Below, one piece after another: positions 1-64,000 of a stretch of DNA of 64,000 nt; the first letter of the stretch is position 1, and every line of letters starts with the position of its first letter. This stretch comes from a virus. Below the pieces are notes generated by a model, which saw nothing but the letters and a program-made list of their open reading frames with translations, searched no databases and had not been told where the DNA came from. The DNA lies in IMG/VR virus record IMGVR_UViG_3300045988_109200, positions 25,243 through 89,242 of that record. One strand, 5' to 3'. The translations under genes were made by a program, and so were the position numbers.

Positions 1-57
1 ATCGATTGTTATAAATCGAATTGTAAGAAGGCATTTTACGAAGATTGAGGTGATAAC

Positions 58-291
58 ATGACTGAAAAAGACAAGCGTGTTTTAAAATATGCGATCGATA
101 ACTTGATTGCAAGAGAAAATAATTTGTGCGAAGGATTTTGTAAAAACAATCCCACACACAGAGCGGAACGTGAGCGTGATAGGGATTTTATTATCATTGG
201 TATTCGTAATGTTTTGTGTGAAGTTGAACGCCTTGAAGAACAAGAGAAAAAGATGCTGGAGAAAGCCAAACATGAAGTGGTTCGGTTTTGA
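58..291 (+). CDS. hypothetical protein (77 aa)
   Basis: ORF track; SD-like tgaggtgata upstream of ATG. Confidence 0.5.
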   Translation: MTEKDKRVLKYAIDNLIARENNLCEGFCKNNPTHRAERERDRDFIIIGIRNVLCEVERLEEQEKKMLEKAKHEVVRF

Positions 292-305
292 TTGAGGTGA
301 TAGAA

Positions 306-452
306 ATGGATACTAACATAAACCATCTTAACAGTAGAAAAGAATACATGGAGCTTGTTTATCACAATTCTAGTCCGTTTGATTTTTGGGAAGAAGTGCG
401 AAAATTTCACAAGGAACGTGAGCAGGAGGAAAAAGAACATGACCAACATTGA
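306..452 (+). CDS. hypothetical small protein (48 aa)
   Basis: ATG with same ttgaggtgata SD context as the 58..291 gene; below ORF-track size cutoff. Confidence 0.3.
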   Translation: MDTNINHLNSRKEYMELVYHNSSPFDFWEEVRKFHKEREQEEKEHDQH

Positions 453-624
453 AAAGAATATTATTCTCGCAGCTCTTTCTTCTTATCGGCGCAAGCTGAT
501 GGATCAGAGTGTTTCATTCCTTAGAGCTGGCAATCACGAAGATGCAAAGCAGTCAACGATGGAAGCGGCTAACGTGAATGCGTTGGTGATTAAATTTACA
601 AAAGAAAAGGAGCTTGCAATATGA
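439..624 (+). CDS. hypothetical protein (61 aa)
   Basis: ORF track; internal ATG 439 with gaggaaaaagaac upstream. Confidence 0.4.
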   Translation: MTNIEKNIILAALSSYRRKLMDQSVSFLRAGNHEDAKQSTMEAANVNALVIKFTKEKELAI

Positions 625-908
625 GAAACCTGTCTAAGCAGAACCGTAAGAAAATTTTTGATTTGATCAAACGCGATTGCACATTTGTTGGCTCTTACGA
701 TTTGGAACATTCTGAAGAAAGTGTTTTGACTTATCTCCCGAAGCCCGGCACACAGATTCACAAAGATGTTGAAGAGGTTCGTGTCATAAAGAACCGCAAG
801 ACTGGAAACTGGGTTGAATCCGTTGTTGATGTGCGTTGGTATTACGGTATGACTTGCGCTGATGCAGAGATGATTGAACGCAAATATCAGTGCAAATCTA
901 ACAAGTGA
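621..908 (+). CDS. hypothetical protein (95 aa)
   Basis: ORF track; stop-start overlap with neighbours. Confidence 0.5.
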   Translation: MRNLSKQNRKKIFDLIKRDCTFVGSYDLEHSEESVLTYLPKPGTQIHKDVEEVRVIKNRKTGNWVESVVDVRWYYGMTCADAEMIERKYQCKSNK

Positions 909-1240
909 GGGTGTGGAATATGAATAGCGAAAATAAGATTGTTGTGATCAGTTGGAATGGGAAGTCTTGGGAAATGACACCTGAACAGATTGAGGCGGCA
1001 TACCGCTACAAGGAACGTCAGTATCGCATTGATGATGCTTATAATCAGCTCGAACTTAATGCAGACTGGATTGAAGAAAAATATGGCTATTCATACAATG
1101 AAATTATTGAGTTTTCGGAAGAGTTAGCTGAACGATTTCAGGATGATTTTGATTGCAATGAATCAGAAAATGACGCATGGATTGACCGTATCACAGAAAT
1201 GTTTAACGCATATGGCAGAAAGGAAAATAACAATGACTGA
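905..1240 (+). CDS. hypothetical acidic protein (111 aa)
   Basis: ORF track; co-directional tight packing. Confidence 0.5.
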   Translation: MRVWNMNSENKIVVISWNGKSWEMTPEQIEAAYRYKERQYRIDDAYNQLELNADWIEEKYGYSYNEIIEFSEELAERFQDDFDCNESENDAWIDRITEMFNAYGRKENNND

Positions 1241-1469
1241 TCCTTGCCGTTATTGCGTGGCACCGGAGCGTTATCCTGGTTGCCACGACCATTGTGAGAA
1301 ACTGAAAGCCCATCGTGAAAGTGACGAGTATAAGAAGCTGTGCGAATATAAGAATACATACCTAAAAAGCCATTCGACAGCAAGCTCTTCTCAGATTAAC
1401 AAAGCGATGCGGTATTTCAAATATAAAGGTTATAGCCTTTATGGATTTAAGAATGTTGGGAGTGTTTGA
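1233..1469 (+). CDS. small Cys/His-rich protein (78 aa)
   Basis: internal ATG 1233 after ggaaaataac; CRYC...GCHDHC cluster. Confidence 0.45.
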   Translation: MTDPCRYCVAPERYPGCHDHCEKLKAHRESDEYKKLCEYKNTYLKSHSTASSSQINKAMRYFKYKGYSLYGFKNVGSV

Positions 1470-1470
1470 T

Positions 1471-1638
1471 ATGAGAGAAAGATACGATGAAATATTAGAG
1501 GGCTATACCATACTTGAAGATGAATTAAAAGAAGAATCGGAATTTGATCGGTTGATGGAGAGTTCGTATCAAAAGTGGCTTGATACACTTGATGAAAGAG
1601 TAAGCGATTCATTAAGAATAATGGATATGGAGGTTTAA
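1471..1638 (+). CDS. hypothetical protein (55 aa)
   Basis: ORF track; start trimmed to ATG 1471. Confidence 0.35.
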   Translation: MRERYDEILEGYTILEDELKEESEFDRLMESSYQKWLDTLDERVSDSLRIMDMEV

Positions 1639-1643
1639 TAAAA

Positions 1644-2156
1644 ATGAGAGAATTTGAAGGTTTTATTTTTCCTAACGGAAGAATTGTAGCGATTCCTGAA
1701 GAGGAATATATGGCAGCTATCGAAGCAGGTAAAGAAATTCTTGTGTTCTGTGGTGGATGGGCTGGTGGATACGCTAGAGCGTTTGGAGCAGATAAGGAAC
1801 AGGATATTTATGAGCCTGATAAAACGTGTTACATGGTCTATTCGTATGATGTCATGGATAAGACCTTTACGCCAGAAGATATGAAGCGGTTCGCTAAAGT
1901 GATTGTCACAGATGGTATCCGTGTGTACATGAAAACAGGTGAGTCGGCCAGTGATTATTATTCTGGAACCTTCTGTGACTGTGGTACGAAAGACCGGCTC
2001 GAAGAACATTACCCTGACACTTGTAGTAACGATATTGAACAATACGATTTCAGTGATTGTCAGACAGTTGATTTTGATATGACGGTTCGTATGCTAGGTG
2101 CCGATGATAAAGATTACGAAGGTATGGTAAAGATGCTCAAGGGGATTTTGAGGTGA
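1644..2156 (+). CDS. hypothetical protein (170 aa)
   Basis: ORF track. Confidence 0.5.
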   Translation: MREFEGFIFPNGRIVAIPEEEYMAAIEAGKEILVFCGGWAGGYARAFGADKEQDIYEPDKTCYMVYSYDVMDKTFTPEDMKRFAKVIVTDGIRVYMKTGESASDYYSGTFCDCGTKDRLEEHYPDTCSNDIEQYDFSDCQTVDFDMTVRMLGADDKDYEGMVKMLKGILR

Positions 2157-2160
2157 TAAA

Positions 2161-2394
2161 ATGTGGGTTTTAGCTAAATGCCAATATTCAGATGATAACA
2201 AGATTGGATATGCTGTGTTTTACGATATTGATAAGCTTGGGTGTGTAACACTTATGTTCAAAATATATGAAGATACAAATTCTATTGAGTTCTTTTATTG
2301 TCTATTAGAAGTGAGCACTCGGCTAGAAAAGAAAACGTGTGAGAATATCTTAAAAGCCTATTTGAAAGAGAAAGGGATTTTTGTAGAGGATTAA
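2161..2394 (+). CDS. hypothetical protein (77 aa)
   Basis: ORF track. Confidence 0.45.
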   Translation: MWVLAKCQYSDDNKIGYAVFYDIDKLGCVTLMFKIYEDTNSIEFFYCLLEVSTRLEKKTCENILKAYLKEKGIFVED

Positions 2395-2396
2395 CC

Positions 2397-2618
2397 ATGT
2401 GGGATTTAGTTGAAAATGAATATTCTAAAAAATATGGAATTGGGTGCGCAACCTTTTTTCGTGACAAACAATTAAAAACAGCAATGGTTATGTATAAATA
2501 TAATGGCCGTAGCGTTATGTTTTGCTATTCCGAGTACGATAATAAGATTCTATCTGACGGTGATAAAGACGAAATTGAGACGACAATCAAAAAGAAACTC
2601 AACTTTTGGAAGGATTAA
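2397..2618 (+). CDS. MWDL-start paralog 1 (73 aa)
   Basis: ORF track; conserved GGAGGATTAACyATGTGGGAT start context shared with two downstream genes. Confidence 0.45.
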   Translation: MWDLVENEYSKKYGIGCATFFRDKQLKTAMVMYKYNGRSVMFCYSEYDNKILSDGDKDEIETTIKKKLNFWKD

Positions 2619-2620
2619 CT

Positions 2621-2803
2621 ATGTGGGATTTAATTAAAGATGAATACTCTGAAGAATATAAAATCGGAAGAGCAAAATTCAAGAACAAACAGGTCATTAC
2701 TTCACAATCATGTATATGGTATTTAGTTTTTATATTTCTTTTTATTATCCAGAGTATTCTTTCTTTTTTGTTCTTCCTACCGCAAAAGATAAAGAAGAAA
2801 TGA
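2621..2803 (+). CDS. MWDL-start paralog 2, probably degenerate (60 aa)
   Basis: first about 25 aa resemble paralog 1, then AT-rich low-complexity tail. Confidence 0.3.
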   Translation: MWDLIKDEYSEEYKIGRAKFKNKQVITSQSCIWYLVFIFLFIIQSILSFLFFLPQKIKKK

Positions 2804-2849
2804 AAGAAATTATTATTTTAAGACATTCTAAAACTTTGGAGGATTAACT

Positions 2850-3098
2850 ATGTGGGATCTGAGGGAAGTCCACGCTTGTTTTGATGGTGAAAGTTGGGTT
2901 TGGAACGGATCTTTCCATCACAAGGATGTATTTGTAGATGAGAACGAAAACCCGAGAGAAATCTTCTGGAAAGAATGTCAGATGTTCTTTCTTCAAGATT
3001 ATCTTAACAAGTGCGAAATTGTGGATGACGGCGATATTCTAGAGCTTCAGTTGAAGGATTCTGGCGAGCCGGTTCTTGCTATGATTATGGAAGAGTAA
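2850..3098 (+). CDS. MWDL-start paralog 3 (82 aa)
   Basis: same conserved SD/start context. Confidence 0.45.
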   Translation: MWDLREVHACFDGESWVWNGSFHHKDVFVDENENPREIFWKECQMFFLQDYLNKCEIVDDGDILELQLKDSGEPVLAMIMEE

Positions 3099-3111
3099 AG
3101 GAGAATGAATT

Positions 3112-3429
3112 ATGAAAATCGAATCTAAGTATGAAGATATTCTGGAATCTCTTGAATGGGGGATTGTTGGAGAAGATTTAAAAACGATTGATATTGAAAG
3201 TTGGTCTCCGGCTGGTGAGAATATTATTCTCACATTAAACACAAATGACATTCCCGGCAGCGCGATGAGCGAATATGAGAATTTCGATGTCGATGATCAC
3301 GCAGCTGAACTAATTGCAAATCGTGGTGAGAATGGTATCCCAGATTCTGTTTGGGTAATTGCTGAAGACGCATATAAGATTCGAGATATGCTTAAAGAAT
3401 TGGCATACGCACTTTTATCTGCTGAGTAA
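3112..3429 (+). CDS. hypothetical acidic protein (105 aa)
   Basis: ORF track; ggagaatgaattATG. Confidence 0.5.
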   Translation: MKIESKYEDILESLEWGIVGEDLKTIDIESWSPAGENIILTLNTNDIPGSAMSEYENFDVDDHAAELIANRGENGIPDSVWVIAEDAYKIRDMLKELAYALLSAE

Positions 3430-3442
3430 AGGAAAATGAGTT

Positions 3443-3715
3443 ATGACGCGGTTTTATCTTAATGCGGGTGCTCTTGACCGTTGGATGCACCAGAATAAAG
3501 CACAATACACTGGTGCTTATGTTGAAGGTGTTTTAGTCGATAGCTTTGTTGTTGAAACAAAGCGTGGTGTTGCAGCCATCTATGAACACGCTCTGAATGA
3601 GTGGACAAGCAACTATTATGTTGAGTTCACCGATTATAAGAACGGTTTTAAGAATGGCGAAGTCGATAAGATTTGGTCTGATTGGTACGCTTTTGAAGAA
3701 AAGGCTAGTGCATAA
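3443..3715 (+). CDS. hypothetical protein (90 aa)
   Basis: ORF track. Confidence 0.5.
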   Translation: MTRFYLNAGALDRWMHQNKAQYTGAYVEGVLVDSFVVETKRGVAAIYEHALNEWTSNYYVEFTDYKNGFKNGEVDKIWSDWYAFEEKASA

Positions 3716-3722
3716 GAGGTAA

Positions 3723-3917
3723 ATGGATATGAATTTACTTACGTTTCTTTCTTTGATCACTGATGGTACAAGCGTAGCTCTTTGGGATGACTACAATGAG
3801 CAAAAAATCAAGGATTATTGTAAGCGAGACCAGATTTCAATTTCAGAAGCCAGTCGATACGAAGTATCGTTTTTTACGGCAGATGAAGAAAGTATGATTA
3901 CGATTTTTGTGCATTAA
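3723..3917 (+). CDS. hypothetical protein (64 aa)
   Basis: ORF track. Confidence 0.4.
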   Translation: MDMNLLTFLSLITDGTSVALWDDYNEQKIKDYCKRDQISISEASRYEVSFFTADEESMITIFVH

Positions 3918-3945
3918 AAAGATTGATAAAAGGGAGATTTTAGAT

Positions 3946-4791
3946 ATGGAAAAACTGTATTGCTACGATAATGAAATCATAAAATGGACTTACGGCGATA
4001 ACCTGTATTGCTTGCATATTCAGCACGACGACGTTGCAGACAATAACCCTCGTTGGTGGGACGACCACGATTCCGTGATGGCTTGTTTCCATCCTCGTTA
4101 CCGTCTTGGTGATAAGGTCGATGCAAGCACACCGGAAGAGTTTTGGAACAATCTTGTTTACGAGATGTGCGAGCCAGAAGAAATTATCAATGCACTTATT
4201 AACAAGAAAACCATTGATGTAATTGCAGAAAAGAGTATTCGTGATGATACATACTATCTTTCTGTTCTTACTGATGATGGAGAATATACTCATTTTTGTC
4301 AGGGTTTGAAGGAGAATGAAATCCCAGTATATGCTGAGGGAGAATTATCCATTAAGGATTGTCAAATTCTTCTTGATACGTATATCGTATGGCTTCCACT
4401 CTGGTTACATGACCACTCTAGCCTATCTATGGATTGTGATACACGATTCAGAGGTTCGTGGGACGATAGCAATGTTGGTTGGATTGTTACAAAAGTTCCT
4501 AGCGGTTCTGATGTTTACAAAACAGAAGCGGAACGAATCATGCGTGATGAGGTTAAGACCTATAGTGATTATCTTTCCGGTGAGAATTACGGCTATACGC
4601 TTTACAAAGAGGAACACGGAGAGTGGAAAGAAATTGATAGAGCATTCGGATTTATCGGTTCCGATGTGCTTGAAAATGGTATCACATACAGCGCTGGTTG
4701 TGGCCTTGAAAAGGCATTAAAGGAAGATCGGTGCCGTATCGGTGATGCAGAGAAGGTTGTAACCATTACTTACAATTTTGATAAATGTTGA
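3946..4791 (+). CDS. hypothetical protein (281 aa)
   Basis: ORF track; start moved to ATG 3946 after aaagggag. Confidence 0.55.
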   Translation: MEKLYCYDNEIIKWTYGDNLYCLHIQHDDVADNNPRWWDDHDSVMACFHPRYRLGDKVDASTPEEFWNNLVYEMCEPEEIINALINKKTIDVIAEKSIRDDTYYLSVLTDDGEYTHFCQGLKENEIPVYAEGELSIKDCQILLDTYIVWLPLWLHDHSSLSMDCDTRFRGSWDDSNVGWIVTKVPSGSDVYKTEAERIMRDEVKTYSDYLSGENYGYTLYKEEHGEWKEIDRAFGFIGSDVLENGITYSAGCGLEKALKEDRCRIGDAEKVVTITYNFDKC

Positions 4792-4809
4792 ATTTTAGGA
4801 GGAAATACA

Positions 4810-5304
4810 ATGGATGATAATACGATGGAACGTCAGATTGCTGATTATATGGTGAAACATGGTACTGAAAATACGGATTATGGCACATGGGTGTTTGAGG
4901 TCGATGAACTGGCGAAAAAGTTCAATATTACAGAGAAATGGATTCAGGAACATGAAGACGGTATTATGTCTGAGCTGTATCTCAGAGAAGAAGTAGCTGA
5001 CGTTGAACGTGAATTAAGCGGCAATGATATGACTATCACGCTTTTTGATGTGGATTTCTACACCGACTATTGCCCTAACTACATTGAAGACGAACAGGAA
5101 AAAGATGATGGTGTAGATCAATATTGGTTTGCACCAACGTGTTGGTGTACTGATGATGTTATCGATGCAGCAAAACGGAACGGGATTGTGTTGACTCCGC
5201 AACAGGCTGAACAGTGGTGGCAGAAGAACGAAAAGTGGTTCAAGGATACTCTTACTGAATGCGGTAATGAGATTCTTTTCAATGCGAATTTTAGTGAGGT
5301 GTAA
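4810..5304 (+). CDS. hypothetical protein (164 aa)
   Basis: ORF track; aggaggaaatacaATG. Confidence 0.5.
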   Translation: MDDNTMERQIADYMVKHGTENTDYGTWVFEVDELAKKFNITEKWIQEHEDGIMSELYLREEVADVERELSGNDMTITLFDVDFYTDYCPNYIEDEQEKDDGVDQYWFAPTCWCTDDVIDAAKRNGIVLTPQQAEQWWQKNEKWFKDTLTECGNEILFNANFSEV

Positions 5305-5319
5305 AAGGAGAGTTTTATT

Positions 5320-5505
5320 ATGAAATATGACACTCAAGCGATGGCCGAGGTCCTTTGTAAAACAGCAGGCGTTGAATATAGCTCTGATTTGGAAAAATTG
5401 CTGTACCATTTAGATGTTCAAGCACAAAATCCTTACAATGCAGATTTTCGGCGTACAGGTTTGGCTATCATTGCAAAAGTGTGTGAGGAGTTGGAAAAAC
5501 GATAA
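5320..5505 (+). CDS. hypothetical protein (61 aa)
   Basis: ORF track. Confidence 0.4.
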   Translation: MKYDTQAMAEVLCKTAGVEYSSDLEKLLYHLDVQAQNPYNADFRRTGLAIIAKVCEELEKR

Positions 5506-5699
5506 TGTATTACCATCTTGAATACTCTGTCAGACACTTTATGTGCGGCGATACATATAGAGGGCATGAAATCTATCCTACAAAAGAGCTGCGTGATGCA
5601 GAGCTTGACTGGATGAAAACGTGTTACAGCAAGCCGACAGAGCTTGTCTATACAACGTATGAAACAGAAACACTTAATGAAGATAAGATAATAATATAA
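5505..5699 (+). CDS. hypothetical protein (64 aa)
   Basis: ORF track. Confidence 0.4.
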   Translation: MYYHLEYSVRHFMCGDTYRGHEIYPTKELRDAELDWMKTCYSKPTELVYTTYETETLNEDKIII

Positions 5700-5723
5700 T
5701 GAGGAATTAAGGGAGTGAGAGTT

Positions 5724-5918
5724 ATGATTATCCAGAATTGCGGATGGGATCATTCAGTGGGCGAAGTTAAGGAAGCTCTTGATACACTTTCATATTGGTT
5801 AAGAGAAGGTGTGACAGTTGGGATTTTTAATGAAGAAACCAACAAATGTGAGTTACTAAAACCTTTTGATTCAGAAAAAGCTTTTATTTTGGGGGTATTA
5901 ACTTATGACGGCACGTGA
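5724..5918 (+). CDS. hypothetical protein (64 aa)
   Basis: ORF track; ATG 5724 after gggagtgagagtt. Confidence 0.4.
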   Translation: MIIQNCGWDHSVGEVKEALDTLSYWLREGVTVGIFNEETNKCELLKPFDSEKAFILGVLTYDGT

Positions 5919-6198
5919 GATTGCAGAAGATTTTATTTCTAAGATGAATCCATCTAGATGGGCTGGTGTTGGTCAAAAGCCTGATAATTTTGACACTAGA
6001 ATTAAAACATACACCATTGATGGTTTTTATGAATATGAGCTTGATGTTTCATATGATGAAGATGAGCTTGGTTACGTTGTTATGCTTGAAATAAGATGGG
6101 CAGACGATGGAGAGTTAATTTACGTTCTTGACACTCAAAGGGTTAATTCTGAAGATGCAATCGAATACTCAATAAATTCTCTTATTGATAATCTTTAA
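5905..6198 (+). CDS. hypothetical protein (97 aa)
   Basis: ORF track. Confidence 0.45.
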   Translation: MTAREIAEDFISKMNPSRWAGVGQKPDNFDTRIKTYTIDGFYEYELDVSYDEDELGYVVMLEIRWADDGELIYVLDTQRVNSEDAIEYSINSLIDNL

Positions 6199-6223
6199 TA
6201 GAATAATATAAAGGAGAATGAAT

Positions 6224-6397
6224 ATGACAAAATTTGAGAAACAGACGGTTATTAACGCATTGCATTTTTATAGCGAATATTGTTGCAACCACAGTGAAAA
6301 ATCTGCGAATATGATAGCACAGAAATGTACGGCTGAAGGATTGCTTTATATGTTTCAATCTATTCTGGATGAAAAGGCAGGAAGTGTAAAAATCTAA
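6224..6397 (+). CDS. hypothetical small protein (57 aa)
   Basis: ATG after aaggagaatgaat; below ORF-track cutoff. Confidence 0.35.
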   Translation: MTKFEKQTVINALHFYSEYCCNHSEKSANMIAQKCTAEGLLYMFQSILDEKAGSVKI

Positions 6398-6417
6398 ATA
6401 GAATCGAGGTTTTAAAA

Positions 6418-6663
6418 ATGTGGACTTTTAATAGGATTTATCTTCGGGAAAGTTGTATTTTGCTTGTTGAGGAGGACGGAGAAAAGAGTGCAATCACAAC
6501 AAGTGCATATGACTTAATAAGAATGTACAATAACGGCGAGAGTGAATGTCCTAGTGATAACGCAAAGGTTATTTATTGCTCGATTTTTAATGTAAAAATG
6601 AAATGTAAAACGTTCAAAGAACTTATGGATATGCTTGAGAAAATTGTAGCTGATTGTTGTTGA
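6418..6663 (+). CDS. hypothetical protein (81 aa)
   Basis: ORF track. Confidence 0.45.
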   Translation: MWTFNRIYLRESCILLVEEDGEKSAITTSAYDLIRMYNNGESECPSDNAKVIYCSIFNVKMKCKTFKELMDMLEKIVADCC

Positions 6664-6673
6664 GGTTTTAGAT

Positions 6674-6907
6674 ATGAAAAATAAAGCAGTGGTTGTTGTT
6701 TATGACGATACGATGTGTAATGGTCCTTACCGTGTAGAGCACAAAACAATGGAAGATGCAGTAGAGTCTGTTAATAATGATTTTGAAAGTCTGATGAAAG
6801 AACTGCGAGATGAAGGCTATGAACCTGAATGGATTCGTGACGGTCATCATATGCTTGAGGTTTATGTTCCGAATACGTCTATTAACGCATGGTGGGATTT
6901 TGAGTAA
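6674..6907 (+). CDS. hypothetical protein (77 aa)
   Basis: ORF track. Confidence 0.45.
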   Translation: MKNKAVVVVYDDTMCNGPYRVEHKTMEDAVESVNNDFESLMKELRDEGYEPEWIRDGHHMLEVYVPNTSINAWWDFE

Positions 6908-6919
6908 GGAGATTTAAAA

Positions 6920-7126
6920 ATGGATATCAACGAAATCAAAATGTTTGAGCAGAAGATGATTGATAGTGCATTTATTGATGCTGTTGATTATGATCCAAAG
7001 GTGGCTGCACAAGCTGTGGGAGCACGTAAGATGAAAATGAAGGGCGTGTGTTCTTTTAACGAATACATTAGTTATTTGCAGACAATTACAGGCAATGCAA
7101 AGTTGTTCTGGAAGTATCAGTTTTGA
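6920..7126 (+). CDS. hypothetical protein (68 aa)
   Basis: ORF track. Confidence 0.4.
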   Translation: MDINEIKMFEQKMIDSAFIDAVDYDPKVAAQAVGARKMKMKGVCSFNEYISYLQTITGNAKLFWKYQF

Positions 7127-7136
7127 GGTGACGATT

Positions 7137-7400
7137 ATGAGTGAATTTGAAAATCATGTTTTTGATGTTTGGAATCGCTTTGTAAGAAATATGCCTTGCT
7201 GTCCAGAAGATGGTTGTGATCGTTGGTGTGATGGTGAGAATATTCTATGCAAAACATATGAAGATGCACAGAAGGTCGCTGATTATATTGATGAAAAGGC
7301 TGGAGCGTCAGTATCTGCTACTGGTTTTTATGACCCAGAAGAAGATAAACGAATGGGGTGTGTAGACAAGTACACCGGTTGGTATTACGTCACGATTTGA
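7137..7400 (+). CDS. hypothetical Cys-rich protein (87 aa)
   Basis: ATG 7137 after gaggtgacgatt. Confidence 0.45.
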   Translation: MSEFENHVFDVWNRFVRNMPCCPEDGCDRWCDGENILCKTYEDAQKVADYIDEKAGASVSATGFYDPEEDKRMGCVDKYTGWYYVTI

Positions 7401-7430
7401 TAAAACAGTTCTTCTAGGAGGGAAGATAAA

Positions 7431-7676
7431 ATGAATGAAAAGCAATTTGCAATTGATACACCTATCGGAAAGATTATCGCAGAAGGCATTACAGAGCCAT
7501 ATCCTGAGATTGTGATTTACCTTAAAAGAAATGATGGCGAAACAATTAACTTGTCTAGTATCAATTACGAAAGTGGTGGTGATATTGAAAATTATCTTTG
7601 GATGGATGTGTTCAGTGATGAGTACACGAATCATAAGAGCTGGCCGTTTGAAGATTTGACCGCAGATTTTTCTTAA
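7431..7676 (+). CDS. hypothetical protein (81 aa)
   Basis: ORF track; ggagggaagataaaATG. Confidence 0.45.
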   Translation: MNEKQFAIDTPIGKIIAEGITEPYPEIVIYLKRNDGETINLSSINYESGGDIENYLWMDVFSDEYTNHKSWPFEDLTADFS

Positions 7677-7699
7677 TAAATATAAAGGAGTAAAACAAA

Positions 7700-9016
7700 A
7701 TGACTACCAACAATCCTATGACCGTAATAACCTCAAAGTCCTTTGGCGCACTGAATGTGGATGTGTACCAGAATGACAAGCACCAGTATTACATGACTCG
7801 TGAACAGATTGGTGCGGCGCTAGAGTACAATAATCCTAATAAGGCAATTCAAAACATCCATGTTAAGAATACGGATCGTCTTGACCCTCTTTCAACATTC
7901 CTCAAACTGAGGAAAGTTGAGGGCGGAATCACGAAGGAACGTGAATATATTGTTTACAGTTTGCGTGGTGTTATGGAAATCTGCCGTCTGTCACGTCAGC
8001 CGAAAGCAGATGCGTTCATGGATTTCTGCTGGGACATTATGGAATCTCTGATGCGTGGTGATTCTGTTTTGGCTACTCCTAAGATGGATGCTGCACTGAG
8101 CAAAGAATTCATTGATGTAAGACTTCACGCTCTGTTTGATAGTATGAAGGACCTTCAGAACGAACTTAATTCCACCCGTAAGGATCTCAGTGAACAGATT
8201 GAGGAGGCTCGCGCCACCAGCAATGAAGCGCTGAATGTGATTAGCAGCGTATCTCAGTGTGTCCATCAGATTAAGGACAAACAGATGGATGATGCGATTC
8301 GTTCTACTAGAAACTTCACTCCTCGTAAGGATGTGATGAGTGACTGGCGTAAGAAGATGTATGAACGTATCAATGTGATTGCCGCAATCAATGAAATGAA
8401 GGTTCAGGATGTGTTCCGTGATATTTACGAATATATGAATCGTGTCTATACCTTCGTTATTGAGGAAGAGCGCAGAAAGTATTGTGCAAGAACCGGTCGC
8501 ACTGGTCACATTCCTACGATTGATGTGGTTGAAGCAAGTACGATGTATAAGTCCATCTTTGGTGCCTTGGTTGAAGATTCGTATACTGAAGCAATCAATA
8601 AGAAGAAGGAAGAGACCGCTGATCAGAAAGCTCTGCCTGAAGCTAAGGCTGTTGAAGCAGCTCCTGAAGTGGATGTTTGTGTTGCTCCTGTGATTGATGT
8701 AGAAGCCAAGGAAGTTGAACCTGAGCCGGTTGTAGAGGAGAAGCCTAAGAAGCAGACTGAGACGGCAAAGATTCTTTTCCCTATTATGCTTCCTCTGGCA
8801 GAAAAGCTTGGTGATAAGCCGCAGTACAAGCACACTTACACTCTGATTTATGAGCGTATTGGCTATAAGAAAATGAATAATTTGTTTGTGGCTTACGAAA
8901 AGGCACACGGTAAGGCACCTCATCCGAAAACTAAGGTGTTTATCGAAAATGAAAAGAGCCTCGCGCTGTTTAAGAAGACTGTAAAGCAGCTGATGAAGGA
9001 ACAGGAGAATAAGTAA
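7700..9016 (+). CDS. Bro-N domain antirepressor-like protein (438 aa)
   Basis: N-terminus (FGALNVDVYQNDKHQYYMTREQIGAALEY...) resembles the Bro-N/antirepressor family; P/E/V-rich linker and C-terminal domain. Confidence 0.5.
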   Translation: MTTNNPMTVITSKSFGALNVDVYQNDKHQYYMTREQIGAALEYNNPNKAIQNIHVKNTDRLDPLSTFLKLRKVEGGITKEREYIVYSLRGVMEICRLSRQPKADAFMDFCWDIMESLMRGDSVLATPKMDAALSKEFIDVRLHALFDSMKDLQNELNSTRKDLSEQIEEARATSNEALNVISSVSQCVHQIKDKQMDDAIRSTRNFTPRKDVMSDWRKKMYERINVIAAINEMKVQDVFRDIYEYMNRVYTFVIEEERRKYCARTGRTGHIPTIDVVEASTMYKSIFGALVEDSYTEAINKKKEETADQKALPEAKAVEAAPEVDVCVAPVIDVEAKEVEPEPVVEEKPKKQTETAKILFPIMLPLAEKLGDKPQYKHTYTLIYERIGYKKMNNLFVAYEKAHGKAPHPKTKVFIENEKSLALFKKTVKQLMKEQENK

Positions 9017-9637
9017 ATGTATGTAATATCGAATGGTCACAACTACATTATGAAACGGAAGGGAGGTCGAATCTGCGCCACCTGTGATATCAATCTGGCA
9101 TTACAGTTTGAATCCAAGGGACTGGCGATTTGTGAAATCAACAAACTTCCCGCCGGGTATAAGAACGGGCGCTACGCACCGAAGTCTATGGATGAAGCTA
9201 CCATCGCAGGCAAGAGTCCAAATATAACGGCTCCGGCTGTAAAGCCAAATACATACGCATTTCACATGGAAGATTCTGAATGGCTGGCGGAACTTAAAAA
9301 GAATTTGGTTATCACAGATAAAACTATGTGTAATCTGAAAGAGATGTATTCAAAAGTGTACGGTGATTTGACTGCTGCAAGTGATGAGATTGATGATCTT
9401 GAGCACGCTATTGAGTTCAAAACTGTGAATGCAGCACAAGGTTATCAGCTTATGGCAGAACTCAAAAGAGCTCGCCGGAAGCGTAGAGAAGCTAAGGACG
9501 CAAAGCTTTTGCTTGAGATCGTTATGAATACAGAAACCAGAGAATGGGGAGATGGCAAGCTAGAGACTGCTATTGAGCAGCTTGGTACTCGTCAATTTAC
9601 TCCGAAGGTTCGTAATGATCTATTTGAAAAGAATTGA
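9017..9637 (+). CDS. hypothetical protein (206 aa)
   Basis: ORF track. Confidence 0.5.
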   Translation: MYVISNGHNYIMKRKGGRICATCDINLALQFESKGLAICEINKLPAGYKNGRYAPKSMDEATIAGKSPNITAPAVKPNTYAFHMEDSEWLAELKKNLVITDKTMCNLKEMYSKVYGDLTAASDEIDDLEHAIEFKTVNAAQGYQLMAELKRARRKRREAKDAKLLLEIVMNTETREWGDGKLETAIEQLGTRQFTPKVRNDLFEKN

Positions 9638-9649
9638 GGTACATAAAAA

Positions 9650-9898
9650 ATGAAGGTCTATGTTTTACACGAATGCATTGATTCCAGTGACTTTTACGCA
9701 GAAGATAATGTGATTATGGTCACAAAGGATAGAGTCAAAGCAATTGATAAAATGGTATTCCTGTTTAATGAAAGCAAGAATGACCTACAGCCTGTAAGTA
9801 ATGACGAGACATGGTGCGAAGCTGCGGAAGCATCTGTTGTTTGTAGTGGTGAAAGTTATTATCGTCACCACTGGAAGATTGATGAATTCGAGGTGTAA
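9650..9898 (+). CDS. hypothetical protein (82 aa)
   Basis: ORF track. Confidence 0.45.
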   Translation: MKVYVLHECIDSSDFYAEDNVIMVTKDRVKAIDKMVFLFNESKNDLQPVSNDETWCEAAEASVVCSGESYYRHHWKIDEFEV

Positions 9899-9901
9899 GG
9901 T

Positions 9902-10141
9902 ATGCCTACTATCAGAGGAAACGGACACTGTAAGGTTTGTGGTGCGCCGGCTGCTATAAATCATGAGTATTGTGATCATTGCCGCAGGATAGTAAGAATC
10001 GAAGCGCGACAGGCTTATGAAAGAAAGAGACGAGAACAGGAACGAAGCAAAAAGCCAATCTTGACATTCAGCGATGTTATTAAACTTGCGGATGCCGAGG
10101 GATTGTCTTACGGAAAATACTGTTTAAAGTATGGGATTTGA
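9902..10141 (+). CDS. zinc-ribbon protein (79 aa)
   Basis: CKVCG...CDHC motif. Confidence 0.45.
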   Translation: MPTIRGNGHCKVCGAPAAINHEYCDHCRRIVRIEARQAYERKRREQERSKKPILTFSDVIKLADAEGLSYGKYCLKYGI

Positions 10142-10151
10142 GGTGAATGTG

Positions 10152-10970
10152 ATGAGTGCAGTTGTTGAAAGAAAAGAAGAACAGATATCTAAATTGGTCT
10201 ATTTTAATCCTAAACCTTCCGTTCCGGCGAAAAAGCGTGGTGTTACAAAAAGTAAGCAGAAGCGTAAGCGTAATATTTCTCCAATTAGAAGCTTGGATGA
10301 TGTTCAAATGATTTCGGAATACTTCTGGGATAAAAAGCAATATCGCAATTGGTGTCTATTTAATGTCGGCATTGCAACTGGGTTGCGTGCTAGTGACTTG
10401 CTTAAATTGAAAGTTTCTGATATGTCTTACTGTCTTTATAATGGAAAAATTGAGGTGGTTGAGGACGCAGGAACTTGCATCGTCGAAGAAAAGACTTCCA
10501 AATATCGTGAAATCATTCTTACTCCAGAAGCGAGAGACATCGTTGAAACGTACATTAAGATTGCAAATCTTGGATATGACGATTGGATGTTTCCGTCTCG
10601 GCAGGGGAGTTGGAAAAAGTCGTTGAGGACAAATGGTGGAGATGGGAAAACTGGTATTCCTCATATTGCAGAACCCAAAAAAGCCGGTGATCCTATTGAT
10701 GTTGATTCTTTTGCTCGTATCCTTCGTAATGCTGGTAGAGATTTGAATCTTAATTATAAGATTGCGTCTCATTCTTGCCGTAAGACATTTGGTTATCGTG
10801 AGATGTGTCTTAATAAGGATGATAACCAGGCATTGTCTTGGATTCAGGGTCAGTTGAATCATAGTAGTCAGGATATTACATTACGGTACGTTGGTTTTGA
10901 TGAGGATAAGGCAAAAGAATATTATAAGAAGACTTTTTATGGTGTGAATACACACAGCTTGGAAGACTGA
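10152..10970 (+). CDS. tyrosine site-specific recombinase (integrase/Xer-like, 273 aa)
   Basis: GLRASDL (Arg I), HSCRKTF (HxxR), LNHSS, LRYVG (catalytic Tyr) motifs; basic N-terminal tail. Confidence 0.65.
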   Translation: MSAVVERKEEQISKLVYFNPKPSVPAKKRGVTKSKQKRKRNISPIRSLDDVQMISEYFWDKKQYRNWCLFNVGIATGLRASDLLKLKVSDMSYCLYNGKIEVVEDAGTCIVEEKTSKYREIILTPEARDIVETYIKIANLGYDDWMFPSRQGSWKKSLRTNGGDGKTGIPHIAEPKKAGDPIDVDSFARILRNAGRDLNLNYKIASHSCRKTFGYREMCLNKDDNQALSWIQGQLNHSSQDITLRYVGFDEDKAKEYYKKTFYGVNTHSLED

Positions 10971-10975
10971 GGTGT

Positions 10976-11656
10976 ATGATGGCTGATACTTATATTAAGA
11001 TCTGGGATACCTACGAGAGCTACTTTGAACCCCTTAGTGCTGCTGAGGTGGGGCGTCTGGTACTGGCGATGATGAAATACAAATCGTCTGGAACAGAGCC
11101 TGAACTCAACGGAAATGAGCGGTATGTGTGGCCCGCCGTGAAGAGAGATTTAGATAAAGATGCCGAATACATCGAAGGCAAGAGAATTTCTGGCAAAGCT
11201 GGTGGCTCATCAAGCAAGCGTAAGCAAAATGAAGCAAACGCAAGCAAAACCAAGCTAGAAAAAGAGAAAGAAAAAGATAAGATATCGTCTTCGTCTTGTG
11301 ATGAGACGACAACGACGAAACCTATCGAGGATGTTTTTCGAGAGAATATCGGGAAGCTTGGTGCTACTGGTCGAAAGGCTTTAGCAGAATATGTTGAGCG
11401 CATGGGTGATGAACTTGTACTTGCTGTGATTGGTAAGTGTTCTGATCTCGGCGGTAGCACATGGGCTTATGTGCGAAAAGCTCTGGATGAAGCAGAATCT
11501 CTTGGTTGCAAGACTGCTGATGACTATCGCCGGGCTTGTCCGATAGGGAGTGGTCGTAATCTTAGAGTTGACAGAAAAGAATTCAGTGGCAACGATATCC
11601 TGAAAAACGCAACGAAACGTCGTCCACTAGTAAAAAGAGAGCTGGAAACAGCATAA
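10976..11656 (+). CDS. DnaD-domain replication initiation/primosome protein (226 aa)
   Basis: C-terminal ENIGKLG...ALAEYVERMGDELVLAVIGKC...WAYVRKALDEAESLG matches the DnaD/DnaB-C domain pattern. Confidence 0.5.
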   Translation: MMADTYIKIWDTYESYFEPLSAAEVGRLVLAMMKYKSSGTEPELNGNERYVWPAVKRDLDKDAEYIEGKRISGKAGGSSSKRKQNEANASKTKLEKEKEKDKISSSSCDETTTTKPIEDVFRENIGKLGATGRKALAEYVERMGDELVLAVIGKCSDLGGSTWAYVRKALDEAESLGCKTADDYRRACPIGSGRNLRVDRKEFSGNDILKNATKRRPLVKRELETA

Positions 11657-11671
11657 ATGGAGGCTTGAATT

Positions 11672-12073
11672 ATGGGACTGTTACTTGGTTTGGGTTTACT
11701 TGGCGCAGCATTTGCGATTGATGGAGCAAAGCAAGCACCGTTTGATAAGGCGTATCGCCGTCTGGAAAACGAATGGGGGACTTGTACATCGGAAGAGAGT
11801 AAGCGGTGTGATGCTCTGAAGTATGCCGTGCAGAACGGTTTATGTTTCGAGGATGAAAAGAAGCCTGTGATTGAGTGGCAGAAGCTGAGAGACCTTCAGT
11901 GGAAGTATCAGCTGGCTGGTATTTCTTGGCCGAGAGAATCTGCGATTCGAGATGTATGCCGGTTGGCAGCTCGTGACCGTGGATTTGAGTATAAAGGGTA
12001 TCTGCGAAATACATTGACATTTGGTTACATCACTGATCCGAAAAATATTTGCAAGCTTGGCATCGTGGATTGA
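11672..12073 (+). CDS. hypothetical protein with N-terminal signal/TM segment (133 aa)
   Basis: ORF track; MGLLLGLGLLGAAFA start. Confidence 0.45.
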   Translation: MGLLLGLGLLGAAFAIDGAKQAPFDKAYRRLENEWGTCTSEESKRCDALKYAVQNGLCFEDEKKPVIEWQKLRDLQWKYQLAGISWPRESAIRDVCRLAARDRGFEYKGYLRNTLTFGYITDPKNICKLGIVD

Positions 12074-12087
12074 GAGGAGATTTGAAA

Positions 12088-12393
12088 ATGAACAACACTC
12101 GTAGAAAAGCTATTAAGCAGACTATTGATCGTTTCCGTTCCATCCGTAAGAAGCTGGAAGAACTTGTATCTGAGGTCGAAAGTGTAAAATCCGATGTTGA
12201 GGATATCCAGTGGGAAGAAGAAGAGTATCGTGACAATATGCCGGAAAACCTGCAGGGAAGTGAACGATACGATAAGGCAGATAATGCTTGCACGAATCTG
12301 TCTGATGCTGTGGATGCTCTGGATGATATGATTGGTGCTCTGGATTTTGACTTTGGTGATGTGACCACATCTCTGGAGGAAGCGATGGAATGA
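12088..12393 (+). CDS. hypothetical acidic protein (101 aa)
   Basis: ATG 12088 after gaggagatttgaaa. Confidence 0.45.
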   Translation: MNNTRRKAIKQTIDRFRSIRKKLEELVSEVESVKSDVEDIQWEEEEYRDNMPENLQGSERYDKADNACTNLSDAVDALDDMIGALDFDFGDVTTSLEEAME

Positions 12394-12578
12394 TTAAGGC
12401 CACAAATCCATTAAAGAGAAGTGCATGGGCTGTGTTCTTGTATAGAGGCAGGCAAGTTTGCTCATATCTTTTGCGTAATAGTAATCTTGGGGACAAGGAA
12501 CGAATGGTAGAACTGCTGGCACGAAGGTACATGACAGAGCCTGAGAATATTGTTGTAGATATTGAATTTAGAGATTGA
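12390..12578 (+). CDS. hypothetical protein (62 aa)
   Basis: ORF track. Confidence 0.35.
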   Translation: MIKATNPLKRSAWAVFLYRGRQVCSYLLRNSNLGDKERMVELLARRYMTEPENIVVDIEFRD

Positions 12579-12679
12579 GGTGATAGAGAATGACCGCATT
12601 TGTAATGTTTGCTTTTAATGTAGCGCTGATAATAACAGTGAATAATAGTCCGTTTGCATTTTGATTGAGAGGTGTGAAT

Positions 12680-12895
12680 ATGGGTCAGCTAACAGAAATT
12701 TATAATCGTCTCGGAGAAGAGTTTGATAAAGCATCACGGGAACACTTTGATGCTGCGCTTAATGGTAAAAAGAATGGAAATAGGATTTATTATCATGGTA
12801 AGATGCACGGTATTTATATTGCAATAAAAATTGTAGAAGAAATACTTAATAACGCAAGAGAAGAATGTCTCAAAGAGGATTTTGATAAAACCTAA
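12680..12895 (+). CDS. hypothetical protein (71 aa)
   Basis: ATG 12680 after gagaggtgtgaat. Confidence 0.4.
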   Translation: MGQLTEIYNRLGEEFDKASREHFDAALNGKKNGNRIYYHGKMHGIYIAIKIVEEILNNAREECLKEDFDKT

Positions 12896-12916
12896 ATTCT
12901 TTGGAGGAAAAACTAA

Positions 12917-13435
12917 ATGATTATTACTATGTATCGAAGAAAATGGAAATTCTCGGTAATGAACGCAGAAGATGCAGAAAACTTTATCCGACAGCCACAT
13001 TTTGAACGAATTCGGTTCATCTCAATCACTGAAGCTAATGGTTATCATATTGATTTTCATAAGTGTAAGGGCAATATTACTTTTCTACCGCTGAAGTTTG
13101 ATGATTGCACTACTGATTTAGAAGGCACCTGTATCACTGATGTTCAAGCTAAGAATATCGTGAATTTTGTTCTGGACAACCATGAGGAAGATAAGACAGA
13201 TTGGTTCTGTGTGAATTGTGGTGCTGGTAAATCAAGATCTGCAGCTGTGTGCGCTGCTGTTATGAAAATTCTGTGTAATGATGATATGCCGGTATTTACA
13301 AACAGCTACTTCGATCCGAATATGACGGTGTACAGAGAGGTGCTAAATGCTTGGGTTAACCGTCTGTCTGATGAAAATGAAAGTGTTTCGACTGAGATAC
13401 GGAATACTGTAAATAAAGATATAGTAGAGGAGTAA
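12917..13435 (+). CDS. protein tyrosine/dual-specificity phosphatase-like (172 aa)
   Basis: CX5R P-loop signature CGAGKSRS (VNCGAGKSRSAAV). Confidence 0.6.
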   Translation: MIITMYRRKWKFSVMNAEDAENFIRQPHFERIRFISITEANGYHIDFHKCKGNITFLPLKFDDCTTDLEGTCITDVQAKNIVNFVLDNHEEDKTDWFCVNCGAGKSRSAAVCAAVMKILCNDDMPVFTNSYFDPNMTVYREVLNAWVNRLSDENESVSTEIRNTVNKDIVEE

Positions 13436-13438
13436 AAC

Positions 13439-13702
13439 ATGAAATACACAAAGCGTGAAATCATTAGCGCATATCGAATTCTCACGAAGAATATTCAACA
13501 GAATGATCTCGGCTGGCGTGGAAAAATGATTTTAAGTGATGTGCTTGATGACTATTTCAGCCGTGTTGATGGTGAAATAGTTGTTGTCGATCCAAAGTAT
13601 GGAAATTTTCGTTGTCCAAAATGCAATACGGTAATTACGAGTAGGTATGATCACTATTGCAGAGATTGTGGTCAGAAGTTTGATTGGAGAGAAACAAGAT
13701 GA
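13439..13702 (+). CDS. zinc-ribbon protein (87 aa)
   Basis: CPKCN...CRDCG. Confidence 0.45.
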   Translation: MKYTKREIISAYRILTKNIQQNDLGWRGKMILSDVLDDYFSRVDGEIVVVDPKYGNFRCPKCNTVITSRYDHYCRDCGQKFDWRETR

Positions 13703-13914
13703 AGATTGATTTGACTCTTAATGAAGCACGAGTAATCCAAGACGCACTTGATGCGACGAGCCTGTGCCGTTCTGGATGCTACATGGGTTACAAGAGTGGT
13801 GATGAGGATTTGTGTTTCAAACTTGATAAGGATGGAAATTATCGCTGCAAGCTAATGCGAGAAATTGATTCTATCAATGGCAAGCTTGAGGATGTAATAA
13901 ATAAAGGCCGATAA
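13699..13914 (+). CDS. hypothetical Cys-containing protein (71 aa)
   Basis: ORF track; ATG 13699. Confidence 0.4.
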   Translation: MKIDLTLNEARVIQDALDATSLCRSGCYMGYKSGDEDLCFKLDKDGNYRCKLMREIDSINGKLEDVINKGR

Positions 13915-14101
13915 AATCCGGGTTCTTGTGGATACTTAACAAAAGGATGTGCAGACCGATGATATAACTATTGATGACGTAGGATTATTAGTAAAATTTT
14001 GGTAATTTTGATAATTGTGTTGAATAATCTCTTTGTGCGGTGTATGCTTGAGACAACCTCAATACAAGATGGTCAAGCCAAAAGAATGTGAGGTTAATAT
14101 A

Positions 14102-14236
14102 ATGTGGATTATGATAATTTTACTTATGGTATTGGATGCCGTGTACGCACTTAGTCTGTTAGGAGCGCTTTCCGATGCCGATGATCAGAGTGGGCGGCTG
14201 GAAATGAAACAGGGAAGGAATGGTCGAAATGAATGA
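14102..14236 (+). CDS. small hydrophobic peptide (44 aa)
   Basis: ATG after gtgaggttaatata; predicted TM helix. Confidence 0.3.
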   Translation: MWIMIILLMVLDAVYALSLLGALSDADDQSGRLEMKQGRNGRNE

Positions 14237-14459
14237 TTTAAAACCGTGTCCGTTCTGTGGTGGGGAAGTTACCATTGCAGAGGGCGGTTATCACCAAACA
14301 AGATGGATGTATGTTACGAGAGGAAACGAAGAAAATAGGTGCAACTGTTATGTTATCATGGAAAGTAAAACTTACGACTTTGATTCCTCTGAAAGTGAAA
14401 AAGCAAAAATTAAAGCCAACCTTATCGAAGCGTGGAATAAACGAGTTTATAAAAGTTAA
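14229..14459 (+). CDS. Lar-family restriction alleviation protein-like (76 aa)
   Basis: MNDLKPCPFCGG N-terminus typical of the Lar family; second Cys pair CNC. Confidence 0.55.
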   Translation: MNDLKPCPFCGGEVTIAEGGYHQTRWMYVTRGNEENRCNCYVIMESKTYDFDSSESEKAKIKANLIEAWNKRVYKS

Positions 14460-14527
14460 GTTCTATAAGATTTTCAAATGGAATTTATAACCGTATTACG
14501 TCAATAATTGAAAAAAGGGAAACTGAT

Positions 14528-14935
14528 ATGAGTGACTATTATGTTGAGCGACTGAATAAAGTAAGGAATATGTCGTGTAAGCCAGTAGGGATGTCTCTTG
14601 TAAAAGAGGGATATGTGTTTGACGAAGATAAATCCGTAAAATGGAATCGTGAACAGGTTTCTAAGAACAATCAGAAATATCAGGACGAAGTGAAAAGGCT
14701 TAATCAAGCTAAAATGAAAGCTCGTGAAGAGACTTATGCTGCTTTCTATAAAGATATTGCCGATGCGTTAAACAGAGCGATTGGTGGAAAAGAAAAAGTT
14801 ACTACAGAGCAAGCAAAGATTGTTTGGAAATATCTTGAAGGACATTTGACTGACTCGTATGATATTGAAGGCCCCCTGTATGATTTAATTAACATGATTG
14901 CAGATTTCGTTGCCGGTGGGCCAGACAATCACTAA
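14528..14935 (+). CDS. hypothetical protein (135 aa)
   Basis: ORF track; aaagggaaactgatATG. Confidence 0.5.
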   Translation: MSDYYVERLNKVRNMSCKPVGMSLVKEGYVFDEDKSVKWNREQVSKNNQKYQDEVKRLNQAKMKAREETYAAFYKDIADALNRAIGGKEKVTTEQAKIVWKYLEGHLTDSYDIEGPLYDLINMIADFVAGGPDNH

Positions 14936-14970
14936 GTCGATAAAAGCTGAGATTTAATGGGAGGAACATT

Positions 14971-15168
14971 ATGAAAAAGTTCGTTGCTCTTTTTGAAGGT
15001 TGGAATGATAAGCACGACCATGAGTGTATGTGCTATGTTGTTGATGTAGATGATGATTTTGAAAGTATTTTGAGTGTTGAAGAACGGGCAAAAAAGATGG
15101 CTCGAAACGAGTATCCTTATTTAACAAAATTTGAAACGCTGTATATCAAGGAATTGGTTGAAAGATAA
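14971..15168 (+). CDS. hypothetical protein (65 aa)
   Basis: ORF track. Confidence 0.45.
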   Translation: MKKFVALFEGWNDKHDHECMCYVVDVDDDFESILSVEERAKKMARNEYPYLTKFETLYIKELVER

Positions 15169-15192
15169 GAACTAAGATTTAGGAGAACGATT

Positions 15193-15507
15193 ATGCTGAC
15201 TGTTATCGATAAAGAAAAAACTAAGCGAGCACGAAAATATGTCAACGAAATGAGTAGCTCTGAATTTCTTGAACTTTGCTATGATTTTTATAATTATAGT
15301 CACGGTGGGAATAACAAAGAGAATGGGGCTTACAACAAGGCTCTTGAATACTTGAACTTATGGAGTGAACCAGTTGCCCTTAAATTTGCCATCTATGAGA
15401 AGGCGCATAAAACATTTGATAAGATTGTACTGATGCTTCTCGAGGATGATGTCAAACGTTATTTAAACTATGAGGTACAAGATGATTTATACAGTAACGA
15501 TGATTGA
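15193..15507 (+). CDS. hypothetical protein (104 aa)
   Basis: ORF track; aggagaacgattATG. Confidence 0.45.
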   Translation: MLTVIDKEKTKRARKYVNEMSSSEFLELCYDFYNYSHGGNNKENGAYNKALEYLNLWSEPVALKFAIYEKAHKTFDKIVLMLLEDDVKRYLNYEVQDDLYSNDD

Positions 15508-15817
15508 CTCGTTTAAGAACGAGCAGAATGCGAAATTCAGTTCGCCAGTGTCAAACACAAAAGGCATCTATTGGATGCCGGATGATAGTTGGATTGCTGG
15601 ATTCTTTACAGATTTAGCAGAGGCTATTCGAGTTGTTAAAGAAAACGTGACTGATATCTTTGAACATTGTTACAACTACGCAGTCGTTGAAGGATACGAG
15701 GAAGGTCTGTACCCAAGACCAGAATTGACGATGTGGTTTAAATATGATGCCGAGAGTGACACAGCATTCGAGATTGAACCGCCGCTGCATAATAAGGTGG
15801 CCGGATATGCTTTTTGA
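15482..15817 (+). CDS. hypothetical protein (111 aa)
   Basis: ORF track; start trimmed to 15482. Confidence 0.45.
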   Translation: MIYTVTMIDSFKNEQNAKFSSPVSNTKGIYWMPDDSWIAGFFTDLAEAIRVVKENVTDIFEHCYNYAVVEGYEEGLYPRPELTMWFKYDAESDTAFEIEPPLHNKVAGYAF

Positions 15818-15834
15818 AGAAGGAGAATAAGACT

Positions 15835-15990
15835 ATGAGTAGTGTACTTATTGATCGGAACGCAGCTAAGAAGGTAGAATCCATCTTCGAGCATCCTGAT
15901 AAGGTCTATTCGGTGTATTTGAAGGCCGGCGGAGATGTCGTTTGGCTGCAAGGTGAAATTGAACTGTATGAGTTTTTGCGCAGCTTATAA
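15835..15990 (+). CDS. hypothetical small protein (51 aa)
   Basis: ATG after gaaggagaataagact. Confidence 0.3.
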   Translation: MSSVLIDRNAAKKVESIFEHPDKVYSVYLKAGGDVVWLQGEIELYEFLRSL

Positions 15991-16011
15991 AACCAATATT
16001 TTTGAAAGGAA

Positions 16012-16638
16012 GTGATTCTTATTAACTCTAATTTGTTAATAAATCGTGAGCAAAGTATTGCTATTGTGTGTATAATGTGCCTGCTGGCGGGGAATCTTGT
16101 ATCGAAGATCAGTCCGGTAATTCAGAATCATGGTGATTCATACCTTTATAATAATAGCCCTCCGGCAGTGAGTGTAGTGCAGCAAGAGGAAAAGGAGCCA
16201 GAAGTCATTGTAGAAACCGTTACTGAGATGCGGATTGTAAACTTTGGTCAGGGCAAACATAAACTCACTGATGACGAACGTGCTCTTGCGGAGCAGATCG
16301 TTGCTTGTGAAGCAGGTGCTGACAGTTTGGAAGGCCAGATGGCTGTGGCCCAATGCCTTTATGATTCCGCTGTACTTGATAGTCTAACCATCCAGCAGGT
16401 CTTTAAGAAGTATGGTTATAGTTCCTTATATAATAGGAAGGTGACGGCAGAGAACGAACTGGCTGTGTCTATGGTGTTTGATTACGGCGCTAAGATTTCA
16501 GACAAACCTATTCAATGGTTTGTAACCCCGGCGGCTGCTCCAGGCAGTTGGCACGAGCGCGGAGCAACCTTTGCTGGACAATTTGGCGCACACAGGTTTT
16601 ATTATGACGCGAAGCTGGTTGTGGATGATGCTGAGTAA
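16012..16638 (+). CDS. SleB/CwlJ-family cell wall hydrolase with N-terminal TM anchor (208 aa)
   Basis: GTG start after aaaggaag; C-terminal LAEQIVACEAG...EGQMAVAQCLYDSA...NRK... resembles the Hydrolase_2 domain; hydrophobic N-terminus. Confidence 0.6.
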   Translation: MILINSNLLINREQSIAIVCIMCLLAGNLVSKISPVIQNHGDSYLYNNSPPAVSVVQQEEKEPEVIVETVTEMRIVNFGQGKHKLTDDERALAEQIVACEAGADSLEGQMAVAQCLYDSAVLDSLTIQQVFKKYGYSSLYNRKVTAENELAVSMVFDYGAKISDKPIQWFVTPAAAPGSWHERGATFAGQFGAHRFYYDAKLVVDDAE

Positions 16639-16692
16639 ATGGCATCATCTAAAATTTTGATAAAGTAGCACAACAAAATGGTGTGGTACATA

Positions 16693-16720
16693 TTGACGAA
16701 AACAAAAAGATGTGTATAAT
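16693..16720 (+). promoter_or_regulatory. sigma70-type promoter TTGACG-16-TATAAT
   Basis: near-consensus -35/-10 hexamers upstream of the 16763 gene. Confidence 0.5.
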
Positions 16721-16762
16721 ATATCTTGGAAGTTGTTTATGTGATCGGAAGGCGGTATTTCG

Positions 16763-17089
16763 ATGAGTGAGAAAAAGGTTTTGGGAGTTATACAGGTTGA
16801 GAACTTTTTGAAGTACATAAGAAAAAAGCGAGTGTGGGTCTGTTTTATTTGCAATGGTGTGGATGTTCACATGATCTGCAAAAAGATGGACGACATTGGC
16901 GTAGAGACGCATGGGATTGTCAAAGGCATTGGATTTTTTGGAAACGAAAGTCATATTGAGTTGCGGCAAGAATGTCACGAAGTAAGGAGGGTTGAGTTTA
17001 GGCCGGGCGATAAAGAGAAAGCGTATGAGATGATATTCGATAACACCAGCGTGTTCGTATCAGAGAATCCAGAGTTGTACGGGCACTAA
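16763..17089 (+). CDS. hypothetical protein (108 aa)
   Basis: ORF track; own promoter; precedes MazF-like gene. Confidence 0.4.
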   Translation: MSEKKVLGVIQVENFLKYIRKKRVWVCFICNGVDVHMICKKMDDIGVETHGIVKGIGFFGNESHIELRQECHEVRRVEFRPGDKEKAYEMIFDNTSVFVSENPELYGH

Positions 17090-17108
17090 AAATATTTTTG
17101 AAAACCTA

Positions 17109-17137
17109 TTGACTTCTGTAAAGGTATCCTGTATAAT
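17109..17137 (+). promoter_or_regulatory. consensus sigma70 promoter TTGACT-17-TATAAT, overlapping a 21-bp conserved motif copy in minus orientation
   Basis: perfect spacing and hexamers; spacer/-10 is GTATCCTGTATAATATAG. Confidence 0.6.
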
Positions 17138-17180
17138 ATAGCTATGGAACGGAGCTACACTATTATAGAGGAGAAAGACT

Positions 17181-17600
17181 ATGGACAACAATATTGACCC
17201 AAAGGTCGGAGAGGTTTGGTTGGTTGATCTATCCAATGCGACAGGTCATCAGCAGCGCGGTATTCGACCGTTCGTTGTGACGAGCAACAATAAGCGCAAC
17301 TTCTTTAGTCCAACAATTAAAGGGAATCCGTTGTCTTCCAGAATATACAAGCGCTCTCCGGTTCATGTTCTACTCTCAAAGGAAGATTGTGATTTCCTAG
17401 AGGTTGATAGTATCGTTCTATGTGAAGAGACTGATACACTTAACAAAGGACAGTTCATTAAAAAACTTGGTGTCTTGTCGGAGCGTCAGATGAATATGAT
17501 CGCAATGGCAAGATGCAAGGATGAACCGTTTTTGCTTGCAGCATTCCTGAGCGGCGTACAACATACCATGGAATTTCAGAATTTTGCCGCATTTGCTTGA
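17181..17600 (+). CDS. MazF/PemK-family toxin-like endoribonuclease (139 aa)
   Basis: VGEVWLVDLSNATGHQQRGIRPFVVTS N-terminus matches the PemK/MazF signature. Confidence 0.7.
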   Translation: MDNNIDPKVGEVWLVDLSNATGHQQRGIRPFVVTSNNKRNFFSPTIKGNPLSSRIYKRSPVHVLLSKEDCDFLEVDSIVLCEETDTLNKGQFIKKLGVLSERQMNMIAMARCKDEPFLLAAFLSGVQHTMEFQNFAAFA

Positions 17601-17653
17601 TTTTTTATAAGGTTTAATGGTACACTACATATAATAAGAAGGAGTGTGCCACT

Positions 17654-18580
17654 ATGCTTACTGAAGAAAAAATCAAAGCTTTTGCCGAAAAGTATTCTGA
17701 TAGAAGCGGTGAGTTTGTTGCATCGACGATGCGTCACGTCATGGATTACGAGGCCGAGCGTGGGTATGAGTTGTTTGACTTCACAAAAGATGATTTCGTA
17801 AAGATGTTTGCCAAATATAATTGGGTGAATTCGAGTCGTTCGTTTAAAAATGTGAAGTCAATAATCACAGGCTACATCAAAAGTGAAAACGAAACAAGCA
17901 TGTATGATCTGGCTGACTTTTCAGAGAGCGATGTAAGCGCAGATGATATGTACAATGACAGTTATTTTGCGTCGGTTGACGAATTTGTTGACTTCTTAAA
18001 TAAGTACGAAGAGCCATATCAGATTCGTATGAACGTAATTGCTGTTTTGTACTGGATTGGTCTTACTTCCGATGAGATTTCTAATCTAACAATTAACGAT
18101 GTGGATTTTGAATCTAATACCGTTCTTGATAAGACTGATGTTGACGCAAGGTTAATGGATATTATCAAGCAATGTTACGAGATGAAACAGTATGAAGCCC
18201 CCAATAAGAGCGGTTATAGAACATTTTATGTCATGAATGGCGATTATATCCTACGCAAAACGAAGGATAAACCCGGTGTAAACAGTGATCCAAAGACGTC
18301 TATAATTTCAATTCATGTCTATTTTTCGAGGTTGAACGATATCCTCGAAAAAAGGCATCATTCAAAAACCTTAGATCAAAGATATTTAGCCAGAAATTGT
18401 GAGTATATCAAGGTTTATAACTACTGTAAAACTCATCCAAAATTTAATCTTGCAGAACTTAGTTTCGGAAATGGTAAAGGTCCTCTTGCGGACATTATCG
18501 GAAGAAAGTGCAGTAAAGTTGCCTATCTTAGTTTCCGGCAAGGATATAAAGGTTGGGTTGAATATTTCCATGAAAATTAA
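17654..18580 (+). CDS. hypothetical protein, possibly degenerate tyrosine-recombinase-like fold (308 aa)
   Basis: ORF track; LYWIGLTSDEISNLTINDVDF segment resembles recombinase box I, but no clear HxxR/Y. Confidence 0.45.
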   Translation: MLTEEKIKAFAEKYSDRSGEFVASTMRHVMDYEAERGYELFDFTKDDFVKMFAKYNWVNSSRSFKNVKSIITGYIKSENETSMYDLADFSESDVSADDMYNDSYFASVDEFVDFLNKYEEPYQIRMNVIAVLYWIGLTSDEISNLTINDVDFESNTVLDKTDVDARLMDIIKQCYEMKQYEAPNKSGYRTFYVMNGDYILRKTKDKPGVNSDPKTSIISIHVYFSRLNDILEKRHHSKTLDQRYLARNCEYIKVYNYCKTHPKFNLAELSFGNGKGPLADIIGRKCSKVAYLSFRQGYKGWVEYFHEN

Positions 18581-18584
18581 AAAC

Positions 18585-18608
18585 AGGGGGCTTCGGCCCC
18601 TTCATTTT
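18585..18608 (+). terminator. rho-independent terminator (GGGGGC-UUCG-GCCCCU stem-loop plus T tract)
   Basis: perfect GC stem with UUCG tetraloop followed by tcatttt. Confidence 0.6.
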
Positions 18609-18615
18609 AACATGC

Positions 18616-18636
18616 TAACTATATAACACAGGATAC
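18616..18636 (+). promoter_or_regulatory. conserved 21-bp motif copy TAACTATATAACACAGGATAC
   Basis: one of at least 7 near-identical copies; about 15 nt upstream of the Pnkp-like gene start. Confidence 0.5.
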
Positions 18637-18651
18637 CTATTAGAAAGGGAG

Positions 18652-20871
18652 ATGCAGATGAGAACACTTTTACTGTTCCGTGGAGCACCCGGTTGCGGGA
18701 AGTCCACCTATATTAAAGAGCATAATCTTGAGCAGTACGTATTGAGTGCTGATACACTTCGCCTTATGTGCCAGAGCGCACAGGAAACACCTGATGGGCA
18801 GATGGAGATTTCTCAGCAGAATGATGATGTTGTATGGGAGATGCTTTTCAAACTGCTTGAGGTGCGGATGAGCCATGGCGAGTTTACTGTGATTGATGCA
18901 ACGAATTCCAAGACGGTCGAAATGAATTATTATAAGAATCTTGCAAAACAGTATCGTTATCGGATGTATGTTATTGATATGACGGACCTTCCGATCGAGG
19001 AATGCAAACGAAGAAACGCTCAGAGAGAATGGCTAAAGCGAGTTCCTGAAGCGGCTATTGATAAGATGTACGCTCGGTTTGCTACTCAAAAAGTTCCTTC
19101 TGGCGTGACAGTTCTTCCTTCTACTACGGATGTGATGTCCGATTTGAACTACTGCCCGAATGACTTTAACCAGTGGAAAAAGATACATATCATCGGTGAT
19201 ATTCATGGCTGCTATACCTGCTTGAGTGAATACCTTGGTGAGATGAAGGACGACGAGCTTTATATCTTCGTTGGTGATTATCTCGATCGTGGCATCGAAA
19301 ACGTTGAGGTATTCAAGTTCTTGTGTGATGTTGTAAATAACAACCGCAAGAATGTGATCCTTTTGGAAGGGAACCACGAGCATTGGCTGAACAAGTGGGG
19401 GCATGATAAACCGGTTCAAAGTGAAGAGTTTGCAAACTACACTCGTCCGCAGCTCTTTAAAGCCGGTATTGACAAGAACACTGCTCGTAAGATCTATTCC
19501 AGAGTCGGCCAGTGTGTCTACTTTGAGTATGATGGTAAGCGGTATTTCGTAAGTCACGGTGGTCTGAGCTATCTTCCTTATTTTCTTCCGTTCGTGTCTG
19601 CGGATCAGATGATTAAAGGCGTAGGCCGCTATCCTGATATACTGACCGTGGCTGAGTCTTGGGAAAAGTCGATGCCGGATAGCTATATTCAGATCTTCGG
19701 CCATCGAAATGTACAGGATGTTCCTATTGATATGGGTCATCGGTGCTACAATCTTGAAGGCAAAATCGAGTTTGGTGGATATCTTCGTTGTGTGGAGCTT
19801 GAACACGGTCAGCCTATCAAATGCGTAGAAACCAAGAATGATGTATTCCGAAAAGAGGAGCCAAAGACTGAAACTGCCGTTGAAATGAAAACTGAGTTCG
19901 ATAACGCAGAACTTGTTAGTAAGATGCGTCAAAGCAAATATGTGTTTGAGAAGCGATTCGGAGATATTTCTTCTTTCAACTTCTCTCGTGAAGCATTTTA
20001 TAAGAAGCACTGGGATGAGGTTTCTACCAAAGCAAGAGGGTTGTTCATTAACACAAAGACGAATAAGATTGTAGCTCGAAGCTATGATAAGTTCTTTGCG
20101 GTTGATGAGCGGAATGAAACGAGAATTGGAAACCTACAGAACACTTTGAAGTTCCCGGTGACTGCATATCTAAAAGAGAACGGATTTCTTGGTATCATTT
20201 CGTATGATGCAGAACAGGATGGTCTGTTCATTGCAAGTAAATCCACTCCTGATGGGCCTTTTGCAGATATGTTCCGAAAGATTCTCATGGATACGACTTC
20301 TGATGAAGATCGTAAGAATCTGAAAGAAGTTGCAAAAGAGAATGGCTCCATCATCTTCGAGGTGATTGATCCTGTGAATGATGCACATATCATCGAATAT
20401 AAGAAACCGCACATTGTTTTGCTGGATATTATTGCAAATGATATGAATTTCAGTGTAATGGATTATGATGATTTGAAGCGTGTAGCCGAGAAGTGTCATC
20501 TGCAGATTAAGGAGAAGGTTAAAACCTTTGAGAACTGGAGTGAATTCTATCCTTGGTACGAAGAAGTCATGAACGAGAACTATCTGCATCATGGTTTTGA
20601 ACACGTTGAAGGCTTTGTTTTGCGAGACAGCAATAATTTCATGTTTAAGCTGAAGCTTCCGTATTATAAGCACTGGAAGTTCTTGCGTGGTGTCATGCAG
20701 AGCGTTCAAAAACGTGGCTATTATGAAAATACCGCAAAGTTGTTTACTGCCGAGGATAACCTGTTCTATGGTTGGATGCGTGAACAACGAGAGAAAGATC
20801 AAGAGTCTTTCTGCAAGAAGGGTATTATTCAGCTGCGGAATGAGTTCTACGCAAGTCAGCAGAAGAGCTAA
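18652..20871 (+). CDS. Pnkp-like trifunctional RNA end-healing/sealing enzyme (739 aa)
   Basis: N-terminal GAPGCGKST Walker A; central GDIHG/GDYLDRG/GNHE calcineurin-type phosphoesterase motifs; C-terminal region with a KxxG lysine motif, proposed ligase-like (assumption). Confidence 0.65.
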   Translation: MQMRTLLLFRGAPGCGKSTYIKEHNLEQYVLSADTLRLMCQSAQETPDGQMEISQQNDDVVWEMLFKLLEVRMSHGEFTVIDATNSKTVEMNYYKNLAKQYRYRMYVIDMTDLPIEECKRRNAQREWLKRVPEAAIDKMYARFATQKVPSGVTVLPSTTDVMSDLNYCPNDFNQWKKIHIIGDIHGCYTCLSEYLGEMKDDELYIFVGDYLDRGIENVEVFKFLCDVVNNNRKNVILLEGNHEHWLNKWGHDKPVQSEEFANYTRPQLFKAGIDKNTARKIYSRVGQCVYFEYDGKRYFVSHGGLSYLPYFLPFVSADQMIKGVGRYPDILTVAESWEKSMPDSYIQIFGHRNVQDVPIDMGHRCYNLEGKIEFGGYLRCVELEHGQPIKCVETKNDVFRKEEPKTETAVEMKTEFDNAELVSKMRQSKYVFEKRFGDISSFNFSREAFYKKHWDEVSTKARGLFINTKTNKIVARSYDKFFAVDERNETRIGNLQNTLKFPVTAYLKENGFLGIISYDAEQDGLFIASKSTPDGPFADMFRKILMDTTSDEDRKNLKEVAKENGSIIFEVIDPVNDAHIIEYKKPHIVLLDIIANDMNFSVMDYDDLKRVAEKCHLQIKEKVKTFENWSEFYPWYEEVMNENYLHHGFEHVEGFVLRDSNNFMFKLKLPYYKHWKFLRGVMQSVQKRGYYENTAKLFTAEDNLFYGWMREQREKDQESFCKKGIIQLRNEFYASQQKS

Positions 20872-20900
20872 ATTAAAAAATAGACATTTTATCGTGATTT

Positions 20901-20919
20901 TCGTTAAAATAATTAACGA
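20901..20919. repeat. perfect palindrome TCGTTAA-N5-TTAACGA flanked by direct ATCGTGAT repeats
   Basis: seen directly; TTCGTTAAA recurs at 21091 immediately before the HNH start. Confidence 0.5.
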
Positions 20920-20990
20920 AGTATCGTGATATTTCTTCCTCCGAAAATGCCCTGCGCGGGGCTGACAGCCGGGAAAGACCGGCAATATAT

Positions 20991-21075
20991 GCCAAGGTGC
21001 TGCAAATGGGAGACAGGGCGAGCCCAAACCTCGCTGTGGAAACACATGCGGTTTCGAATACCGTCCTTGGCACCA
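20991..21075 (+). tRNA. tRNA-Leu(CAA)-like, type II, CCA encoded, C33 unusual
   Basis: acceptor GCCAAGG/CCTTGGC; T arm GCGGT-TTCGAAT-ACCGT; anticodon stem GCGAG/CTCGC with loop CCCAAAC; 13-nt variable hairpin. Confidence 0.5.
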
Positions 21076-21100
21076 AAATTTAAAAACAATTTCGTTAAAT

Positions 21101-22024
21101 ATGGGAGGTAAGGTTACGAAAAAGATTGATAAGTTTACAAAAGAAGAAATTGAACAAGCTTTTAAAGAAAGCAACAACTGGGCAATGGTTGCAGAGAAAC
21201 TCGGTTATAGTAAGTTTGGAGGAAGTTCTAGGGATGTAATTCAATCTTATGCGAATGAAAATAATATTGATACTTCTCATTTTACAGGACAGGGCTGGAG
21301 CAAGGGGAAGGTTGATCTGACTCGATTTCGTAAAGGCGTTCCATTCAGTAATCTTCGTGAGTCTCTTTTGAATATACGGCAACATCAATGTGAGAGATGT
21401 AAAAATACCGAATGGTTCGGGAAGGAGATCCCGTTAGAAGTTCATCATATTGATGGAAATCGATTAAACAACGAACTTAATAACCTTCAACTCTTGTGTC
21501 CCAATTGCCACGCACAAACAGAGAACTGGAAAGGTAAAAATGTTAATCATAAGAAGGAAATAACCGACGAACAGCTTATAGAAGCTTTAAAAAATTCATT
21601 GTCAATTAGCGAAGCACTTAGAAAAGTTGGCGTAAATTACATGGCGAAAAGTTGGTTTGAAAAAGCAAGGCAACTTATGCTTGAGAACAATATTGATTTT
21701 CCTAAAAGAGAAGTAGTACAAAAAGAAAAGAAAGAACGTAAAAAACGTACAATAAAATATTGCTCCAAATGTGGGAAGGAACTTTACAAAAGAACAAAAG
21801 GAAATTTGTGTAGGGAGTGCCTTTCTAATCTCCCATACAGAAGATATCACGAGTTACCAGAAAAAGAACAGCTTGAGAAAGAAATCTATAAAATGTCCTT
21901 CTCAAAAATTGGTGATAAGTATGGGGTAACTGGAAATTCTATCCGTAAATGGTGCAAACATTATGGACTTCCTTATAGAAGAGCTGATATAGATAAAATA
22001 TTAACTTCTTGTAGCAATACATAA
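21101..22024 (+). CDS. HNH endonuclease (307 aa)
   Basis: EVHHIDGNRLNN...LLCPNCH HNH motif; C-terminal repeats with CxxC pairs; sits inside the tRNA array. Confidence 0.7.
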   Translation: MGGKVTKKIDKFTKEEIEQAFKESNNWAMVAEKLGYSKFGGSSRDVIQSYANENNIDTSHFTGQGWSKGKVDLTRFRKGVPFSNLRESLLNIRQHQCERCKNTEWFGKEIPLEVHHIDGNRLNNELNNLQLLCPNCHAQTENWKGKNVNHKKEITDEQLIEALKNSLSISEALRKVGVNYMAKSWFEKARQLMLENNIDFPKREVVQKEKKERKKRTIKYCSKCGKELYKRTKGNLCRECLSNLPYRRYHELPEKEQLEKEIYKMSFSKIGDKYGVTGNSIRKWCKHYGLPYRRADIDKILTSCSNT

Positions 22025-22062
22025 TTTTAATAGATTGAGATGCTAAATCCTCAATCTTATAT

Positions 22063-22145
22063 GCTACCATGGCGAAATAGGCAGTACGCTTCGGTCTTAA
22101 AAACCGATGTCGAAAGACGTGCGGGTTCGACCCCCGCTGGTAGCA
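22063..22145 (+). tRNA. tRNA-Leu(UAA), type II
   Basis: acceptor GCTACCA/TGGTAGC; anticodon arm TCGGT-CTTAAAA-ACCGA; long variable arm; T arm GCGGG-TTCGACC-CCCGC. Confidence 0.6.
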
Positions 22146-22152
22146 CTAATAT

Positions 22153-22228
22153 CCGGGTGTAGCTCAGTTGGTATCGCACCTGTTTTGGGAACAGGGGACC
22201 GCAAGTTCAAATCTTGTCGCTCAGGCCA
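22153..22228 (+). tRNA. tRNA-Pro(UGG)-like with weak D stem and an acceptor mismatch
   Basis: anticodon arm CCTGT-TTTGGGA-ACAGG; T arm GCAAG-TTCAAAT-CTTGT; CCA encoded; acceptor 6/7 pairs including wobbles. Confidence 0.4.
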
Positions 22229-22255
22229 GTCCGAAAGGGTATGTAGAATTTTCAT

Positions 22256-22312
22256 TCACATTATTCCCAGCTCTCTGGAAACGGAGCAGTGTGACGTAGT
22301 AAGCTGGGTATA
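22256..22312 (+). repeat. tRNA-array spacer element copy A (structured hairpin CCCAGCT...AGCTGGG)
   Basis: about 55 nt conserved with copies at 22525 and 22748. Confidence 0.5.
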
Positions 22313-22315
22313 TGA

Positions 22316-22386
22316 TGCGCCATCGCCAAGCGGTAAGGCAGAGGACTTTGACTCCTCCATCACAGGTTCGACCCCTGTTGGCGCAA
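22316..22386 (+). tRNA. tRNA-Gln(UUG) with U1:A72
   Basis: acceptor TGCGCCA/TGGCGCA; anticodon arm GAGGA-CTTTGAC-TCCTC; T arm ACAGG-TTCGACC-CCTGT. Confidence 0.6.
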
Positions 22387-22391
22387 TTTAT

Positions 22392-22473
22392 GCGGATATG
22401 GTGGAGTGGCAGACACGCCAGATTTAGGATCTGGTGCTTCGGCGTGTGGGTTCGATGCCCACTATCCGCACCA
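22392..22473 (+). tRNA. tRNA-Leu(UAG), type II, CCA encoded
   Basis: acceptor GCGGATA/TATCCGC; anticodon arm CCAGA-TTTAGGA-TCTGG; variable hairpin; T arm GTGGG-TTCGATG-CCCAC. Confidence 0.65.
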
Positions 22474-22524
22474 CGGTCATAGAATGGTTGCGTACCGTTT
22501 TGTTGATCTCCTTTGACTGCCACT

Positions 22525-22580
22525 ATTATTCCCGGCTCGCCAGTGATGGTGCAGTAGTGCTTTGTAAGCTGGGTGATTGT
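22525..22580 (+). repeat. tRNA-array spacer element copy B
   Basis: TATTCCCGGCTCGCC...GTGCAGTAGTGCTTTGTAAGCTGGG. Confidence 0.5.
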
Positions 22581-22656
22581 GCAGCTATGGTGTTAGTGGT
22601 TAGCACATCTGCCTTCCAAGCAGAGAGGGCGGGTTCGAGTCCCGTTGGTTGCTCCA
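22581..22656 (+). tRNA. tRNA-Gly(UCC), CCA encoded
   Basis: acceptor GCAGCTA/TGGTTGC (two GU pairs); anticodon arm TCTGC-CTTCCAA-GCAGA; T arm GCGGG-TTCGAGT-CCCGT. Confidence 0.6.
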
Positions 22657-22747
22657 ATCTCGTATGGGTAGGATTTTTAGCGGTCAAATCCGGCTGCGCC
22701 TGTGCGAGATACCACCCCGAAATGGGCTAACGAAATTTTTCATGTGC

Positions 22748-22803
22748 GTTATTCTCGGCTCGCCCGAAAGAGTGCAGCGTGCCTTTGTAAGCCGAGTATC
22801 CCA
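22748..22803 (+). repeat. tRNA-array spacer element copy C (compensatory stem CTCGGCT/AGCCGAG)
   Basis: TTATTCTCGGCTCGCC...GTGCAGCGTGCCTTTGTAAGCCGAG. Confidence 0.5.
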
Positions 22804-22837
22804 GCCTAGTGATGCCAGTTGCTAGGTTGGTTCTTAT

Positions 22838-22913
22838 GCGACTGTAGTTCAATTGGTAGAGCGTCAGATTTCCAATCTGAATGTTGCGAGATCGTCCCCC
22901 GTCAGTCGCTCCA
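22838..22913 (+). tRNA. tRNA-Gly(UCC)-like second copy, noncanonical T loop, CCA encoded
   Basis: acceptor GCGACTG/CAGTCGC; D arm GTTC-AATTGGTA-GAGC; anticodon arm TCAGA-TTTCCAA-TCTGA. Confidence 0.5.
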
Positions 22914-23044
22914 CACGCAGCCCCTGACGCTGCACCGGTTGCTCAGAGCCGAAAGGAACCTATATGTTACGACATGGTTGCCAAGAGTGATCATATTGGA
23001 ACGCGACGTAGCTTTGATAGTAGGAATTAAATTCTGAGGTATAC

Positions 23045-23113
23045 GGCTGGATAGCTTAATGGTAAAAGCGCTCGGAAACACCGAGAGATGAGGTTCGATC
23101 CCTCCACTGGCAT
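23045..23113 (+). ncRNA. tRNA-like element (pseudo-tRNA?)
   Basis: canonical D arm TAGCTTAATGGTAAAAGC and T arm GGTTCGATCC, but a 5-bp stem with 5-nt loop replaces the anticodon arm and no complementary acceptor 3' strand. Confidence 0.3.
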
Positions 23114-23140
23114 CGCGCCGACGAAAGTTGGCGTTTATAT

Positions 23141-23216
23141 GGAATAGTAGCTCAGCTGGTTAGAGCCGACAACTTATAATTGTCAGACACGAGTTCAAAT
23201 CTCGACTATTCCACCA
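23141..23216 (+). tRNA. tRNA-Ile(UAU), CCA encoded
   Basis: acceptor GGAATAG/CTATTCC; D arm GCTC-AGCTGGTTA-GAGC; anticodon arm GACAA-CTTATAA-TTGTC. Confidence 0.6.
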
Positions 23217-23242
23217 GCCCGATAGGGCATACATAAAATCTG

Positions 23243-24116
23243 CTAGAACTTTTGTTTTAAATTATGTAAGGATGGATTTTCTGCCAAGCAAATTAGTGTC
23301 TGGTCTTGCAACGTAGAAATCGTTGCGCTCAATTCAGTTTGAACTAGAGCGCCTTTACCGCCACCTTCACATCCAGAGCGGATTTTTAGAGTGTAGGCTG
23401 CAGGTTCTGCGAATCGAGCCGAAGTCTCTCGATGGTCTGACTCCAATACTCGTCCAATTCCTTCTCTTCCAGACCTTCTTGTTCCTTCACTTTCTGCACC
23501 ACCTGTGACAGAGTTCCTGGATTCCACCATTCGATCATATCCAGCAACGCTTGCTTCAGGAGTTCGGGCAAAGGTTTTCCACGCCGGGATGCTCTCACAA
23601 GAATCCCCTGACATGCTCGTGCGCTCAAATAGAATTTCTGAGGCACGTTGTCCTCCAAAATCCATGACAAGCGCGATTCTCTGGCGACGCTGGGCGACTC
23701 CCCAGTATTTAGCGTCGAACAATCTCCATGCAATAGACCATCCATTACCGGAAATCGCTCCAGATTTTGCCCACTTCCCGTTCTTCCCTGAAGGTCGAGG
23801 AATTGAAACGTCTGGCTCGACAATGCGTGCAAATCTTTCCAACACACATCTGAAGTCTTCACCTTTGCTTGAGCTGAAAGCTCCTCTGACATTTTCCCAG
23901 ATTGCGAATTTTGGATATTCTCCATTAGTGGCCTCCCTCATTTCTGTAATCACACGAATCATTTCAAGGAACAATCCAGAGCGTTCACCAGCCAAACCTT
24001 CACGTTTACCGGCCTGACTCAAATCTTGGCATGGACTGCCTCCTGTGATACAGGAAACCGGTTCAATCTGCCACCCATGAAGTTGTGTAATATCTCCGTA
24101 ATGCTTCAGTTTTCAT
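23243..24116 (-). pseudogene. C5 cytosine DNA methyltransferase C-terminal half (motifs IV PCQ, VI ENV, VIII QRRQR, part of TRD)
   Basis: translation contains GGSPCQDLSQAG, ENVRG, QRRQR; SD AAAAGGAGGA plus ATG at 24116 lies in the +1 frame relative to the MTase frame at an A4 run (24110-24113); no motif I-III upstream. Confidence 0.6.
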
Positions 24117-24127
24117 TCCTCCTTTTC

Positions 24128-24148
24128 GTATCCTGTATTATATAGCTA
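24128..24148 (-). promoter_or_regulatory. conserved 21-bp motif copy (minus orientation), about 10 nt upstream of the SD of the minus-strand MTase fragment
   Basis: GTATCCTGTATTATATAGCTA on the + strand. Confidence 0.5.
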
Positions 24149-24229
24149 AAACTCAGAAAATGAGCGAAAAAATAATAGACGTATCAACGTCATGTTATTT
24201 CGTCGCCTATAAAACAAAAGATTTCGCCG

Positions 24230-24829
24230 GTGGTATTTGAGAGTCACAGTCAGGACGCTCGATACACTCAGCAGGGTGATACAAGTCCGACTTGTACTGC
24301 TCAGTGGGGAACGGGCGGTAATAATATGCCGCTGGTCGTTGAAAAGAAAGCCTTTGCAATGCAACGCATTGGTGAGTACAAGGAAAGTGAACACGCCAGC
24401 ACGATGAAATCTCGTGATTATAAGGACGCTACTGACCTGATTGCAGAGAAGGAAACGAAGAATCTACGATGGATTGTTCGCCGCTTGACTCCTTTGGAGG
24501 ATGAACGGTTACAGGGTTTCCCTGACGGATGGACTGATATCGGTGACTGGATTGATGAGAACGAAAAGAAGCATAAAACTTCTGACGCAGTTCGTTATAA
24601 GGCACTCGGCAATTCAATCGCATTACCGCAATGGTATTGGATTTTTCAGAAGATGAAACCGTATATCGGTGAGAATCCTACTCTTGGTAGCCTCTTCGAT
24701 GGGATCGGCGGCTTTCCGTTAGTATTTCAAAGCACATATGGTGAAGGTACTGCCATTTGGGGGTCAGAAATTGATAGCTTTTGCGTTGCAGTAACTAAGA
24801 AGCATTTTCCAGAAAAGCAAAGAGGATAA
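24230..24829 (+). CDS. C5 cytosine DNA methyltransferase fragment with permuted order (TRD tail, motifs IX and X, then motifs I and II), 199 aa
   Basis: RRLTPLEDERLQGFPDGWT (IX), YKALGNSIALP (X), then LGSLFDGIGGF (I) and SEIDSFCVAV..HFP (II); GTG start, no clean ATG. Confidence 0.55.
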   Translation: MVFESHSQDARYTQQGDTSPTCTAQWGTGGNNMPLVVEKKAFAMQRIGEYKESEHASTMKSRDYKDATDLIAEKETKNLRWIVRRLTPLEDERLQGFPDGWTDIGDWIDENEKKHKTSDAVRYKALGNSIALPQWYWIFQKMKPYIGENPTLGSLFDGIGGFPLVFQSTYGEGTAIWGSEIDSFCVAVTKKHFPEKQRG

Positions 24830-24831
24830 AA

Positions 24832-25107
24832 ATGGGAGCTTTTATTGCAAGACAGCCTAACGGTTTGCTGTGTCGGTTTTCTTCGGTGGTCGATTGTGTC
24901 ACCGATTACAACATGACCGAAGAAGAATATATCGAGATGTGTGCTGAAAAGGCACGAAAAGAAGCACGAGATGTTCTTGACCATTATATTAAGCCGTTTG
25001 AAATGGTTGACAGGTGTTTCTTCCCGAACAACATGACAATCGAAGAACACAAGCGGATTATGAAGGAAATGGAAAAGCCCGTTGACAAAGCAACTCATAT
25101 TCCGTAA
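24832..25107 (+). CDS. hypothetical protein (91 aa)
   Basis: ORF track; agaggataaaaATG. Confidence 0.45.
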   Translation: MGAFIARQPNGLLCRFSSVVDCVTDYNMTEEEYIEMCAEKARKEARDVLDHYIKPFEMVDRCFFPNNMTIEEHKRIMKEMEKPVDKATHIP

Positions 25108-25151
25108 TAAGAAAATCTCATAAAAGGCTAATTCAAACAAGAGGTGGTACG

Positions 25152-25382
25152 ATGAACAGCAAAATTCCTATCAATGCAACCATTGATTCCGGTTCCTTGA
25201 GTCTTCCGGCAAGTCCTATCTTCCAGAAGGAAAAGAGCACATATCTCTGTCCGTTCTGTGTAACGAAGCTAGAGAAGCTTGAACCGAAATGTCCAGAGTG
25301 TCATCACAAGATGGATTGGAGTGTGTGGATGGATAAGAACGCAAAGCACAATTATGCATTTGCTGAAAGTGGTGTGTTATGA
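25152..25382 (+). CDS. zinc-ribbon protein (76 aa)
   Basis: CPFC...CPEC. Confidence 0.45.
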   Translation: MNSKIPINATIDSGSLSLPASPIFQKEKSTYLCPFCVTKLEKLEPKCPECHHKMDWSVWMDKNAKHNYAFAESGVL

Positions 25383-25753
25383 AAGATTGGATGCACGCAA
25401 AAAAAAAAGAGATTGAGAACATGACTTTTGACCAAGCGAAGGAAATTGTAGAGAAACAAATTCGTCTTGGTAAAGAAGGAGACCAGTGGTGCCCTCGTGA
25501 GCATTTAGTAAAGGCTCTCGAAATCATTCTTTCAAAAGCTGAACTTTATGAGTTTAGAACAGATTACAAAGAGCCTCTTCTCGATGACGTTTATAAACAT
25601 TATGAGTGCCCGGTTTGTTATTACACACTATCAAATCTTGATAACTTCTGTCCACGTTGCGGACAATTACTTGATTGGCGATTTGTAAGGCATTGGGAGA
25701 GAACGATTCGTCCCACGCTTGAAAGACTGCAGAATGGGGAGGTGCAGGGTTGA
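25379..25753 (+). CDS. zinc-ribbon protein (124 aa)
   Basis: CPVC...CPRCG. Confidence 0.45.
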   Translation: MKDWMHAKKKEIENMTFDQAKEIVEKQIRLGKEGDQWCPREHLVKALEIILSKAELYEFRTDYKEPLLDDVYKHYECPVCYYTLSNLDNFCPRCGQLLDWRFVRHWERTIRPTLERLQNGEVQG

Positions 25754-26028
25754 ATATAGATTTCTTCCAACGACGTAAAACCCAGCTTGAGGATGCACTT
25801 CTTTTGAAAAATCAGGCAGTCGATATGCTTGATTATCTAAAGACGCATTGTATCAATAGCGACCAGTATTGTGCCATTCGAGATTACATTGAAGAAGCTG
25901 CGAAGATTCTGGAGAGTGACCTCGAATATGCAAACAACAAGCTACAGTCCGCATTCAGACCTAAGTATGGTCGGAACAACAGATTGACTCGTGCTCAATC
26001 TAAGATGTTCCGTGATAGAGAATATTAA
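25750..26028 (+). CDS. hypothetical protein (92 aa)
   Basis: ORF track. Confidence 0.45.
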   Translation: MNIDFFQRRKTQLEDALLLKNQAVDMLDYLKTHCINSDQYCAIRDYIEEAAKILESDLEYANNKLQSAFRPKYGRNNRLTRAQSKMFRDREY

Positions 26029-26045
26029 AAATGGGGTGATGCCGT

Positions 26046-26258
26046 ATGAACACATGTAAGAAAATATGTAACTGGTGTGGTCGTGAAATCAAGCCGATAG
26101 GTAGCGAGCAGGGAATCAGTTTTGAGCATCAATACTCTTATGGTAGCCAACTTGATGGCTCGCTTTTGAGTTTTGATTTGTGTCCTGAGTGTTCAGAACG
26201 GCTCCCAATAGTGCTCGGCGCAATGTTTGTACATAATCCATTAAAGGACAATTTCTAA
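26046..26258 (+). CDS. zinc-ribbon protein (70 aa)
   Basis: CNWCG...CPECS. Confidence 0.4.
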   Translation: MNTCKKICNWCGREIKPIGSEQGISFEHQYSYGSQLDGSLLSFDLCPECSERLPIVLGAMFVHNPLKDNF

Positions 26259-26403
26259 CGGTGAGTGCCGTATGAAATATAAGCCATCAATAAGCCAGAC
26301 GGAGGATAATACATAAAATGAATAGTGCATGAATTGATTCGAGACAATAAAAAGAAACATAAGTGATTATCAATGAAACAAAATTACATAAAGGAGACTT
26401 GAT

Positions 26404-27504
26404 ATGGCAGATAGAATTTTTAACCTTCCTCAGACCCGTGGTTCTTTTGAAATGGCTGGTAAGGTCACCGGCACCCAGCGTAGCAACTTCTATAACGAGA
26501 AGGAGACTAAGAGTGGTGTTATGCGCCGTGTCCTGAGCTTTGGTATTCAGACTTCCAATGAAAACACTTTCTATGTTGATCTGGCTGGTATGCCTCGTGA
26601 TAAGGTTTACTTCTTCCGCCGTGCCGATAAGGACAAGGGCATCGAGAAGGATAAGAAGGAAGTCGCTTGGAAGGATCGTCTGACTTATGTTGCACCGGAA
26701 GGCTACGACATGATTGGCGTTAAGGTTGGTGTTACCAAGAAGACGAATGAGTCTGGTAAGGTCGTCAACGACAACAAGACTCTGACCGACTTCGATGCAG
26801 CTAAGGAGATTTCCGAGAACCTGCATGACGGTGACAACGTGTATGTCCGTGGCAACATCGAGTACAGCACTTACAACGGCAAGCACCAGATTCGCTTTGT
26901 TCCTACTCAGGTTTCTCTGAGCTCTAAGGAAATTGACTTCGATGCAGAGGGTTTCGAGGAGCTGGCTCTGTTTACTCAGACCATTGTTTACACTGGTTGC
27001 CGCAAGAGCGATGAGTGCGATGAGGTAGTTGTCGATGCAAAGATCGTGAACTACAACACCATCGAGGATGCAGAGTTCTTCATTGACTATAAGGCAAACA
27101 CTCAGAATAAGGTTCTGGCTGATTCTATTCGTAAGCGTCTGAAGTCTTATACTAGTTTCGAGTGTTTTGGTCCCATCGTTAATCAGCAGAAGGTTGAGGA
27201 AGTTGAGACTGAGAATATCTGGGGTGGTCCTAACAAGATGAAGCGTCAGAGCACTCCGGCAGTTCGTAAGCTGTATATCGAGGGTGTTAATCCTGATTCC
27301 TTTGATCCGAATCCCGGCGATAAGGATGCAGAGTCTACCTATACTGAGGACAATATCTCCGAGGCACGGGCAAAGATTGCTGCCAACGCTCAGGCTAAGA
27401 AGGACTTCGATGGCAAGGCAGCTGAGAACGATACTTCTTGGTGGGGTGGTTCTAACAAGTCCACTGTGACTTCTGCTGATGAGGAAGATATCAACTGGGG
27501 CTAA
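26404..27504 (+). CDS. putative ssDNA-binding protein (366 aa)
   Basis: position ahead of recombination/replication genes; acidic C-terminal tail ending DEEDINWG; strongly biased codon usage; no diagnostic motif, so tentative. Confidence 0.35.
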   Translation: MADRIFNLPQTRGSFEMAGKVTGTQRSNFYNEKETKSGVMRRVLSFGIQTSNENTFYVDLAGMPRDKVYFFRRADKDKGIEKDKKEVAWKDRLTYVAPEGYDMIGVKVGVTKKTNESGKVVNDNKTLTDFDAAKEISENLHDGDNVYVRGNIEYSTYNGKHQIRFVPTQVSLSSKEIDFDAEGFEELALFTQTIVYTGCRKSDECDEVVVDAKIVNYNTIEDAEFFIDYKANTQNKVLADSIRKRLKSYTSFECFGPIVNQQKVEEVETENIWGGPNKMKRQSTPAVRKLYIEGVNPDSFDPNPGDKDAESTYTEDNISEARAKIAANAQAKKDFDGKAAENDTSWWGGSNKSTVTSADEEDINWG

Positions 27505-27518
27505 AATTTTTTAACCAT

Positions 27519-27539
27519 TAGCTATATTAAACAGGATAC
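27519..27539 (+). promoter_or_regulatory. conserved 21-bp motif copy TAGCTATATTAAACAGGATAC
   Basis: about 15 nt upstream of the 27555 gene. Confidence 0.45.
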
Positions 27540-27554
27540 ATAAGGAGTTTTGTT

Positions 27555-27848
27555 ATGCAAAATACTCTTGAATATACCGCATATAATGGCATGAAATTTT
27601 ACATTGTTTATATCGATGCACTTGAAAAAGAGCCAGAAGAAGATTCTCCCATGATGTCTATTGTGTTCACTACGCATCCTGAAATTATCGCAGAAGCTAA
27701 AGCTGACGCGGAATGCAATGATGGTGCTGTTCCGGTGGGGTGCAAGGATCTTCTAGTTGACAGTGTAGATAATATCACTCGTCAGTTGGATTATGTTGCT
27801 CATGCTGTTGAAACGGGTGATCCGTGGTATGAGTGCTTGAAAGTTTAA
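27555..27848 (+). CDS. hypothetical protein (97 aa)
   Basis: ORF track. Confidence 0.45.
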   Translation: MQNTLEYTAYNGMKFYIVYIDALEKEPEEDSPMMSIVFTTHPEIIAEAKADAECNDGAVPVGCKDLLVDSVDNITRQLDYVAHAVETGDPWYECLKV

Positions 27849-27881
27849 TAAAAGAAAAGATTTAGAGAGGAATTTACATAT

Positions 27882-29042
27882 ATGGCTATTGTTTGTGATG
27901 CATCTGCTATTCGTAAGAAGCTTCGTATGCTTGTGTATGGTGAGCAGGGGACTGGCAAGTCTCGTTTTGCTATGCAGTTCTGCTACATGAAGACTCCTGA
28001 AGGTCGTCCGTTCCGTGTTCTGTATCTGGATACTGAGTCTGGTTCTATCGACGATTATCGTGAGGAACTGATGGAGAATGGGCTCGACCCGATGAATCTC
28101 CGTATCGTTTATACTCAGTCTCTCGCAGAGGTACAGGATTTCATCCATACTGTTGCAGATAATGAGGACTTCGAGGATGAAGATGGTAACGTTTGGCTGG
28201 ATGCAGATGGCAAGCCTTTCCGTGCTGACGCTATTGTTGTTGACTCCGCAACCATTCTTAATCTAACCACAAAACAGGGTTTGACCAATTTCTCGCAGAA
28301 GCGTGCAAAGGTTAAGGCTGCAGCACAGGGTCTGACCGGCGATGAGAAGTCGGTGAAGATTGAGGGTGCTGGTATGGAACTGAAGGATTATCAGCAGCTG
28401 AACTTTAAGGGTCAGTCCCTGATTCTGGATCTGAATGCAACTGGTGTGAGTTACATCGTCATTTGCCGTGAGAAGGATGAGACTGAAACCAAGCTGGTGA
28501 ATGGTTCTTCTGTGAGCGTTTCTACTGGCCGCAAGATTCCTGATGGCTTCAAGGGTCAGGAGTACAATGTCGGCACCGAGTTCCGTATGTATCATCCCGG
28601 CGATGATAAGTCTATCAACTTTGCTTATTTTGATAAGGATCGTACCGGTGTTCATAATGGCGGTGAGGTTGTCGAAGACCTGACTCTGCTTGAGTATCAG
28701 GAGTATCTTGACCGCTCTGCAAAGAACCGTGAGGTCATTATCAAAAATGGTCTGAATGATGCAGTTAAGACCGAGATGAAGCTTCGTGCTCGTGAGCTTG
28801 GTCTTGACGACAATGATATCAGTGATGATGCTCCTGCAGAGAATACTTCCGAATCCAAGGAGCCTTCTCTGGACGACATCAAGGCAAAGCTGAACGATCT
28901 GATTGCTTCCGCTTCTCCTGTGAAGAAGAGTGCAGCACAGAAGGCAGTTAAGGCGGCTGGCCTGTCTACCGCATTCCGTTCCATGACTGACATCGAGGAA
29001 CTGAAGAAGGTTGCCGCAATCATGGAGAAGGAACTGGCTTAA
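27882..29042 (+). CDS. RecA-fold AAA_24/Sak4-like ATPase (386 aa)
   Basis: Walker A YGEQGTGKS; Walker B-like IVVDSATIL. Confidence 0.55.
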   Translation: MAIVCDASAIRKKLRMLVYGEQGTGKSRFAMQFCYMKTPEGRPFRVLYLDTESGSIDDYREELMENGLDPMNLRIVYTQSLAEVQDFIHTVADNEDFEDEDGNVWLDADGKPFRADAIVVDSATILNLTTKQGLTNFSQKRAKVKAAAQGLTGDEKSVKIEGAGMELKDYQQLNFKGQSLILDLNATGVSYIVICREKDETETKLVNGSSVSVSTGRKIPDGFKGQEYNVGTEFRMYHPGDDKSINFAYFDKDRTGVHNGGEVVEDLTLLEYQEYLDRSAKNREVIIKNGLNDAVKTEMKLRARELGLDDNDISDDAPAENTSESKEPSLDDIKAKLNDLIASASPVKKSAAQKAVKAAGLSTAFRSMTDIEELKKVAAIMEKELA

Positions 29043-29734
29043 TGGAACTAACCCGTAAATGCAAGATTTGCGGGAAGAACATTTTCATCGAGCGAGACCG
29101 TAGCACGTTTTTCTACGACAAGACTGGTTTTTACCATAAGGATTGTTTTGTAGAAAAAAAGAAAAATCAAAAACGCCCTTGGACAGATGACCTGCTAAGG
29201 GCATTTTTTGACAAAGTGAAAGACACTACGGACAAAAAGGTCGATGACCTTCTTTCCAAAAAGAGAGAACAAGACCACAATCGTGAGCTTGCACGTATTA
29301 AACAGGAAGAGAAAAAGATTCTTTTCGACCATATTCGAGATACATACGCCCCGGCGGTTGTTCCGGGTAGCTTCTACTCGAAACTTACGCAGTTGATTTC
29401 CGGTAATTATTACAAGTATAGAGGTTCTATTCCTCCGCTAGAACTTTACGATATGTGGGTTCTAGCGAAACCCCGACTAGATAAAATAATTGCCGAGAAA
29501 GAAGCAAAGGGTTGTGATATGAGCCAGAGATGGAATTACGACTTGGCTGTTTTGTTATCTCAATATCCTAGTTATCTCGAACGAAAAGAAAGACTAGCTT
29601 CGATTCGCAGTGAAAGCGAAGGCAAAACGAAGGAAAATCTGACTGAAACGGTACTGAAACGGATGAAAACAGCACCGAAACAGAGTAAAAACGAGAATGA
29701 AATTGATATAAGTGCAATTCTCGATGAGATATAA
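29042..29734 (+). CDS. hypothetical Zn-binding protein, possible helicase loader by position (230 aa)
   Basis: CKICG...HKDC; directly upstream of the DnaB-like gene. Confidence 0.4.
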   Translation: MELTRKCKICGKNIFIERDRSTFFYDKTGFYHKDCFVEKKKNQKRPWTDDLLRAFFDKVKDTTDKKVDDLLSKKREQDHNRELARIKQEEKKILFDHIRDTYAPAVVPGSFYSKLTQLISGNYYKYRGSIPPLELYDMWVLAKPRLDKIIAEKEAKGCDMSQRWNYDLAVLLSQYPSYLERKERLASIRSESEGKTKENLTETVLKRMKTAPKQSKNENEIDISAILDEI

Positions 29735-29751
29735 AAGAGGGAGGTGGATGA

Positions 29752-31275
29752 GTGGAACTCATTTCAAATATCCCGAACGAAATTCTATTTGTTGGCGCAA
29801 TTTACAAGCATCCTGACTATCTGGTCGAGTATGGGCATTATGTCAAGAGCAAGTACGATTTTGCTGATGAAGCAACAAAATTTTTCTACGATGCAGCGTT
29901 AATTATTTACGAAACTCGAACTCAAGAATTTAATAAAACGTCTGTTTTAACGTTTATGGCTGAAGACGAGTCCAGATTGTCCCAATATAAGCGGCTGAAG
30001 GGCTGGTCAACCATTGAATACTACATGAATCTTGCGAATGACGATGATATCAAGGGATATTTCAATATCCTGAAGAAATATTCGCTACTTCGTGAGTATC
30101 AGAGAAACGGATTCAACATTGAAGGAATCTTGAAGCACCGGCAGTTTGAAATGTTTGGTGCTCAGGACATTTATAAACTGATTCGTGGCAAGGCCGACAA
30201 GATCAATACGGTTATCATTACAAACGATGATGCTGAGATTTTGAATAACGGTCTGCTGCCGATGGTTAATGAACGTTTGAGTGTTCCTGATATGGGCTTG
30301 CCGTTCCAGTATCCTATCATGAACGATTTGTTCCGAGGATTGAAGCTGGGCACCGTGATGTTCAATGGTATGCCATCTAATGCTGGTAAGACTAGATACA
30401 TGATGGCGATTGTTGCATACGTCACATTGGTTCAAAAGCAAAAAGCACTCCTGCTGCTGAACGAGATGGATCTTGAGTCAGTCCGATATTGCTTACTGGT
30501 CACCGCCATCAATAATCCTGAGTTTCAAGAGTTGCATGGTCATCGTTTCCATAAGGACGAGCGAGAAATTACCCTTGGAATGTACCGGGATGCAAACGGA
30601 AATTTCATCTTCCGAAAGCAAAATGAAGATGGAGAATACATAGAAAGCATTGATGAGTTTACCGCTCGTGTCTACGAAGAAAGCGAAGAATACCGCAATG
30701 TGCTTGATGTTTGCCAGTGGATTGAGAACGAATCACAAGGCTTGATTATCGCAAAAGATGTTTCTGCCGATTATAGTGATAAGTCCCTGCGATTTGAAAT
30801 TCAGAAGGCAGCTCTCACGCAGGGAGTTAAGTATGTGTTCTATGATACTTTAAAGAACGATATTGCATCTATTGGTGAATGGGCAGCGTTTAAAGTCACA
30901 GCCACAGAGCTTGAAGAGACTGCGAAAAACCTGAAGATCTTTATCTATGGTAGTATTCAGTTGGCCGAAAACGCTCATGAGTATCTTCCTGATGAGCTGA
31001 ATTCAAACAACATTGCTGAGTCAAAAATGATTAAGCATGTTGCTTGGACGATGGTTCTGTTCAAGGAGATTCCAAAAGATAAGTTCGCGAAGTATCAATA
31101 CATCTCTCATGACCCTGAGTGGGGCGGTGACTGTGCCCATCGGCTAAATCCAGATAAGCGGTATTACGTTGGAAACATCGATAAGAACCGCTTTGGTGAG
31201 AAAAAGAAAATCATGTTTGAAGTGAATTTGAATCAGAATATTTGGAGAGAGGTCGGTGTCTGCACCAGAAAGTAA
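29752..31275 (+). CDS. DnaB-family replicative DNA helicase (507 aa)
   Basis: GTG start after agagggagg; Walker A GMPSNAGKT; DnaB-like N-terminal domain. Confidence 0.6.
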   Translation: MELISNIPNEILFVGAIYKHPDYLVEYGHYVKSKYDFADEATKFFYDAALIIYETRTQEFNKTSVLTFMAEDESRLSQYKRLKGWSTIEYYMNLANDDDIKGYFNILKKYSLLREYQRNGFNIEGILKHRQFEMFGAQDIYKLIRGKADKINTVIITNDDAEILNNGLLPMVNERLSVPDMGLPFQYPIMNDLFRGLKLGTVMFNGMPSNAGKTRYMMAIVAYVTLVQKQKALLLLNEMDLESVRYCLLVTAINNPEFQELHGHRFHKDEREITLGMYRDANGNFIFRKQNEDGEYIESIDEFTARVYEESEEYRNVLDVCQWIENESQGLIIAKDVSADYSDKSLRFEIQKAALTQGVKYVFYDTLKNDIASIGEWAAFKVTATELEETAKNLKIFIYGSIQLAENAHEYLPDELNSNNIAESKMIKHVAWTMVLFKEIPKDKFAKYQYISHDPEWGGDCAHRLNPDKRYYVGNIDKNRFGEKKKIMFEVNLNQNIWREVGVCTRK

Positions 31276-31284
31276 GGAACTACA

Positions 31285-32307
31285 ATGGTAAATATCGCAG
31301 ATCTGAAAAATTACATTCTTGAAGAACAGCAGATTGAACCGATTCTGGAGGAACTTGGTTGTCATCATATCAGTCACAAGACTGGTTATTACCAGTGTGC
31401 AAATCCAGATGGTGACAATAGAACGGCACTCTGTATCTACGAGAATGAAAATCTTACTGCGGTAGATTACACACGAGATATTGCCAATGGAAAGACCAGT
31501 TATGATTTGATTTCTGTCGTCCAGTTCTTTCTGGAACTGTCTTTCCCAAAAGCTATTAAGCAAATCTGCGAATGGGTTGGACTTGACTACTATCACAACT
31601 TCGAGGAAGACCTTCCTAAAAGTATGTTGATTCTAAAAGAACTCATCGCCATGCAAAGTGAAGGTGAAGAACACGAGGATGACCGTCCGATAGTCCCAAT
31701 CTCCGAAGCCATCCTCGGTTATTACAAACCTTATGTGAACCAGATTTTTGCTGACGATGGGATATCTTATGAGACGCAGCAGGAGTTTGAGATTGGCTTT
31801 GATGAACTGACAAATAGAATCACGATTCCAATCAGAGATGAAATTGGTACTCTGGTTGGTGTAAAGGGAAGATATTTTGGCAAGCCGCCTGAAGGTGAAT
31901 TAAAGTATCTATATCTTGAGCCGTGTGCCAGAAACCGTATTCTGTATGGCCTGTATAAGACAGAGCCGTACATTAAGAATGAAGGTCTGGTATATGTTGG
32001 TGAAGCTGAAAAGTCTGTCATGCAGATGTGGAACATGGATGTCTACAACTGTGTGGCGACTGGCGGTAAGAAGGTTTCACAGAATCAAATTGAAATTTTA
32101 ACACGTCTTTGCGTTGATATTTGTTTTGTATTTGATAAAGACGTTCAGCTTAGTGAGCTTATGGTTCTCGCTAATCGATTTGTCGATGGCGTAAGTGTGT
32201 ATGCTGTAGTAGATGATAAAGGGATTCTGGATGAAAAGGAAGCCCCGACTGATAATCCTGAAAAATTTAAGGCATTGATTGAAAACTGTGTTAGGAGAAT
32301 TAAATGA
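31285..32307 (+). CDS. DNA primase (zinc-binding N-terminus plus TOPRIM), 340 aa
   Basis: CHH...C zinc motif; LVYVGEAEKSVMQMW TOPRIM-like; DKD motif. Confidence 0.6.
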   Translation: MVNIADLKNYILEEQQIEPILEELGCHHISHKTGYYQCANPDGDNRTALCIYENENLTAVDYTRDIANGKTSYDLISVVQFFLELSFPKAIKQICEWVGLDYYHNFEEDLPKSMLILKELIAMQSEGEEHEDDRPIVPISEAILGYYKPYVNQIFADDGISYETQQEFEIGFDELTNRITIPIRDEIGTLVGVKGRYFGKPPEGELKYLYLEPCARNRILYGLYKTEPYIKNEGLVYVGEAEKSVMQMWNMDVYNCVATGGKKVSQNQIEILTRLCVDICFVFDKDVQLSELMVLANRFVDGVSVYAVVDDKGILDEKEAPTDNPEKFKALIENCVRRIK

Positions 32308-34046
32308 ATGTAAAACTCTGGAAGGGGAGTAGGAACGACCTATCAGACCCGATTGGAACGATTATGGAGAACAGAGGGGTTGAGGATTATAAGACCTACA
32401 TGAACCTAGATGATTCTTGTCTGAATTCTCCGTGGGAACTGGACAACATGGAAGATGCTGTCCGGCTGTTGAACAAACATATCTGGAATAAGTCTATTAT
32501 CTCTATCCTTGTAGACTGTGATGTGGATGGATTCACAAGTGCTTCAATGATGTTTCAGTATTTGAAGACGATTGGTTATTTTGGAAAAATCAATGTTCTG
32601 CATCATAGTGGCAAAGAACACGGACTCTCTAAAGAAATTGAAGTTCCACCTGAAACTACCTTGCTGATTATTCCTGATGCTGGCAGCAATGATGTTGAGC
32701 AGTGTAAGGAACTTCGTGATAATGGCATCGATATTCTGATTCTTGACCATCACATCTGCGACAGAGAGAATCCTTACGCAGTAATCGTCAATAACCAGAA
32801 TGGTACATATCCTAATAAGGAATTGTCTGGCGCTGGCGTGGTGTATAAGTTCCTTCAGGCTGTTGATGAATATAATTGGACTGATGTTGCAGACAGGTAT
32901 CTTGATCTAGTGGCCGTCGGAAATATCGGTGACGTCATGGATATGCACTCACACGAGACAAAGCGCCTTTGCACGAAAGGTCTTGCGAGAATTGTGAATC
33001 CAATGATTTGCGCTCTGGTTGAAGCGAATAGCTTCAATATTAAGGGTGACCCGACTATCAATGATGTTCAGTTCTACATCGTTCCGATGATGAATGCACT
33101 GATTCGTGTTGGTTCATCCGAGCAGAAGAAGCGGATGTTCCGTGCAATGGTCGGTGAGGAACAGACATTCCAGTACACTCCGACTCGTGGCAAGAATGCC
33201 GGTGTCACGATTGACGAGACTCTGGCACAGCATGTAGCTCGTGAGTGTTCGTCTTGCAAGTATCAGCAAAACAAGACCAAAGACAAGGCTGTCGCAGAGC
33301 TTCAAAACTGGATTTCTAAGTATGGAGCGGACAGAAGTAAAGTTTTGTTTTGTAATTCCACTGGCATTCTGGACAGTAATTTGACTGGCGTTGTAGCAAT
33401 CAAGTTGGCTGAAATGTATGGTAAACCTTGCGTACTACTTCGAGAGATGGCCTGCCCTGAAGAGCCAGACGAGAATCAAGAGTATTTTGGTGGTTCAATG
33501 AGAAATCCTGACGGTTCTCCGATTGAAAGTTTAAAAGAGTTTTTGATGAGCACCGGAGATTTTGAGTCGGTTCTTGGTCACGATAATGCCGCTGGCGTAA
33601 AAATCAAGAAAAAAAACGTACCAAAGGCGATTGCGGATTGCAATGAACTGCTTAAAGATGTCACGATGAGTAAGGCGATCGTGGTCGATTTTGATTTTGA
33701 CTATAGTAAGTTGACTGTTGCATTGCCGAAGACCATGTATGAAATGCATAAAATCTGGGCACAGGGAATCTCCGAACCGTATTTCTACATTAAAAACATT
33801 CCGCTGATTCATAGTGGATGTGCTCCGATGGGCAAGAATGGTAATATGTGGAAATATTCTGATGAAGAAAAAGGCATTGATTTTGTGTGCTTTGCTGATA
33901 ATGGCCGGATGATTGGCTGGATCAACAATGACTTTTATGGTGATCAGGAAGAAAAATACATCAATGCTGTATGCCGGTTATCTTTAAATCAGTACGGGAA
34001 CAAAGTAACTCCGCAGGCGCAGATTGTTGATTTTGAGGTGATTTGA
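32304..34046 (+). CDS. DHH-family phosphoesterase (RecJ-like), 580 aa
   Basis: IPDAGSNDV...ILILDHHI DHH motif; GGS motif. Confidence 0.6.
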   Translation: MNVKLWKGSRNDLSDPIGTIMENRGVEDYKTYMNLDDSCLNSPWELDNMEDAVRLLNKHIWNKSIISILVDCDVDGFTSASMMFQYLKTIGYFGKINVLHHSGKEHGLSKEIEVPPETTLLIIPDAGSNDVEQCKELRDNGIDILILDHHICDRENPYAVIVNNQNGTYPNKELSGAGVVYKFLQAVDEYNWTDVADRYLDLVAVGNIGDVMDMHSHETKRLCTKGLARIVNPMICALVEANSFNIKGDPTINDVQFYIVPMMNALIRVGSSEQKKRMFRAMVGEEQTFQYTPTRGKNAGVTIDETLAQHVARECSSCKYQQNKTKDKAVAELQNWISKYGADRSKVLFCNSTGILDSNLTGVVAIKLAEMYGKPCVLLREMACPEEPDENQEYFGGSMRNPDGSPIESLKEFLMSTGDFESVLGHDNAAGVKIKKKNVPKAIADCNELLKDVTMSKAIVVDFDFDYSKLTVALPKTMYEMHKIWAQGISEPYFYIKNIPLIHSGCAPMGKNGNMWKYSDEEKGIDFVCFADNGRMIGWINNDFYGDQEEKYINAVCRLSLNQYGNKVTPQAQIVDFEVI

Positions 34047-34047
34047 T

Positions 34048-34395
34048 ATGGGAAATTGGAAACGTGCTATCGCCATCGACTTTGATGGCACTCTCTGTGA
34101 AAATAATTACCCTGATATCGGTGAGCCAAATTGGAATGTCATTTATCAAGCAATTCAGGAACAGAAACACGGTGCTGGTCTGATTCTCTGGACTTGCCGT
34201 GAAGGAAAGCTTTTGTATGATGCAATGGAGGCTTGCTTTGATTGGGGCATTCAGTTTGATGCAATCAATGAGAGTCTTCCTGAGTGGAAAGAGCATTTTG
34301 GCACTGCTCCTAGAAAGGTTGTAGCTGATGAATATTGGGATGATAAGGCTAAGGTTGTAAAAAATGGAGAGTTGATTGACAATGCTGATGCCTGA
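34048..34395 (+). CDS. HAD-superfamily hydrolase-like (115 aa)
   Basis: AIDFDGTL motif I. Confidence 0.5.
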   Translation: MGNWKRAIAIDFDGTLCENNYPDIGEPNWNVIYQAIQEQKHGAGLILWTCREGKLLYDAMEACFDWGIQFDAINESLPEWKEHFGTAPRKVVADEYWDDKAKVVKNGELIDNADA

Positions 34396-34567
34396 ACAGT
34401 TTGAAGCAGACGTTAAAGAATTTATCGCAGAATGCCAAAGCCATCCAGTGATAGATTTATCAAAAGATGATCCATGCGAAGGATGTCGCTTTGAGGACTT
34501 TTGCGATAGGTTTTATCCGGGCGATGGTAGCACATGGCATTGGCGAGTTTATGAGAGGGGTGAATGA
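34376..34567 (+). CDS. hypothetical protein (63 aa)
   Basis: ORF track. Confidence 0.35.
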   Translation: MTMLMPEQFEADVKEFIAECQSHPVIDLSKDDPCEGCRFEDFCDRFYPGDGSTWHWRVYERGE

Positions 34568-35329
34568 ATGGTTTACATTACAGGCGATATTCATGGCGAT
34601 TTTAATCGTCTCTTAGAGTTAAATAAATTTTGCATTAAACACAATCTTGGAAAGAATGATTGGATTATCTGTCTTGGTGATGTTGGTCTAAACTATTATG
34701 GTAAGGATAACATCAACGAATGGAGAGTTAAGACCATTGCTGCGGACATCCCTGCGAATTTATTCTGTATTCATGGAAATCACGAACGCCGCCCGTCTCG
34801 TAAGGATGGTTATAGGACAAAGGAAATCAGTGGAGATATTTGTGGTAAGGTGTGGCATGATTCACATTATCCCAATCAGTATTTTGCTATTGATGGCGAA
34901 GTTTACCAGATTCTTGCTGATAGGGAAATTCTGAACTGTCTTGTTTGCGGCGGAGCATATTCTGTAGATAAATATTATCGGTTGGAACGTGGATGGAACT
35001 GGTGGCCGGACGAACAGCCTAATGAGAAGACTAAGAAAAAGATCTGGAATATTACACATGACCCTCAAATCGATGATATTGATGTTATGCTCACGCATAC
35101 CTGTCCATTTCGGTTCATTCCAACTGAATTGTTTATCGGTGGTATTGATCAAAGCACAGTAGACCAGTCAACTGAAATATTCTTTGATAATATATACGAA
35201 TGTTATCCTAACGATTGTAAACCATTCTGGTACTTCGGCCATTTCCATGGCAACAAGTACACCGATGACTATGTGATGCTTTTCGACGATATTATTAAGT
35301 TTGGAGATAAGGTGAATACGAATGAGTGA
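34568..35329 (+). CDS. calcineurin-like metallophosphoesterase (lambda-PPase-like), 253 aa
   Basis: GDIHGDF, LGDVG, HGNHE motifs. Confidence 0.6.
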   Translation: MVYITGDIHGDFNRLLELNKFCIKHNLGKNDWIICLGDVGLNYYGKDNINEWRVKTIAADIPANLFCIHGNHERRPSRKDGYRTKEISGDICGKVWHDSHYPNQYFAIDGEVYQILADREILNCLVCGGAYSVDKYYRLERGWNWWPDEQPNEKTKKKIWNITHDPQIDDIDVMLTHTCPFRFIPTELFIGGIDQSTVDQSTEIFFDNIYECYPNDCKPFWYFGHFHGNKYTDDYVMLFDDIIKFGDKVNTNE

Positions 35330-35564
35330 ATATCATGTGAGCTGTGGTATGTTTGGTATTTACGCAGGAACTGTTAAAAAGAATGGAACCGAATGGAAGG
35401 ATAAAACTCGTGTCACGGATGAAGCTATCGAGGCAGTTCGTGATTGGCTTCTTTCTGAAGCTCAGTTCAACAATAGAACTTTTGGTGGATACACATGGAC
35501 AACAAAGGACGGTAAGACTGTAACTTTGAGAGTGTCTATCGAAGATAAGGAGCAGACAGAATGA
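35322..35564 (+). CDS. hypothetical protein (80 aa)
   Basis: ORF track. Confidence 0.4.
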   Translation: MSEYHVSCGMFGIYAGTVKKNGTEWKDKTRVTDEAIEAVRDWLLSEAQFNNRTFGGYTWTTKDGKTVTLRVSIEDKEQTE

Positions 35565-35595
35565 ATTTAAATAGTATGAAAGGTGGTGTTGCCTG

Positions 35596-38500
35596 ATGAG
35601 TAGCAGTTTACATACGCACTCATACTTTTAGCTTGCTCGATGGGTTCTCTTCTCCTGAAGAAAATCTAAAAAGAGCATCGGAACTTGGCTTGAAAGCTAT
35701 TGCCATTACGGAACATGGTGAGGTGACAAGCTGGCCGTATTACTCAGAACTAAAAGACAAGTATCCTGACGTAAAGCTTCTTTATGGTATCGAGGCATAT
35801 GAGTGCGAGGATAGGGAAGTAAAGGACAAGAACAGTAAATACTGGCATCTGATCATCATCGCAAAGAATGAGGCTGGTCGTCAGACGGTTAATCGCTTAT
35901 CTACACTCGGTCATCTTCATGGCTTTTATAGCCGTCCTCGTATCACAAAAGAGGATATCGCTAAGGAAGATACGAATAATTTGATTATCCTGTCTGCTTG
36001 TTTGGCGAGTAGACTGTCCAAAACGGATGATTATGACACTTGTGTCAAGCTAGTTCAAGAGTATAAGAGTTTATTCCCTCACTATTATCTTGAGGTTCAG
36101 GCTCATGCAAATAGTGAACAAGCAAAATACAATCAGAAAATCATGCGGTTGGCAAACGACACTCATACAAAAGTAGTCGTCACAAACGATGTTCATGCTG
36201 CCACAAAAGAAGCTCTGTATTATCAAGACTACTTTCTGAGAATTGCTCATGATACAGAAACTGCCGCAGAAATCTACGAAGGATGCTACTTTATGTCTCG
36301 CAGGGAGCAACATGAAGTCCTTGACGGTCAGATTGGATATGATGCGGCAGAATGGTGTATCAACAATACCGATGAGATTGCTGACCTATGTGATTATGTG
36401 GATATGCCTTGGCACGAACCTGAACTTCCCAAAATCGAGATTCCTCCACAGTATTCCAACTCAGCAGCTTACTTAAAAGACCTTGTGAAAGAGGGATGGA
36501 AGAAACGCGGCATTGACAAGTTTGATGTAGAAAAGCAGAAGATCTATCGTAAGCGTGTTGATGACGAGCTGTTTGTCATTGAGAAGAAAGACTTCTGTGA
36601 TTATTTTTTGATTCTGGTTGATTACATCAACTGGTGTAAGAAAAATGATGTCATTGTTGGCCCTGGTCGTGGTTCTGCCGCTGGTTCACTTGTATGTTAC
36701 CTGATTGGCATTACGCAACTTGATTCCATCAAATACGAGCTTGATTTCGGACGATTCCTTACCATTGAACGAAAAGACCTTCCCGACGTTGATGTAGATG
36801 TCAGTGATCGTGCCAAGGTTGTCGAGTATCTGACACGGAAGTACGGTGAAGATCGAGTAGTTCAGGTTATGAATATCGTGTACACCACTCCGGTCACTTC
36901 GATTCAGGATGTTGGCAAGGTGCTCGGTTTCCCGTATGCTGAGATTAGAAAAATCAGCGAGAAATTCGTTCAAAAGACATGGAAGGATTGTCTTGAAGCA
37001 AATCCAGAAGTGGCTGAGAATCCGAGATACAAAGAACTGCTTGATATTGCAGAGCACATCAATGGTCGCCCACGAGGGTATGGTATCCATGCTGGCGGTG
37101 TTATTGTCTGCCGACATCCTTATTATGAGTATATCGGTATCCGACACGGTGCCGATGGAGAGCACGTTATCTCTGTTGATAAGGTGATGGACGAGAAAAT
37201 TGGACTTGTTAAGTTTGATATTCTTGGCGTTGCATCGCTTGTGGCTATTGATGAGGCAAAGCGTGAGGACAATATTCCAGACTGGGAAATTGACATTAAC
37301 AATCCTGAGTTTGAAAATGACAAGGCATCCTATGATTTGATTTGTTCTGGCCGGACAGACAATCTATTCCAGATTGAGTCGTCTGGTATGAAGGATCTGG
37401 TTGCACAGCTTCAGCCGAGGTCGATTGAGGAGCTGTCAGCATTGATTGCTCTTTATCGTCCTGACGCAATGCCGTCTATTCCTACATACGTTGATTGCAA
37501 GTATCATCCAGAACACATTCATTATTTCCATCCTGATATGGAACCAATTTTCCGCAGCACCTATGGCGTGAACATCTATCAGGAACAGAGTATGAAGCTC
37601 ACAAAGGTCTTTGGTGGCCGAAGCGATGCTGGTGCTGATAGAATGCGTAAGTGCTTAGCAAAGAAGAAACCTGAGAAGGTCAAGGAAGAGGTAGAACTTC
37701 TTCACGATGAAATTCTTGCAAATGGATACGATAAAGCAACCGCCGAGTATATTTGTAACGAGTTGTCAACGAAGGGCGGCTACGGCTTCAACGCTAGTCA
37801 TTCTCAAGCATACGCCGTCATCTGTCTTCAGACCGCATACTTGAAAGCCCATCATCCGCTTGCGTTCTTTAAGGCTATGCTGAACCTGAATAAAGCAAAG
37901 GTCGGTAAGGTCAATAAGATTATGGTGGACGCACGCAGCTTTGATATTCAGATTCTTCCTCCGAGTATCAATCGTTCCGGCATGGATTTTACTGTGTCAA
38001 ATGGTAAAATCCTATTTGGCTTGTCTGCTATCGGTGGTATTGGCAATACACTTGCTGAGACTATCATTGCAGAACGAGATAGGAATGGAAAATTTAAGGG
38101 ACTTGATGATTTCACGAGTCGTGTTCGTGCAACGAAAGCGCAGATCATTGCGTTGGTCAAATCCGGTGCGATTCCTACAAAAAACAAACGAATATTCTTG
38201 GAAAAGTACATTGCCAGCGGTTTGGAACAATCTGAGTTTAAACCAGTCAGTACACTTCCTACCAAGGCAGTTTTGCTGAGTAAGTGGGATATTGATACAG
38301 AGCATTATAAGGTTGGTAAGAAGGTTGATAAAGAAACCGTCCTACGAATCTATAATGAAAAGCGCCGTGTCGTACATGAAACTGAAAAACTCAAGAAAAA
38401 GGAAGCGTACATGGCCGAGCAGTCAGAGAAGTATTTGAAGGACGAGCAATTCTGGGAGTTCCAGACGTTGCAGACGTTTATTATCGATAAGAATCCGTTT

Positions 38501-38812
38501 GAAAAGGCATACGAATACATTAAGGATTTCTCTGAGCTTGAAACTGGTGACTCCTGTGTACTGGTTGGTATTATCGCAAAGATTCAAAAGAAGAAAACAA
38601 AGACTGGTATGCAGTTTGCGTTTGTGAATCTGTATTCTGGCGATGGTATCATTGAGTTGACAGTATGGCCGAGAATCTTGTCAGATTATCAGGATTTGAT
38701 TGTAAAGGGAAGTCAGGTAGCTGTGCTTGGAAAGAAGGAAGATGAATCACACGTTATTGCAAACGACTTCAAACCTTACAAGCAGTGGCTACATGATAGA
38801 GAGATAGCGTAA
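35596..38812 (+). CDS. dnaE: DNA polymerase III alpha subunit (DnaE-type) with apparent +1 frameshift near codon 11
   Basis: PHP N-terminus (LHTHSYF/SLLDGFSS) is split between two frames at TTTT 35626-35629; downstream 1059-aa frame has PHP and polymerase-core similarity. Confidence 0.8.
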
Positions 38813-38824
38813 GAGGGTTATAAA

Positions 38825-41155
38825 GTGGCAGATAAGAAATTTAATGAAAATATGATTCGTTGCTACATCAGGATAAAACGAGTCTTTTATCCGAAAGATG
38901 GGAGGGATGTGGAGCCCGGCGGCTTCGCCACCTTCTCTGCCGAGGTGGTAAAAGTCAAGCAGGGGAATCCTGTTATGAGTCGATACAGTGACCTCCGGCT
39001 AAAAGGCAACGTTCCTAGCCTCGATATGAATAAGACTTATTCGTTCTGTGGTGAGTATGTTCATCATGAAAAGTTTGGTGATCAGTACAAAATCATCTAC
39101 ATGAATGAGTTTCAAGAGATCACTGACCCGGAAGAACAAAAAAGCTTTCTCCGTTTTATTTTGACCGATCATCAGTTTGAGATGCTTTATGAAGCATTCG
39201 ATAATCCGTATGAAATTATCAAGAATGGTGACATCAAGGCTCTTTGTACTATTAGCGGTATTACGGAAGGTCGAGCACAAAAGATCATTGACTCTTTTGA
39301 ACGCAACATTGATAACAGTGAAGCGTACACGAAATTGATTGAATACGGTTTGACTCCCAGTGCTATTGAAAAGCTTGTTCATCAGTATCACGGCGCGGAC
39401 ACTCTGGTAAGAAAGATTGAGGAAAATCCTTACGTCCTGATCGATGATGTGTATGGCATCGGCTGGAAGAAAGCTGACACTCTTGCTTTGAATATGGGCT
39501 TAAAGCACAATTCGCAATTCAGAATCGAATCTTACGTCATGCATTTCCTTGCCGCCCGTGCCGAAGAAGGTAACTCTATTATCCCGGCAAACCAGACAAT
39601 CAATAGCTGCATCAATGAACTTGACTTGGACGAGGGTGACCAAGAAGTCATCAAAAGGGCACTTTTCCATCTGCACGATGTCCGTGAAACGCTTTGGTGG
39701 AGTGATGACCGTCAGGAATTTGCTTTAACTAGAGTGTGGAATCTTGAAAATGAAATCGCAAAGGAAATCAAGCGACTGGCGGATGCACCTGTTGAACCGA
39801 TTGGTCGAAACATGGATGCAGCAATCAATGAGGCTGAGGATGACCTTGGTATCGAGTACACTGAAGAGCAGAGAGATGCTATTAAAAAGGTATGCTCTAA
39901 CAATATTGCTATCGTCACAGGTCTTGGTGGATGCGGTAAAAGTACCGTTGTCGCTGGTGTTCTAAAGGTTCTTCGTGATAAGTCTTTTGCTCAGACTGCA
40001 CTCTCTGGTCGTGCCGCAGCTCGTATGCAAGAAATTACTGGTCAGGACGGTAAGACCATTCATCGTCTTCTTGGTTATGATATTGAGAATGGTGGGTTTG
40101 CTCATGATAAGAACAATCCTCTTGAAGAAGATATTATCATTTTGGATGAGACTTCTATGGTTGGAGCTCAATTGTTCTATGACTTGATTCAGGCAATCGA
40201 AACCGGAAAGCGATTCATCATGATTGGTGATGACGGTCAGCTTGAGAGTATCGGTATGTGCAACATCTTTAAGGATATGCTTGCATCTAAGGTTGTTCCT
40301 GTAGCTCGCTTGACTAAAATTCATCGTCAGGCAGCCAAGTCTGCAATTATTACCGAGAGCATTAAGGTTCGTAACGCTACGCAATTGGTGCCTTATGGCT
40401 GGGCTGGTAATGAGATTCGTGGCGAACTTCGTGATTTGGAGCTTGATATCTATAAGGATGCAAGTGAATCGTTCAACCATATTATCAATCAATACCGTAC
40501 CTTATATAATAAGGTAGGAAATGATAGTGCGAAGATTCAGATTGTACTTCCACAGAAGCTACGTGGTAGTATCTGTACTTATGAAGTCAATAATGCTATT
40601 CAGGAAATTGTGAATCCGAGTCGTGGTCAGGCAGAAGCAAAGGTCACAATCTATGGTGATGGCAAGGATAGAGTATATACTCTGCGTGAGGGCGATCAGG
40701 TCATCATCAACAAGAACAACTATGAGCTTCACACATACAATCTCAAGACAAAGAAAAAAGAAGAGAAGTGTCCGGTGTTCAACGGAAACCGTGGCATTAT
40801 CCGAAAGATTGAGAGTAGTTTTATCCTGGTTGATTTTGACCAGTGGGGAACGATTTTCATTCCTCATTACTTTGGTGGGAATAACATCTGGGCAACGCTT
40901 GAACTTGCTTATGCTTTAAGTTGTCATAAACTGCAGGGCAGTGAGGCTCCGTATGTGATTGTCGGAATGGATAACTCTGCGTACCTGATGCTGACGAGAG
41001 AATGGCTCTATACGGCCATCACTCGTGCCAAGAAGTATTGTGTGATTTGTGCCGAAACTCATGCTCTTGATCGGGCTGTAAAGACTTCGAGAATTCCATA
41101 TAAGCGGACGTTCTTGAAGGAATTTTTACGGAAAGAATTTGCAGAAAAGCATTGA
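38825..41155 (+). CDS. RecD-like ATP-dependent DNA helicase (776 aa)
   Basis: GTG start; Walker A GLGGCGKST; DEtSM Walker B; C-terminal UvrD_C-like region. Confidence 0.75.
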   Translation: MADKKFNENMIRCYIRIKRVFYPKDGRDVEPGGFATFSAEVVKVKQGNPVMSRYSDLRLKGNVPSLDMNKTYSFCGEYVHHEKFGDQYKIIYMNEFQEITDPEEQKSFLRFILTDHQFEMLYEAFDNPYEIIKNGDIKALCTISGITEGRAQKIIDSFERNIDNSEAYTKLIEYGLTPSAIEKLVHQYHGADTLVRKIEENPYVLIDDVYGIGWKKADTLALNMGLKHNSQFRIESYVMHFLAARAEEGNSIIPANQTINSCINELDLDEGDQEVIKRALFHLHDVRETLWWSDDRQEFALTRVWNLENEIAKEIKRLADAPVEPIGRNMDAAINEAEDDLGIEYTEEQRDAIKKVCSNNIAIVTGLGGCGKSTVVAGVLKVLRDKSFAQTALSGRAAARMQEITGQDGKTIHRLLGYDIENGGFAHDKNNPLEEDIIILDETSMVGAQLFYDLIQAIETGKRFIMIGDDGQLESIGMCNIFKDMLASKVVPVARLTKIHRQAAKSAIITESIKVRNATQLVPYGWAGNEIRGELRDLELDIYKDASESFNHIINQYRTLYNKVGNDSAKIQIVLPQKLRGSICTYEVNNAIQEIVNPSRGQAEAKVTIYGDGKDRVYTLREGDQVIINKNNYELHTYNLKTKKKEEKCPVFNGNRGIIRKIESSFILVDFDQWGTIFIPHYFGGNNIWATLELAYALSCHKLQGSEAPYVIVGMDNSAYLMLTREWLYTAITRAKKYCVICAETHALDRAVKTSRIPYKRTFLKEFLRKEFAEKH

Positions 41156-41180
41156 CAATTATGTAAGTATCCTGTATAAT
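41152..41180 (+). promoter_or_regulatory. perfect sigma70 promoter TTGACA-17-TATAAT overlapping a minus-orientation copy of the 21-bp motif
   Basis: -35 overlaps the helicase stop codon. Confidence 0.6.
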
Positions 41181-41187
41181 ATAGTTA
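41167..41187 (-). promoter_or_regulatory. conserved 21-bp motif copy (minus orientation)
   Basis: GTATCCTGTATAATATAGTTA; forms a 21-bp inverted repeat with the copy at 41226. Confidence 0.5.
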
Positions 41188-41225
41188 TAAAAAGTCTCCA
41201 TCCCGGAGGCTTAAAATTCTCTCTT

Positions 41226-41246
41226 TAACTATATAATACAGGATAC
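41226..41246 (+). promoter_or_regulatory. conserved 21-bp motif copy TAACTATATAATACAGGATAC
   Basis: seen directly. Confidence 0.5.
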
Positions 41247-41257
41247 GGGAAAGAAAT

Positions 41258-41289
41258 GGCTTGCTCGTAACGACAAGCCTTTCTTTATT
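41258..41289 (+). terminator. intrinsic terminator-like hairpin GGCTTG-N10-CAAGCC plus TTTCTTTATT
   Basis: seen directly. Confidence 0.5.
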
Positions 41290-41294
41290 AGCTA

Positions 41295-41315
41295 TAACTA
41301 TATAACACAGGATAC
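41295..41315 (+). promoter_or_regulatory. conserved 21-bp motif copy TAACTATATAACACAGGATAC
   Basis: about 13 nt upstream of the ligase gene start. Confidence 0.5.
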
Positions 41316-41328
41316 GCAAGGAGGCTTT

Positions 41329-42660
41329 ATGACAGATAAAGAGCTCATAGGTAAGCTTGATGCGATGGTTAAGGCATTGCAGAAAGCAAAGAAAAAGACG
41401 GACAAGACCCGCATTTTGCTGGATGCACGTAAGGATTTTGGAGATGAAGCTGATGAGTTGATGGCATTCTTTCGATTCCTGCTTGATCCGGCAATTATTA
41501 CTGGTCTGTCTGATGCAAAAATCAATAAGAAGGTAACTGCAAAGCCGGATATCGAAATTCAATATCTCAGCTGTGGATACCTTTATATTATGAGTGCTGG
41601 GCACAATACCGGTTCTGATGCGTCCATCGCAACAATCCAGAATTATTTACATAAAAATCCTGAGTACGAAGAGTTTCTAAAGCGATTGTTCACTAAGAAC
41701 CTGCCGATTGGAGTCGAGGCAGCTACCATCAATAAGGTATATGGCGAAGAGATTATTCCTGTTTGGGAGGTTCAGCAAGGATATCCGATTGATAAGGTTA
41801 AGCTGAAGATGGGCACTTGGTTCAGCCTTAGCCAGAAGATGAACGGAAATAGGGGGACTCTATATCGTGGAGATTTAATTTCTCGTCAGGCACAGAAATT
41901 TGAAGGTCTTGACCATATTAAGAATGACCTGCTCTCTCTATATGACGGCGATGCAACGAGGCGAGATTCTTGGGTGTTTGACGGAGAACTTATCTACAAG
42001 AATCCCGAAGGAATGTCAGACGGGGAGGCGTTTCGTTTCGGAACTGGCCTATTGAACTCAGATAGTAAGGACAAGACGGGTATCAAGTTCGTTATTTTTG
42101 ATGTCATCCCTGCTGTTGAATTTGACCGCAGTAAATGCATGGTTCCGTATCGGACGCGCCGTGAATGGCTGAATTGTCTTCGTGCAGAGATTGCTCACAA
42201 GCACCTTGAGAACGTTGAGATTGTGCCGATGGTTTATGAAGGAATAGATCAAGGCGTGATTTCAAAGTGGCTTGATTATGCGGTTGAGCACGATTGGGAA
42301 GGGCTCATGTTGAATACGGACGTCCCTTATCGTCGGGCTCGTCACAACGGATGTCTCAAAATTAAGCGTTTTTATACTGTTGATCTGCGAATCACTGCGA
42401 TTGAGGAAGGTCAGAACCGTCTGGCTGGTACGATGGGCGCTCTTGTTGTTGACTACAAGGGCAACGAGCTTCGTGTCGGCTCTGGTTTTGATGATGCTAC
42501 GAGAGCTGCTGTGTGGGCGAATCCTGATAATTACATCGGTAAGATTGTGGAATGTAAATACAAGGAAAAGAGCTGTGATAAGAAAACCGGTCTTGAGTCT
42601 TTGCAGTTCCCGACTTTTGTGCGATTCCGAAATGACAAGAATGAAGTGAGCTACGGCTAA
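41329..42660 (+). CDS. ATP-dependent DNA ligase (443 aa)
   Basis: nucleotidyltransferase motifs: I KMNGNRG, III FDGELIY, IV EGLMLN, V LKIKRF. Confidence 0.7.
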   Translation: MTDKELIGKLDAMVKALQKAKKKTDKTRILLDARKDFGDEADELMAFFRFLLDPAIITGLSDAKINKKVTAKPDIEIQYLSCGYLYIMSAGHNTGSDASIATIQNYLHKNPEYEEFLKRLFTKNLPIGVEAATINKVYGEEIIPVWEVQQGYPIDKVKLKMGTWFSLSQKMNGNRGTLYRGDLISRQAQKFEGLDHIKNDLLSLYDGDATRRDSWVFDGELIYKNPEGMSDGEAFRFGTGLLNSDSKDKTGIKFVIFDVIPAVEFDRSKCMVPYRTRREWLNCLRAEIAHKHLENVEIVPMVYEGIDQGVISKWLDYAVEHDWEGLMLNTDVPYRRARHNGCLKIKRFYTVDLRITAIEEGQNRLAGTMGALVVDYKGNELRVGSGFDDATRAAVWANPDNYIGKIVECKYKEKSCDKKTGLESLQFPTFVRFRNDKNEVSYG

Positions 42661-42670
42661 GGAGAAAGCT

Positions 42671-42943
42671 ATGAATCTTTCTAAGAAGTCCATTAAGCAC
42701 ATTCTTCGGATTCTTGATAATAAATGTATCGAGGTTCCTACAAAGACATCCGCTTATAGCAACGGTGGACGTAGAATTTTGACTCGTGATTTTGAGCCAA
42801 AGGAGTCACACGGAATGAATGGCTGGCAACGGATAGTCTATGTACCGTCCGAAGGATATTTCTACGGAATTTATAACGGAAAATCAGAAGAAGATTGGGA
42901 TATTCCAGATATCTGGTCTCCTGCCCAGCTTTCTGATTTGTGA
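42671..42943 (+). CDS. hypothetical protein (90 aa)
   Basis: ORF track; ggagaaagctATG. Confidence 0.45.
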   Translation: MNLSKKSIKHILRILDNKCIEVPTKTSAYSNGGRRILTRDFEPKESHGMNGWQRIVYVPSEGYFYGIYNGKSEEDWDIPDIWSPAQLSDL

Positions 42944-42951
42944 GGTTTACA

Positions 42952-43176
42952 ATGTTTGTTTTAACACAGAATCAAAACGGAGTTGCTGACACCAGTAAAT
43001 GTTTTGGAATCCATATTGTAGATGAATCAACAGTAATCAGAGCGTATACCTTTGATGGAGATGGATGGATGAAACTTGGTAAATATAAAACAGTAGAACG
43101 AGCAAAAGAAGTAATTCAAGAAATTAACACTGCTCTTTGTGAGAACCGTGTTAGTTTCGATATGCCGGAGGACTAA
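42952..43176 (+). CDS. hypothetical protein, paralog pair member (74 aa)
   Basis: N-terminus MFVLTQNQNG similar to next gene's MLLLTQDKR. Confidence 0.4.
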   Translation: MFVLTQNQNGVADTSKCFGIHIVDESTVIRAYTFDGDGWMKLGKYKTVERAKEVIQEINTALCENRVSFDMPED

Positions 43177-43177
43177 A

Positions 43178-43399
43178 ATGCTACTTTTAACGCAAGACAA
43201 AAGAATTGTGAATCTCGATTGTATGGCGATTATTGATACTGCTAGTCTTCAGGTTTTTGCAAGGCAGGATGCGCATGGACGTGGAATTACTCTTGGTGAG
43301 TACGATTCAGAAGAAAGGTGTAAATACATTCTTGGTGATATTTTCGCCAGTTATTGCTGTGATGGCAGTGAGAATGTTTATGTAATGCCGGATAAATGA
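43178..43399 (+). CDS. hypothetical protein, paralog pair member (73 aa)
   Basis: see 42952. Confidence 0.4.
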   Translation: MLLLTQDKRIVNLDCMAIIDTASLQVFARQDAHGRGITLGEYDSEERCKYILGDIFASYCCDGSENVYVMPDK

Positions 43400-43638
43400 T
43401 GAATGATTTCCGAAAATTAGCCATCCCAAAGAAAGAACGACTTGAAGTTCAACTTACGGATGGCACAGATGAACACAATATATTGTACATAATTACATCT
43501 CTAGCCACTATTAAAGGTGCTGAGATTTTTAAAAATTTTCGTTTGTATTCTGTAGGCTCCGCCGGGGAGCTCAACTTATTAGAGAAGCGAGACGGCGATC
43601 CCTACTTTGATAAGCTGAAAGGAACAGAATATGAGTAA
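43396..43638 (+). CDS. hypothetical protein (80 aa)
   Basis: ORF track. Confidence 0.4.
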   Translation: MMNDFRKLAIPKKERLEVQLTDGTDEHNILYIITSLATIKGAEIFKNFRLYSVGSAGELNLLEKRDGDPYFDKLKGTEYE

Positions 43639-43978
43639 TTCAATGAACCGAGAAGACCGGCGCAGAGAGCAGCGTAAGGCACGAATCCTTGCCCGGCGAA
43701 TCAAGAAAGCTGGTGGTCCCGACTTTCTGGCTGGAATGCCCGCAGAGGAATGGGAACCAAAGATTGGTGACGAGGTCACTATTAAGGTAAAGAGAATTCA
43801 GGGTAAGAAAGATTTCTTTAAGATGAGTCCTCAGTATCAGGACTTTATCAATAGCCTTGAGGACGGAAAACCTTACAAAATCACCAGTACAGGTATGAAG
43901 GGTCAGGTTTACGGCATTGACGCACATCCTTATTTCCAGATTTGGAAGGGTGATATGGAACCCTACAAGGAGTCCTAA
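43631..43978 (+). CDS. hypothetical basic protein (115 aa)
   Basis: ORF track. Confidence 0.45.
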   Translation: MSNSMNREDRRREQRKARILARRIKKAGGPDFLAGMPAEEWEPKIGDEVTIKVKRIQGKKDFFKMSPQYQDFINSLEDGKPYKITSTGMKGQVYGIDAHPYFQIWKGDMEPYKES

Positions 43979-44238
43979 TGAAGCAGATGTACTTCAGGAC
44001 GAACTATCATGCTTGTTATTGTGTGGAGTGCATGAATCAATTCATTTTAATGCGAAAAGGGTATTTTTATGATGTGATATGGGAAACGGATACTTATTAT
44101 CTTGTATGTACAGATAAAGGTGACCCATTCCAACAACCATTTAATATCGTAAAAATTCTCAAAGAAGATCTCGAAGATGATGTATATGTCGTGACCGGTA
44201 AGAGTGAAGAATTTAAGGAAGGAGGTGGGGTGATATGA
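43978..44238 (+). CDS. hypothetical protein (86 aa)
   Basis: ORF track. Confidence 0.4.
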   Translation: MKQMYFRTNYHACYCVECMNQFILMRKGYFYDVIWETDTYYLVCTDKGDPFQQPFNIVKILKEDLEDDVYVVTGKSEEFKEGGGVI

Positions 44239-44438
44239 TTGGTATTGACCATCGTGAGCAGGGGCGTAAAGAACGAGCCCTTGCAGAATATTACAGAACC
44301 TTGGCTCGATATCCTACCGAGTGTGGAGAGCCGATTACATATCAGCTGTCAGAAGAGCAACTTAGACATGTTCTCTGCGGAGATGTTACTGTTGATGAAC
44401 TGATTGAAAGAGGTGAGGTAAGTGAAAGATACGATTAA
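44235..44438 (+). CDS. hypothetical protein (67 aa)
   Basis: ORF track. Confidence 0.4.
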   Translation: MIGIDHREQGRKERALAEYYRTLARYPTECGEPITYQLSEEQLRHVLCGDVTVDELIERGEVSERYD

Positions 44439-44440
44439 AA

Positions 44441-44587
44441 TGTGGATCGCTTTCATTAAGATTTTTAAGGATTATCTTATTGCGGTCGGAATCATGATTG
44501 CGTTGTGGATGTTGTCTTGCCTTATCAAGTATGGGATTTCAGTATCCAATTTTCCAGATTGGTTTAAGTTTGCACTTCTAAAGTAAA
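44441..44587 (+). CDS. small membrane peptide (48 aa)
   Basis: ATG 44441; hydrophobic helix. Confidence 0.3.
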
Positions 44588-44597
44588 GGAGGATTAA

Positions 44598-44822
44598 ATG
44601 GTAACCGATATTCTTAATAGAGAGATTCATGTTGGCGATACAGTGCTTAGAGCTAGAACTCGAAATGGTCGCGGAGTTCTTTGGAGTATTCGTAAAGTTG
44701 TCGCCATTATGAACGTAATGATTAAAGTTCAAGACGGAAAGTACACAACGAATGTTGCACCTAAAAATTGCATCGTAATTGGTGAGAACGACATTCCTGA
44801 AAACTGGCAGGACGAATATTAA
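44598..44822 (+). CDS. hypothetical protein (74 aa)
   Basis: ORF track; aaggaggattaaATG. Confidence 0.45.
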   Translation: MVTDILNREIHVGDTVLRARTRNGRGVLWSIRKVVAIMNVMIKVQDGKYTTNVAPKNCIVIGENDIPENWQDEY

Positions 44823-44832
44823 GGAGAGTTGA

Positions 44833-45624
44833 ATGGTAGTTAAACTGATTACACATACTCCTGATCCTGAAAAGGTAGTAGCTGCAGCCGCAAAACTGTG
44901 TTACTCCAATTCGAGTATTCAGGATCTGATGGATGGACTGACCGATGAGAAGGTCGATGAGTTTCTGAATCGGCTTTCTAGCCTTGGTCACGCTAGCCCT
45001 ACGGAGCATGTGACTTTTACTTTTGGAATTGAAGGTGTGAGCCGGTCTTTGCTTGCCCAGATTACTAGGCATCGCATTGCATCGTTCAGTGTGCAGAGTC
45101 AGCGCTATGTGCGAATGAATAATGCTGAAATCATCATTCCTGATGTTATTGACGATGATAGCGAAGCAAGAGAGGTATTTGAACAGGCAATTCAGACTGC
45201 TGAATATTCCTATAAGCACCTGTGCCAGATTCTTGAGGACAAGATTACTGAGGAACTGATGGTTGCTGATTCTCGTTTGACTGAGAAAAAGGCACGTGCA
45301 AAGGCATCTAAGATTGCAAATGAGAATGCACGTTCTGTTCTTCCAAATGCTTGTTCTACAAAGATGATTGTTACAATGAACGCTCGTTCGTTGAATAATT
45401 TCTTTAATCTGCGTTGCTGTGAACGTGCACAGTCTGAAATCAGGGAACTTGCAACTGAGATGCTAAAGCTTGTCTATCCGATTGCTCCTCATCTGTTTAA
45501 GTGTGCTGGCCCCAACTGCTGTGGTAACGGTTGTACTGAAGGTATGATGTCTTGTGGTAAGCTCCACGAGATTCGTGATAAATACGACAAACTGAAACAG
45601 GAGGCATTAAATGCAAACACTTGA
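44833..45624 (+). CDS. thyX: flavin-dependent thymidylate synthase ThyX (263 aa)
   Basis: ThyX signature RHRIASFSVQSQRYV. Confidence 0.85.
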   Translation: MVVKLITHTPDPEKVVAAAAKLCYSNSSIQDLMDGLTDEKVDEFLNRLSSLGHASPTEHVTFTFGIEGVSRSLLAQITRHRIASFSVQSQRYVRMNNAEIIIPDVIDDDSEAREVFEQAIQTAEYSYKHLCQILEDKITEELMVADSRLTEKKARAKASKIANENARSVLPNACSTKMIVTMNARSLNNFFNLRCCERAQSEIRELATEMLKLVYPIAPHLFKCAGPNCCGNGCTEGMMSCGKLHEIRDKYDKLKQEALNANT

Positions 45625-46051
45625 CGAAATTAAGAAGAATGTCGAGCACCCGGCTCATTACGGCGGTGCAGACAATCCCTATGAAGCAATTAAAGTGCTG
45701 CGAGAGTGGCAATTAGACGAGGATGCTTATCTCTGGAATGTTGGTAAGTATCTGAGCCGGGCAGGACACAAAGATGGTAATTCCCCGCTTCAAGATTTAA
45801 TGAAGGCACGTTATTATTTGGACTATAAAATCCGGCTTTTAGAGGAACAGCAGAAGGTTGCTGAAAGTGTCGTAGATACGCTCAAGAAAGTCCCTAACGA
45901 GGTAACTGATAAGCTGACTACGATGTCGGATTACATTCCTCGTCATGCAAAGCCCGACTATACGGATGATTTGGTTTTCTGTCCAGAAATCCATGCTCCA
46001 AACATCGAAACTGCCGTGGTCCCTGATTGTGCCGATGAGGTCAAGTTTTAA
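45611..46051 (+). CDS. DUF3310-like phage protein (146 aa)
   Basis: HPAHYGG...PYEAI motif common next to phage thyX. Confidence 0.4.
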   Translation: MQTLDEIKKNVEHPAHYGGADNPYEAIKVLREWQLDEDAYLWNVGKYLSRAGHKDGNSPLQDLMKARYYLDYKIRLLEEQQKVAESVVDTLKKVPNEVTDKLTTMSDYIPRHAKPDYTDDLVFCPEIHAPNIETAVVPDCADEVKF

Positions 46052-46064
46052 GAGGTTTACATAA

Positions 46065-46154
46065 ATGAGAATGAGATACAACTGGGAAGAACCATTTGCG
46101 GCATTTGCCCTGTTTGTTACAATGTTGATTTTTGGCTTTGCCAAATTTTTTTAA
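46065..46154 (+). CDS. tiny TM peptide (29 aa) upstream of the flotillin gene
   Basis: ATG after agaggtttacataa; hydrophobic. Confidence 0.3.
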   Translation: MRMRYNWEEPFAAFALFVTMLIFGFAKFF

Positions 46155-46175
46155 GATAATCAAGGAGAAAAACAT

Positions 46176-47699
46176 ATGAATATGATGTTTATTGCAATTC
46201 CTGTCGTTGTTGTCCTTCTGATCGCCTTTGCATTTACTTGTTATAAGAAGGCTCCTCCGACTCAGGCAATCGTTGTGACTGGCTTTGGACTGTCTAAACC
46301 GAAGGTTATCTGTGGTCGTGGTGTGTTCGTCCTGCCTGTTATTCAGCGAGCTGACCGTCTGAATATGCGACTGCTCAAGATTGATGTCAAGACTCCTGAG
46401 ACCGGTGTTAAGACTAAAGAAGGCGTTTCTTTGTGGTTGGACTCTGTTGTTACTGTTCAGGTTTACTCTGAAAACTCTACTGTAACTGATGAGGAAATCA
46501 AGAGTGCGGGCTGTGCAGATGCCAAGACCTATATCAGTGCCCGTCAGCAGGCTGCTATTTCTAACTTCCTTGGCATGAGCGAAGATGGTATCAACGAGAA
46601 GATTAACGATGTCCTGCAGGGTAATCTGCGTGAGATTGTTTCTGAAATGACTGTCAACGACATTCTGACTAACCGTAAGCAGATGGCTATCTCTGTTGTT
46701 GAGAATGCTCGTCCTGATCTTGCAAAGATGGGTCTGGAGGTTGTTACCTTTAATGTTCAGGACATCAAGGATGCTATTGATGCTCAGGGTCATAATCACG
46801 GTGTCATCGAGGCAATTGGTGTTCAGCAGGAAGAATTGGTGAAGAAGCAGGCTGAAATTGCTAAGGCAGAAGCTGCTCGTGACATTGCTCGCGCAAAGGC
46901 TGATACTGCCCGTGAAGCAAACGAGAAGGAAATCGAGTCCAAGACTGCTATTGCCCAGCGCAACAATGAGTATCTGCTGGCTCAGGCTGCTCTAAAGACT
47001 AAGGCAGATAGGGCAAATGCTGATGCTGAGGCGGCTGGTCAGATTCAGATGAACCTCCGTGACAAGGAAATTAAGGAAGCTGAAGCAGATGCAGCTATTG
47101 CACAGCAGAAAAAGATGGTTGAATTGGCTGCTAAGGAAGCAGAAGTTCGCCAGCAGAAGCTGGATGCGGAAGTTCGTAAGCAGGCAGATGCCGACCTGTA
47201 TAAGCGTCAGAAGGAAGCTGAAGCAAAGAAGTACGAGGCGGAGCGTTCTGCAGAATCCGCAAAGTTCGCTAAGGAACAGGAAGCAGAAGGTATCCGCATG
47301 GTCGGTATGGCAGAAGCTGAGGCCATCAAGCAGAAGGGTCTTGCTGAAGCAGAAGCTATGCTGAAGAAGGCTGAAGCTTACAAGCAGTATAATGGTGCGG
47401 CCATGGGCGAAATGATCATTAAGATTCTCCCTAGCATTGCAGCTGAGGTTGCAAAGCCGCTGGCGTCCATTGATAAGGTTTCCATCATTGGCAGTAACGC
47501 AAATGGTGTTTCTGAGATTTCCGGCAATGTCCCGGCAGTCATGGCTCAGACTTTTGAGGCCGTTCGTGAAGCAACTGGCATTGATATGAAGGAAATTGTC
47601 CGTGCCAACAGTTACGATGCAAAGGTCACTAAGAATGTGAACCTTGTAAGCGATTCGACGATTGTTTCTGAAAAGAACGATGTGCAGGATGCTGAGTAA
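46176..47699 (+). CDS. flotillin-like SPFH/band-7 membrane protein (507 aa)
   Basis: N-terminal TM; SPFH domain; long EA-rich coiled coil. Confidence 0.7.
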   Translation: MNMMFIAIPVVVVLLIAFAFTCYKKAPPTQAIVVTGFGLSKPKVICGRGVFVLPVIQRADRLNMRLLKIDVKTPETGVKTKEGVSLWLDSVVTVQVYSENSTVTDEEIKSAGCADAKTYISARQQAAISNFLGMSEDGINEKINDVLQGNLREIVSEMTVNDILTNRKQMAISVVENARPDLAKMGLEVVTFNVQDIKDAIDAQGHNHGVIEAIGVQQEELVKKQAEIAKAEAARDIARAKADTAREANEKEIESKTAIAQRNNEYLLAQAALKTKADRANADAEAAGQIQMNLRDKEIKEAEADAAIAQQKKMVELAAKEAEVRQQKLDAEVRKQADADLYKRQKEAEAKKYEAERSAESAKFAKEQEAEGIRMVGMAEAEAIKQKGLAEAEAMLKKAEAYKQYNGAAMGEMIIKILPSIAAEVAKPLASIDKVSIIGSNANGVSEISGNVPAVMAQTFEAVREATGIDMKEIVRANSYDAKVTKNVNLVSDSTIVSEKNDVQDAE

Positions 47700-47710
47700 G
47701 AGGTGATTAC

Positions 47711-49906
47711 ATGGAATATGTGATTAAACGCGATGGAACGAAAGTTCCTTTTGATAAAAGTAAGATTGTAAATGCGATTGAGAAGGCGATGACGAATACG
47801 ACTGGAGGAGTTGATTCTCGCGTGTCTAATGCTATTGCAGACTACATCGCAGACGTCCCTGATACGATGTCTGTGGAGCAGATTCAGGATGTAGTTATTG
47901 ACCAGTTGAAAAATAGCCCTCTTTCGGATGTGGCTGACGCTTATAGTCACTGGCGTATTCTTCGGCAGGAGATTCGTGAGAAACAGCGAGCATATGGCGA
48001 AATTCTTTCCATCTGTGATGTAGACAATGAGAAGGTCAAGCAGGAAAACAGCAACAAAAATCCTGTTGTGAATAGCGTGCAGCGTGACTATATGGCTGGC
48101 GAGGTCTCCAAAGATCTGAGCTTCAATCTGCTTCTCCCGAAAGATATTGTGGACGCTCACTATGATGGCCGAATTCATTTTCACGATTCCGACTATTTTG
48201 CCCAGCACATGTTTAACTGCTCGCTAGTCAATCTGGAAGACATGCTTCAAAACGGCACTGTGATTTCTGGCACTGGAATCGACAAACCACATAGTTTCTC
48301 TACAGCGTGCAATATTGCAACCCAGATTATTGCACAGGTTGCTTCCAACCAATATGGTGGTCAGAGTATTACTCTGTCTCATTTGGCTCCTTTCGTGGAC
48401 GTCTCTCGAAAGAAGATTACGGGTGAAGTCCATGAGGAGTTTTACGACATGATTCAAAACAATGAGATTGACAAGATGCCAAATCAGGAGACTATCAATC
48501 GAATTGTAGAGAAGCGTTTACATAAAGAAATCGTTGCAGGCGTTCAGACTATTCAGTATCAGGTTATTACTTTGATGACCACTAACGGGCAAGCTCCTTT
48601 TATTACTGTTTTTATGTATCTGGATGAAGTTCCTGAAGGCCAGACCCGTGATGACCTTGCAATTATCATTGAAGAAGTCCTTCGTCAGCGTATTAAAGGC
48701 GTGAAGAATGAGACTGGTGCATGGATTACTCCGGCTTTCCCAAAGCTGATTTATGTGCTGGAAGAAGATAACATTCGAGATAATTCTAAGTATTACTATC
48801 TGACTGAACTGGCAGCTAAATGTACTGCCAAGAGGTTTGTGCCCGACTACATTTCTGAGAAGAAGATGTTGGAATACAAGGGTGCTTGCTATCCTTGCAT
48901 GGGCTGCCGGAGCTTCCTGACCCCTGATCGAACCACCGAGAATATTTCTGGTGCCATGAATTGGGAAAAGGGTCACAAGTACTATGGTCGCTTTAATGCC
49001 GGTGTTGTCACCATCAATCTGGTAGATGTTGCTTGTAGCTCTAAGAAGGATGTTTCTGAGTTTTGGAGAATTTTTGATGAGCGTCTTGAACTGTGCCATC
49101 GAGCACTTCAGATTCGGTATAAGCGATTGATGGGTACGCCTTCTGATGTGAGTCCAATTCATTTTCAGCAGGGTGCAATCGCACGTTTGAAGAAGGGCGA
49201 GAAGATTGATAAATTGCTGTTTGACGGATATGCAACCATCAGTTTAGGTTACGCAGGTCTGTATGAATGCGTAAAGTACATGACCGGTAAGAGCCATACT
49301 GATGATGAAGCAAAACCTTTTGCTCTTGAGATTATGCAACACATGAACGACAAGTGCAGTGAGTGGAAGGCAGCAGAAAATATTGATTACAGTCTCTACG
49401 GCACCCCGCTGGAATCTACCACCTACAAGTTCGCCAAGTGCCTGCAAAAGCGGTTCGGCATCATTCCAGATGTAACCGACCATGATTACATCACCAATAG
49501 CTATCATGTCGTGGTTCGTGAGCATATTGATGCATTCAAGAAGCTGAAGTTTGAGTCTGAGTTCCAGCAGCTGTCTCCCGGAGGAGCGATTTCTTATATT
49601 GAATGCCCGAACATGACCAACAACATCCCAGCTGTGATGAGTGTCATCAAATACATCTACGACACTATTATCTACGCAGAGCTGAACATCAAGTCTGATT
49701 ATTGCCAGATTTGTGGCTATGACGGCGAGATTAAGATTGTTGAAGATAACGGCAAGCTCGTTTGGGAATGCCCGAACTGTGGTAATCGTGACCAGAATAA
49801 ACTGAATGTTGCACGACGTACCTGCGGTTTTATTGGGACTCAGTTTTGGAATCAGGGGCGGACGCAAGAGATTCGTGATCGTGTGGTTCATTTGAGCGAT
49901 AACTAA
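47711..49906 (+). CDS. nrdD: anaerobic ribonucleoside-triphosphate reductase NrdD (731 aa)
   Basis: ATP-cone N-terminus; C-terminal CPNCG zinc site; glycyl-radical motif RTCGFIG. Confidence 0.9.
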   Translation: MEYVIKRDGTKVPFDKSKIVNAIEKAMTNTTGGVDSRVSNAIADYIADVPDTMSVEQIQDVVIDQLKNSPLSDVADAYSHWRILRQEIREKQRAYGEILSICDVDNEKVKQENSNKNPVVNSVQRDYMAGEVSKDLSFNLLLPKDIVDAHYDGRIHFHDSDYFAQHMFNCSLVNLEDMLQNGTVISGTGIDKPHSFSTACNIATQIIAQVASNQYGGQSITLSHLAPFVDVSRKKITGEVHEEFYDMIQNNEIDKMPNQETINRIVEKRLHKEIVAGVQTIQYQVITLMTTNGQAPFITVFMYLDEVPEGQTRDDLAIIIEEVLRQRIKGVKNETGAWITPAFPKLIYVLEEDNIRDNSKYYYLTELAAKCTAKRFVPDYISEKKMLEYKGACYPCMGCRSFLTPDRTTENISGAMNWEKGHKYYGRFNAGVVTINLVDVACSSKKDVSEFWRIFDERLELCHRALQIRYKRLMGTPSDVSPIHFQQGAIARLKKGEKIDKLLFDGYATISLGYAGLYECVKYMTGKSHTDDEAKPFALEIMQHMNDKCSEWKAAENIDYSLYGTPLESTTYKFAKCLQKRFGIIPDVTDHDYITNSYHVVVREHIDAFKKLKFESEFQQLSPGGAISYIECPNMTNNIPAVMSVIKYIYDTIIYAELNIKSDYCQICGYDGEIKIVEDNGKLVWECPNCGNRDQNKLNVARRTCGFIGTQFWNQGRTQEIRDRVVHLSDN

Positions 49907-49920
49907 ACAAAGGATAAAAT

Positions 49921-50253
49921 ATGGATACTACACAACAGATTTTAGAGCGAGATTGGGATAATGGTTTTGTTAAAAAGATGCAGAATCGTATTTTAGTATC
50001 TCATTATAAATATGGTTGGATGAATCAAACATATCCAGATTTAGCTCAAGCTGTAAAGGAAATTTATCCAAGAGTCAAAAAGTATTTAGAGACAGGAAAT
50101 ACAGAATGGCTCATTGATGTTGCTAATTTTGCAATGATTGAGTATTTACATCCGAGTGTTGTTGGAGCGTATTTCAAAGGAACGGATAGCGAAGAGTCTC
50201 CGGGACTGACAAGTGGAATCAGCTACAAAGAACTCGAAGAGAGCATGAAGTAA
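49921..50253 (+). CDS. hypothetical protein (110 aa)
   Basis: ORF track. Confidence 0.45.
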   Translation: MDTTQQILERDWDNGFVKKMQNRILVSHYKYGWMNQTYPDLAQAVKEIYPRVKKYLETGNTEWLIDVANFAMIEYLHPSVVGAYFKGTDSEESPGLTSGISYKELEESMK

Positions 50254-50289
50254 AATTTGAATATAAGTGGTGGGTTGGTGGGATTACTT

Positions 50290-50367
50290 ATGAAAGAAAT
50301 CATTGTTTTCTTTGTGATCGTGTGGGTTATCGCCTATTACATTCTAAAAGATGACTACAAAGATTAA
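50290..50367 (+). CDS. tiny TM peptide (25 aa) upstream of the SPFH gene
   Basis: ATG 50290; hydrophobic. Confidence 0.25.
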   Translation: MKEIIVFFVIVWVIAYYILKDDYKD

Positions 50368-50377
50368 GGAGATACTT

Positions 50378-51229
50378 ATGAAGAAATTTATGGCAATTTT
50401 TGTTGCATTCCTCGTTGCGATTGGCGCGGTGCTTTGTACTGAGCGGGTACATACTGGTTATGTTGGTGTTGTTTACTCCGCAAAGGGAGTTGAGCAGCAG
50501 ACCATTTCTCAGGGCTGGCACTTTATGAGTCCTCTGAAGCATGTATCTGAGTTCCCGATTACTCAGCAGCGAGTGGTATTCTCTAACGCTCCGTCTGATT
50601 ATGGTGCAAAGGAACACGCAGATTGGCACATTGACGCTCCTGCAAATGGCGGTACAATTGCAATCAACCTGACTGTCAATTATAACTTCCTGCCGGAGCA
50701 TGTTATTGAACTGTATACCAAGTTTGGTGGCATGGATGGCGAGAGCCTGATGGAGAGCAAGATCCAGAACGATATTATTGCTTACGTCAAGGAAGTTACT
50801 CCTCAGTTCAGTGTCATGCAGATTTATTCTGATGATCGCGCAGGTGTTAATACTGCAATCACCAACTATTTGAATGAGAAGCTGACCGCAGAGTATGGAA
50901 TCAATGTCTCTTCCGCACTGATTGTTGACGCACAGCCTGATGATACCCTGATGCAGAAGATTCGTGCCAAGGAGCAGGCGAAGCAGGATGCAGAGATTGC
51001 AGAACTGAATAAGCAGACTGCTCTGGCTCAGGCAGAGACTGATAAGGTTAAGGCACAGACGGAAGCTGACGTTAAGATGATTGAAGCACAGGCCGAGGCT
51101 GACGCAAACAAGGTGCTTTCTGAATCCATCACGCCTGAGCTGATTCAGATGAAGGAAGCAGAAGCTCGTCTGAAGCATGGCTGGGTTACCGTACAGGGTG
51201 CTGATACTGTCGTTACCAAGGGTGAATAA
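50378..51229 (+). CDS. SPFH/prohibitin-like membrane protein (283 aa)
   Basis: ttaaggagatactt SD; N-terminal TM; band-7 domain; coiled coil. Confidence 0.6.
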   Translation: MKKFMAIFVAFLVAIGAVLCTERVHTGYVGVVYSAKGVEQQTISQGWHFMSPLKHVSEFPITQQRVVFSNAPSDYGAKEHADWHIDAPANGGTIAINLTVNYNFLPEHVIELYTKFGGMDGESLMESKIQNDIIAYVKEVTPQFSVMQIYSDDRAGVNTAITNYLNEKLTAEYGINVSSALIVDAQPDDTLMQKIRAKEQAKQDAEIAELNKQTALAQAETDKVKAQTEADVKMIEAQAEADANKVLSESITPELIQMKEAEARLKHGWVTVQGADTVVTKGE

Positions 51230-51275
51230 ATAACATCTATTGGATTACATTCGTATTCCAAAAGGAGGCTTAATT

Positions 51276-51545
51276 ATGATTATTACAGGTATGGTACATT
51301 ACGAGAGCGTTTGTAAGAACGCACTGGTTAAGTGGTACAACGAGCATATGTCCAATAAAATTACGCTGGAGAACGTCTTTGTGGTTTGGAGTTGCAAGAC
51401 GCTCCAGAACTACAAGGCGCTGCTTTCTACCACCGTCAGCGGTGACGGTATCTATGCTGAGTACACCTACAACGGTGATAAACAGGAACTGTATGAGGAT
51501 GTGTACAAGAAACTGACCAACCAGTGCATTAAAAAGGAACTATAA
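51276..51545 (+). CDS. hypothetical protein (89 aa)
   Basis: aaaaggaggcttaattATG. Confidence 0.4.
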   Translation: MIITGMVHYESVCKNALVKWYNEHMSNKITLENVFVVWSCKTLQNYKALLSTTVSGDGIYAEYTYNGDKQELYEDVYKKLTNQCIKKEL

Positions 51546-51546
51546 A

Positions 51547-51780
51547 ATGAAAATTCTTGGAAACAAGACATTATTCTTTCGGCTTAAAGCTGGAGATCCG
51601 TTTTATCTAAATGGTGTACTTTGCATGAAGGTTAATAATCCAGACTCTACTGGAGCAAATAATCTTTGCAATTCCGTTCAAGTAGGAGACGGACAGATGA
51701 GATTCGTTGATCATAATGTCATTGTAGAGATTGCGCCTGTTCACGTGGCTAATGGTAAATATTTCGAAGAAGGTGATTAA
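51547..51780 (+). CDS. hypothetical protein (77 aa)
   Basis: ORF track. Confidence 0.4.
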   Translation: MKILGNKTLFFRLKAGDPFYLNGVLCMKVNNPDSTGANNLCNSVQVGDGQMRFVDHNVIVEIAPVHVANGKYFEEGD

Positions 51781-52012
51781 CATAGAAGCATGGAAAAATT
51801 TCTTTAAGGCACTTTTTAAATTTTTACTTATCCTTATCTATACAACATTACGGTATTTTGTGTCATGGGCTGGTACGTCTAGTGTCGTTTGGCTGATTTT
51901 TTGGTTGTTTAGAATAAAGTTCTCTTTTGCGGCTGCAACTGGCATTTGGTTGGCTTTAACTTTAATTGGAATATTTATCAATTACTACTCAAGCCTCTAT
52001 AAAAACAAGTAA
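51731..52012 (+). CDS. putative membrane protein (93 aa), start uncertain
   Basis: ORF track; two hydrophobic helices. Confidence 0.3.
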   Translation: MRLFTWLMVNISKKVINIEAWKNFFKALFKFLLILIYTTLRYFVSWAGTSSVVWLIFWLFRIKFSFAAATGIWLALTLIGIFINYYSSLYKNK

Positions 52013-52029
52013 ACTAACTAGCAGGGTGG

Positions 52030-52230
52030 GTGTGGTGGCATGAAAGGAGCCTTATGGATTATTGGTCTGTTGAAGTAATGTATTATGATGATGGACATCA
52101 AGCATTCAATACATATATGATCAAAGCACAGGATCAAAATGATGCTATGAATAAAGCACATTATCGTTTTGAAAAGTCTCATGACGGTATGAATTGTATG
52201 GTCCACAGTGTAGAAAGAGCAGGTAACTAA
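52030..52230 (+). CDS. hypothetical protein (66 aa)
   Basis: ORF track. Confidence 0.35.
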   Translation: MWWHERSLMDYWSVEVMYYDDGHQAFNTYMIKAQDQNDAMNKAHYRFEKSHDGMNCMVHSVERAGN

Positions 52231-52231
52231 A

Positions 52232-52435
52232 ATGGATGAAGTTTACGAAAACATCAATCCTGAAAACGATGACAAGAAGTTTGGTCTAGCTCCTTGGGGT
52301 TGCCTTCATTGCGCATTTAGGGATTTTGGTTTGGAACTTCCTAAAATTTCCGGGAAGATGGCAGACGCTCTTATGGATGATTTCTTTGAGACTATGGAAA
52401 TGGCTGGCATTTTAGAGAGGAAAAACAAATCTTAA
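52232..52435 (+). CDS. hypothetical protein (67 aa)
   Basis: ORF track. Confidence 0.4.
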   Translation: MDEVYENINPENDDKKFGLAPWGCLHCAFRDFGLELPKISGKMADALMDDFFETMEMAGILERKNKS

Positions 52436-52505
52436 TAAAAGTGCCGTTTTATCGTAAAATTCTATCAAATTTATAACGTAGATACGTTAAATAACAGGAG
52501 ACAAA

Positions 52506-52940
52506 ATGAAGAAGTGGACAGAAAAGCTGCTTGAAGCTGAAGGATACGAGATCCGAAATGCACAAATCAAGAATGTTAGCCTTAACATGGCCGATCATGG
52601 AGTTTTGACTTCTGATTTGACGTTGGATGGTCATGGATGGGGCGGTTGCTATGGAGGATATGTTCTTGGTAAAGGATATGTAGGAGCAAAAACTTTCAAA
52701 GGATATGCTTCTGGTATGGAAGCCATCATGCGAATCATGGACACTGTTGGCTGCGATAAGTACGAGAACATGAAAGACAAGTATATCCGTGTGGCAACTA
52801 AAGGCGGGGGTAGTACAGTAAAAATTATCGGCAATATTCTTGAGGATAAGTGGTTTGATTATGAATCTTTCTTTGATGATATGAAAAACGACACTGCCGA
52901 TGATAAGGGTACTGAGGTAATATGGAGAAGAAATACGTAA
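52506..52940 (+). CDS. hypothetical Gly-rich protein (144 aa)
   Basis: ORF track; acaggagacaaaATG. Confidence 0.45.
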   Translation: MKKWTEKLLEAEGYEIRNAQIKNVSLNMADHGVLTSDLTLDGHGWGGCYGGYVLGKGYVGAKTFKGYASGMEAIMRIMDTVGCDKYENMKDKYIRVATKGGGSTVKIIGNILEDKWFDYESFFDDMKNDTADDKGTEVIWRRNT

Positions 52941-53176
52941 AAATCTTTAAATGCCGTGGATGCAATCGCGATATCATTAAAAATGATGTTGATTTATCTA
53001 TTGCTGAGAAATGGACTCTTTCAGGAATGTTTCAAGATGGGTGTAAACCCGTTGAAGTGTCTGGCGGGTCTAGGCTTTCTGGACAGAACAAATTCCTGCT
53101 TCATCGGTGTGATCCAGAGAAGCTTTGTATTTGTGATTTCATTGGATGGAAAGAAATCGAGGCTAAAAATGATTAA
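52922..53176 (+). CDS. hypothetical Cys-containing protein (84 aa)
   Basis: ORF track. Confidence 0.35.
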   Translation: MEKKYVKIFKCRGCNRDIIKNDVDLSIAEKWTLSGMFQDGCKPVEVSGGSRLSGQNKFLLHRCDPEKLCICDFIGWKEIEAKND

Positions 53177-53501
53177 CAATCCTTTTGCAGAAAAAGGTAT
53201 TATTGCCTGCCAGTGCTGTGGCAGCGGTGAATATCTCTTTAATGAAGATGGTAACCGTAATGGTTACTGTGGTAACTGCGGAGCTAGAATCGACTGGCCG
53301 GAAGTAGAGTTAGATGACTGGAATATCCCAGCGGTGAATCTCCCAAAACTTTGTAGCACCGTTATGGCAAAATACGGCGAGAGAGAAGTTAAAGTGTGGT
53401 ACTCAAAATGTGGCAATTGGATGCCTGACGGCGTGATGACGTACTTGAAGTCACCTGATTATTGGCGTTATTTAACGGAGGAAGAGAAGAATGGGACTTA
53501 A
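53169..53501 (+). CDS. zinc-ribbon protein (110 aa)
   Basis: ATG 53169; CQCCGSG...CGNCG. Confidence 0.4.
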   Translation: MINNPFAEKGIIACQCCGSGEYLFNEDGNRNGYCGNCGARIDWPEVELDDWNIPAVNLPKLCSTVMAKYGEREVKVWYSKCGNWMPDGVMTYLKSPDYWRYLTEEEKNGT

Positions 53502-53525
53502 AGAGCATGAAAAATCCTATTCATT

Positions 53526-53765
53526 ATGTGTTTGACGTTCCGAAAGGTTATGTGGCCTCGCCAAGTCTATGCTTGCCTTCGTAAAATTATCCCATACAAG
53601 CAATTCGTTTACTATCTTAAAAAGTGGGAAGAACTTGGTTTCTATGATTATGGAGTAAATCAAGAGCTCGGCTGGTTTTATCCAGAAAACTTTCCAGATA
53701 GATACAAGGAAATAATTGAAGGTGTAGAAGATTTTAAAGAATACAAAACCGGATGTGTTTTCTAA
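53526..53765 (+). CDS. hypothetical protein (79 aa)
   Basis: ORF track. Confidence 0.35.
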   Translation: MCLTFRKVMWPRQVYACLRKIIPYKQFVYYLKKWEELGFYDYGVNQELGWFYPENFPDRYKEIIEGVEDFKEYKTGCVF

Positions 53766-53793
53766 AATTCCGCTTTTAACAGAAAGGAAAGGC

Positions 53794-54102
53794 ATGTTTA
53801 AGACTTTTAAAAATACTGCTGTATGCGTCCTTCTGGCAGCGATTATGCTGACTGGATGCAGTACAAGTGTGAAAGACTCAGTAGGGAATGTAGCCAAAGA
53901 GAATGACTGGTTCTATCGTATTGGTGACACTCCTGTGGTGTACGACAAGGATACACACGTTATGTATTACTTGTTCAGTAAAAGTGGAGGCAACCATACT
54001 TACGGCTACATGTCTCCTTATTATAATGAGCACGGTCAGATGTGCTACTACGTTGATGGTCAGGTTATTCCAATCGAGGAGGTGCTAATCGATGCTGGCT
54101 GA
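53794..54102 (+). CDS. lipoprotein (102 aa)
   Basis: signal peptide with lipobox LTGC. Confidence 0.5.
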   Translation: MFKTFKNTAVCVLLAAIMLTGCSTSVKDSVGNVAKENDWFYRIGDTPVVYDKDTHVMYYLFSKSGGNHTYGYMSPYYNEHGQMCYYVDGQVIPIEEVLIDAG

Positions 54103-54298
54103 GCTTATTTGGCTGCTTGTTAAATCGTATATCGTTTTGATTCTTACAGCCGCAATTATACGCTCTGAAGAAATTCTATACGATTTCTTACGTAATACTG
54201 TAATGTATGACATCAAACTTAAATATGTAAAGTGGACTGTCGTTGCACTGAATATTCTTATTATCGTATGTGTGAGTCTATGGACAAAGGTGATTTAA
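54092..54298 (+). CDS. small membrane protein (68 aa)
   Basis: ORF track; hydrophobic. Confidence 0.35.
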   Translation: MLAELIWLLVKSYIVLILTAAIIRSEEILYDFLRNTVMYDIKLKYVKWTVVALNILIIVCVSLWTKVI

Positions 54299-54299
54299 A

Positions 54300-54737
54300 A
54301 TGGATACTAGCTTTAATTTAAAGCACGTTCCCGGAAGCTTTGCATGGATTATTGAGCGAGAGAATGCCGACAAAAACTGTAATAAATGTGATACCAACGG
54401 AAATGTGAATATAACATTCTTTGACGGTACTCAGAAAAAGTGGCGTTGCCCAATTTGCCTTGGATACAAAAAGGTTGTAAAAGACGTATATCGAATCAAA
54501 AAATGTAAAATCAAGAGAGTAAACATCGGAGCAAGGATTAACGAAGATGGCAATTTAACGGTAGAAGAAGAATCTATTCAACTAGAAGGAACCAACACAA
54601 GGGACAATATCGATCCTGATTTTGAGTATTACATTCGTAATATTTATGACACAGAAAGTGATGCGAAAATTGCGGCAAACGAAATCAATAAAGCACGAGG
54701 GAACACTGATGAATTATATGAAGATTGTCCCATGTGA
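54300..54737 (+). CDS. hypothetical Cys-rich protein (145 aa)
   Basis: ORF track. Confidence 0.45.
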   Translation: MDTSFNLKHVPGSFAWIIERENADKNCNKCDTNGNVNITFFDGTQKKWRCPICLGYKKVVKDVYRIKKCKIKRVNIGARINEDGNLTVEEESIQLEGTNTRDNIDPDFEYYIRNIYDTESDAKIAANEINKARGNTDELYEDCPM

Positions 54738-55263
54738 TATAGCGAATGGTCCGGGCGTAAGAGTCACGTTATTCTGTGCTGGTTGCAATCACCATTGCCC
54801 CGGTTGCCAGAATCCTACTACATGGGACCCGAATGGTGGTCAGCCATTCACAGAAGAAACGCTTGATAAAATTGTAGATTTACTTCGACCTGATTATATT
54901 CAGGGGCTTACGCTTACTGGTGGAGACCCACTGTATCCAGAGAACAGGGAGATGATTTGCAAAATTCTAATAAGAGTCAGACACGAGTTTGAAGGAAGCA
55001 AAGACATTTGGATGTGGACTGGATATACATGGGAAGAATTGATTCAACAGGCGGCAGAAGAATTGGAATATCAAACTATTCCGACAACGGTAACAATTAT
55101 TCGAAACATAAACGTGCTAGTCGATGGCCCATATATTGAATCTAAACGAGATATCTCTTTGCCGTACATGGGGAGTTCCAATCAACGTGTAATCGGCTGT
55201 AATAAGAGTTTTGCTTTGCGAAGACCAGTCCTTTGGTGGACTCCAGAAGAGAAAGGAAAATAA
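54709..55263 (+). CDS. nrdG: anaerobic RNR activating protein NrdG (184 aa)
   Basis: radical-SAM cluster CNHHCPGC; NGPGVRVTLF typical of NrdG. Confidence 0.8.
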   Translation: MNYMKIVPCDIANGPGVRVTLFCAGCNHHCPGCQNPTTWDPNGGQPFTEETLDKIVDLLRPDYIQGLTLTGGDPLYPENREMICKILIRVRHEFEGSKDIWMWTGYTWEELIQQAAEELEYQTIPTTVTIIRNINVLVDGPYIESKRDISLPYMGSSNQRVIGCNKSFALRRPVLWWTPEEKGK

Positions 55264-55264
55264 C

Positions 55265-55798
55265 ATGGATTTAGGAAACACAACTATTAATCTTGGCTAT
55301 GGCATGAGTCAGATGCCGTATCGCCCCAACATTAAAATCAACAAATTGCACGATGACGCTCATCTGCCGACTTATGGTTCTGCAAATGCTGCTTGTGCAG
55401 ACCTGTATGCCTATATTGGTTTTGATGATGCAACGATGGTAAACAAGAATGGCGATCGTTGTATTATGATTCAGCCGCATGAGACCGTTAAGGTACATAC
55501 TGGTTTGCGAATGGCTCCGCCGGAAGGTTGGTACATTCAGGGCTTCGCCCGCAGCGGTCTTTCCACAAAGCAGGGACTTGCACCTGTAAACGCTGTGCCA
55601 ATCATCGACCAGGATTATCGTGGAGAGATCATTATTCCTCTCCACAACTATTCCAACATCCCGCAGATGATTACTCATGGCGACCGCATTGCTCAGATGG
55701 CAGTTGTTCCGTTTTGGCAGGCTGATTTTGAAGAAGTTTCCAAATTGGACGAAACTGAGCGTGGAGCCGGTGGGTTTGGTTCTACTGGAAAACAGTAA
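55265..55798 (+). CDS. dut: dUTP diphosphatase (177 aa)
   Basis: dUTPase motifs ARSGLS, IIDQDYRGEI, GDRIAQ. Confidence 0.8.
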   Translation: MDLGNTTINLGYGMSQMPYRPNIKINKLHDDAHLPTYGSANAACADLYAYIGFDDATMVNKNGDRCIMIQPHETVKVHTGLRMAPPEGWYIQGFARSGLSTKQGLAPVNAVPIIDQDYRGEIIIPLHNYSNIPQMITHGDRIAQMAVVPFWQADFEEVSKLDETERGAGGFGSTGKQ

Positions 55799-55809
55799 TC
55801 GAGGTGTTT

Positions 55810-56271
55810 ATGGGAAAGACAATCGATACGTCCGAGCTTCTGTATCGGATGGGCAAGTACGCAGAAATCGATGCTGAGCAGGATAAGCATGATGCGTTTA
55901 TGCATTTCATGCTTCTTTTGACACGCACAATTGAAAAGATGCCGAATGCTGCATTGACTCATAAAAATCCGATTGATGATGAGATTATGGAAAATCAGTA
56001 CGAGCTGACGAACGCAATCTCACTGGTAACTGGCCGCACTCGAAACGACGGCTGGTATCTAACTTGGATTGGCATGACAATGAAAATCGTGCATCTGAAG
56101 ATCGGAGAATCAGCTGGTTTCCGATACATCAAAGATAATGATGGACATGATTATCCGGGCGCAATGCACACATCTTGTGTTGTTGATTATTACATCTCAA
56201 GTGACAAGAAAAATGTTATTGTCCAGACTGAGAATACAGTTTATAAGTTTGAAAAGATCGAGGAGAATTAA
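55810..56271 (+). CDS. hypothetical protein (153 aa)
   Basis: ORF track. Confidence 0.45.
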   Translation: MGKTIDTSELLYRMGKYAEIDAEQDKHDAFMHFMLLLTRTIEKMPNAALTHKNPIDDEIMENQYELTNAISLVTGRTRNDGWYLTWIGMTMKIVHLKIGESAGFRYIKDNDGHDYPGAMHTSCVVDYYISSDKKNVIVQTENTVYKFEKIEEN

Positions 56272-56274
56272 ATT

Positions 56275-56580
56275 ATGGCTAAATATTTTTACGTTTACAA
56301 TATCGCTGGTGTCGAAGATTCTGTTGTGAAGATGTTTAACACTGATACTGGTGCAATGGGCGAGAAGAGTGTCAAGAAGGATCGCATGGATGGTTTTATT
56401 GATGGTATCAAGACGAGCGGCTTTGTTTTGAACAAGGAGCTGGCAGAGGCTGACGTTGCAGAGGCCGAAGCAAAGCGTGTCCTTGCAGAGAAGATGACTT
56501 CTTATCAGGCAGCTCGCGATGACTATCACAACAAGAGTGAGACTTTGAAGAAGGTCAAAGCTAAGTACGGCATTAAGTAA
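56275..56580 (+). CDS. hypothetical protein (101 aa)
   Basis: ORF track. Confidence 0.45.
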   Translation: MAKYFYVYNIAGVEDSVVKMFNTDTGAMGEKSVKKDRMDGFIDGIKTSGFVLNKELAEADVAEAEAKRVLAEKMTSYQAARDDYHNKSETLKKVKAKYGIK

Positions 56581-56592
56581 GGAGAATACATA

Positions 56593-56808
56593 ATGTACGA
56601 TAGATACACTGGGCGCAAAGGCGTTGCTTTGGAAAATCTCATGGACGAAGATTGGAAAACTGCACTTGCCTTACACAAGGAAGATATCCCAAAAGGTGCT
56701 GAGGTGTATATTCAAAAGATGATTCAAAATCTTTATGGATGTTATCTTGTAGTTAAGTATAATAATTCTGTTTATTATGTTAAACCAGAAGGTATTAAGC
56801 TGATTTGA
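56593..56808 (+). CDS. hypothetical protein (71 aa)
   Basis: ORF track; aaggagaatacataATG. Confidence 0.4.
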   Translation: MYDRYTGRKGVALENLMDEDWKTALALHKEDIPKGAEVYIQKMIQNLYGCYLVVKYNNSVYYVKPEGIKLI

Positions 56809-56815
56809 GGTATGT

Positions 56816-57139
56816 ATGAAGTATTACACTGTCGAATCTCATTACGAGAAAGAAGCTCCATTTGGAATTGCATGGCAAGTAAAGCTGTTTGACGGGCATA
56901 CGCTTTTGGAAGAGTACAACCACATCTTCTATAACGAGATTGCTGGCTACTGCAAATGCCTTGAGGATATGGGGTTTATCGAGAATGTCGAAGTGAAACT
57001 GGACATCGAAAGCGAATTGAAGAAGCTACAGGATTTCCAAAAGAGTATCGATGAAATCACGGCGAAGGCCGCGATGCTGGAAAATCCTGCAAAAAGTGTA
57101 GAAACACCTTCAATTAGAACGAAATATTCATTCTGGTAA
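56816..57139 (+). CDS. hypothetical protein (107 aa)
   Basis: ORF track. Confidence 0.45.
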   Translation: MKYYTVESHYEKEAPFGIAWQVKLFDGHTLLEEYNHIFYNEIAGYCKCLEDMGFIENVEVKLDIESELKKLQDFQKSIDEITAKAAMLENPAKSVETPSIRTKYSFW

Positions 57140-57163
57140 AAGGTAAATTTTACGGAGGATAGT

Positions 57164-57634
57164 ATGATTATTGTTGGATATCCGTGTATCGGGAAAAGTA
57201 CATACGCTGTTAGTCACAAATACAAGGCAATCGACCTCGAAAGTAGCAATTTTATCAAAGACGGCAGTTGGGTCGAGTCATATTGTAATGTGGCTATCGG
57301 TTTATCAGAACAGGGTTATGATGTGTTCGTGTCTTCTCATGACGATGTTCGCAAGCAGCTTTTAAAAAGTGGTTATAAGGATATCTTCGCAATTTATCCA
57401 TCACCTGAAATCAAAAACAAATGGCTTGAGAAGCTTAGTTATAGATTTTGGATCACAGACCTTGACAAGGACTATCGTGCATGGCAGAGGGCTTTGCATC
57501 ACTACGATGAGGATGTTGCTTCCTTTAAGGAAGATGCGAAACACTTCTATGGATTTTACGAAATCGGTCACGAATCAGAAGGTGAGTCGTATGATATTGA
57601 ATCTATTCTTGATGAGTTTGAATACGGCTGTTAA
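57164..57634 (+). CDS. P-loop NTPase/nucleotide kinase-like (156 aa)
   Basis: Walker A GYPCIGKST. Confidence 0.45.
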   Translation: MIIVGYPCIGKSTYAVSHKYKAIDLESSNFIKDGSWVESYCNVAIGLSEQGYDVFVSSHDDVRKQLLKSGYKDIFAIYPSPEIKNKWLEKLSYRFWITDLDKDYRAWQRALHHYDEDVASFKEDAKHFYGFYEIGHESEGESYDIESILDEFEYGC

Positions 57635-57672
57635 TTAAGATTTATGGGTGGGTGGGAGGAATAAAAATCATT

Positions 57673-57903
57673 ATGCACAAGACTGATAGTTTGAAAAATC
57701 CGGTAATCGTGTTTCCTTGTAAGAACTGCGGTTGCACAACTAAGATTCGAGTAGCTTCTTTTGAAAGTCCTGATTTGGATATTCCTGAGAATAATGTGAT
57801 TGCGTGCTATAGATGTAGAGCGGAAGTTGCTGGGACTGAGTTTATTTCTTGGAAAGAAGCAACCAAAAATATCTTTACCGTGGAGGTGCCCGATGGCAAT
57901 TAA
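57673..57903 (+). CDS. zinc-ribbon protein (76 aa)
   Basis: CKNCG...CYRCR. Confidence 0.4.
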   Translation: MHKTDSLKNPVIVFPCKNCGCTTKIRVASFESPDLDIPENNVIACYRCRAEVAGTEFISWKEATKNIFTVEVPDGN

Positions 57904-58123
57904 AATTATCAAACATAAAAAAGAACCAGAAAAACTGGCTTATAAATTTTTATGTGATTGCGGTTGTGAGTTTTGGTCTGACGCAGATGGCGTGATTGAA
58001 GTTAGCTCATGCGGGTGTGTTTTTCTTTATCAAACTAAATGCCCTGAATGTGGTTGTACTGTTAGTATGGTGCCGAATCTTGGGCTTAATATAATGCCTA
58101 GAAATAAGATTTTTGATGAATAA
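57893..58123 (+). CDS. zinc-ribbon protein (76 aa)
   Basis: CDCGC...CPECGC. Confidence 0.4.
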   Translation: MAIKIIKHKKEPEKLAYKFLCDCGCEFWSDADGVIEVSSCGCVFLYQTKCPECGCTVSMVPNLGLNIMPRNKIFDE

Positions 58124-58154
58124 AATGTATGTTTTAGAAAGAGGTGAGAAAAAA

Positions 58155-58499
58155 ATGGCTATTTGCAGTAAATGTCTACATAAAGAAGTATGCGCTTATA
58201 GAAAGCAAACAAGAGATAGTTGCGCCGAATCTTGCGAAGACTTTCTCGGTTGGGTTAAGGTCATGGATGAGCGTCCGATTCTTTTAAAAGACAACGTTGT
58301 AATAAGCGATTATGGTCTGTCGTTTATTGGATATTACGATTACAACAAAAGAGATCGAGAGCACTTTTGCGATGCAAACACCCTCGAAAAAATTTATGAA
58401 TGTCCATCTTACTGGCTGAAAGGACTTGATTTACATGAGCAGGAAAAAATCGCTAACAAAGAATACAAGTGTAGGAAATCCAATATGGGACAAGTATGA
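58155..58499 (+). CDS. Cys-rich protein (114 aa)
   Basis: CSKC...C..SC. Confidence 0.4.
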   Translation: MAICSKCLHKEVCAYRKQTRDSCAESCEDFLGWVKVMDERPILLKDNVVISDYGLSFIGYYDYNKRDREHFCDANTLEKIYECPSYWLKGLDLHEQEKIANKEYKCRKSNMGQV

Positions 58500-58794
58500 G
58501 ATTGTGGGAGTCTCTTTTGACACATCAAATAATCCAAACAAGAAGTTCTTCAAGCCGGTTTACATAATGCCGGATGGAGATGTCGTAGCTTGCGATGGGA
58601 CTCACGATTTCAATTATGATCCTAACAAAGAAATTCAAATTGTCCCAAAGGAATCTATCCCATTTTATGGCAAGCCAACAGAGCCTGCTGTTTATTGTGA
58701 TGATGATGGCAACTGTGTGGATGTTGACGGTAATCCTCTCGGTATGAAATGGGACGACTTTATGGAGAAACAGTTCCGAACGGTAAATAAATAA
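58426..58794 (+). CDS. hypothetical protein (122 aa), start uncertain
   Basis: ORF track; overlaps previous gene. Confidence 0.3.
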   Translation: MIYMSRKKSLTKNTSVGNPIWDKYEIVGVSFDTSNNPNKKFFKPVYIMPDGDVVACDGTHDFNYDPNKEIQIVPKESIPFYGKPTEPAVYCDDDGNCVDVDGNPLGMKWDDFMEKQFRTVNK

Positions 58795-58856
58795 CGTATC
58801 ACCGCTATAAAAATTAGAAAATAATACGGTAAAACTAGACTTTTATGAGGTGACTT

Positions 58857-59081
58857 ATGGGTGACTTTGCATTTTGTAGTACATTCACAGAAGACTATAA
58901 ACTATTTTTAGAGAAAATTGAGAATGGCACTCTTACGGAAGAAGAACTAATAGAGTTTGATAAAAAATATGGCTGCAAATTAGAATACACTTATTATGCA
59001 GATCAAACGCTTGAATATCTCAGACATCTTTTTAAACAAAAGAAAAGTATCTATAACAATCCAATCATTAAAAGTCGGTAA
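58857..59081 (+). CDS. hypothetical protein (74 aa)
   Basis: ORF track. Confidence 0.4.
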   Translation: MGDFAFCSTFTEDYKLFLEKIENGTLTEEELIEFDKKYGCKLEYTYYADQTLEYLRHLFKQKKSIYNNPIIKSR

Positions 59082-59086
59082 CGTAA

Positions 59087-59551
59087 ATGGTAAATAAAGA
59101 TTTTTCAATCGAAAAGAATCACTGGGAAATACAAAATCCAGAATGGGAAAGCTATTCTCATTTCATCTGTACTAAAGACCATTATTGGACTGGTGTACAC
59201 GGTATCAGCAACTATTTTCTTCAATATAAAAACCCATGGTCTAATAAGCCCGTTGAGCGTTTTGAAGTGAGCTGGCCGAATTTTGTGGAACATATGTGGT
59301 TTATTCATTGGTATGGTCCATGGGATTATATTTTTGCATCATATAAATTATCCGAAATCAAACGATTTTTAGAACTTGATATTGATGCTATTAAAAATAA
59401 CCATTGGCCGGATGGCCGCTGCACTTGCTACAGTATTTATGACTACGTGACGAAAAAATGGTACTATTTTAAAATCGAAAATCTGGGAACATTTTATAGA
59501 TGCAAGTGTCCGTTGGGTGATGATATGGGGGAGGTGATCAGTTGTGACTAA
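59087..59551 (+). CDS. hypothetical Trp-rich protein (154 aa)
   Basis: ORF track. Confidence 0.45.
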   Translation: MVNKDFSIEKNHWEIQNPEWESYSHFICTKDHYWTGVHGISNYFLQYKNPWSNKPVERFEVSWPNFVEHMWFIHWYGPWDYIFASYKLSEIKRFLELDIDAIKNNHWPDGRCTCYSIYDYVTKKWYYFKIENLGTFYRCKCPLGDDMGEVISCD

Positions 59552-60035
59552 ACAAATAGGCTATTATAAATCCGACTGGTATATTATGGGCATCGACGGA
59601 AAATATAACAACGCCTGTATCTCGCATACAGAATCGCAGCTTCGATATACGGTTCCAAGGTCGCCAGAATGGACCATCAATGGATTGAGTTTTGCTTATC
59701 TTAGAGAACATGGATTTGAAGATTATCCTGAACTCTATGGTATTGTATTCTATGATATGGAATGGTGGCGAAGAAAACGCTATCCGGGTGACTTTTATGT
59801 AGAGATACCAATTTGCGATTTGTGTGCAGATGCCTTTCATTTAAAATGGCGTTGTAAGGAATTTCGTGTACATCAGTGGTCTAACTTGAGGAAAGAAACA
59901 AAGTGGGTGAAAGGCAGAAGCAACTACACTATTTGTGAGCTCGCCCATAAATTACCACATGAAGAGTTTATTGAGTATTTGAAAGACAACGGCATCTATA
60001 TTGTAAATGAAAGTGGTGTTGAACTTGGATGGTAA
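59544..60035 (+). CDS. hypothetical protein (163 aa)
   Basis: ORF track; GTG start. Confidence 0.45.
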   Translation: MTKQIGYYKSDWYIMGIDGKYNNACISHTESQLRYTVPRSPEWTINGLSFAYLREHGFEDYPELYGIVFYDMEWWRRKRYPGDFYVEIPICDLCADAFHLKWRCKEFRVHQWSNLRKETKWVKGRSNYTICELAHKLPHEEFIEYLKDNGIYIVNESGVELGW

Positions 60036-60432
60036 TAACGAAAAACTCACTCTTGGAGAAAAGATCTTGTTTTTGACAGTCGGTGTGCTCATTACTCTTA
60101 TTGTTGGATATTTTGTATGGACGATTGGAGAAGGAATCTATCGCCAGTACAACCCGATTGAATGGACTGCTACTGTTGAAGAGCTAGAACCGGGTATCTA
60201 TGGATATACATCCACTACGGTATCCAATATTCCAGCAGAAAATTATGAGATGCTTACAGTTCTTTGTAATGGCACATACATGAATATCAAAGGCCATGTA
60301 CGGATTGTATACGATAGCAATACTCCGTATATCGAATATAAATCGACCAGTATTGTCAATGCAGACTCTGTGATTATCCATGCACAGAAAGGGCAGATTA
60401 AGAATAACGGAGTTAGCACAGTGAGGCAATAA
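60007..60432 (+). CDS. membrane-anchored protein (141 aa)
   Basis: ORF track; N-terminal TM. Confidence 0.4.
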   Translation: MKVVLNLDGNNEKLTLGEKILFLTVGVLITLIVGYFVWTIGEGIYRQYNPIEWTATVEELEPGIYGYTSTTVSNIPAENYEMLTVLCNGTYMNIKGHVRIVYDSNTPYIEYKSTSIVNADSVIIHAQKGQIKNNGVSTVRQ

Positions 60433-60433
60433 A

Positions 60434-60634
60434 ATGACCAAAGAATTAGGGTTTTATAAAGCCCAAACAGAATATTATAAAAGATCAATCGAAGATCTAC
60501 TGCAACATTATACTGATAGCTGTGGCATGTGTACGGTTAATTTAGATTGTAGTGAATGCGTTGTGGATGATTTTATCAATCAGCTACGAAATATTCTGTA
60601 TAGTAGTAGTGAGTATAAAGGGGAAAACATATGA
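60434..60634 (+). CDS. hypothetical Cys-rich protein (66 aa)
   Basis: ORF track. Confidence 0.35.
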   Translation: MTKELGFYKAQTEYYKRSIEDLLQHYTDSCGMCTVNLDCSECVVDDFINQLRNILYSSSEYKGENI

Positions 60635-60731
60635 AGCTGCTTTTACAGTCTAATGGAGGATTTTCTGGATTTTATAGTAGATTTATTTTGATTGATACAG
60701 ACCTACACAAAATGGTAAAACGGATGGCCTC

Positions 60732-61040
60732 ATGAAAGATGGTCTAACTGGGATAAAATATATTTGGGACTATATCGATAATGAGAAGATTCCAGATATT
60801 GATGATTTTGGCAAATCTCTTTGTCAGGATTTCAATTATGATATTTCACTACTTGAATGTTTTTTACCGACCGCCAAAGTTGTCACTAATGAATCCGTCA
60901 TAATGGACGACATCAATTATGATGTTTATCTATCATCTGAAAACGTTCCGTACAGAAAGTTCAGATTGAATTCTTCATCATATCTTGAAAATGACGCTCT
61001 CAGCGTAAAGCTTAGGAAACTATTTCAGACATTTTTATAA
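60732..61040 (+). CDS. hypothetical protein (102 aa)
   Basis: ORF track. Confidence 0.4.
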   Translation: MKDGLTGIKYIWDYIDNEKIPDIDDFGKSLCQDFNYDISLLECFLPTAKVVTNESVIMDDINYDVYLSSENVPYRKFRLNSSSYLENDALSVKLRKLFQTFL

Positions 61041-61051
61041 ACTAGTGTTTT

Positions 61052-61528
61052 ATGAAGCGTGAAAATAATATTTATGTACAAAGAGCAAAAGCTACAGCAA
61101 AAACAAAACCACTTGTAGATGACATCGTTAAAACACTATCTTCAGAGGAACAGCGGATGCTTGGTGTTTATAACGATGAATATCTAACAATCCCAGCAGG
61201 AGAACATGTTATAAAAAGATTCTTAAAAATCAGTGATAATACTCCTGTTTCGTTTTTTGACCTGTTTGAAGAATGGTCATATATAGATGTAGCGGTTGCA
61301 ACAAGAAATGATAAAAACTATCGAGGGCATGGATATGCATTGAATCTTGCACAATCGGCAATTAAATGGTATACAGCTCACAGGTCAGATTTTGATAATA
61401 AACCGCTATTGTGGATAACTCGAAAAGATAATGTGGCATCAAATCAATTGGCTTTGAAAATTGGGATGCGTCCAGATGATACTTACAATAAATCCAACAA
61501 AGTTTGGAATTGCTACAGATACTCGTAA
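61052..61528 (+). CDS. GNAT-family acetyltransferase-like (158 aa)
   Basis: IDVAVATRNDKNYRGHGYALNLAQSAIKW resembles GNAT motif A (R/QxxGxG/A). Confidence 0.4.
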   Translation: MKRENNIYVQRAKATAKTKPLVDDIVKTLSSEEQRMLGVYNDEYLTIPAGEHVIKRFLKISDNTPVSFFDLFEEWSYIDVAVATRNDKNYRGHGYALNLAQSAIKWYTAHRSDFDNKPLLWITRKDNVASNQLALKIGMRPDDTYNKSNKVWNCYRYS

Positions 61529-61564
61529 TTTTATAAAACTTAGATTCTATAAAGGAGGTTCACA

Positions 61565-62392
61565 ATGATTAATGACTGCAAATCTATTGCACAAGATATC
61601 AAAAACAAAATTAAAAATATTATCGCAGAAGATGACTATGCTCCTATTTTACATATTTATCAAGTAGGAGACAACCCTGCATCCAACGCTTATATTCGCG
61701 GCAAGCTGCGTGACTGTGAAGAGGTTGGAATCGAAGCGGAGCTTATCAAGCTGTCAGAAAATATTACTGAAGATGAATTGAACAACAAGATCTTAGAAGA
61801 TTATAATTGGGAATATGTGGACGGTATCATTGTTCAGCTTCCGTTGCCAAAACATATCAATCCTAAAAATATTTGTATTCCAGATGAACTTGATGTTGAT
61901 GGCTTTAATTCAACATCCGAATTTCAGCCTTGCACTCCGCTTGGCGTTATGAAAATTTTCGATGCGATTGATTATGATCTGGACGGCAAGAATGTGCTTG
62001 TGTGTGGTCAATCTGATATCGTAGGTCGTCCGCTAGTCGATATGCTGATCAGGAGACACTGTAATGTGATCTCTGTTAATAGTACTGGCTCCCGCATGAA
62101 GGCTACAGCTTTTGGATTTGGAATGGTCGATGTCGTCGTTTCTGCTGTTGGAAAACGCAACTTTATCACGCCAAGAGAATTAGATCAAGTTGAAGTGTGT
62201 ATCGATGTTGGTATCAATTATGATGATAATGGGAAACAGCACGGTGACTGCGCTGACGCTGTTTATGATATGAAAGATATCAAAGTGACTCCTCGAATCG
62301 GTGGGGTTGGACTAATGACACGCGCCATGCTACTTTATAATGTATGTGTAGCGAAATATGGTGAGTATAAGATGGAGAAGGTGATTGAATGA
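61565..62392 (+). CDS. folD: bifunctional methylenetetrahydrofolate dehydrogenase/cyclohydrolase FolD (275 aa)
   Basis: YIRGKLRDCEEVGI and GxSxxVGRP-type NAD(P) and substrate motifs typical of FolD. Confidence 0.8.
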   Translation: MINDCKSIAQDIKNKIKNIIAEDDYAPILHIYQVGDNPASNAYIRGKLRDCEEVGIEAELIKLSENITEDELNNKILEDYNWEYVDGIIVQLPLPKHINPKNICIPDELDVDGFNSTSEFQPCTPLGVMKIFDAIDYDLDGKNVLVCGQSDIVGRPLVDMLIRRHCNVISVNSTGSRMKATAFGFGMVDVVVSAVGKRNFITPRELDQVEVCIDVGINYDDNGKQHGDCADAVYDMKDIKVTPRIGGVGLMTRAMLLYNVCVAKYGEYKMEKVIE

Positions 62393-62583
62393 AAGAAGTC
62401 CCAATCTGGGAAAAAACGACGCTTACTGTGGAAGAAGCCGCTGCGTACTCTAATATCGGCACACATAAATTAAGAGAAATTACAGACAAGGACGACAAGC
62501 AGCTTGTGCTGTGGGTTGGATCAAAACGCTTGATTAAACGCAAAGCACTTGAAAAATACATAGACCAGTCTTATTCGATTTGA
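62389..62583 (+). CDS. xis: Tn916-family excisionase Xis-like (64 aa)
   Basis: PIWEKTTLTVEEAAAYSNIG..KLRE....LIKRKALEKYID closely parallels Tn916 Xis; overlaps folD stop. Confidence 0.7.
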   Translation: MKEVPIWEKTTLTVEEAAAYSNIGTHKLREITDKDDKQLVLWVGSKRLIKRKALEKYIDQSYSI

Positions 62584-62656
62584 AATCAGAGCTTTGGTGT
62601 GGTATACTTATAGTGTCACATCAAGGCTCTTTATAGTAAATGTAAGGAGTCTGTTT

Positions 62657-63814
62657 ATGGAAAGACGTAAAGATAGTAAAGGTAGAGTCTTAAAAGACGG
62701 CGAAAGCCAAAGAAAGGATGGAATATATCAATATCGATGGACTGATACAACTGGAAAACGTCACACAATTTATGCGAAAGATTTAAAAGTTCTTCGAGAA
62801 AAAGAAAATAATGCTAGTAAAATAATTTCTCAAAGGATAAACTTTGAAGGCGGTAAAATAACAACATATCAGTTTCTTATAAGATATTACGAATTTAAAA
62901 AAACATCAATAAAGAAATCGAGCTTGAAGACATATCATACAACAATAAACAAGTTGAAAGATACGTCTATTGGTAATACAAAAATTATTGACGTAAAGAT
63001 TTCAGACGCAAAACAACTGATTATTGATTTTAGTCAGAATGGGTTAAAATACAGTACAATAAAAACTATAAAAACACTGATAAAAGCTGCGTTTAAAATG
63101 GCTCAAGAAGATGATTTAATTTTAAAGAATCCGTTTGATTTTCAGCTGAATGAAGTTATAAAAAACGACACTAAAAAAAGAGTCGCATTAACTGAACAAC
63201 AGTATTCTGATTTGCTTGAATTCGTTTTATGTGATCAAGTCTTTCGTAAGTATTATGATGACATCGTATTTTTGTATGAAACTGGAATTCGCGTAAGTGA
63301 ATTTTGTGGATTAACACTTTCGGACATTGATTTTGTGAAACATGAAGTTGTAATTGATAAACAACTCATCAAAACCTCAAAAGGAGAACTCTACATCACA
63401 GATCCAAAATCAAAAGCTGGGTTTCGGACGATTCCATTGAGCGCTGAAGCATATCACGCGATTAAAGCCATTATCAATCGTCGGCCACAAACAAACGAGA
63501 TGATGGTCGATGGTTATTGTGGTTTCATCTCAATTCATTCAAATGGAACCCCGAAGACCTCTTGGAACATTGAATATGAGCTAAGAGAAATTGCAAAGGC
63601 GTATAACAGCCTTTACCCAGAGTGCCAATTACCAAATCTTACACCTCACGTTCTTCGACACACTTTTTGTACCAGAAAAGTTAGCAGCGGCATGAACATC
63701 AAGGCAGTTCAATATCTAATGGGGCATAGCTCAGTACAAATTACGCTCGATGTATACACATCAATCGACGCTGATATGATAAAAACTGAGTTTGCAAAAG
63801 TGGCACAGATGTGA
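62657..63814 (+). CDS. int: Tn916-family tyrosine integrase (385 aa)
   Basis: N-terminus MERRKDSKGRVLKDGESQRKDG and C-terminus LRHTFCT...MGHSS...LDVYT (HxxR, Y) match Tn916 Int. Confidence 0.85.
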   Translation: MERRKDSKGRVLKDGESQRKDGIYQYRWTDTTGKRHTIYAKDLKVLREKENNASKIISQRINFEGGKITTYQFLIRYYEFKKTSIKKSSLKTYHTTINKLKDTSIGNTKIIDVKISDAKQLIIDFSQNGLKYSTIKTIKTLIKAAFKMAQEDDLILKNPFDFQLNEVIKNDTKKRVALTEQQYSDLLEFVLCDQVFRKYYDDIVFLYETGIRVSEFCGLTLSDIDFVKHEVVIDKQLIKTSKGELYITDPKSKAGFRTIPLSAEAYHAIKAIINRRPQTNEMMVDGYCGFISIHSNGTPKTSWNIEYELREIAKAYNSLYPECQLPNLTPHVLRHTFCTRKVSSGMNIKAVQYLMGHSSVQITLDVYTSIDADMIKTEFAKVAQM

Positions 63815-63820
63815 GAGTTA

Positions 63821-63878
63821 CTACACCAATCACTACACCAATTTTGGTGAAAATACGCCAAGATATGCGAAGATATGC
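63821..63878. repeat. direct repeats CTACACCAAT x2 and AGATATGC x2 downstream of int (candidate arm-type sites / element end)
   Basis: seen directly. Confidence 0.4.
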
Positions 63879-64000
63879 CATACCATGCGGCACATAATAG
63901 ATTATTGAATACAAATAATTCACGAATTAACGTAATAAAATGCCGATATGTTAAAAAACTGAAAACTTTCTCATAAAAATTGCAAAACCCCTTGATTTTT

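Follow-up and report, generated by a model that had tools for sequence, protein, structure and literature searches.

Flotillin and prohibitin-type SPFH genes on either side of nrdD in a temperate gut phage: independent modules, one with a putative micro-protein partner

Background

Why does a phage carry two genes for SPFH (band-7) membrane scaffold proteins, one on each side of the gene for an anaerobic ribonucleotide reductase, and does the tiny membrane peptide gene in front of each one belong to it? SPFH genes in phages were reportedly first listed in 2006. A paper of 2026 still called the reason for their presence unclear (PMC13239085). The present locus lies in a 64,000-nucleotide stretch of an IMG/VR virus record, hereafter the window. 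A sequence-only reading of the window had likened both micro-ORFs to minimal NfeD/YqiJ partners and had suggested that relatives be compared for conserved flotillin-nrdD-SPFH synteny. Here, the 29-aa ORF is called mORF1, the 25-aa ORF mORF2 and the 283-aa prohibitin-like gene SPFH2.

Results and discussion

The locus and its phage

The element is a temperate gut phage of ~130 kb, seen as a prophage; a Tn916-type integrase and Xis lie at the end of the window. Its host was inferred to be a member of the Clostridia, possibly of the Oscillospiraceae. The five ORFs pointed out earlier (29, 507, 731, 25, and 283 aa) were all found at their positions, with nrdD between the two SPFH genes (Table 1), and the SPFH region is part of a tightly packed DNA-metabolism operon of the phage. 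Since the intergenic gaps are 10-36 nt across the region, and promoter- or terminator-like sites show no excess over the shuffled expectation, the SPFH genes are probably co-transcribed with the early genes; on the latter ground, autonomous signals of the moron kind were rejected. A search of the region for structured RNA (Rfam) found the tRNA cluster alone.

The DUF3310 gene was found in all relatives, directly 5' of a variable slot. The nrdD gene starts 11 nt past the flotillin stop codon and occurs among the relatives as three alleles (99%, 81%, and 28% identity). The 110-aa gene gave no match in Pfam, PHROG, or NCBIfam and, in most loci, was found only alongside the 99% nrdD allele. Only a minority of the relatives have a DUF6275 gene. 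The distance between nrdG and nrdD is 4.7 kb.

Table 1. Genes of the SPFH region (positions in the window)
Feature	Position	Strand	Basis and remarks
DUF3310 gene	45611..46051	+	Pfam DUF3310 2.3e-11; left border of variable slot
mORF1, 29 aa	46065..46154	+	apparent 5' stub of lemA, N-terminal TM helix only
FloT-type flotillin, 507 aa	46176..47699	+	Pfam Band_7 8.4e-20, Flot 3.3e-8
nrdD, anaerobic ribonucleotide reductase, 731 aa	47711..49906	+	Pfam NRDD 9.5e-189, ATP-cone, Gly_radical
110-aa gene, variable	49921..50253	+	linked to one nrdD allele
mORF2, 25-aa single-pass membrane micro-protein	50290..50367	+	probable conserved partner of downstream SPFH2
SPFH2, prohibitin/HflK-type, 283 aa, N-terminal signal-anchor (predicted)	50378..51229	+	Pfam Band_7 9e-23, phrog_200 4e-55
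DUF6275 gene	51240..51545	+	Pfam DUF6275 1.2e-30; variable downstream neighbour
nrdG, NrdD activase	54646..55263	+	Pfam Fer4_12 1.9e-47, Radical_SAM 1e-10; context only

Two SPFH proteins of different classes

The earlier family assignments, flotillin-like for the 507-aa protein and prohibitin-like for the 283-aa protein, held against Pfam, the FloT model, PDB profiles, and fold matches. Both proteins belong to the SPFH superfamily, with Band_7 (PF01145) scores of 72 and 81.7 bits, respectively, against a cut-off of 23.6. In the 507-aa protein, the SPFH domain is followed by the flotillin coiled coil (PF15975, 34.1 bits; cut-off, 27), and the similarity runs over the full length: the alignment covers positions 5-474 out of 477 in the FloT model NF058507 (5e-76) and, in human flotillin-1, residues 6-434 (1.7e-48). 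At 256.6 bits, it lies below the equivalog cut-off of that model (700 bits). Thus, judged by its sequence, the protein is a flotillin family member with no ortholog-level match to Bacillus subtilis FloT.

The flotillin is 75-79% identical to flotillins of Clostridia, and homologues of 75-78% identity were also found on other mobile-looking contigs. Its closest cellular relatives are either solitary beside a MATE transporter or last in a LemA/254-aa/120-aa/flotillin cluster. The GC content of the phage gene is 47.5%, compared with 51% for the closest cluster homologue and 56% for the whole Subdoligranulum locus; the phage gene is ameliorated in this respect. These sequence comparisons indicate a gene captured from a Clostridia host. 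None of 18 IMG/VR loci has an inactivating mutation in flotillin, and the 12 distinct full-length alleles among them, with 329 synonymous changes, have a pN/pS of 0.05, and therefore the gene has been under long, strong selection inside the phage lineage.

For SPFH2, a single-sequence search of PDB sequences gave no direct match, which is why we turned to a profile and an AF2 model. The profile matched prohibitin (1.9e-22), erlin (7.6e-18), HflK (1.6e-12), and stomatin (1.3e-7). Besides the SPFH domain, the AF2 model (pLDDT 85.8) shows a TM helix and a helix of 60 residues, and its best Foldseek matches were PHB2, erlin, and HflC/K. An N-terminal TM anchor, an SPFH domain, a long coiled coil, and these closest relatives are the marks of the prohibitin/HflK/C class; by profile and model, SPFH2 appears to be a prohibitin/HflK-type SPFH protein, the sole one of this class seen in the examined region. 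It is under strong purifying selection (pN/pS 0.03). K/R residues abound in the flank N-terminal to the anchor in 14 of 14 homologues, and from this (the positive-inside rule) the protein is predicted to be N-in/C-out; it would then lie at the outer surface of the host membrane. PHROG 200 is labelled as a lipoprotein; we rejected this identity for SPFH2, which has no canonical lipobox ([LVI][ASTVI][GAS]C). The corresponding position reads A-V-L-C, with L at -1; in most homologues from Firmicutes phages, residue -1 is L, M, or T, or the Cys is missing. Only the copy from a Caulobacter phage has a lipobox-like M-S-A-C, followed by G, and this signal also agrees with the predicted outward orientation.

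The two SPFH genes are independent modules

We determined the distribution of both genes in 62 relatives drawn without bias. SPFH2 is present in 48 of them (77%) and flotillin in 12 (19%); all states were seen (both genes, flotillin alone, SPFH2 alone), and only 4 relatives (6%) have both. Flotillin and SPFH2 are independent modules and form no conserved pair. The majority state is an mORF2-SPFH2 cassette 3' of nrdD. The association between the two genes is negative (p=2.9e-4); however, it comes largely from one clade and is weak evidence of redundancy. Conserved flotillin-nrdD-SPFH synteny, on whose presence in relatives the sequence-only reading depended, is thus largely absent as far as the trio is concerned, which was seen in 4 of the 62. 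The view that SPFH proteins are unusual phage cargo also did not survive: the prohibitin-like type matched 505-509 of 50,697 phage records, and it is the full-length flotillin type alone that is rare (10 phage records).

mORF1 as a remnant of lemA

The interval between the DUF3310 gene and nrdD is a hypervariable slot with an accessory cassette. In the 62 relatives, it holds LemA in 42 (68%), flotillin in 12, and a stub or nothing in 8; in most relatives, LemA is accompanied in the slot by a 258-aa membrane protein. mORF1 and the 185-aa LemA of the slot share the same Shine-Dalgarno (SD) sequence, ATG start codon, and first 5-6 codons (MRYNW), as well as an MRYNW...P motif and a TM helix. However, unlike the full LemA of the relatives, in which the LemA domain (PF04011) covers residues 44-178 (8.1e-34), mORF1 covers the N-terminal TM alone and the domain is absent; it is a stub and not a member of the family. 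A 30-aa allele of mORF1 lies directly 5' of nrdD in relatives without flotillin, the reading frame is shifted in one relative (L012), and in the allele of the window, 1 nt is deleted and 6 nt are duplicated. Selection on mORF1 is not demonstrable (pN/pS 0.57, p=0.31). From these comparisons, mORF1 is most probably the 5' stub of a replaced lemA gene and no dedicated partner of flotillin. When the source of the TM-coding part of the stub was sought at the 3' end of the gene that encodes the 258-aa protein in phage L003, no convincing similarity was seen by eye.

A bacterial locus (L102) has the gene order LemA, 254-aa protein, 120-aa protein, flotillin. The phage proteins are 52% (LemA), 38% (258-aa protein), and 76% (flotillin) identical to their counterparts in this locus, and phage L003 has kept LemA, the 258-aa protein, and flotillin together. 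No functional report was found in the literature on LemA with flotillin or on mbpS.

mORF2 and small membrane partners of phage SPFH proteins

Each micro-ORF has the hydrophobicity required for a single membrane helix, and the earlier observation of a tiny TM peptide before each SPFH gene is physically correct; as a dedicated partner, only mORF2 stands. It starts 88 nt 5' of the SPFH2 start in nearly all of ~80 loci, and a TM ORF of 24-27 aa persists where the context diverges (L095, L097, L098, L294). Of the changes in mORF2, 13 are synonymous and 11 non-synonymous (pN/pS 0.19, p=8e-5), and it is under purifying selection. Co-inherited with SPFH2 in every context, mORF2 is, on this sequence evidence, most probably a real conserved partner of SPFH2.

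SD motifs back the start codons of all four genes: both SPFH genes are preceded by AAGGAG, mORF1 by AGAGG, and mORF2 by GGTGG. The mORF2 stop codon overlaps the AAGGAG of SPFH2, and mORF2 is probably translationally coupled to SPFH2. The start at 50378 (283 aa) is better for SPFH2 than that of the longest ORF at 50351.

An adjacent small single-pass membrane gene, often overlapping the SPFH start or stop, was found with 17 of 22 phage SPFH lineages, from Firmicutes phages to haloviruses. A detectable partner was absent in 4 of the 22, and the SPFH protein of Arthrobacter phage Richie has an extra N-terminal TM, which looks like a partner-SPFH fusion. Under one stringent partner rule, 7 of 10 SPFH genes and 3 of 67 other genes were positive (Fisher p=5e-6). 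The partners belong to several unrelated PHROGs, and thus they may be an analogous class and not one family. The longer partners have one TM and a charged C-terminal tail; in the minimal 24-27-aa partners, the charge distribution is ambiguous. An NfeD/YqiJ identity of the micro-ORFs was rejected: neither mORF1 nor mORF2 has a Pfam match, both are too short for an OB-fold, and none of ten longer partners from other phages matched NfeD (PF01957) at E<=1.

Comparison with known SPFH systems

SPFH2 shares the protomer plan of the prohibitin, HflK-HflC, and erlin cages (SPFH3/SPFH4 class; Hinderhofer et al. 2009, PMC2636767), namely a single TM anchor at the N-terminus, the SPFH domain, a long helix of coiled-coil type, and a short helix at the C-terminus. 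By profile and by fold, these families were its best matches, and the predicted orientation is alike, N-in with the SPFH domain outside the cytoplasm. However, the cellular proteins act as pairs (HflK with HflC, or PHB1 with PHB2), whereas SPFH2 is a single phage-encoded gene whose interaction with FtsH is putative. Furthermore, no operon partner has been described for the cellular SPFH3/4 proteins (PMC2636767); a dedicated micro-protein neighbour is seen only on the SPFH2 side. NfeD proteins pair with the stomatin and flotillin classes and not with the prohibitin class (PMC2636767). The SPFH-NfeD operons (QmcA-YbbJ, PDB 8z5g; PH1511-PH1510) do share a logic with mORF2-SPFH2, in that the SPFH gene adjoins, and is probably co-translated with, a small membrane-protein gene; the NfeD proteins, however, have a C-terminal OB-fold and some a protease domain, whereas the phage partners consist of a single TM helix, to which a charged tail may be added.

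The nearest described phage system is MbpV-MbpS of the Kayvirus (Staphylococcus phages K, A5W, and MSA6; PMC7150955). MbpS is a full-length SPFH2 homologue (22-26% identity), and its gene is preceded by an overlapping gene for the single-TM MbpV, the same two-gene layout as mORF2-SPFH2. In contrast to mORF2, which has almost no tail, MbpV has 102 aa with a long charged tail, and the Kayvirus pair lies beside lysis genes and not beside nrdD. As for the flotillin, its alignment with the FloT model and human flotillin-1/2 runs from one end to the other and, like FloT/YuaG, it has an N-terminal hydrophobic segment followed by basic residues; yet FloT/YuaG and FloA have NfeD partners (YuaF; FloA-NfeD, PMC11222466), and the phage gene, well short of the FloT equivalog level, has no adjacent NfeD/YqiJ gene.

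Possible roles

We are confident of the genetic architecture, that is, the independent cassettes, the lemA stub, and the genuine mORF2 partner. mORF2 and SPFH2 form a core cassette, and flotillin, in the slot, is an accessory one, which took the place of the pair of lemA and the 258-aa-protein gene, with mORF1 as what remained of lemA. Like all its relatives of solved structure, SPFH2 with its one N-terminal anchor helix would form a ring or cage, in which mORF2 would be a small subunit next to the anchor helices. Flotillin is predicted to act on the cytoplasmic face. In the lytic cycle, the two modules would take charge of host membrane proteins and keep the membrane intact. The likeliest mechanism for SPFH2 would be to fence a membrane patch and to govern which proteins reach a quality-control protease of the FtsH type, in the manner of HflK/C and prohibitin; gating of a protease or ligase is common to HflK/C, prohibitin, and erlin (PMC2636767; PDB 7vhp, 8rrh). 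Averaged over its firmer and weaker parts, this explanation is somewhat favoured as a whole. A general role of both modules in membrane homeostasis is about as likely as not, and FtsH gating by SPFH2, argued purely from analogy, is a tentative proposal that we think rather doubtful in this specific form. Strictly lytic phages have members of the SPFH family as well, in the Kayvirus beside lysis genes, and thus one single function is not assured.

One possible explanation other than membrane management is that lysogens make the SPFH cage or cages as a superinfection exclusion system that blocks incoming phage DNA, or as part of abortive infection. The element is temperate, the predicted orientation puts SPFH2 on the outer side, at which injection takes place, and in Streptococcus prophages the homologue adjoins regulatory genes annotated as immunity repressor and transcriptional activator. 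However, the defence module suggested earlier found no counterpart in PADLOC-DB, which gave no match at E<=0.01 for flotillin, SPFH2, the 110-aa protein, or the DUF6275 protein. Unlike typical morons, the genes lie inside a nucleotide-metabolism operon without promoter- or terminator-like signals of their own, and the module is common in the strictly lytic Kayvirus and in 130-170 kb phages of Enterococcus, Bacillus, and Brevibacillus, in which expression from a lysogen is impossible. We consider such a defence role improbable. Much the same holds for a role in lysis timing, in which the small single-pass proteins would be holin- or antiholin-like and the SPFH cage would corral them to delay or trigger permeabilisation. 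The Kayvirus authors likened the longer partners, with one TM and a charged tail, to holins (PMC7150955), mbpV-mbpS sit between lysK and tgl, and the SPFH gene of Proteus phage J3S lies ~1 kb upstream of an endolysin gene; yet here and in most sampled phages the neighbours are nrdD/nrdG, thyA, dut, RNR, ligase, and polymerase genes, the partner in the window is almost tail-less, and no endolysin gene is nearby.

An alternative possibility is the unit of the sequence-only reading, in which flotillin, nrdD, and SPFH2, with two NfeD-like micro-ORFs, organise dNTP synthesis or replication at the membrane. SPFH genes do lie beside nucleotide genes in unrelated phages (thyA-nrdG-SPFH in EA1, SPFH-DUF1653-RNR in Thrax1, dut ... 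SPFH ... thyA-DHFR in Sundance, and SPFH-NrdH in Richie), and the 29-aa mORF1 allele moves with flotillin despite a differing upstream flank (L010). However, each gene of the rare trio was gained or lost independently, nrdD itself was swapped among its three alleles, mORF1, homologous to the LemA N-terminus, also occurs without flotillin, flotillin of L003 occurs without the stub, and no partner has an NfeD domain. Furthermore, NrdD is a soluble enzyme that is not known to require a membrane. The link to dNTP synthesis is one of gene neighbourhood alone, and the unit is largely refuted by synteny; we regard it as very unlikely. Finally, flotillin, and perhaps SPFH2, may be recently acquired host genes carried as passengers with no phage role. 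Flotillin is an accessory gene in a recombination hot slot and has close cellular homologues, but the selection on its alleles, the ameliorated GC content, and the similar copies on other mobile-looking contigs make a mere passenger most improbable.

A broader speculation, which we think unlikely as a whole, combines both modules. The phage prohibitin-type SPFH protein and its micro-protein might be a widespread, undescribed two-component membrane cage, with the ring outside and the partner helix and tail toward the cytoplasm, that takes over host membrane quality control or blunts membrane-targeting abortive-infection effectors, from Firmicutes phages to haloarchaea; the LemA/258-aa/flotillin cargo might be a co-opted LemA-flotillin membrane-stress unit, and the phage would arm both membrane faces.

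SPFH genes in phages were already known; the present study adds the partner rule for the prohibitin type, the probable lemA-stub origin of mORF1, and the LemA/flotillin exchange. The prohibitin-type phage SPFH gene, nearly always accompanied by a small single-pass membrane protein, becomes a defined two-gene unit, and since no operon partner is known for the cellular members, the phage system may lead to one for the prohibitin class. LemA, a 2-TM protein, and flotillin stand in for one another in a single slot of the phages, and a bacterial relative has them in a cluster, which may give a first functional lead for the LemA family. Adjacency alone is no evidence of partnership, because one of the two "partner peptides" here seems to be a recombination scar.

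Codon usage

A preference for CTG, CGT, and GGT had been described as setting the two SPFH genes apart from their surroundings. The bias is real: CTG makes up 0.54 (flotillin) and 0.71 (SPFH2) of Leu codons against a window mean of 0.22 (sd 0.20), CGT 0.67 and 0.40 of Arg codons against 0.32 (sd 0.23), and GGT 0.62 and 0.50 of Gly codons against 0.44 (sd 0.19). However, it does not distinguish the SPFH genes, because the same bias is seen in nrdD, in thyX, and in the genes at 7700-9016, 26404-27504, and 27882-29042; horizontal transfer as read from codon usage was rejected on this ground. The eight phage tRNAs all read A/T-ending codons, and therefore the CTG-rich genes may simply match the codons preferred by the host.

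Gene content and phage setting

Two SPFH genes, each preceded by a tiny transmembrane (TM) peptide gene and together bracketing nrdD, were described in the sequence-only reading. All of these ORFs are present, and the start codons chosen are backed by Shine-Dalgarno (SD) motifs, including that of SPFH2, the prohibitin-like gene, at 50378 and not that of a longer ORF at 50351; the SPFH2 AAGGAG is overlapped by the stop codon of mORF2, the micro-ORF before it. In Pfam, the 507-aa flotillin matches Band_7 (8.4e-20) and Flot (3.3e-8), the 283-aa SPFH2 protein matches Band_7 (9e-23), and the gene between them matches NRDD, ATP-cone and Gly_radical. The description is largely correct and the interpretation of the arrangement half right: mORF2 is a real partner of SPFH2, but mORF1, the micro-ORF before flotillin, is a recombination scar, and the trio is not conserved.

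The window covers the arm of a large temperate phage that is given over to replication and nucleotide metabolism; it encodes a DnaB-like helicase, primase, PolA-type polymerase, RecD-like helicase, ligase and Pnkp/RNA ligase, as well as ThyX, NrdD/NrdG, dUTPase, FolD, a Tn916-type integrase and a cluster of eight tRNAs. Its IMG/VR relatives measure 125-140 kb, and a prophage is indicated by metagenomic contigs, some as long as 667 kb, that also carry the 283-aa protein. A distance of 4.7 kb separates nrdD from nrdG, which encodes its activase; a dUTPase/dCTP-deaminase gene follows nrdG, and the gene for FolD (methylene-THF dehydrogenase/cyclohydrolase) stands directly before the integrase at the prophage end. 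In addition to this terminal integrase, the element contains two internal integrase-like ORFs (phrog_216, 1.2e-40; phrog_5830, 2.3e-10). Some prophage copies carry an IS110-family transposase (DEDD_Tnp_IS110/Transposase_20), inserted in opposite orientation into the group of small genes that precedes thyX.

The description of SPFH genes as unusual phage cargo does not hold for the prohibitin-like gene, which matched 505-509 of 50,697 phage records by tblastn, including Staphylococcus Kayvirus, Bacillus, Enterococcus, Streptococcus and haloviruses; full-length flotillin is rarer (10 records). SPFH ORFs of T4-like phages were tabulated by 2006 (PMC1524935), phage SPFH function is still called unclear (PMC13239085), and that of Kayvirus MbpS is only guessed (PMC7150955). 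Both genes belong to known families with documented phage occurrence. In three phages unrelated to each other, Amboise, Caulobacter BL57 and Proteus J3S, an RNA ligase or RtcB-type gene lies beside the prohibitin-type SPFH gene or no more than about 1 kb away.

Positions of features in the window and in compared loci
Feature	Sequence	Positions
Integrase-like ORFs	window	10131-10970; 17654-18580
tRNA genes	window	20991-23216
DUF3310 gene	window	45611-46051
mORF1 (29 aa)	window	46065-46154
Hairpin, mORF1 3' end	window	46131-46154
flotillin	window	46176-47699
nrdD (731 aa)	window	47711-49906
110-aa gene	window	49921-50253
G-rich leader	window	50262-50289
mORF2 (25 aa)	window	50290-50367
SPFH2	window	50378-51229
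nrdG and dUTPase/dCTP-deaminase gene	window	54646-55798
FolD gene and Tn916-type integrase gene	window	61565-63814
Long nrdD (1024-1040 aa)	L001; L003	7536-10658; 7536-10610
28-aa ORF	L001; L003	5792-5878; 4609-4695
56-aa gene	L001; L108	11643-11813; 10867-11037
Transposase	L108, L110, L112	3147-4322, minus strand
Multi-TM gene	L214; L216	1899-2393; 1879-2412

Origin of flotillin and mORF1

Flotillin occupies a variable slot between the DUF3310 gene and nrdD. In most relatives, this slot contains two genes, one for a 185-aa LemA (PF04011, 8.1e-34; beginning MRYNWKLPIIV...) and, after it, one for a 258-aa protein whose two ends both carry TM segments. In relatives without flotillin, a 30-aa ORF, MRYNWEYPLVALMLLAMIMTFWFSKVVLRI, may stand at the same place, directly before nrdD. 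DNA alignment showed that the SD, the ATG and the first 5-6 codons are identical across the three slot states, with divergence right after; among the loci compared, about 58 had LemA, 13 the 30-aa stub, and about 21 the 29-aa stub with flotillin. Thus, mORF1 is a lemA stub, and not the dedicated flotillin partner that the sequence-only reading had suggested. One stub (L012) is frameshifted, and the window allele combines a 6-nt duplication (MRMR) with a 1-nt deletion that makes its C-terminus shorter. A stub is missing from one relative (L003), in which the gene order is LemA, 258-aa protein, flotillin, nrdD. Constraint in the polymorphism test was not significant for either the 29-aa type (pN/pS 0.57, p=0.31) or the 30-aa type (0.31, p=0.054). 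The two types are 48% identical over their full length and keep the hydrophobic helix, and the 29-aa type accompanies flotillin even next to a different upstream flank (L010); the stub may thus retain some function. The closing part of mORF1 includes a weak terminator-like hairpin (TTTGGC-TTT-GCCAAA, then a T run), shortly ahead of the flotillin SD; its stem is only 6 bp, and the regional tally of such sites is not above expectation. In some relatives, a further 28-aa hydrophobic ORF, MRNENDTYLIFVIFFFIIVPGLALMAFR, separates the DUF3310 gene from the stub or LemA; the window lacks it.

The flotillin shares 75-79% identity with cellular counterparts from gut Clostridia, and similar flotillins are borne by other mobile-looking contigs. 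In a Subdoligranulum variabile MAG, the gene is solitary and adjoins a MATE transporter gene, and in a locus of the 'Clostridium sp. TM06-18' type (L102) it is the last of a cluster of LemA, 254-aa, 120-aa and flotillin genes. With the first two products of this cluster, the phage LemA and 258-aa protein share 52% and 38% identity, respectively. These matches indicate that the slot holds, as alternatives, different parts of a single membrane gene cluster of the host, and this connection of flotillin with LemA and the 258-aa protein appears to be new. Within the phage lineage, flotillin is under strong purifying selection (pN/pS 0.05, 329 synonymous changes). No NfeD-like gene lies beside flotillin at the window locus. 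In two other flotillin-bearing records, csAssE-Sib and an 'Enterococcus phage Efs 1-1-1' contig, a 164-177-aa multi-TM gene without a Pfam match is directly upstream, an architecture that recalls the YqiJ/NfeD-type partners; the csAssE-Sib protein has an acidic DxDxD loop.

Independence of the two SPFH genes

In IMG/VR, 242 stretches matched the prohibitin-like gene and 22 matched flotillin. In an unbiased sample of relatives anchored on the DNA ligase gene (62 informative), SPFH2 was present in 37 of the 42 with LemA in the slot, in 7 of the 8 with the 30-aa stub or nothing, and in 4 of the 12 with flotillin. The combination seen in the window is thus a 6% minority (4 of 62), and conserved flotillin-nrdD-SPFH synteny is absent as a general pattern; what is conserved is the mORF2-SPFH2 cassette after nrdD. 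The negative association between the two genes (Fisher p=2.9e-4) is owed mostly to one clade, and we therefore give it no weight. The two SPFH genes are independent of each other. Three nrdD alleles occur among relatives, at 99%, 81% and 28% identity to the window copy; the longer nrdD of two relatives may contain an intein or other insertion.

A small TM partner of prohibitin-type SPFH proteins

The other micro-ORF, mORF2, is co-inherited with SPFH2 in about 80 loci, 88 nt before its start, whether the 110-aa gene or any nrdD allele precedes it. Differences are mostly third-position changes (pN/pS 0.19; 13 synonymous and 11 non-synonymous; binomial p=8e-5). Three loci with SPFH genes 78-89% identical and wholly different neighbourhoods (L095, L097, L098) retain a 24-26-aa TM ORF with its own SD, and the counterpart in L294 is MKEIVTLFIIVFGISFTIIYNIFGGKK. 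Immediately upstream of mORF2, a G-rich leader, TAAGTGGTGGGTTGGTGGGATTAC, is near-invariant in about 80 loci with any preceding gene; it behaves as part of the cassette and may be only a ribosome-binding region or a regulatory element. Many relatives have after SPFH2 a gene for a 56-aa two-TM protein (MKIFANILGFILSWFITVLILYGVWKMLG...), where the window has a DUF6275 gene; the downstream border of the cassette is thus a further variable slot, in which small membrane proteins are frequent.

Small single-pass TM genes adjacent to distant SPFH2 homologues (22-49% identity)
Phage or locus	Size (aa)	Position
Amboise (L105)	59	upstream, overlapping
Thrax1	24	upstream
Kayvirus (MbpV)	102	upstream, overlapping
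PBS1	47	upstream, overlapping
MT835469	54-68	upstream
MT835474	54	upstream
Sundance	51	upstream
Listeria LWP01	51	upstream, unannotated
SEP9	91	upstream
Bacillus wiedmannii prophage (L133)	52	upstream, overlapping
L218	51	upstream
L219 cluster	59	upstream
Enterococcus EA1	67	downstream, overlapping
Halovirus HRTV-10	44	downstream
Caulobacter BL57 (L126)	116, multi-TM	upstream, overlapping
phi3396, J3S (L128), L132, L242	none	

Together, 17 of 22 lineages (the window family and L294 counted as two) have a separate partner, and the SPFH protein of Arthrobacter phage Richie, with two N-terminal TM helices, looks like a partner fusion. Under a stringent automatic rule, 7 of 10 SPFH genes were positive versus 3 of 67 other genes (Fisher p=5e-6), and two of these three controls matched the same small ORFs. 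None of the partners is NfeD, the family that the micro-ORFs had been likened to; they are spread over several PHROGs of unknown function, and those of LWP01, PBS1 and MT835474 share a motif, (S/K)(P/H)(L/H)F-x-(K/Q)IG(K/R), after the helix. The generality of such a partner for prohibitin-type phage SPFH proteins appears to be new.

A profile of 14 phage SPFH2 homologues matched prohibitin first (1.9e-22), then erlin, HflK, QmcA and stomatin. The AF2 model from 45 diverse homologues (pLDDT 85.8) has a TM helix (2-20), the SPFH domain, a 62-residue helix (189-250) and a short helix (253-267), and its best Foldseek matches in the PDB are full-length PHB2/PHB1, erlin, HflC/K, stomatin and QmcA, all ring- or cage-forming protomers. 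Since all 14 homologues have a K/R-rich N-flank, the positive-inside rule predicts N-in/C-out, as in HflK/C and prohibitin. Most partners of at least 44 aa have K/R just after the helix, which predicts N-out/C-in; the charge pattern of the 24-27-aa minimal partners is ambiguous. In flotillin, the hydrophobic segment is followed by YKK and preceded by no basic residue, which suggests a cytoplasmic SPFH domain, as in FloT. If both predictions hold, the two scaffolds are on opposite membrane faces.

Possible functions

The reading that we favour, by inference, is that mORF2 and SPFH2 assemble into an oligomeric cage that is anchored in the membrane and has the micro-protein as a subunit. This cage would be produced alongside early/middle DNA-metabolism genes and would manage host membrane proteins in lytic growth. 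In the most specific version, the cage would control access to an FtsH-type protease, by analogy with HflK/C, prohibitin, and erlin with its ubiquitin ligase. Hinderhofer et al. proposed the same role for prokaryotic prohibitins, noting that these seldom occur alongside HflK/C and that no NfeD partner is known for them (PMC2636767). Flotillin, or LemA and the 258-aa protein in its place, could be an accessory membrane-homeostasis module, comparable to FloA-NfeD, which holds unfolded membrane proteins (PMC11222466).

Alternatively, these genes might act in superinfection exclusion or defence, time lysis through holin-like partners, or be passenger cargo. They might also provide a membrane platform for dNTP synthesis, and SPFH genes do recur near nucleotide-metabolism genes (the window, EA1, Thrax1, Sundance and Richie); this neighbourhood is most simply explained by shared temporal expression.

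Codon usage

Both SPFH genes are indeed rich in CTG, CGT and GGT, as the sequence-only reading noted (CTG/Leu 0.54 and 0.71 versus a mean of 0.22), but this is not peculiar to them, for nrdD, thyX and three other genes are alike. The phage tRNAs (Leu-caa, Leu-taa, Pro-tgg, Gln-ttg, Leu-tag, two Gly-tcc and Ile-tat) all decode A/T-ending codons, which suggests that an AT-rich phage supplements a host richer in GC. The bias thus more plausibly reflects usage that is host-like and tied to expression than a foreign origin of the two SPFH genes in particular.
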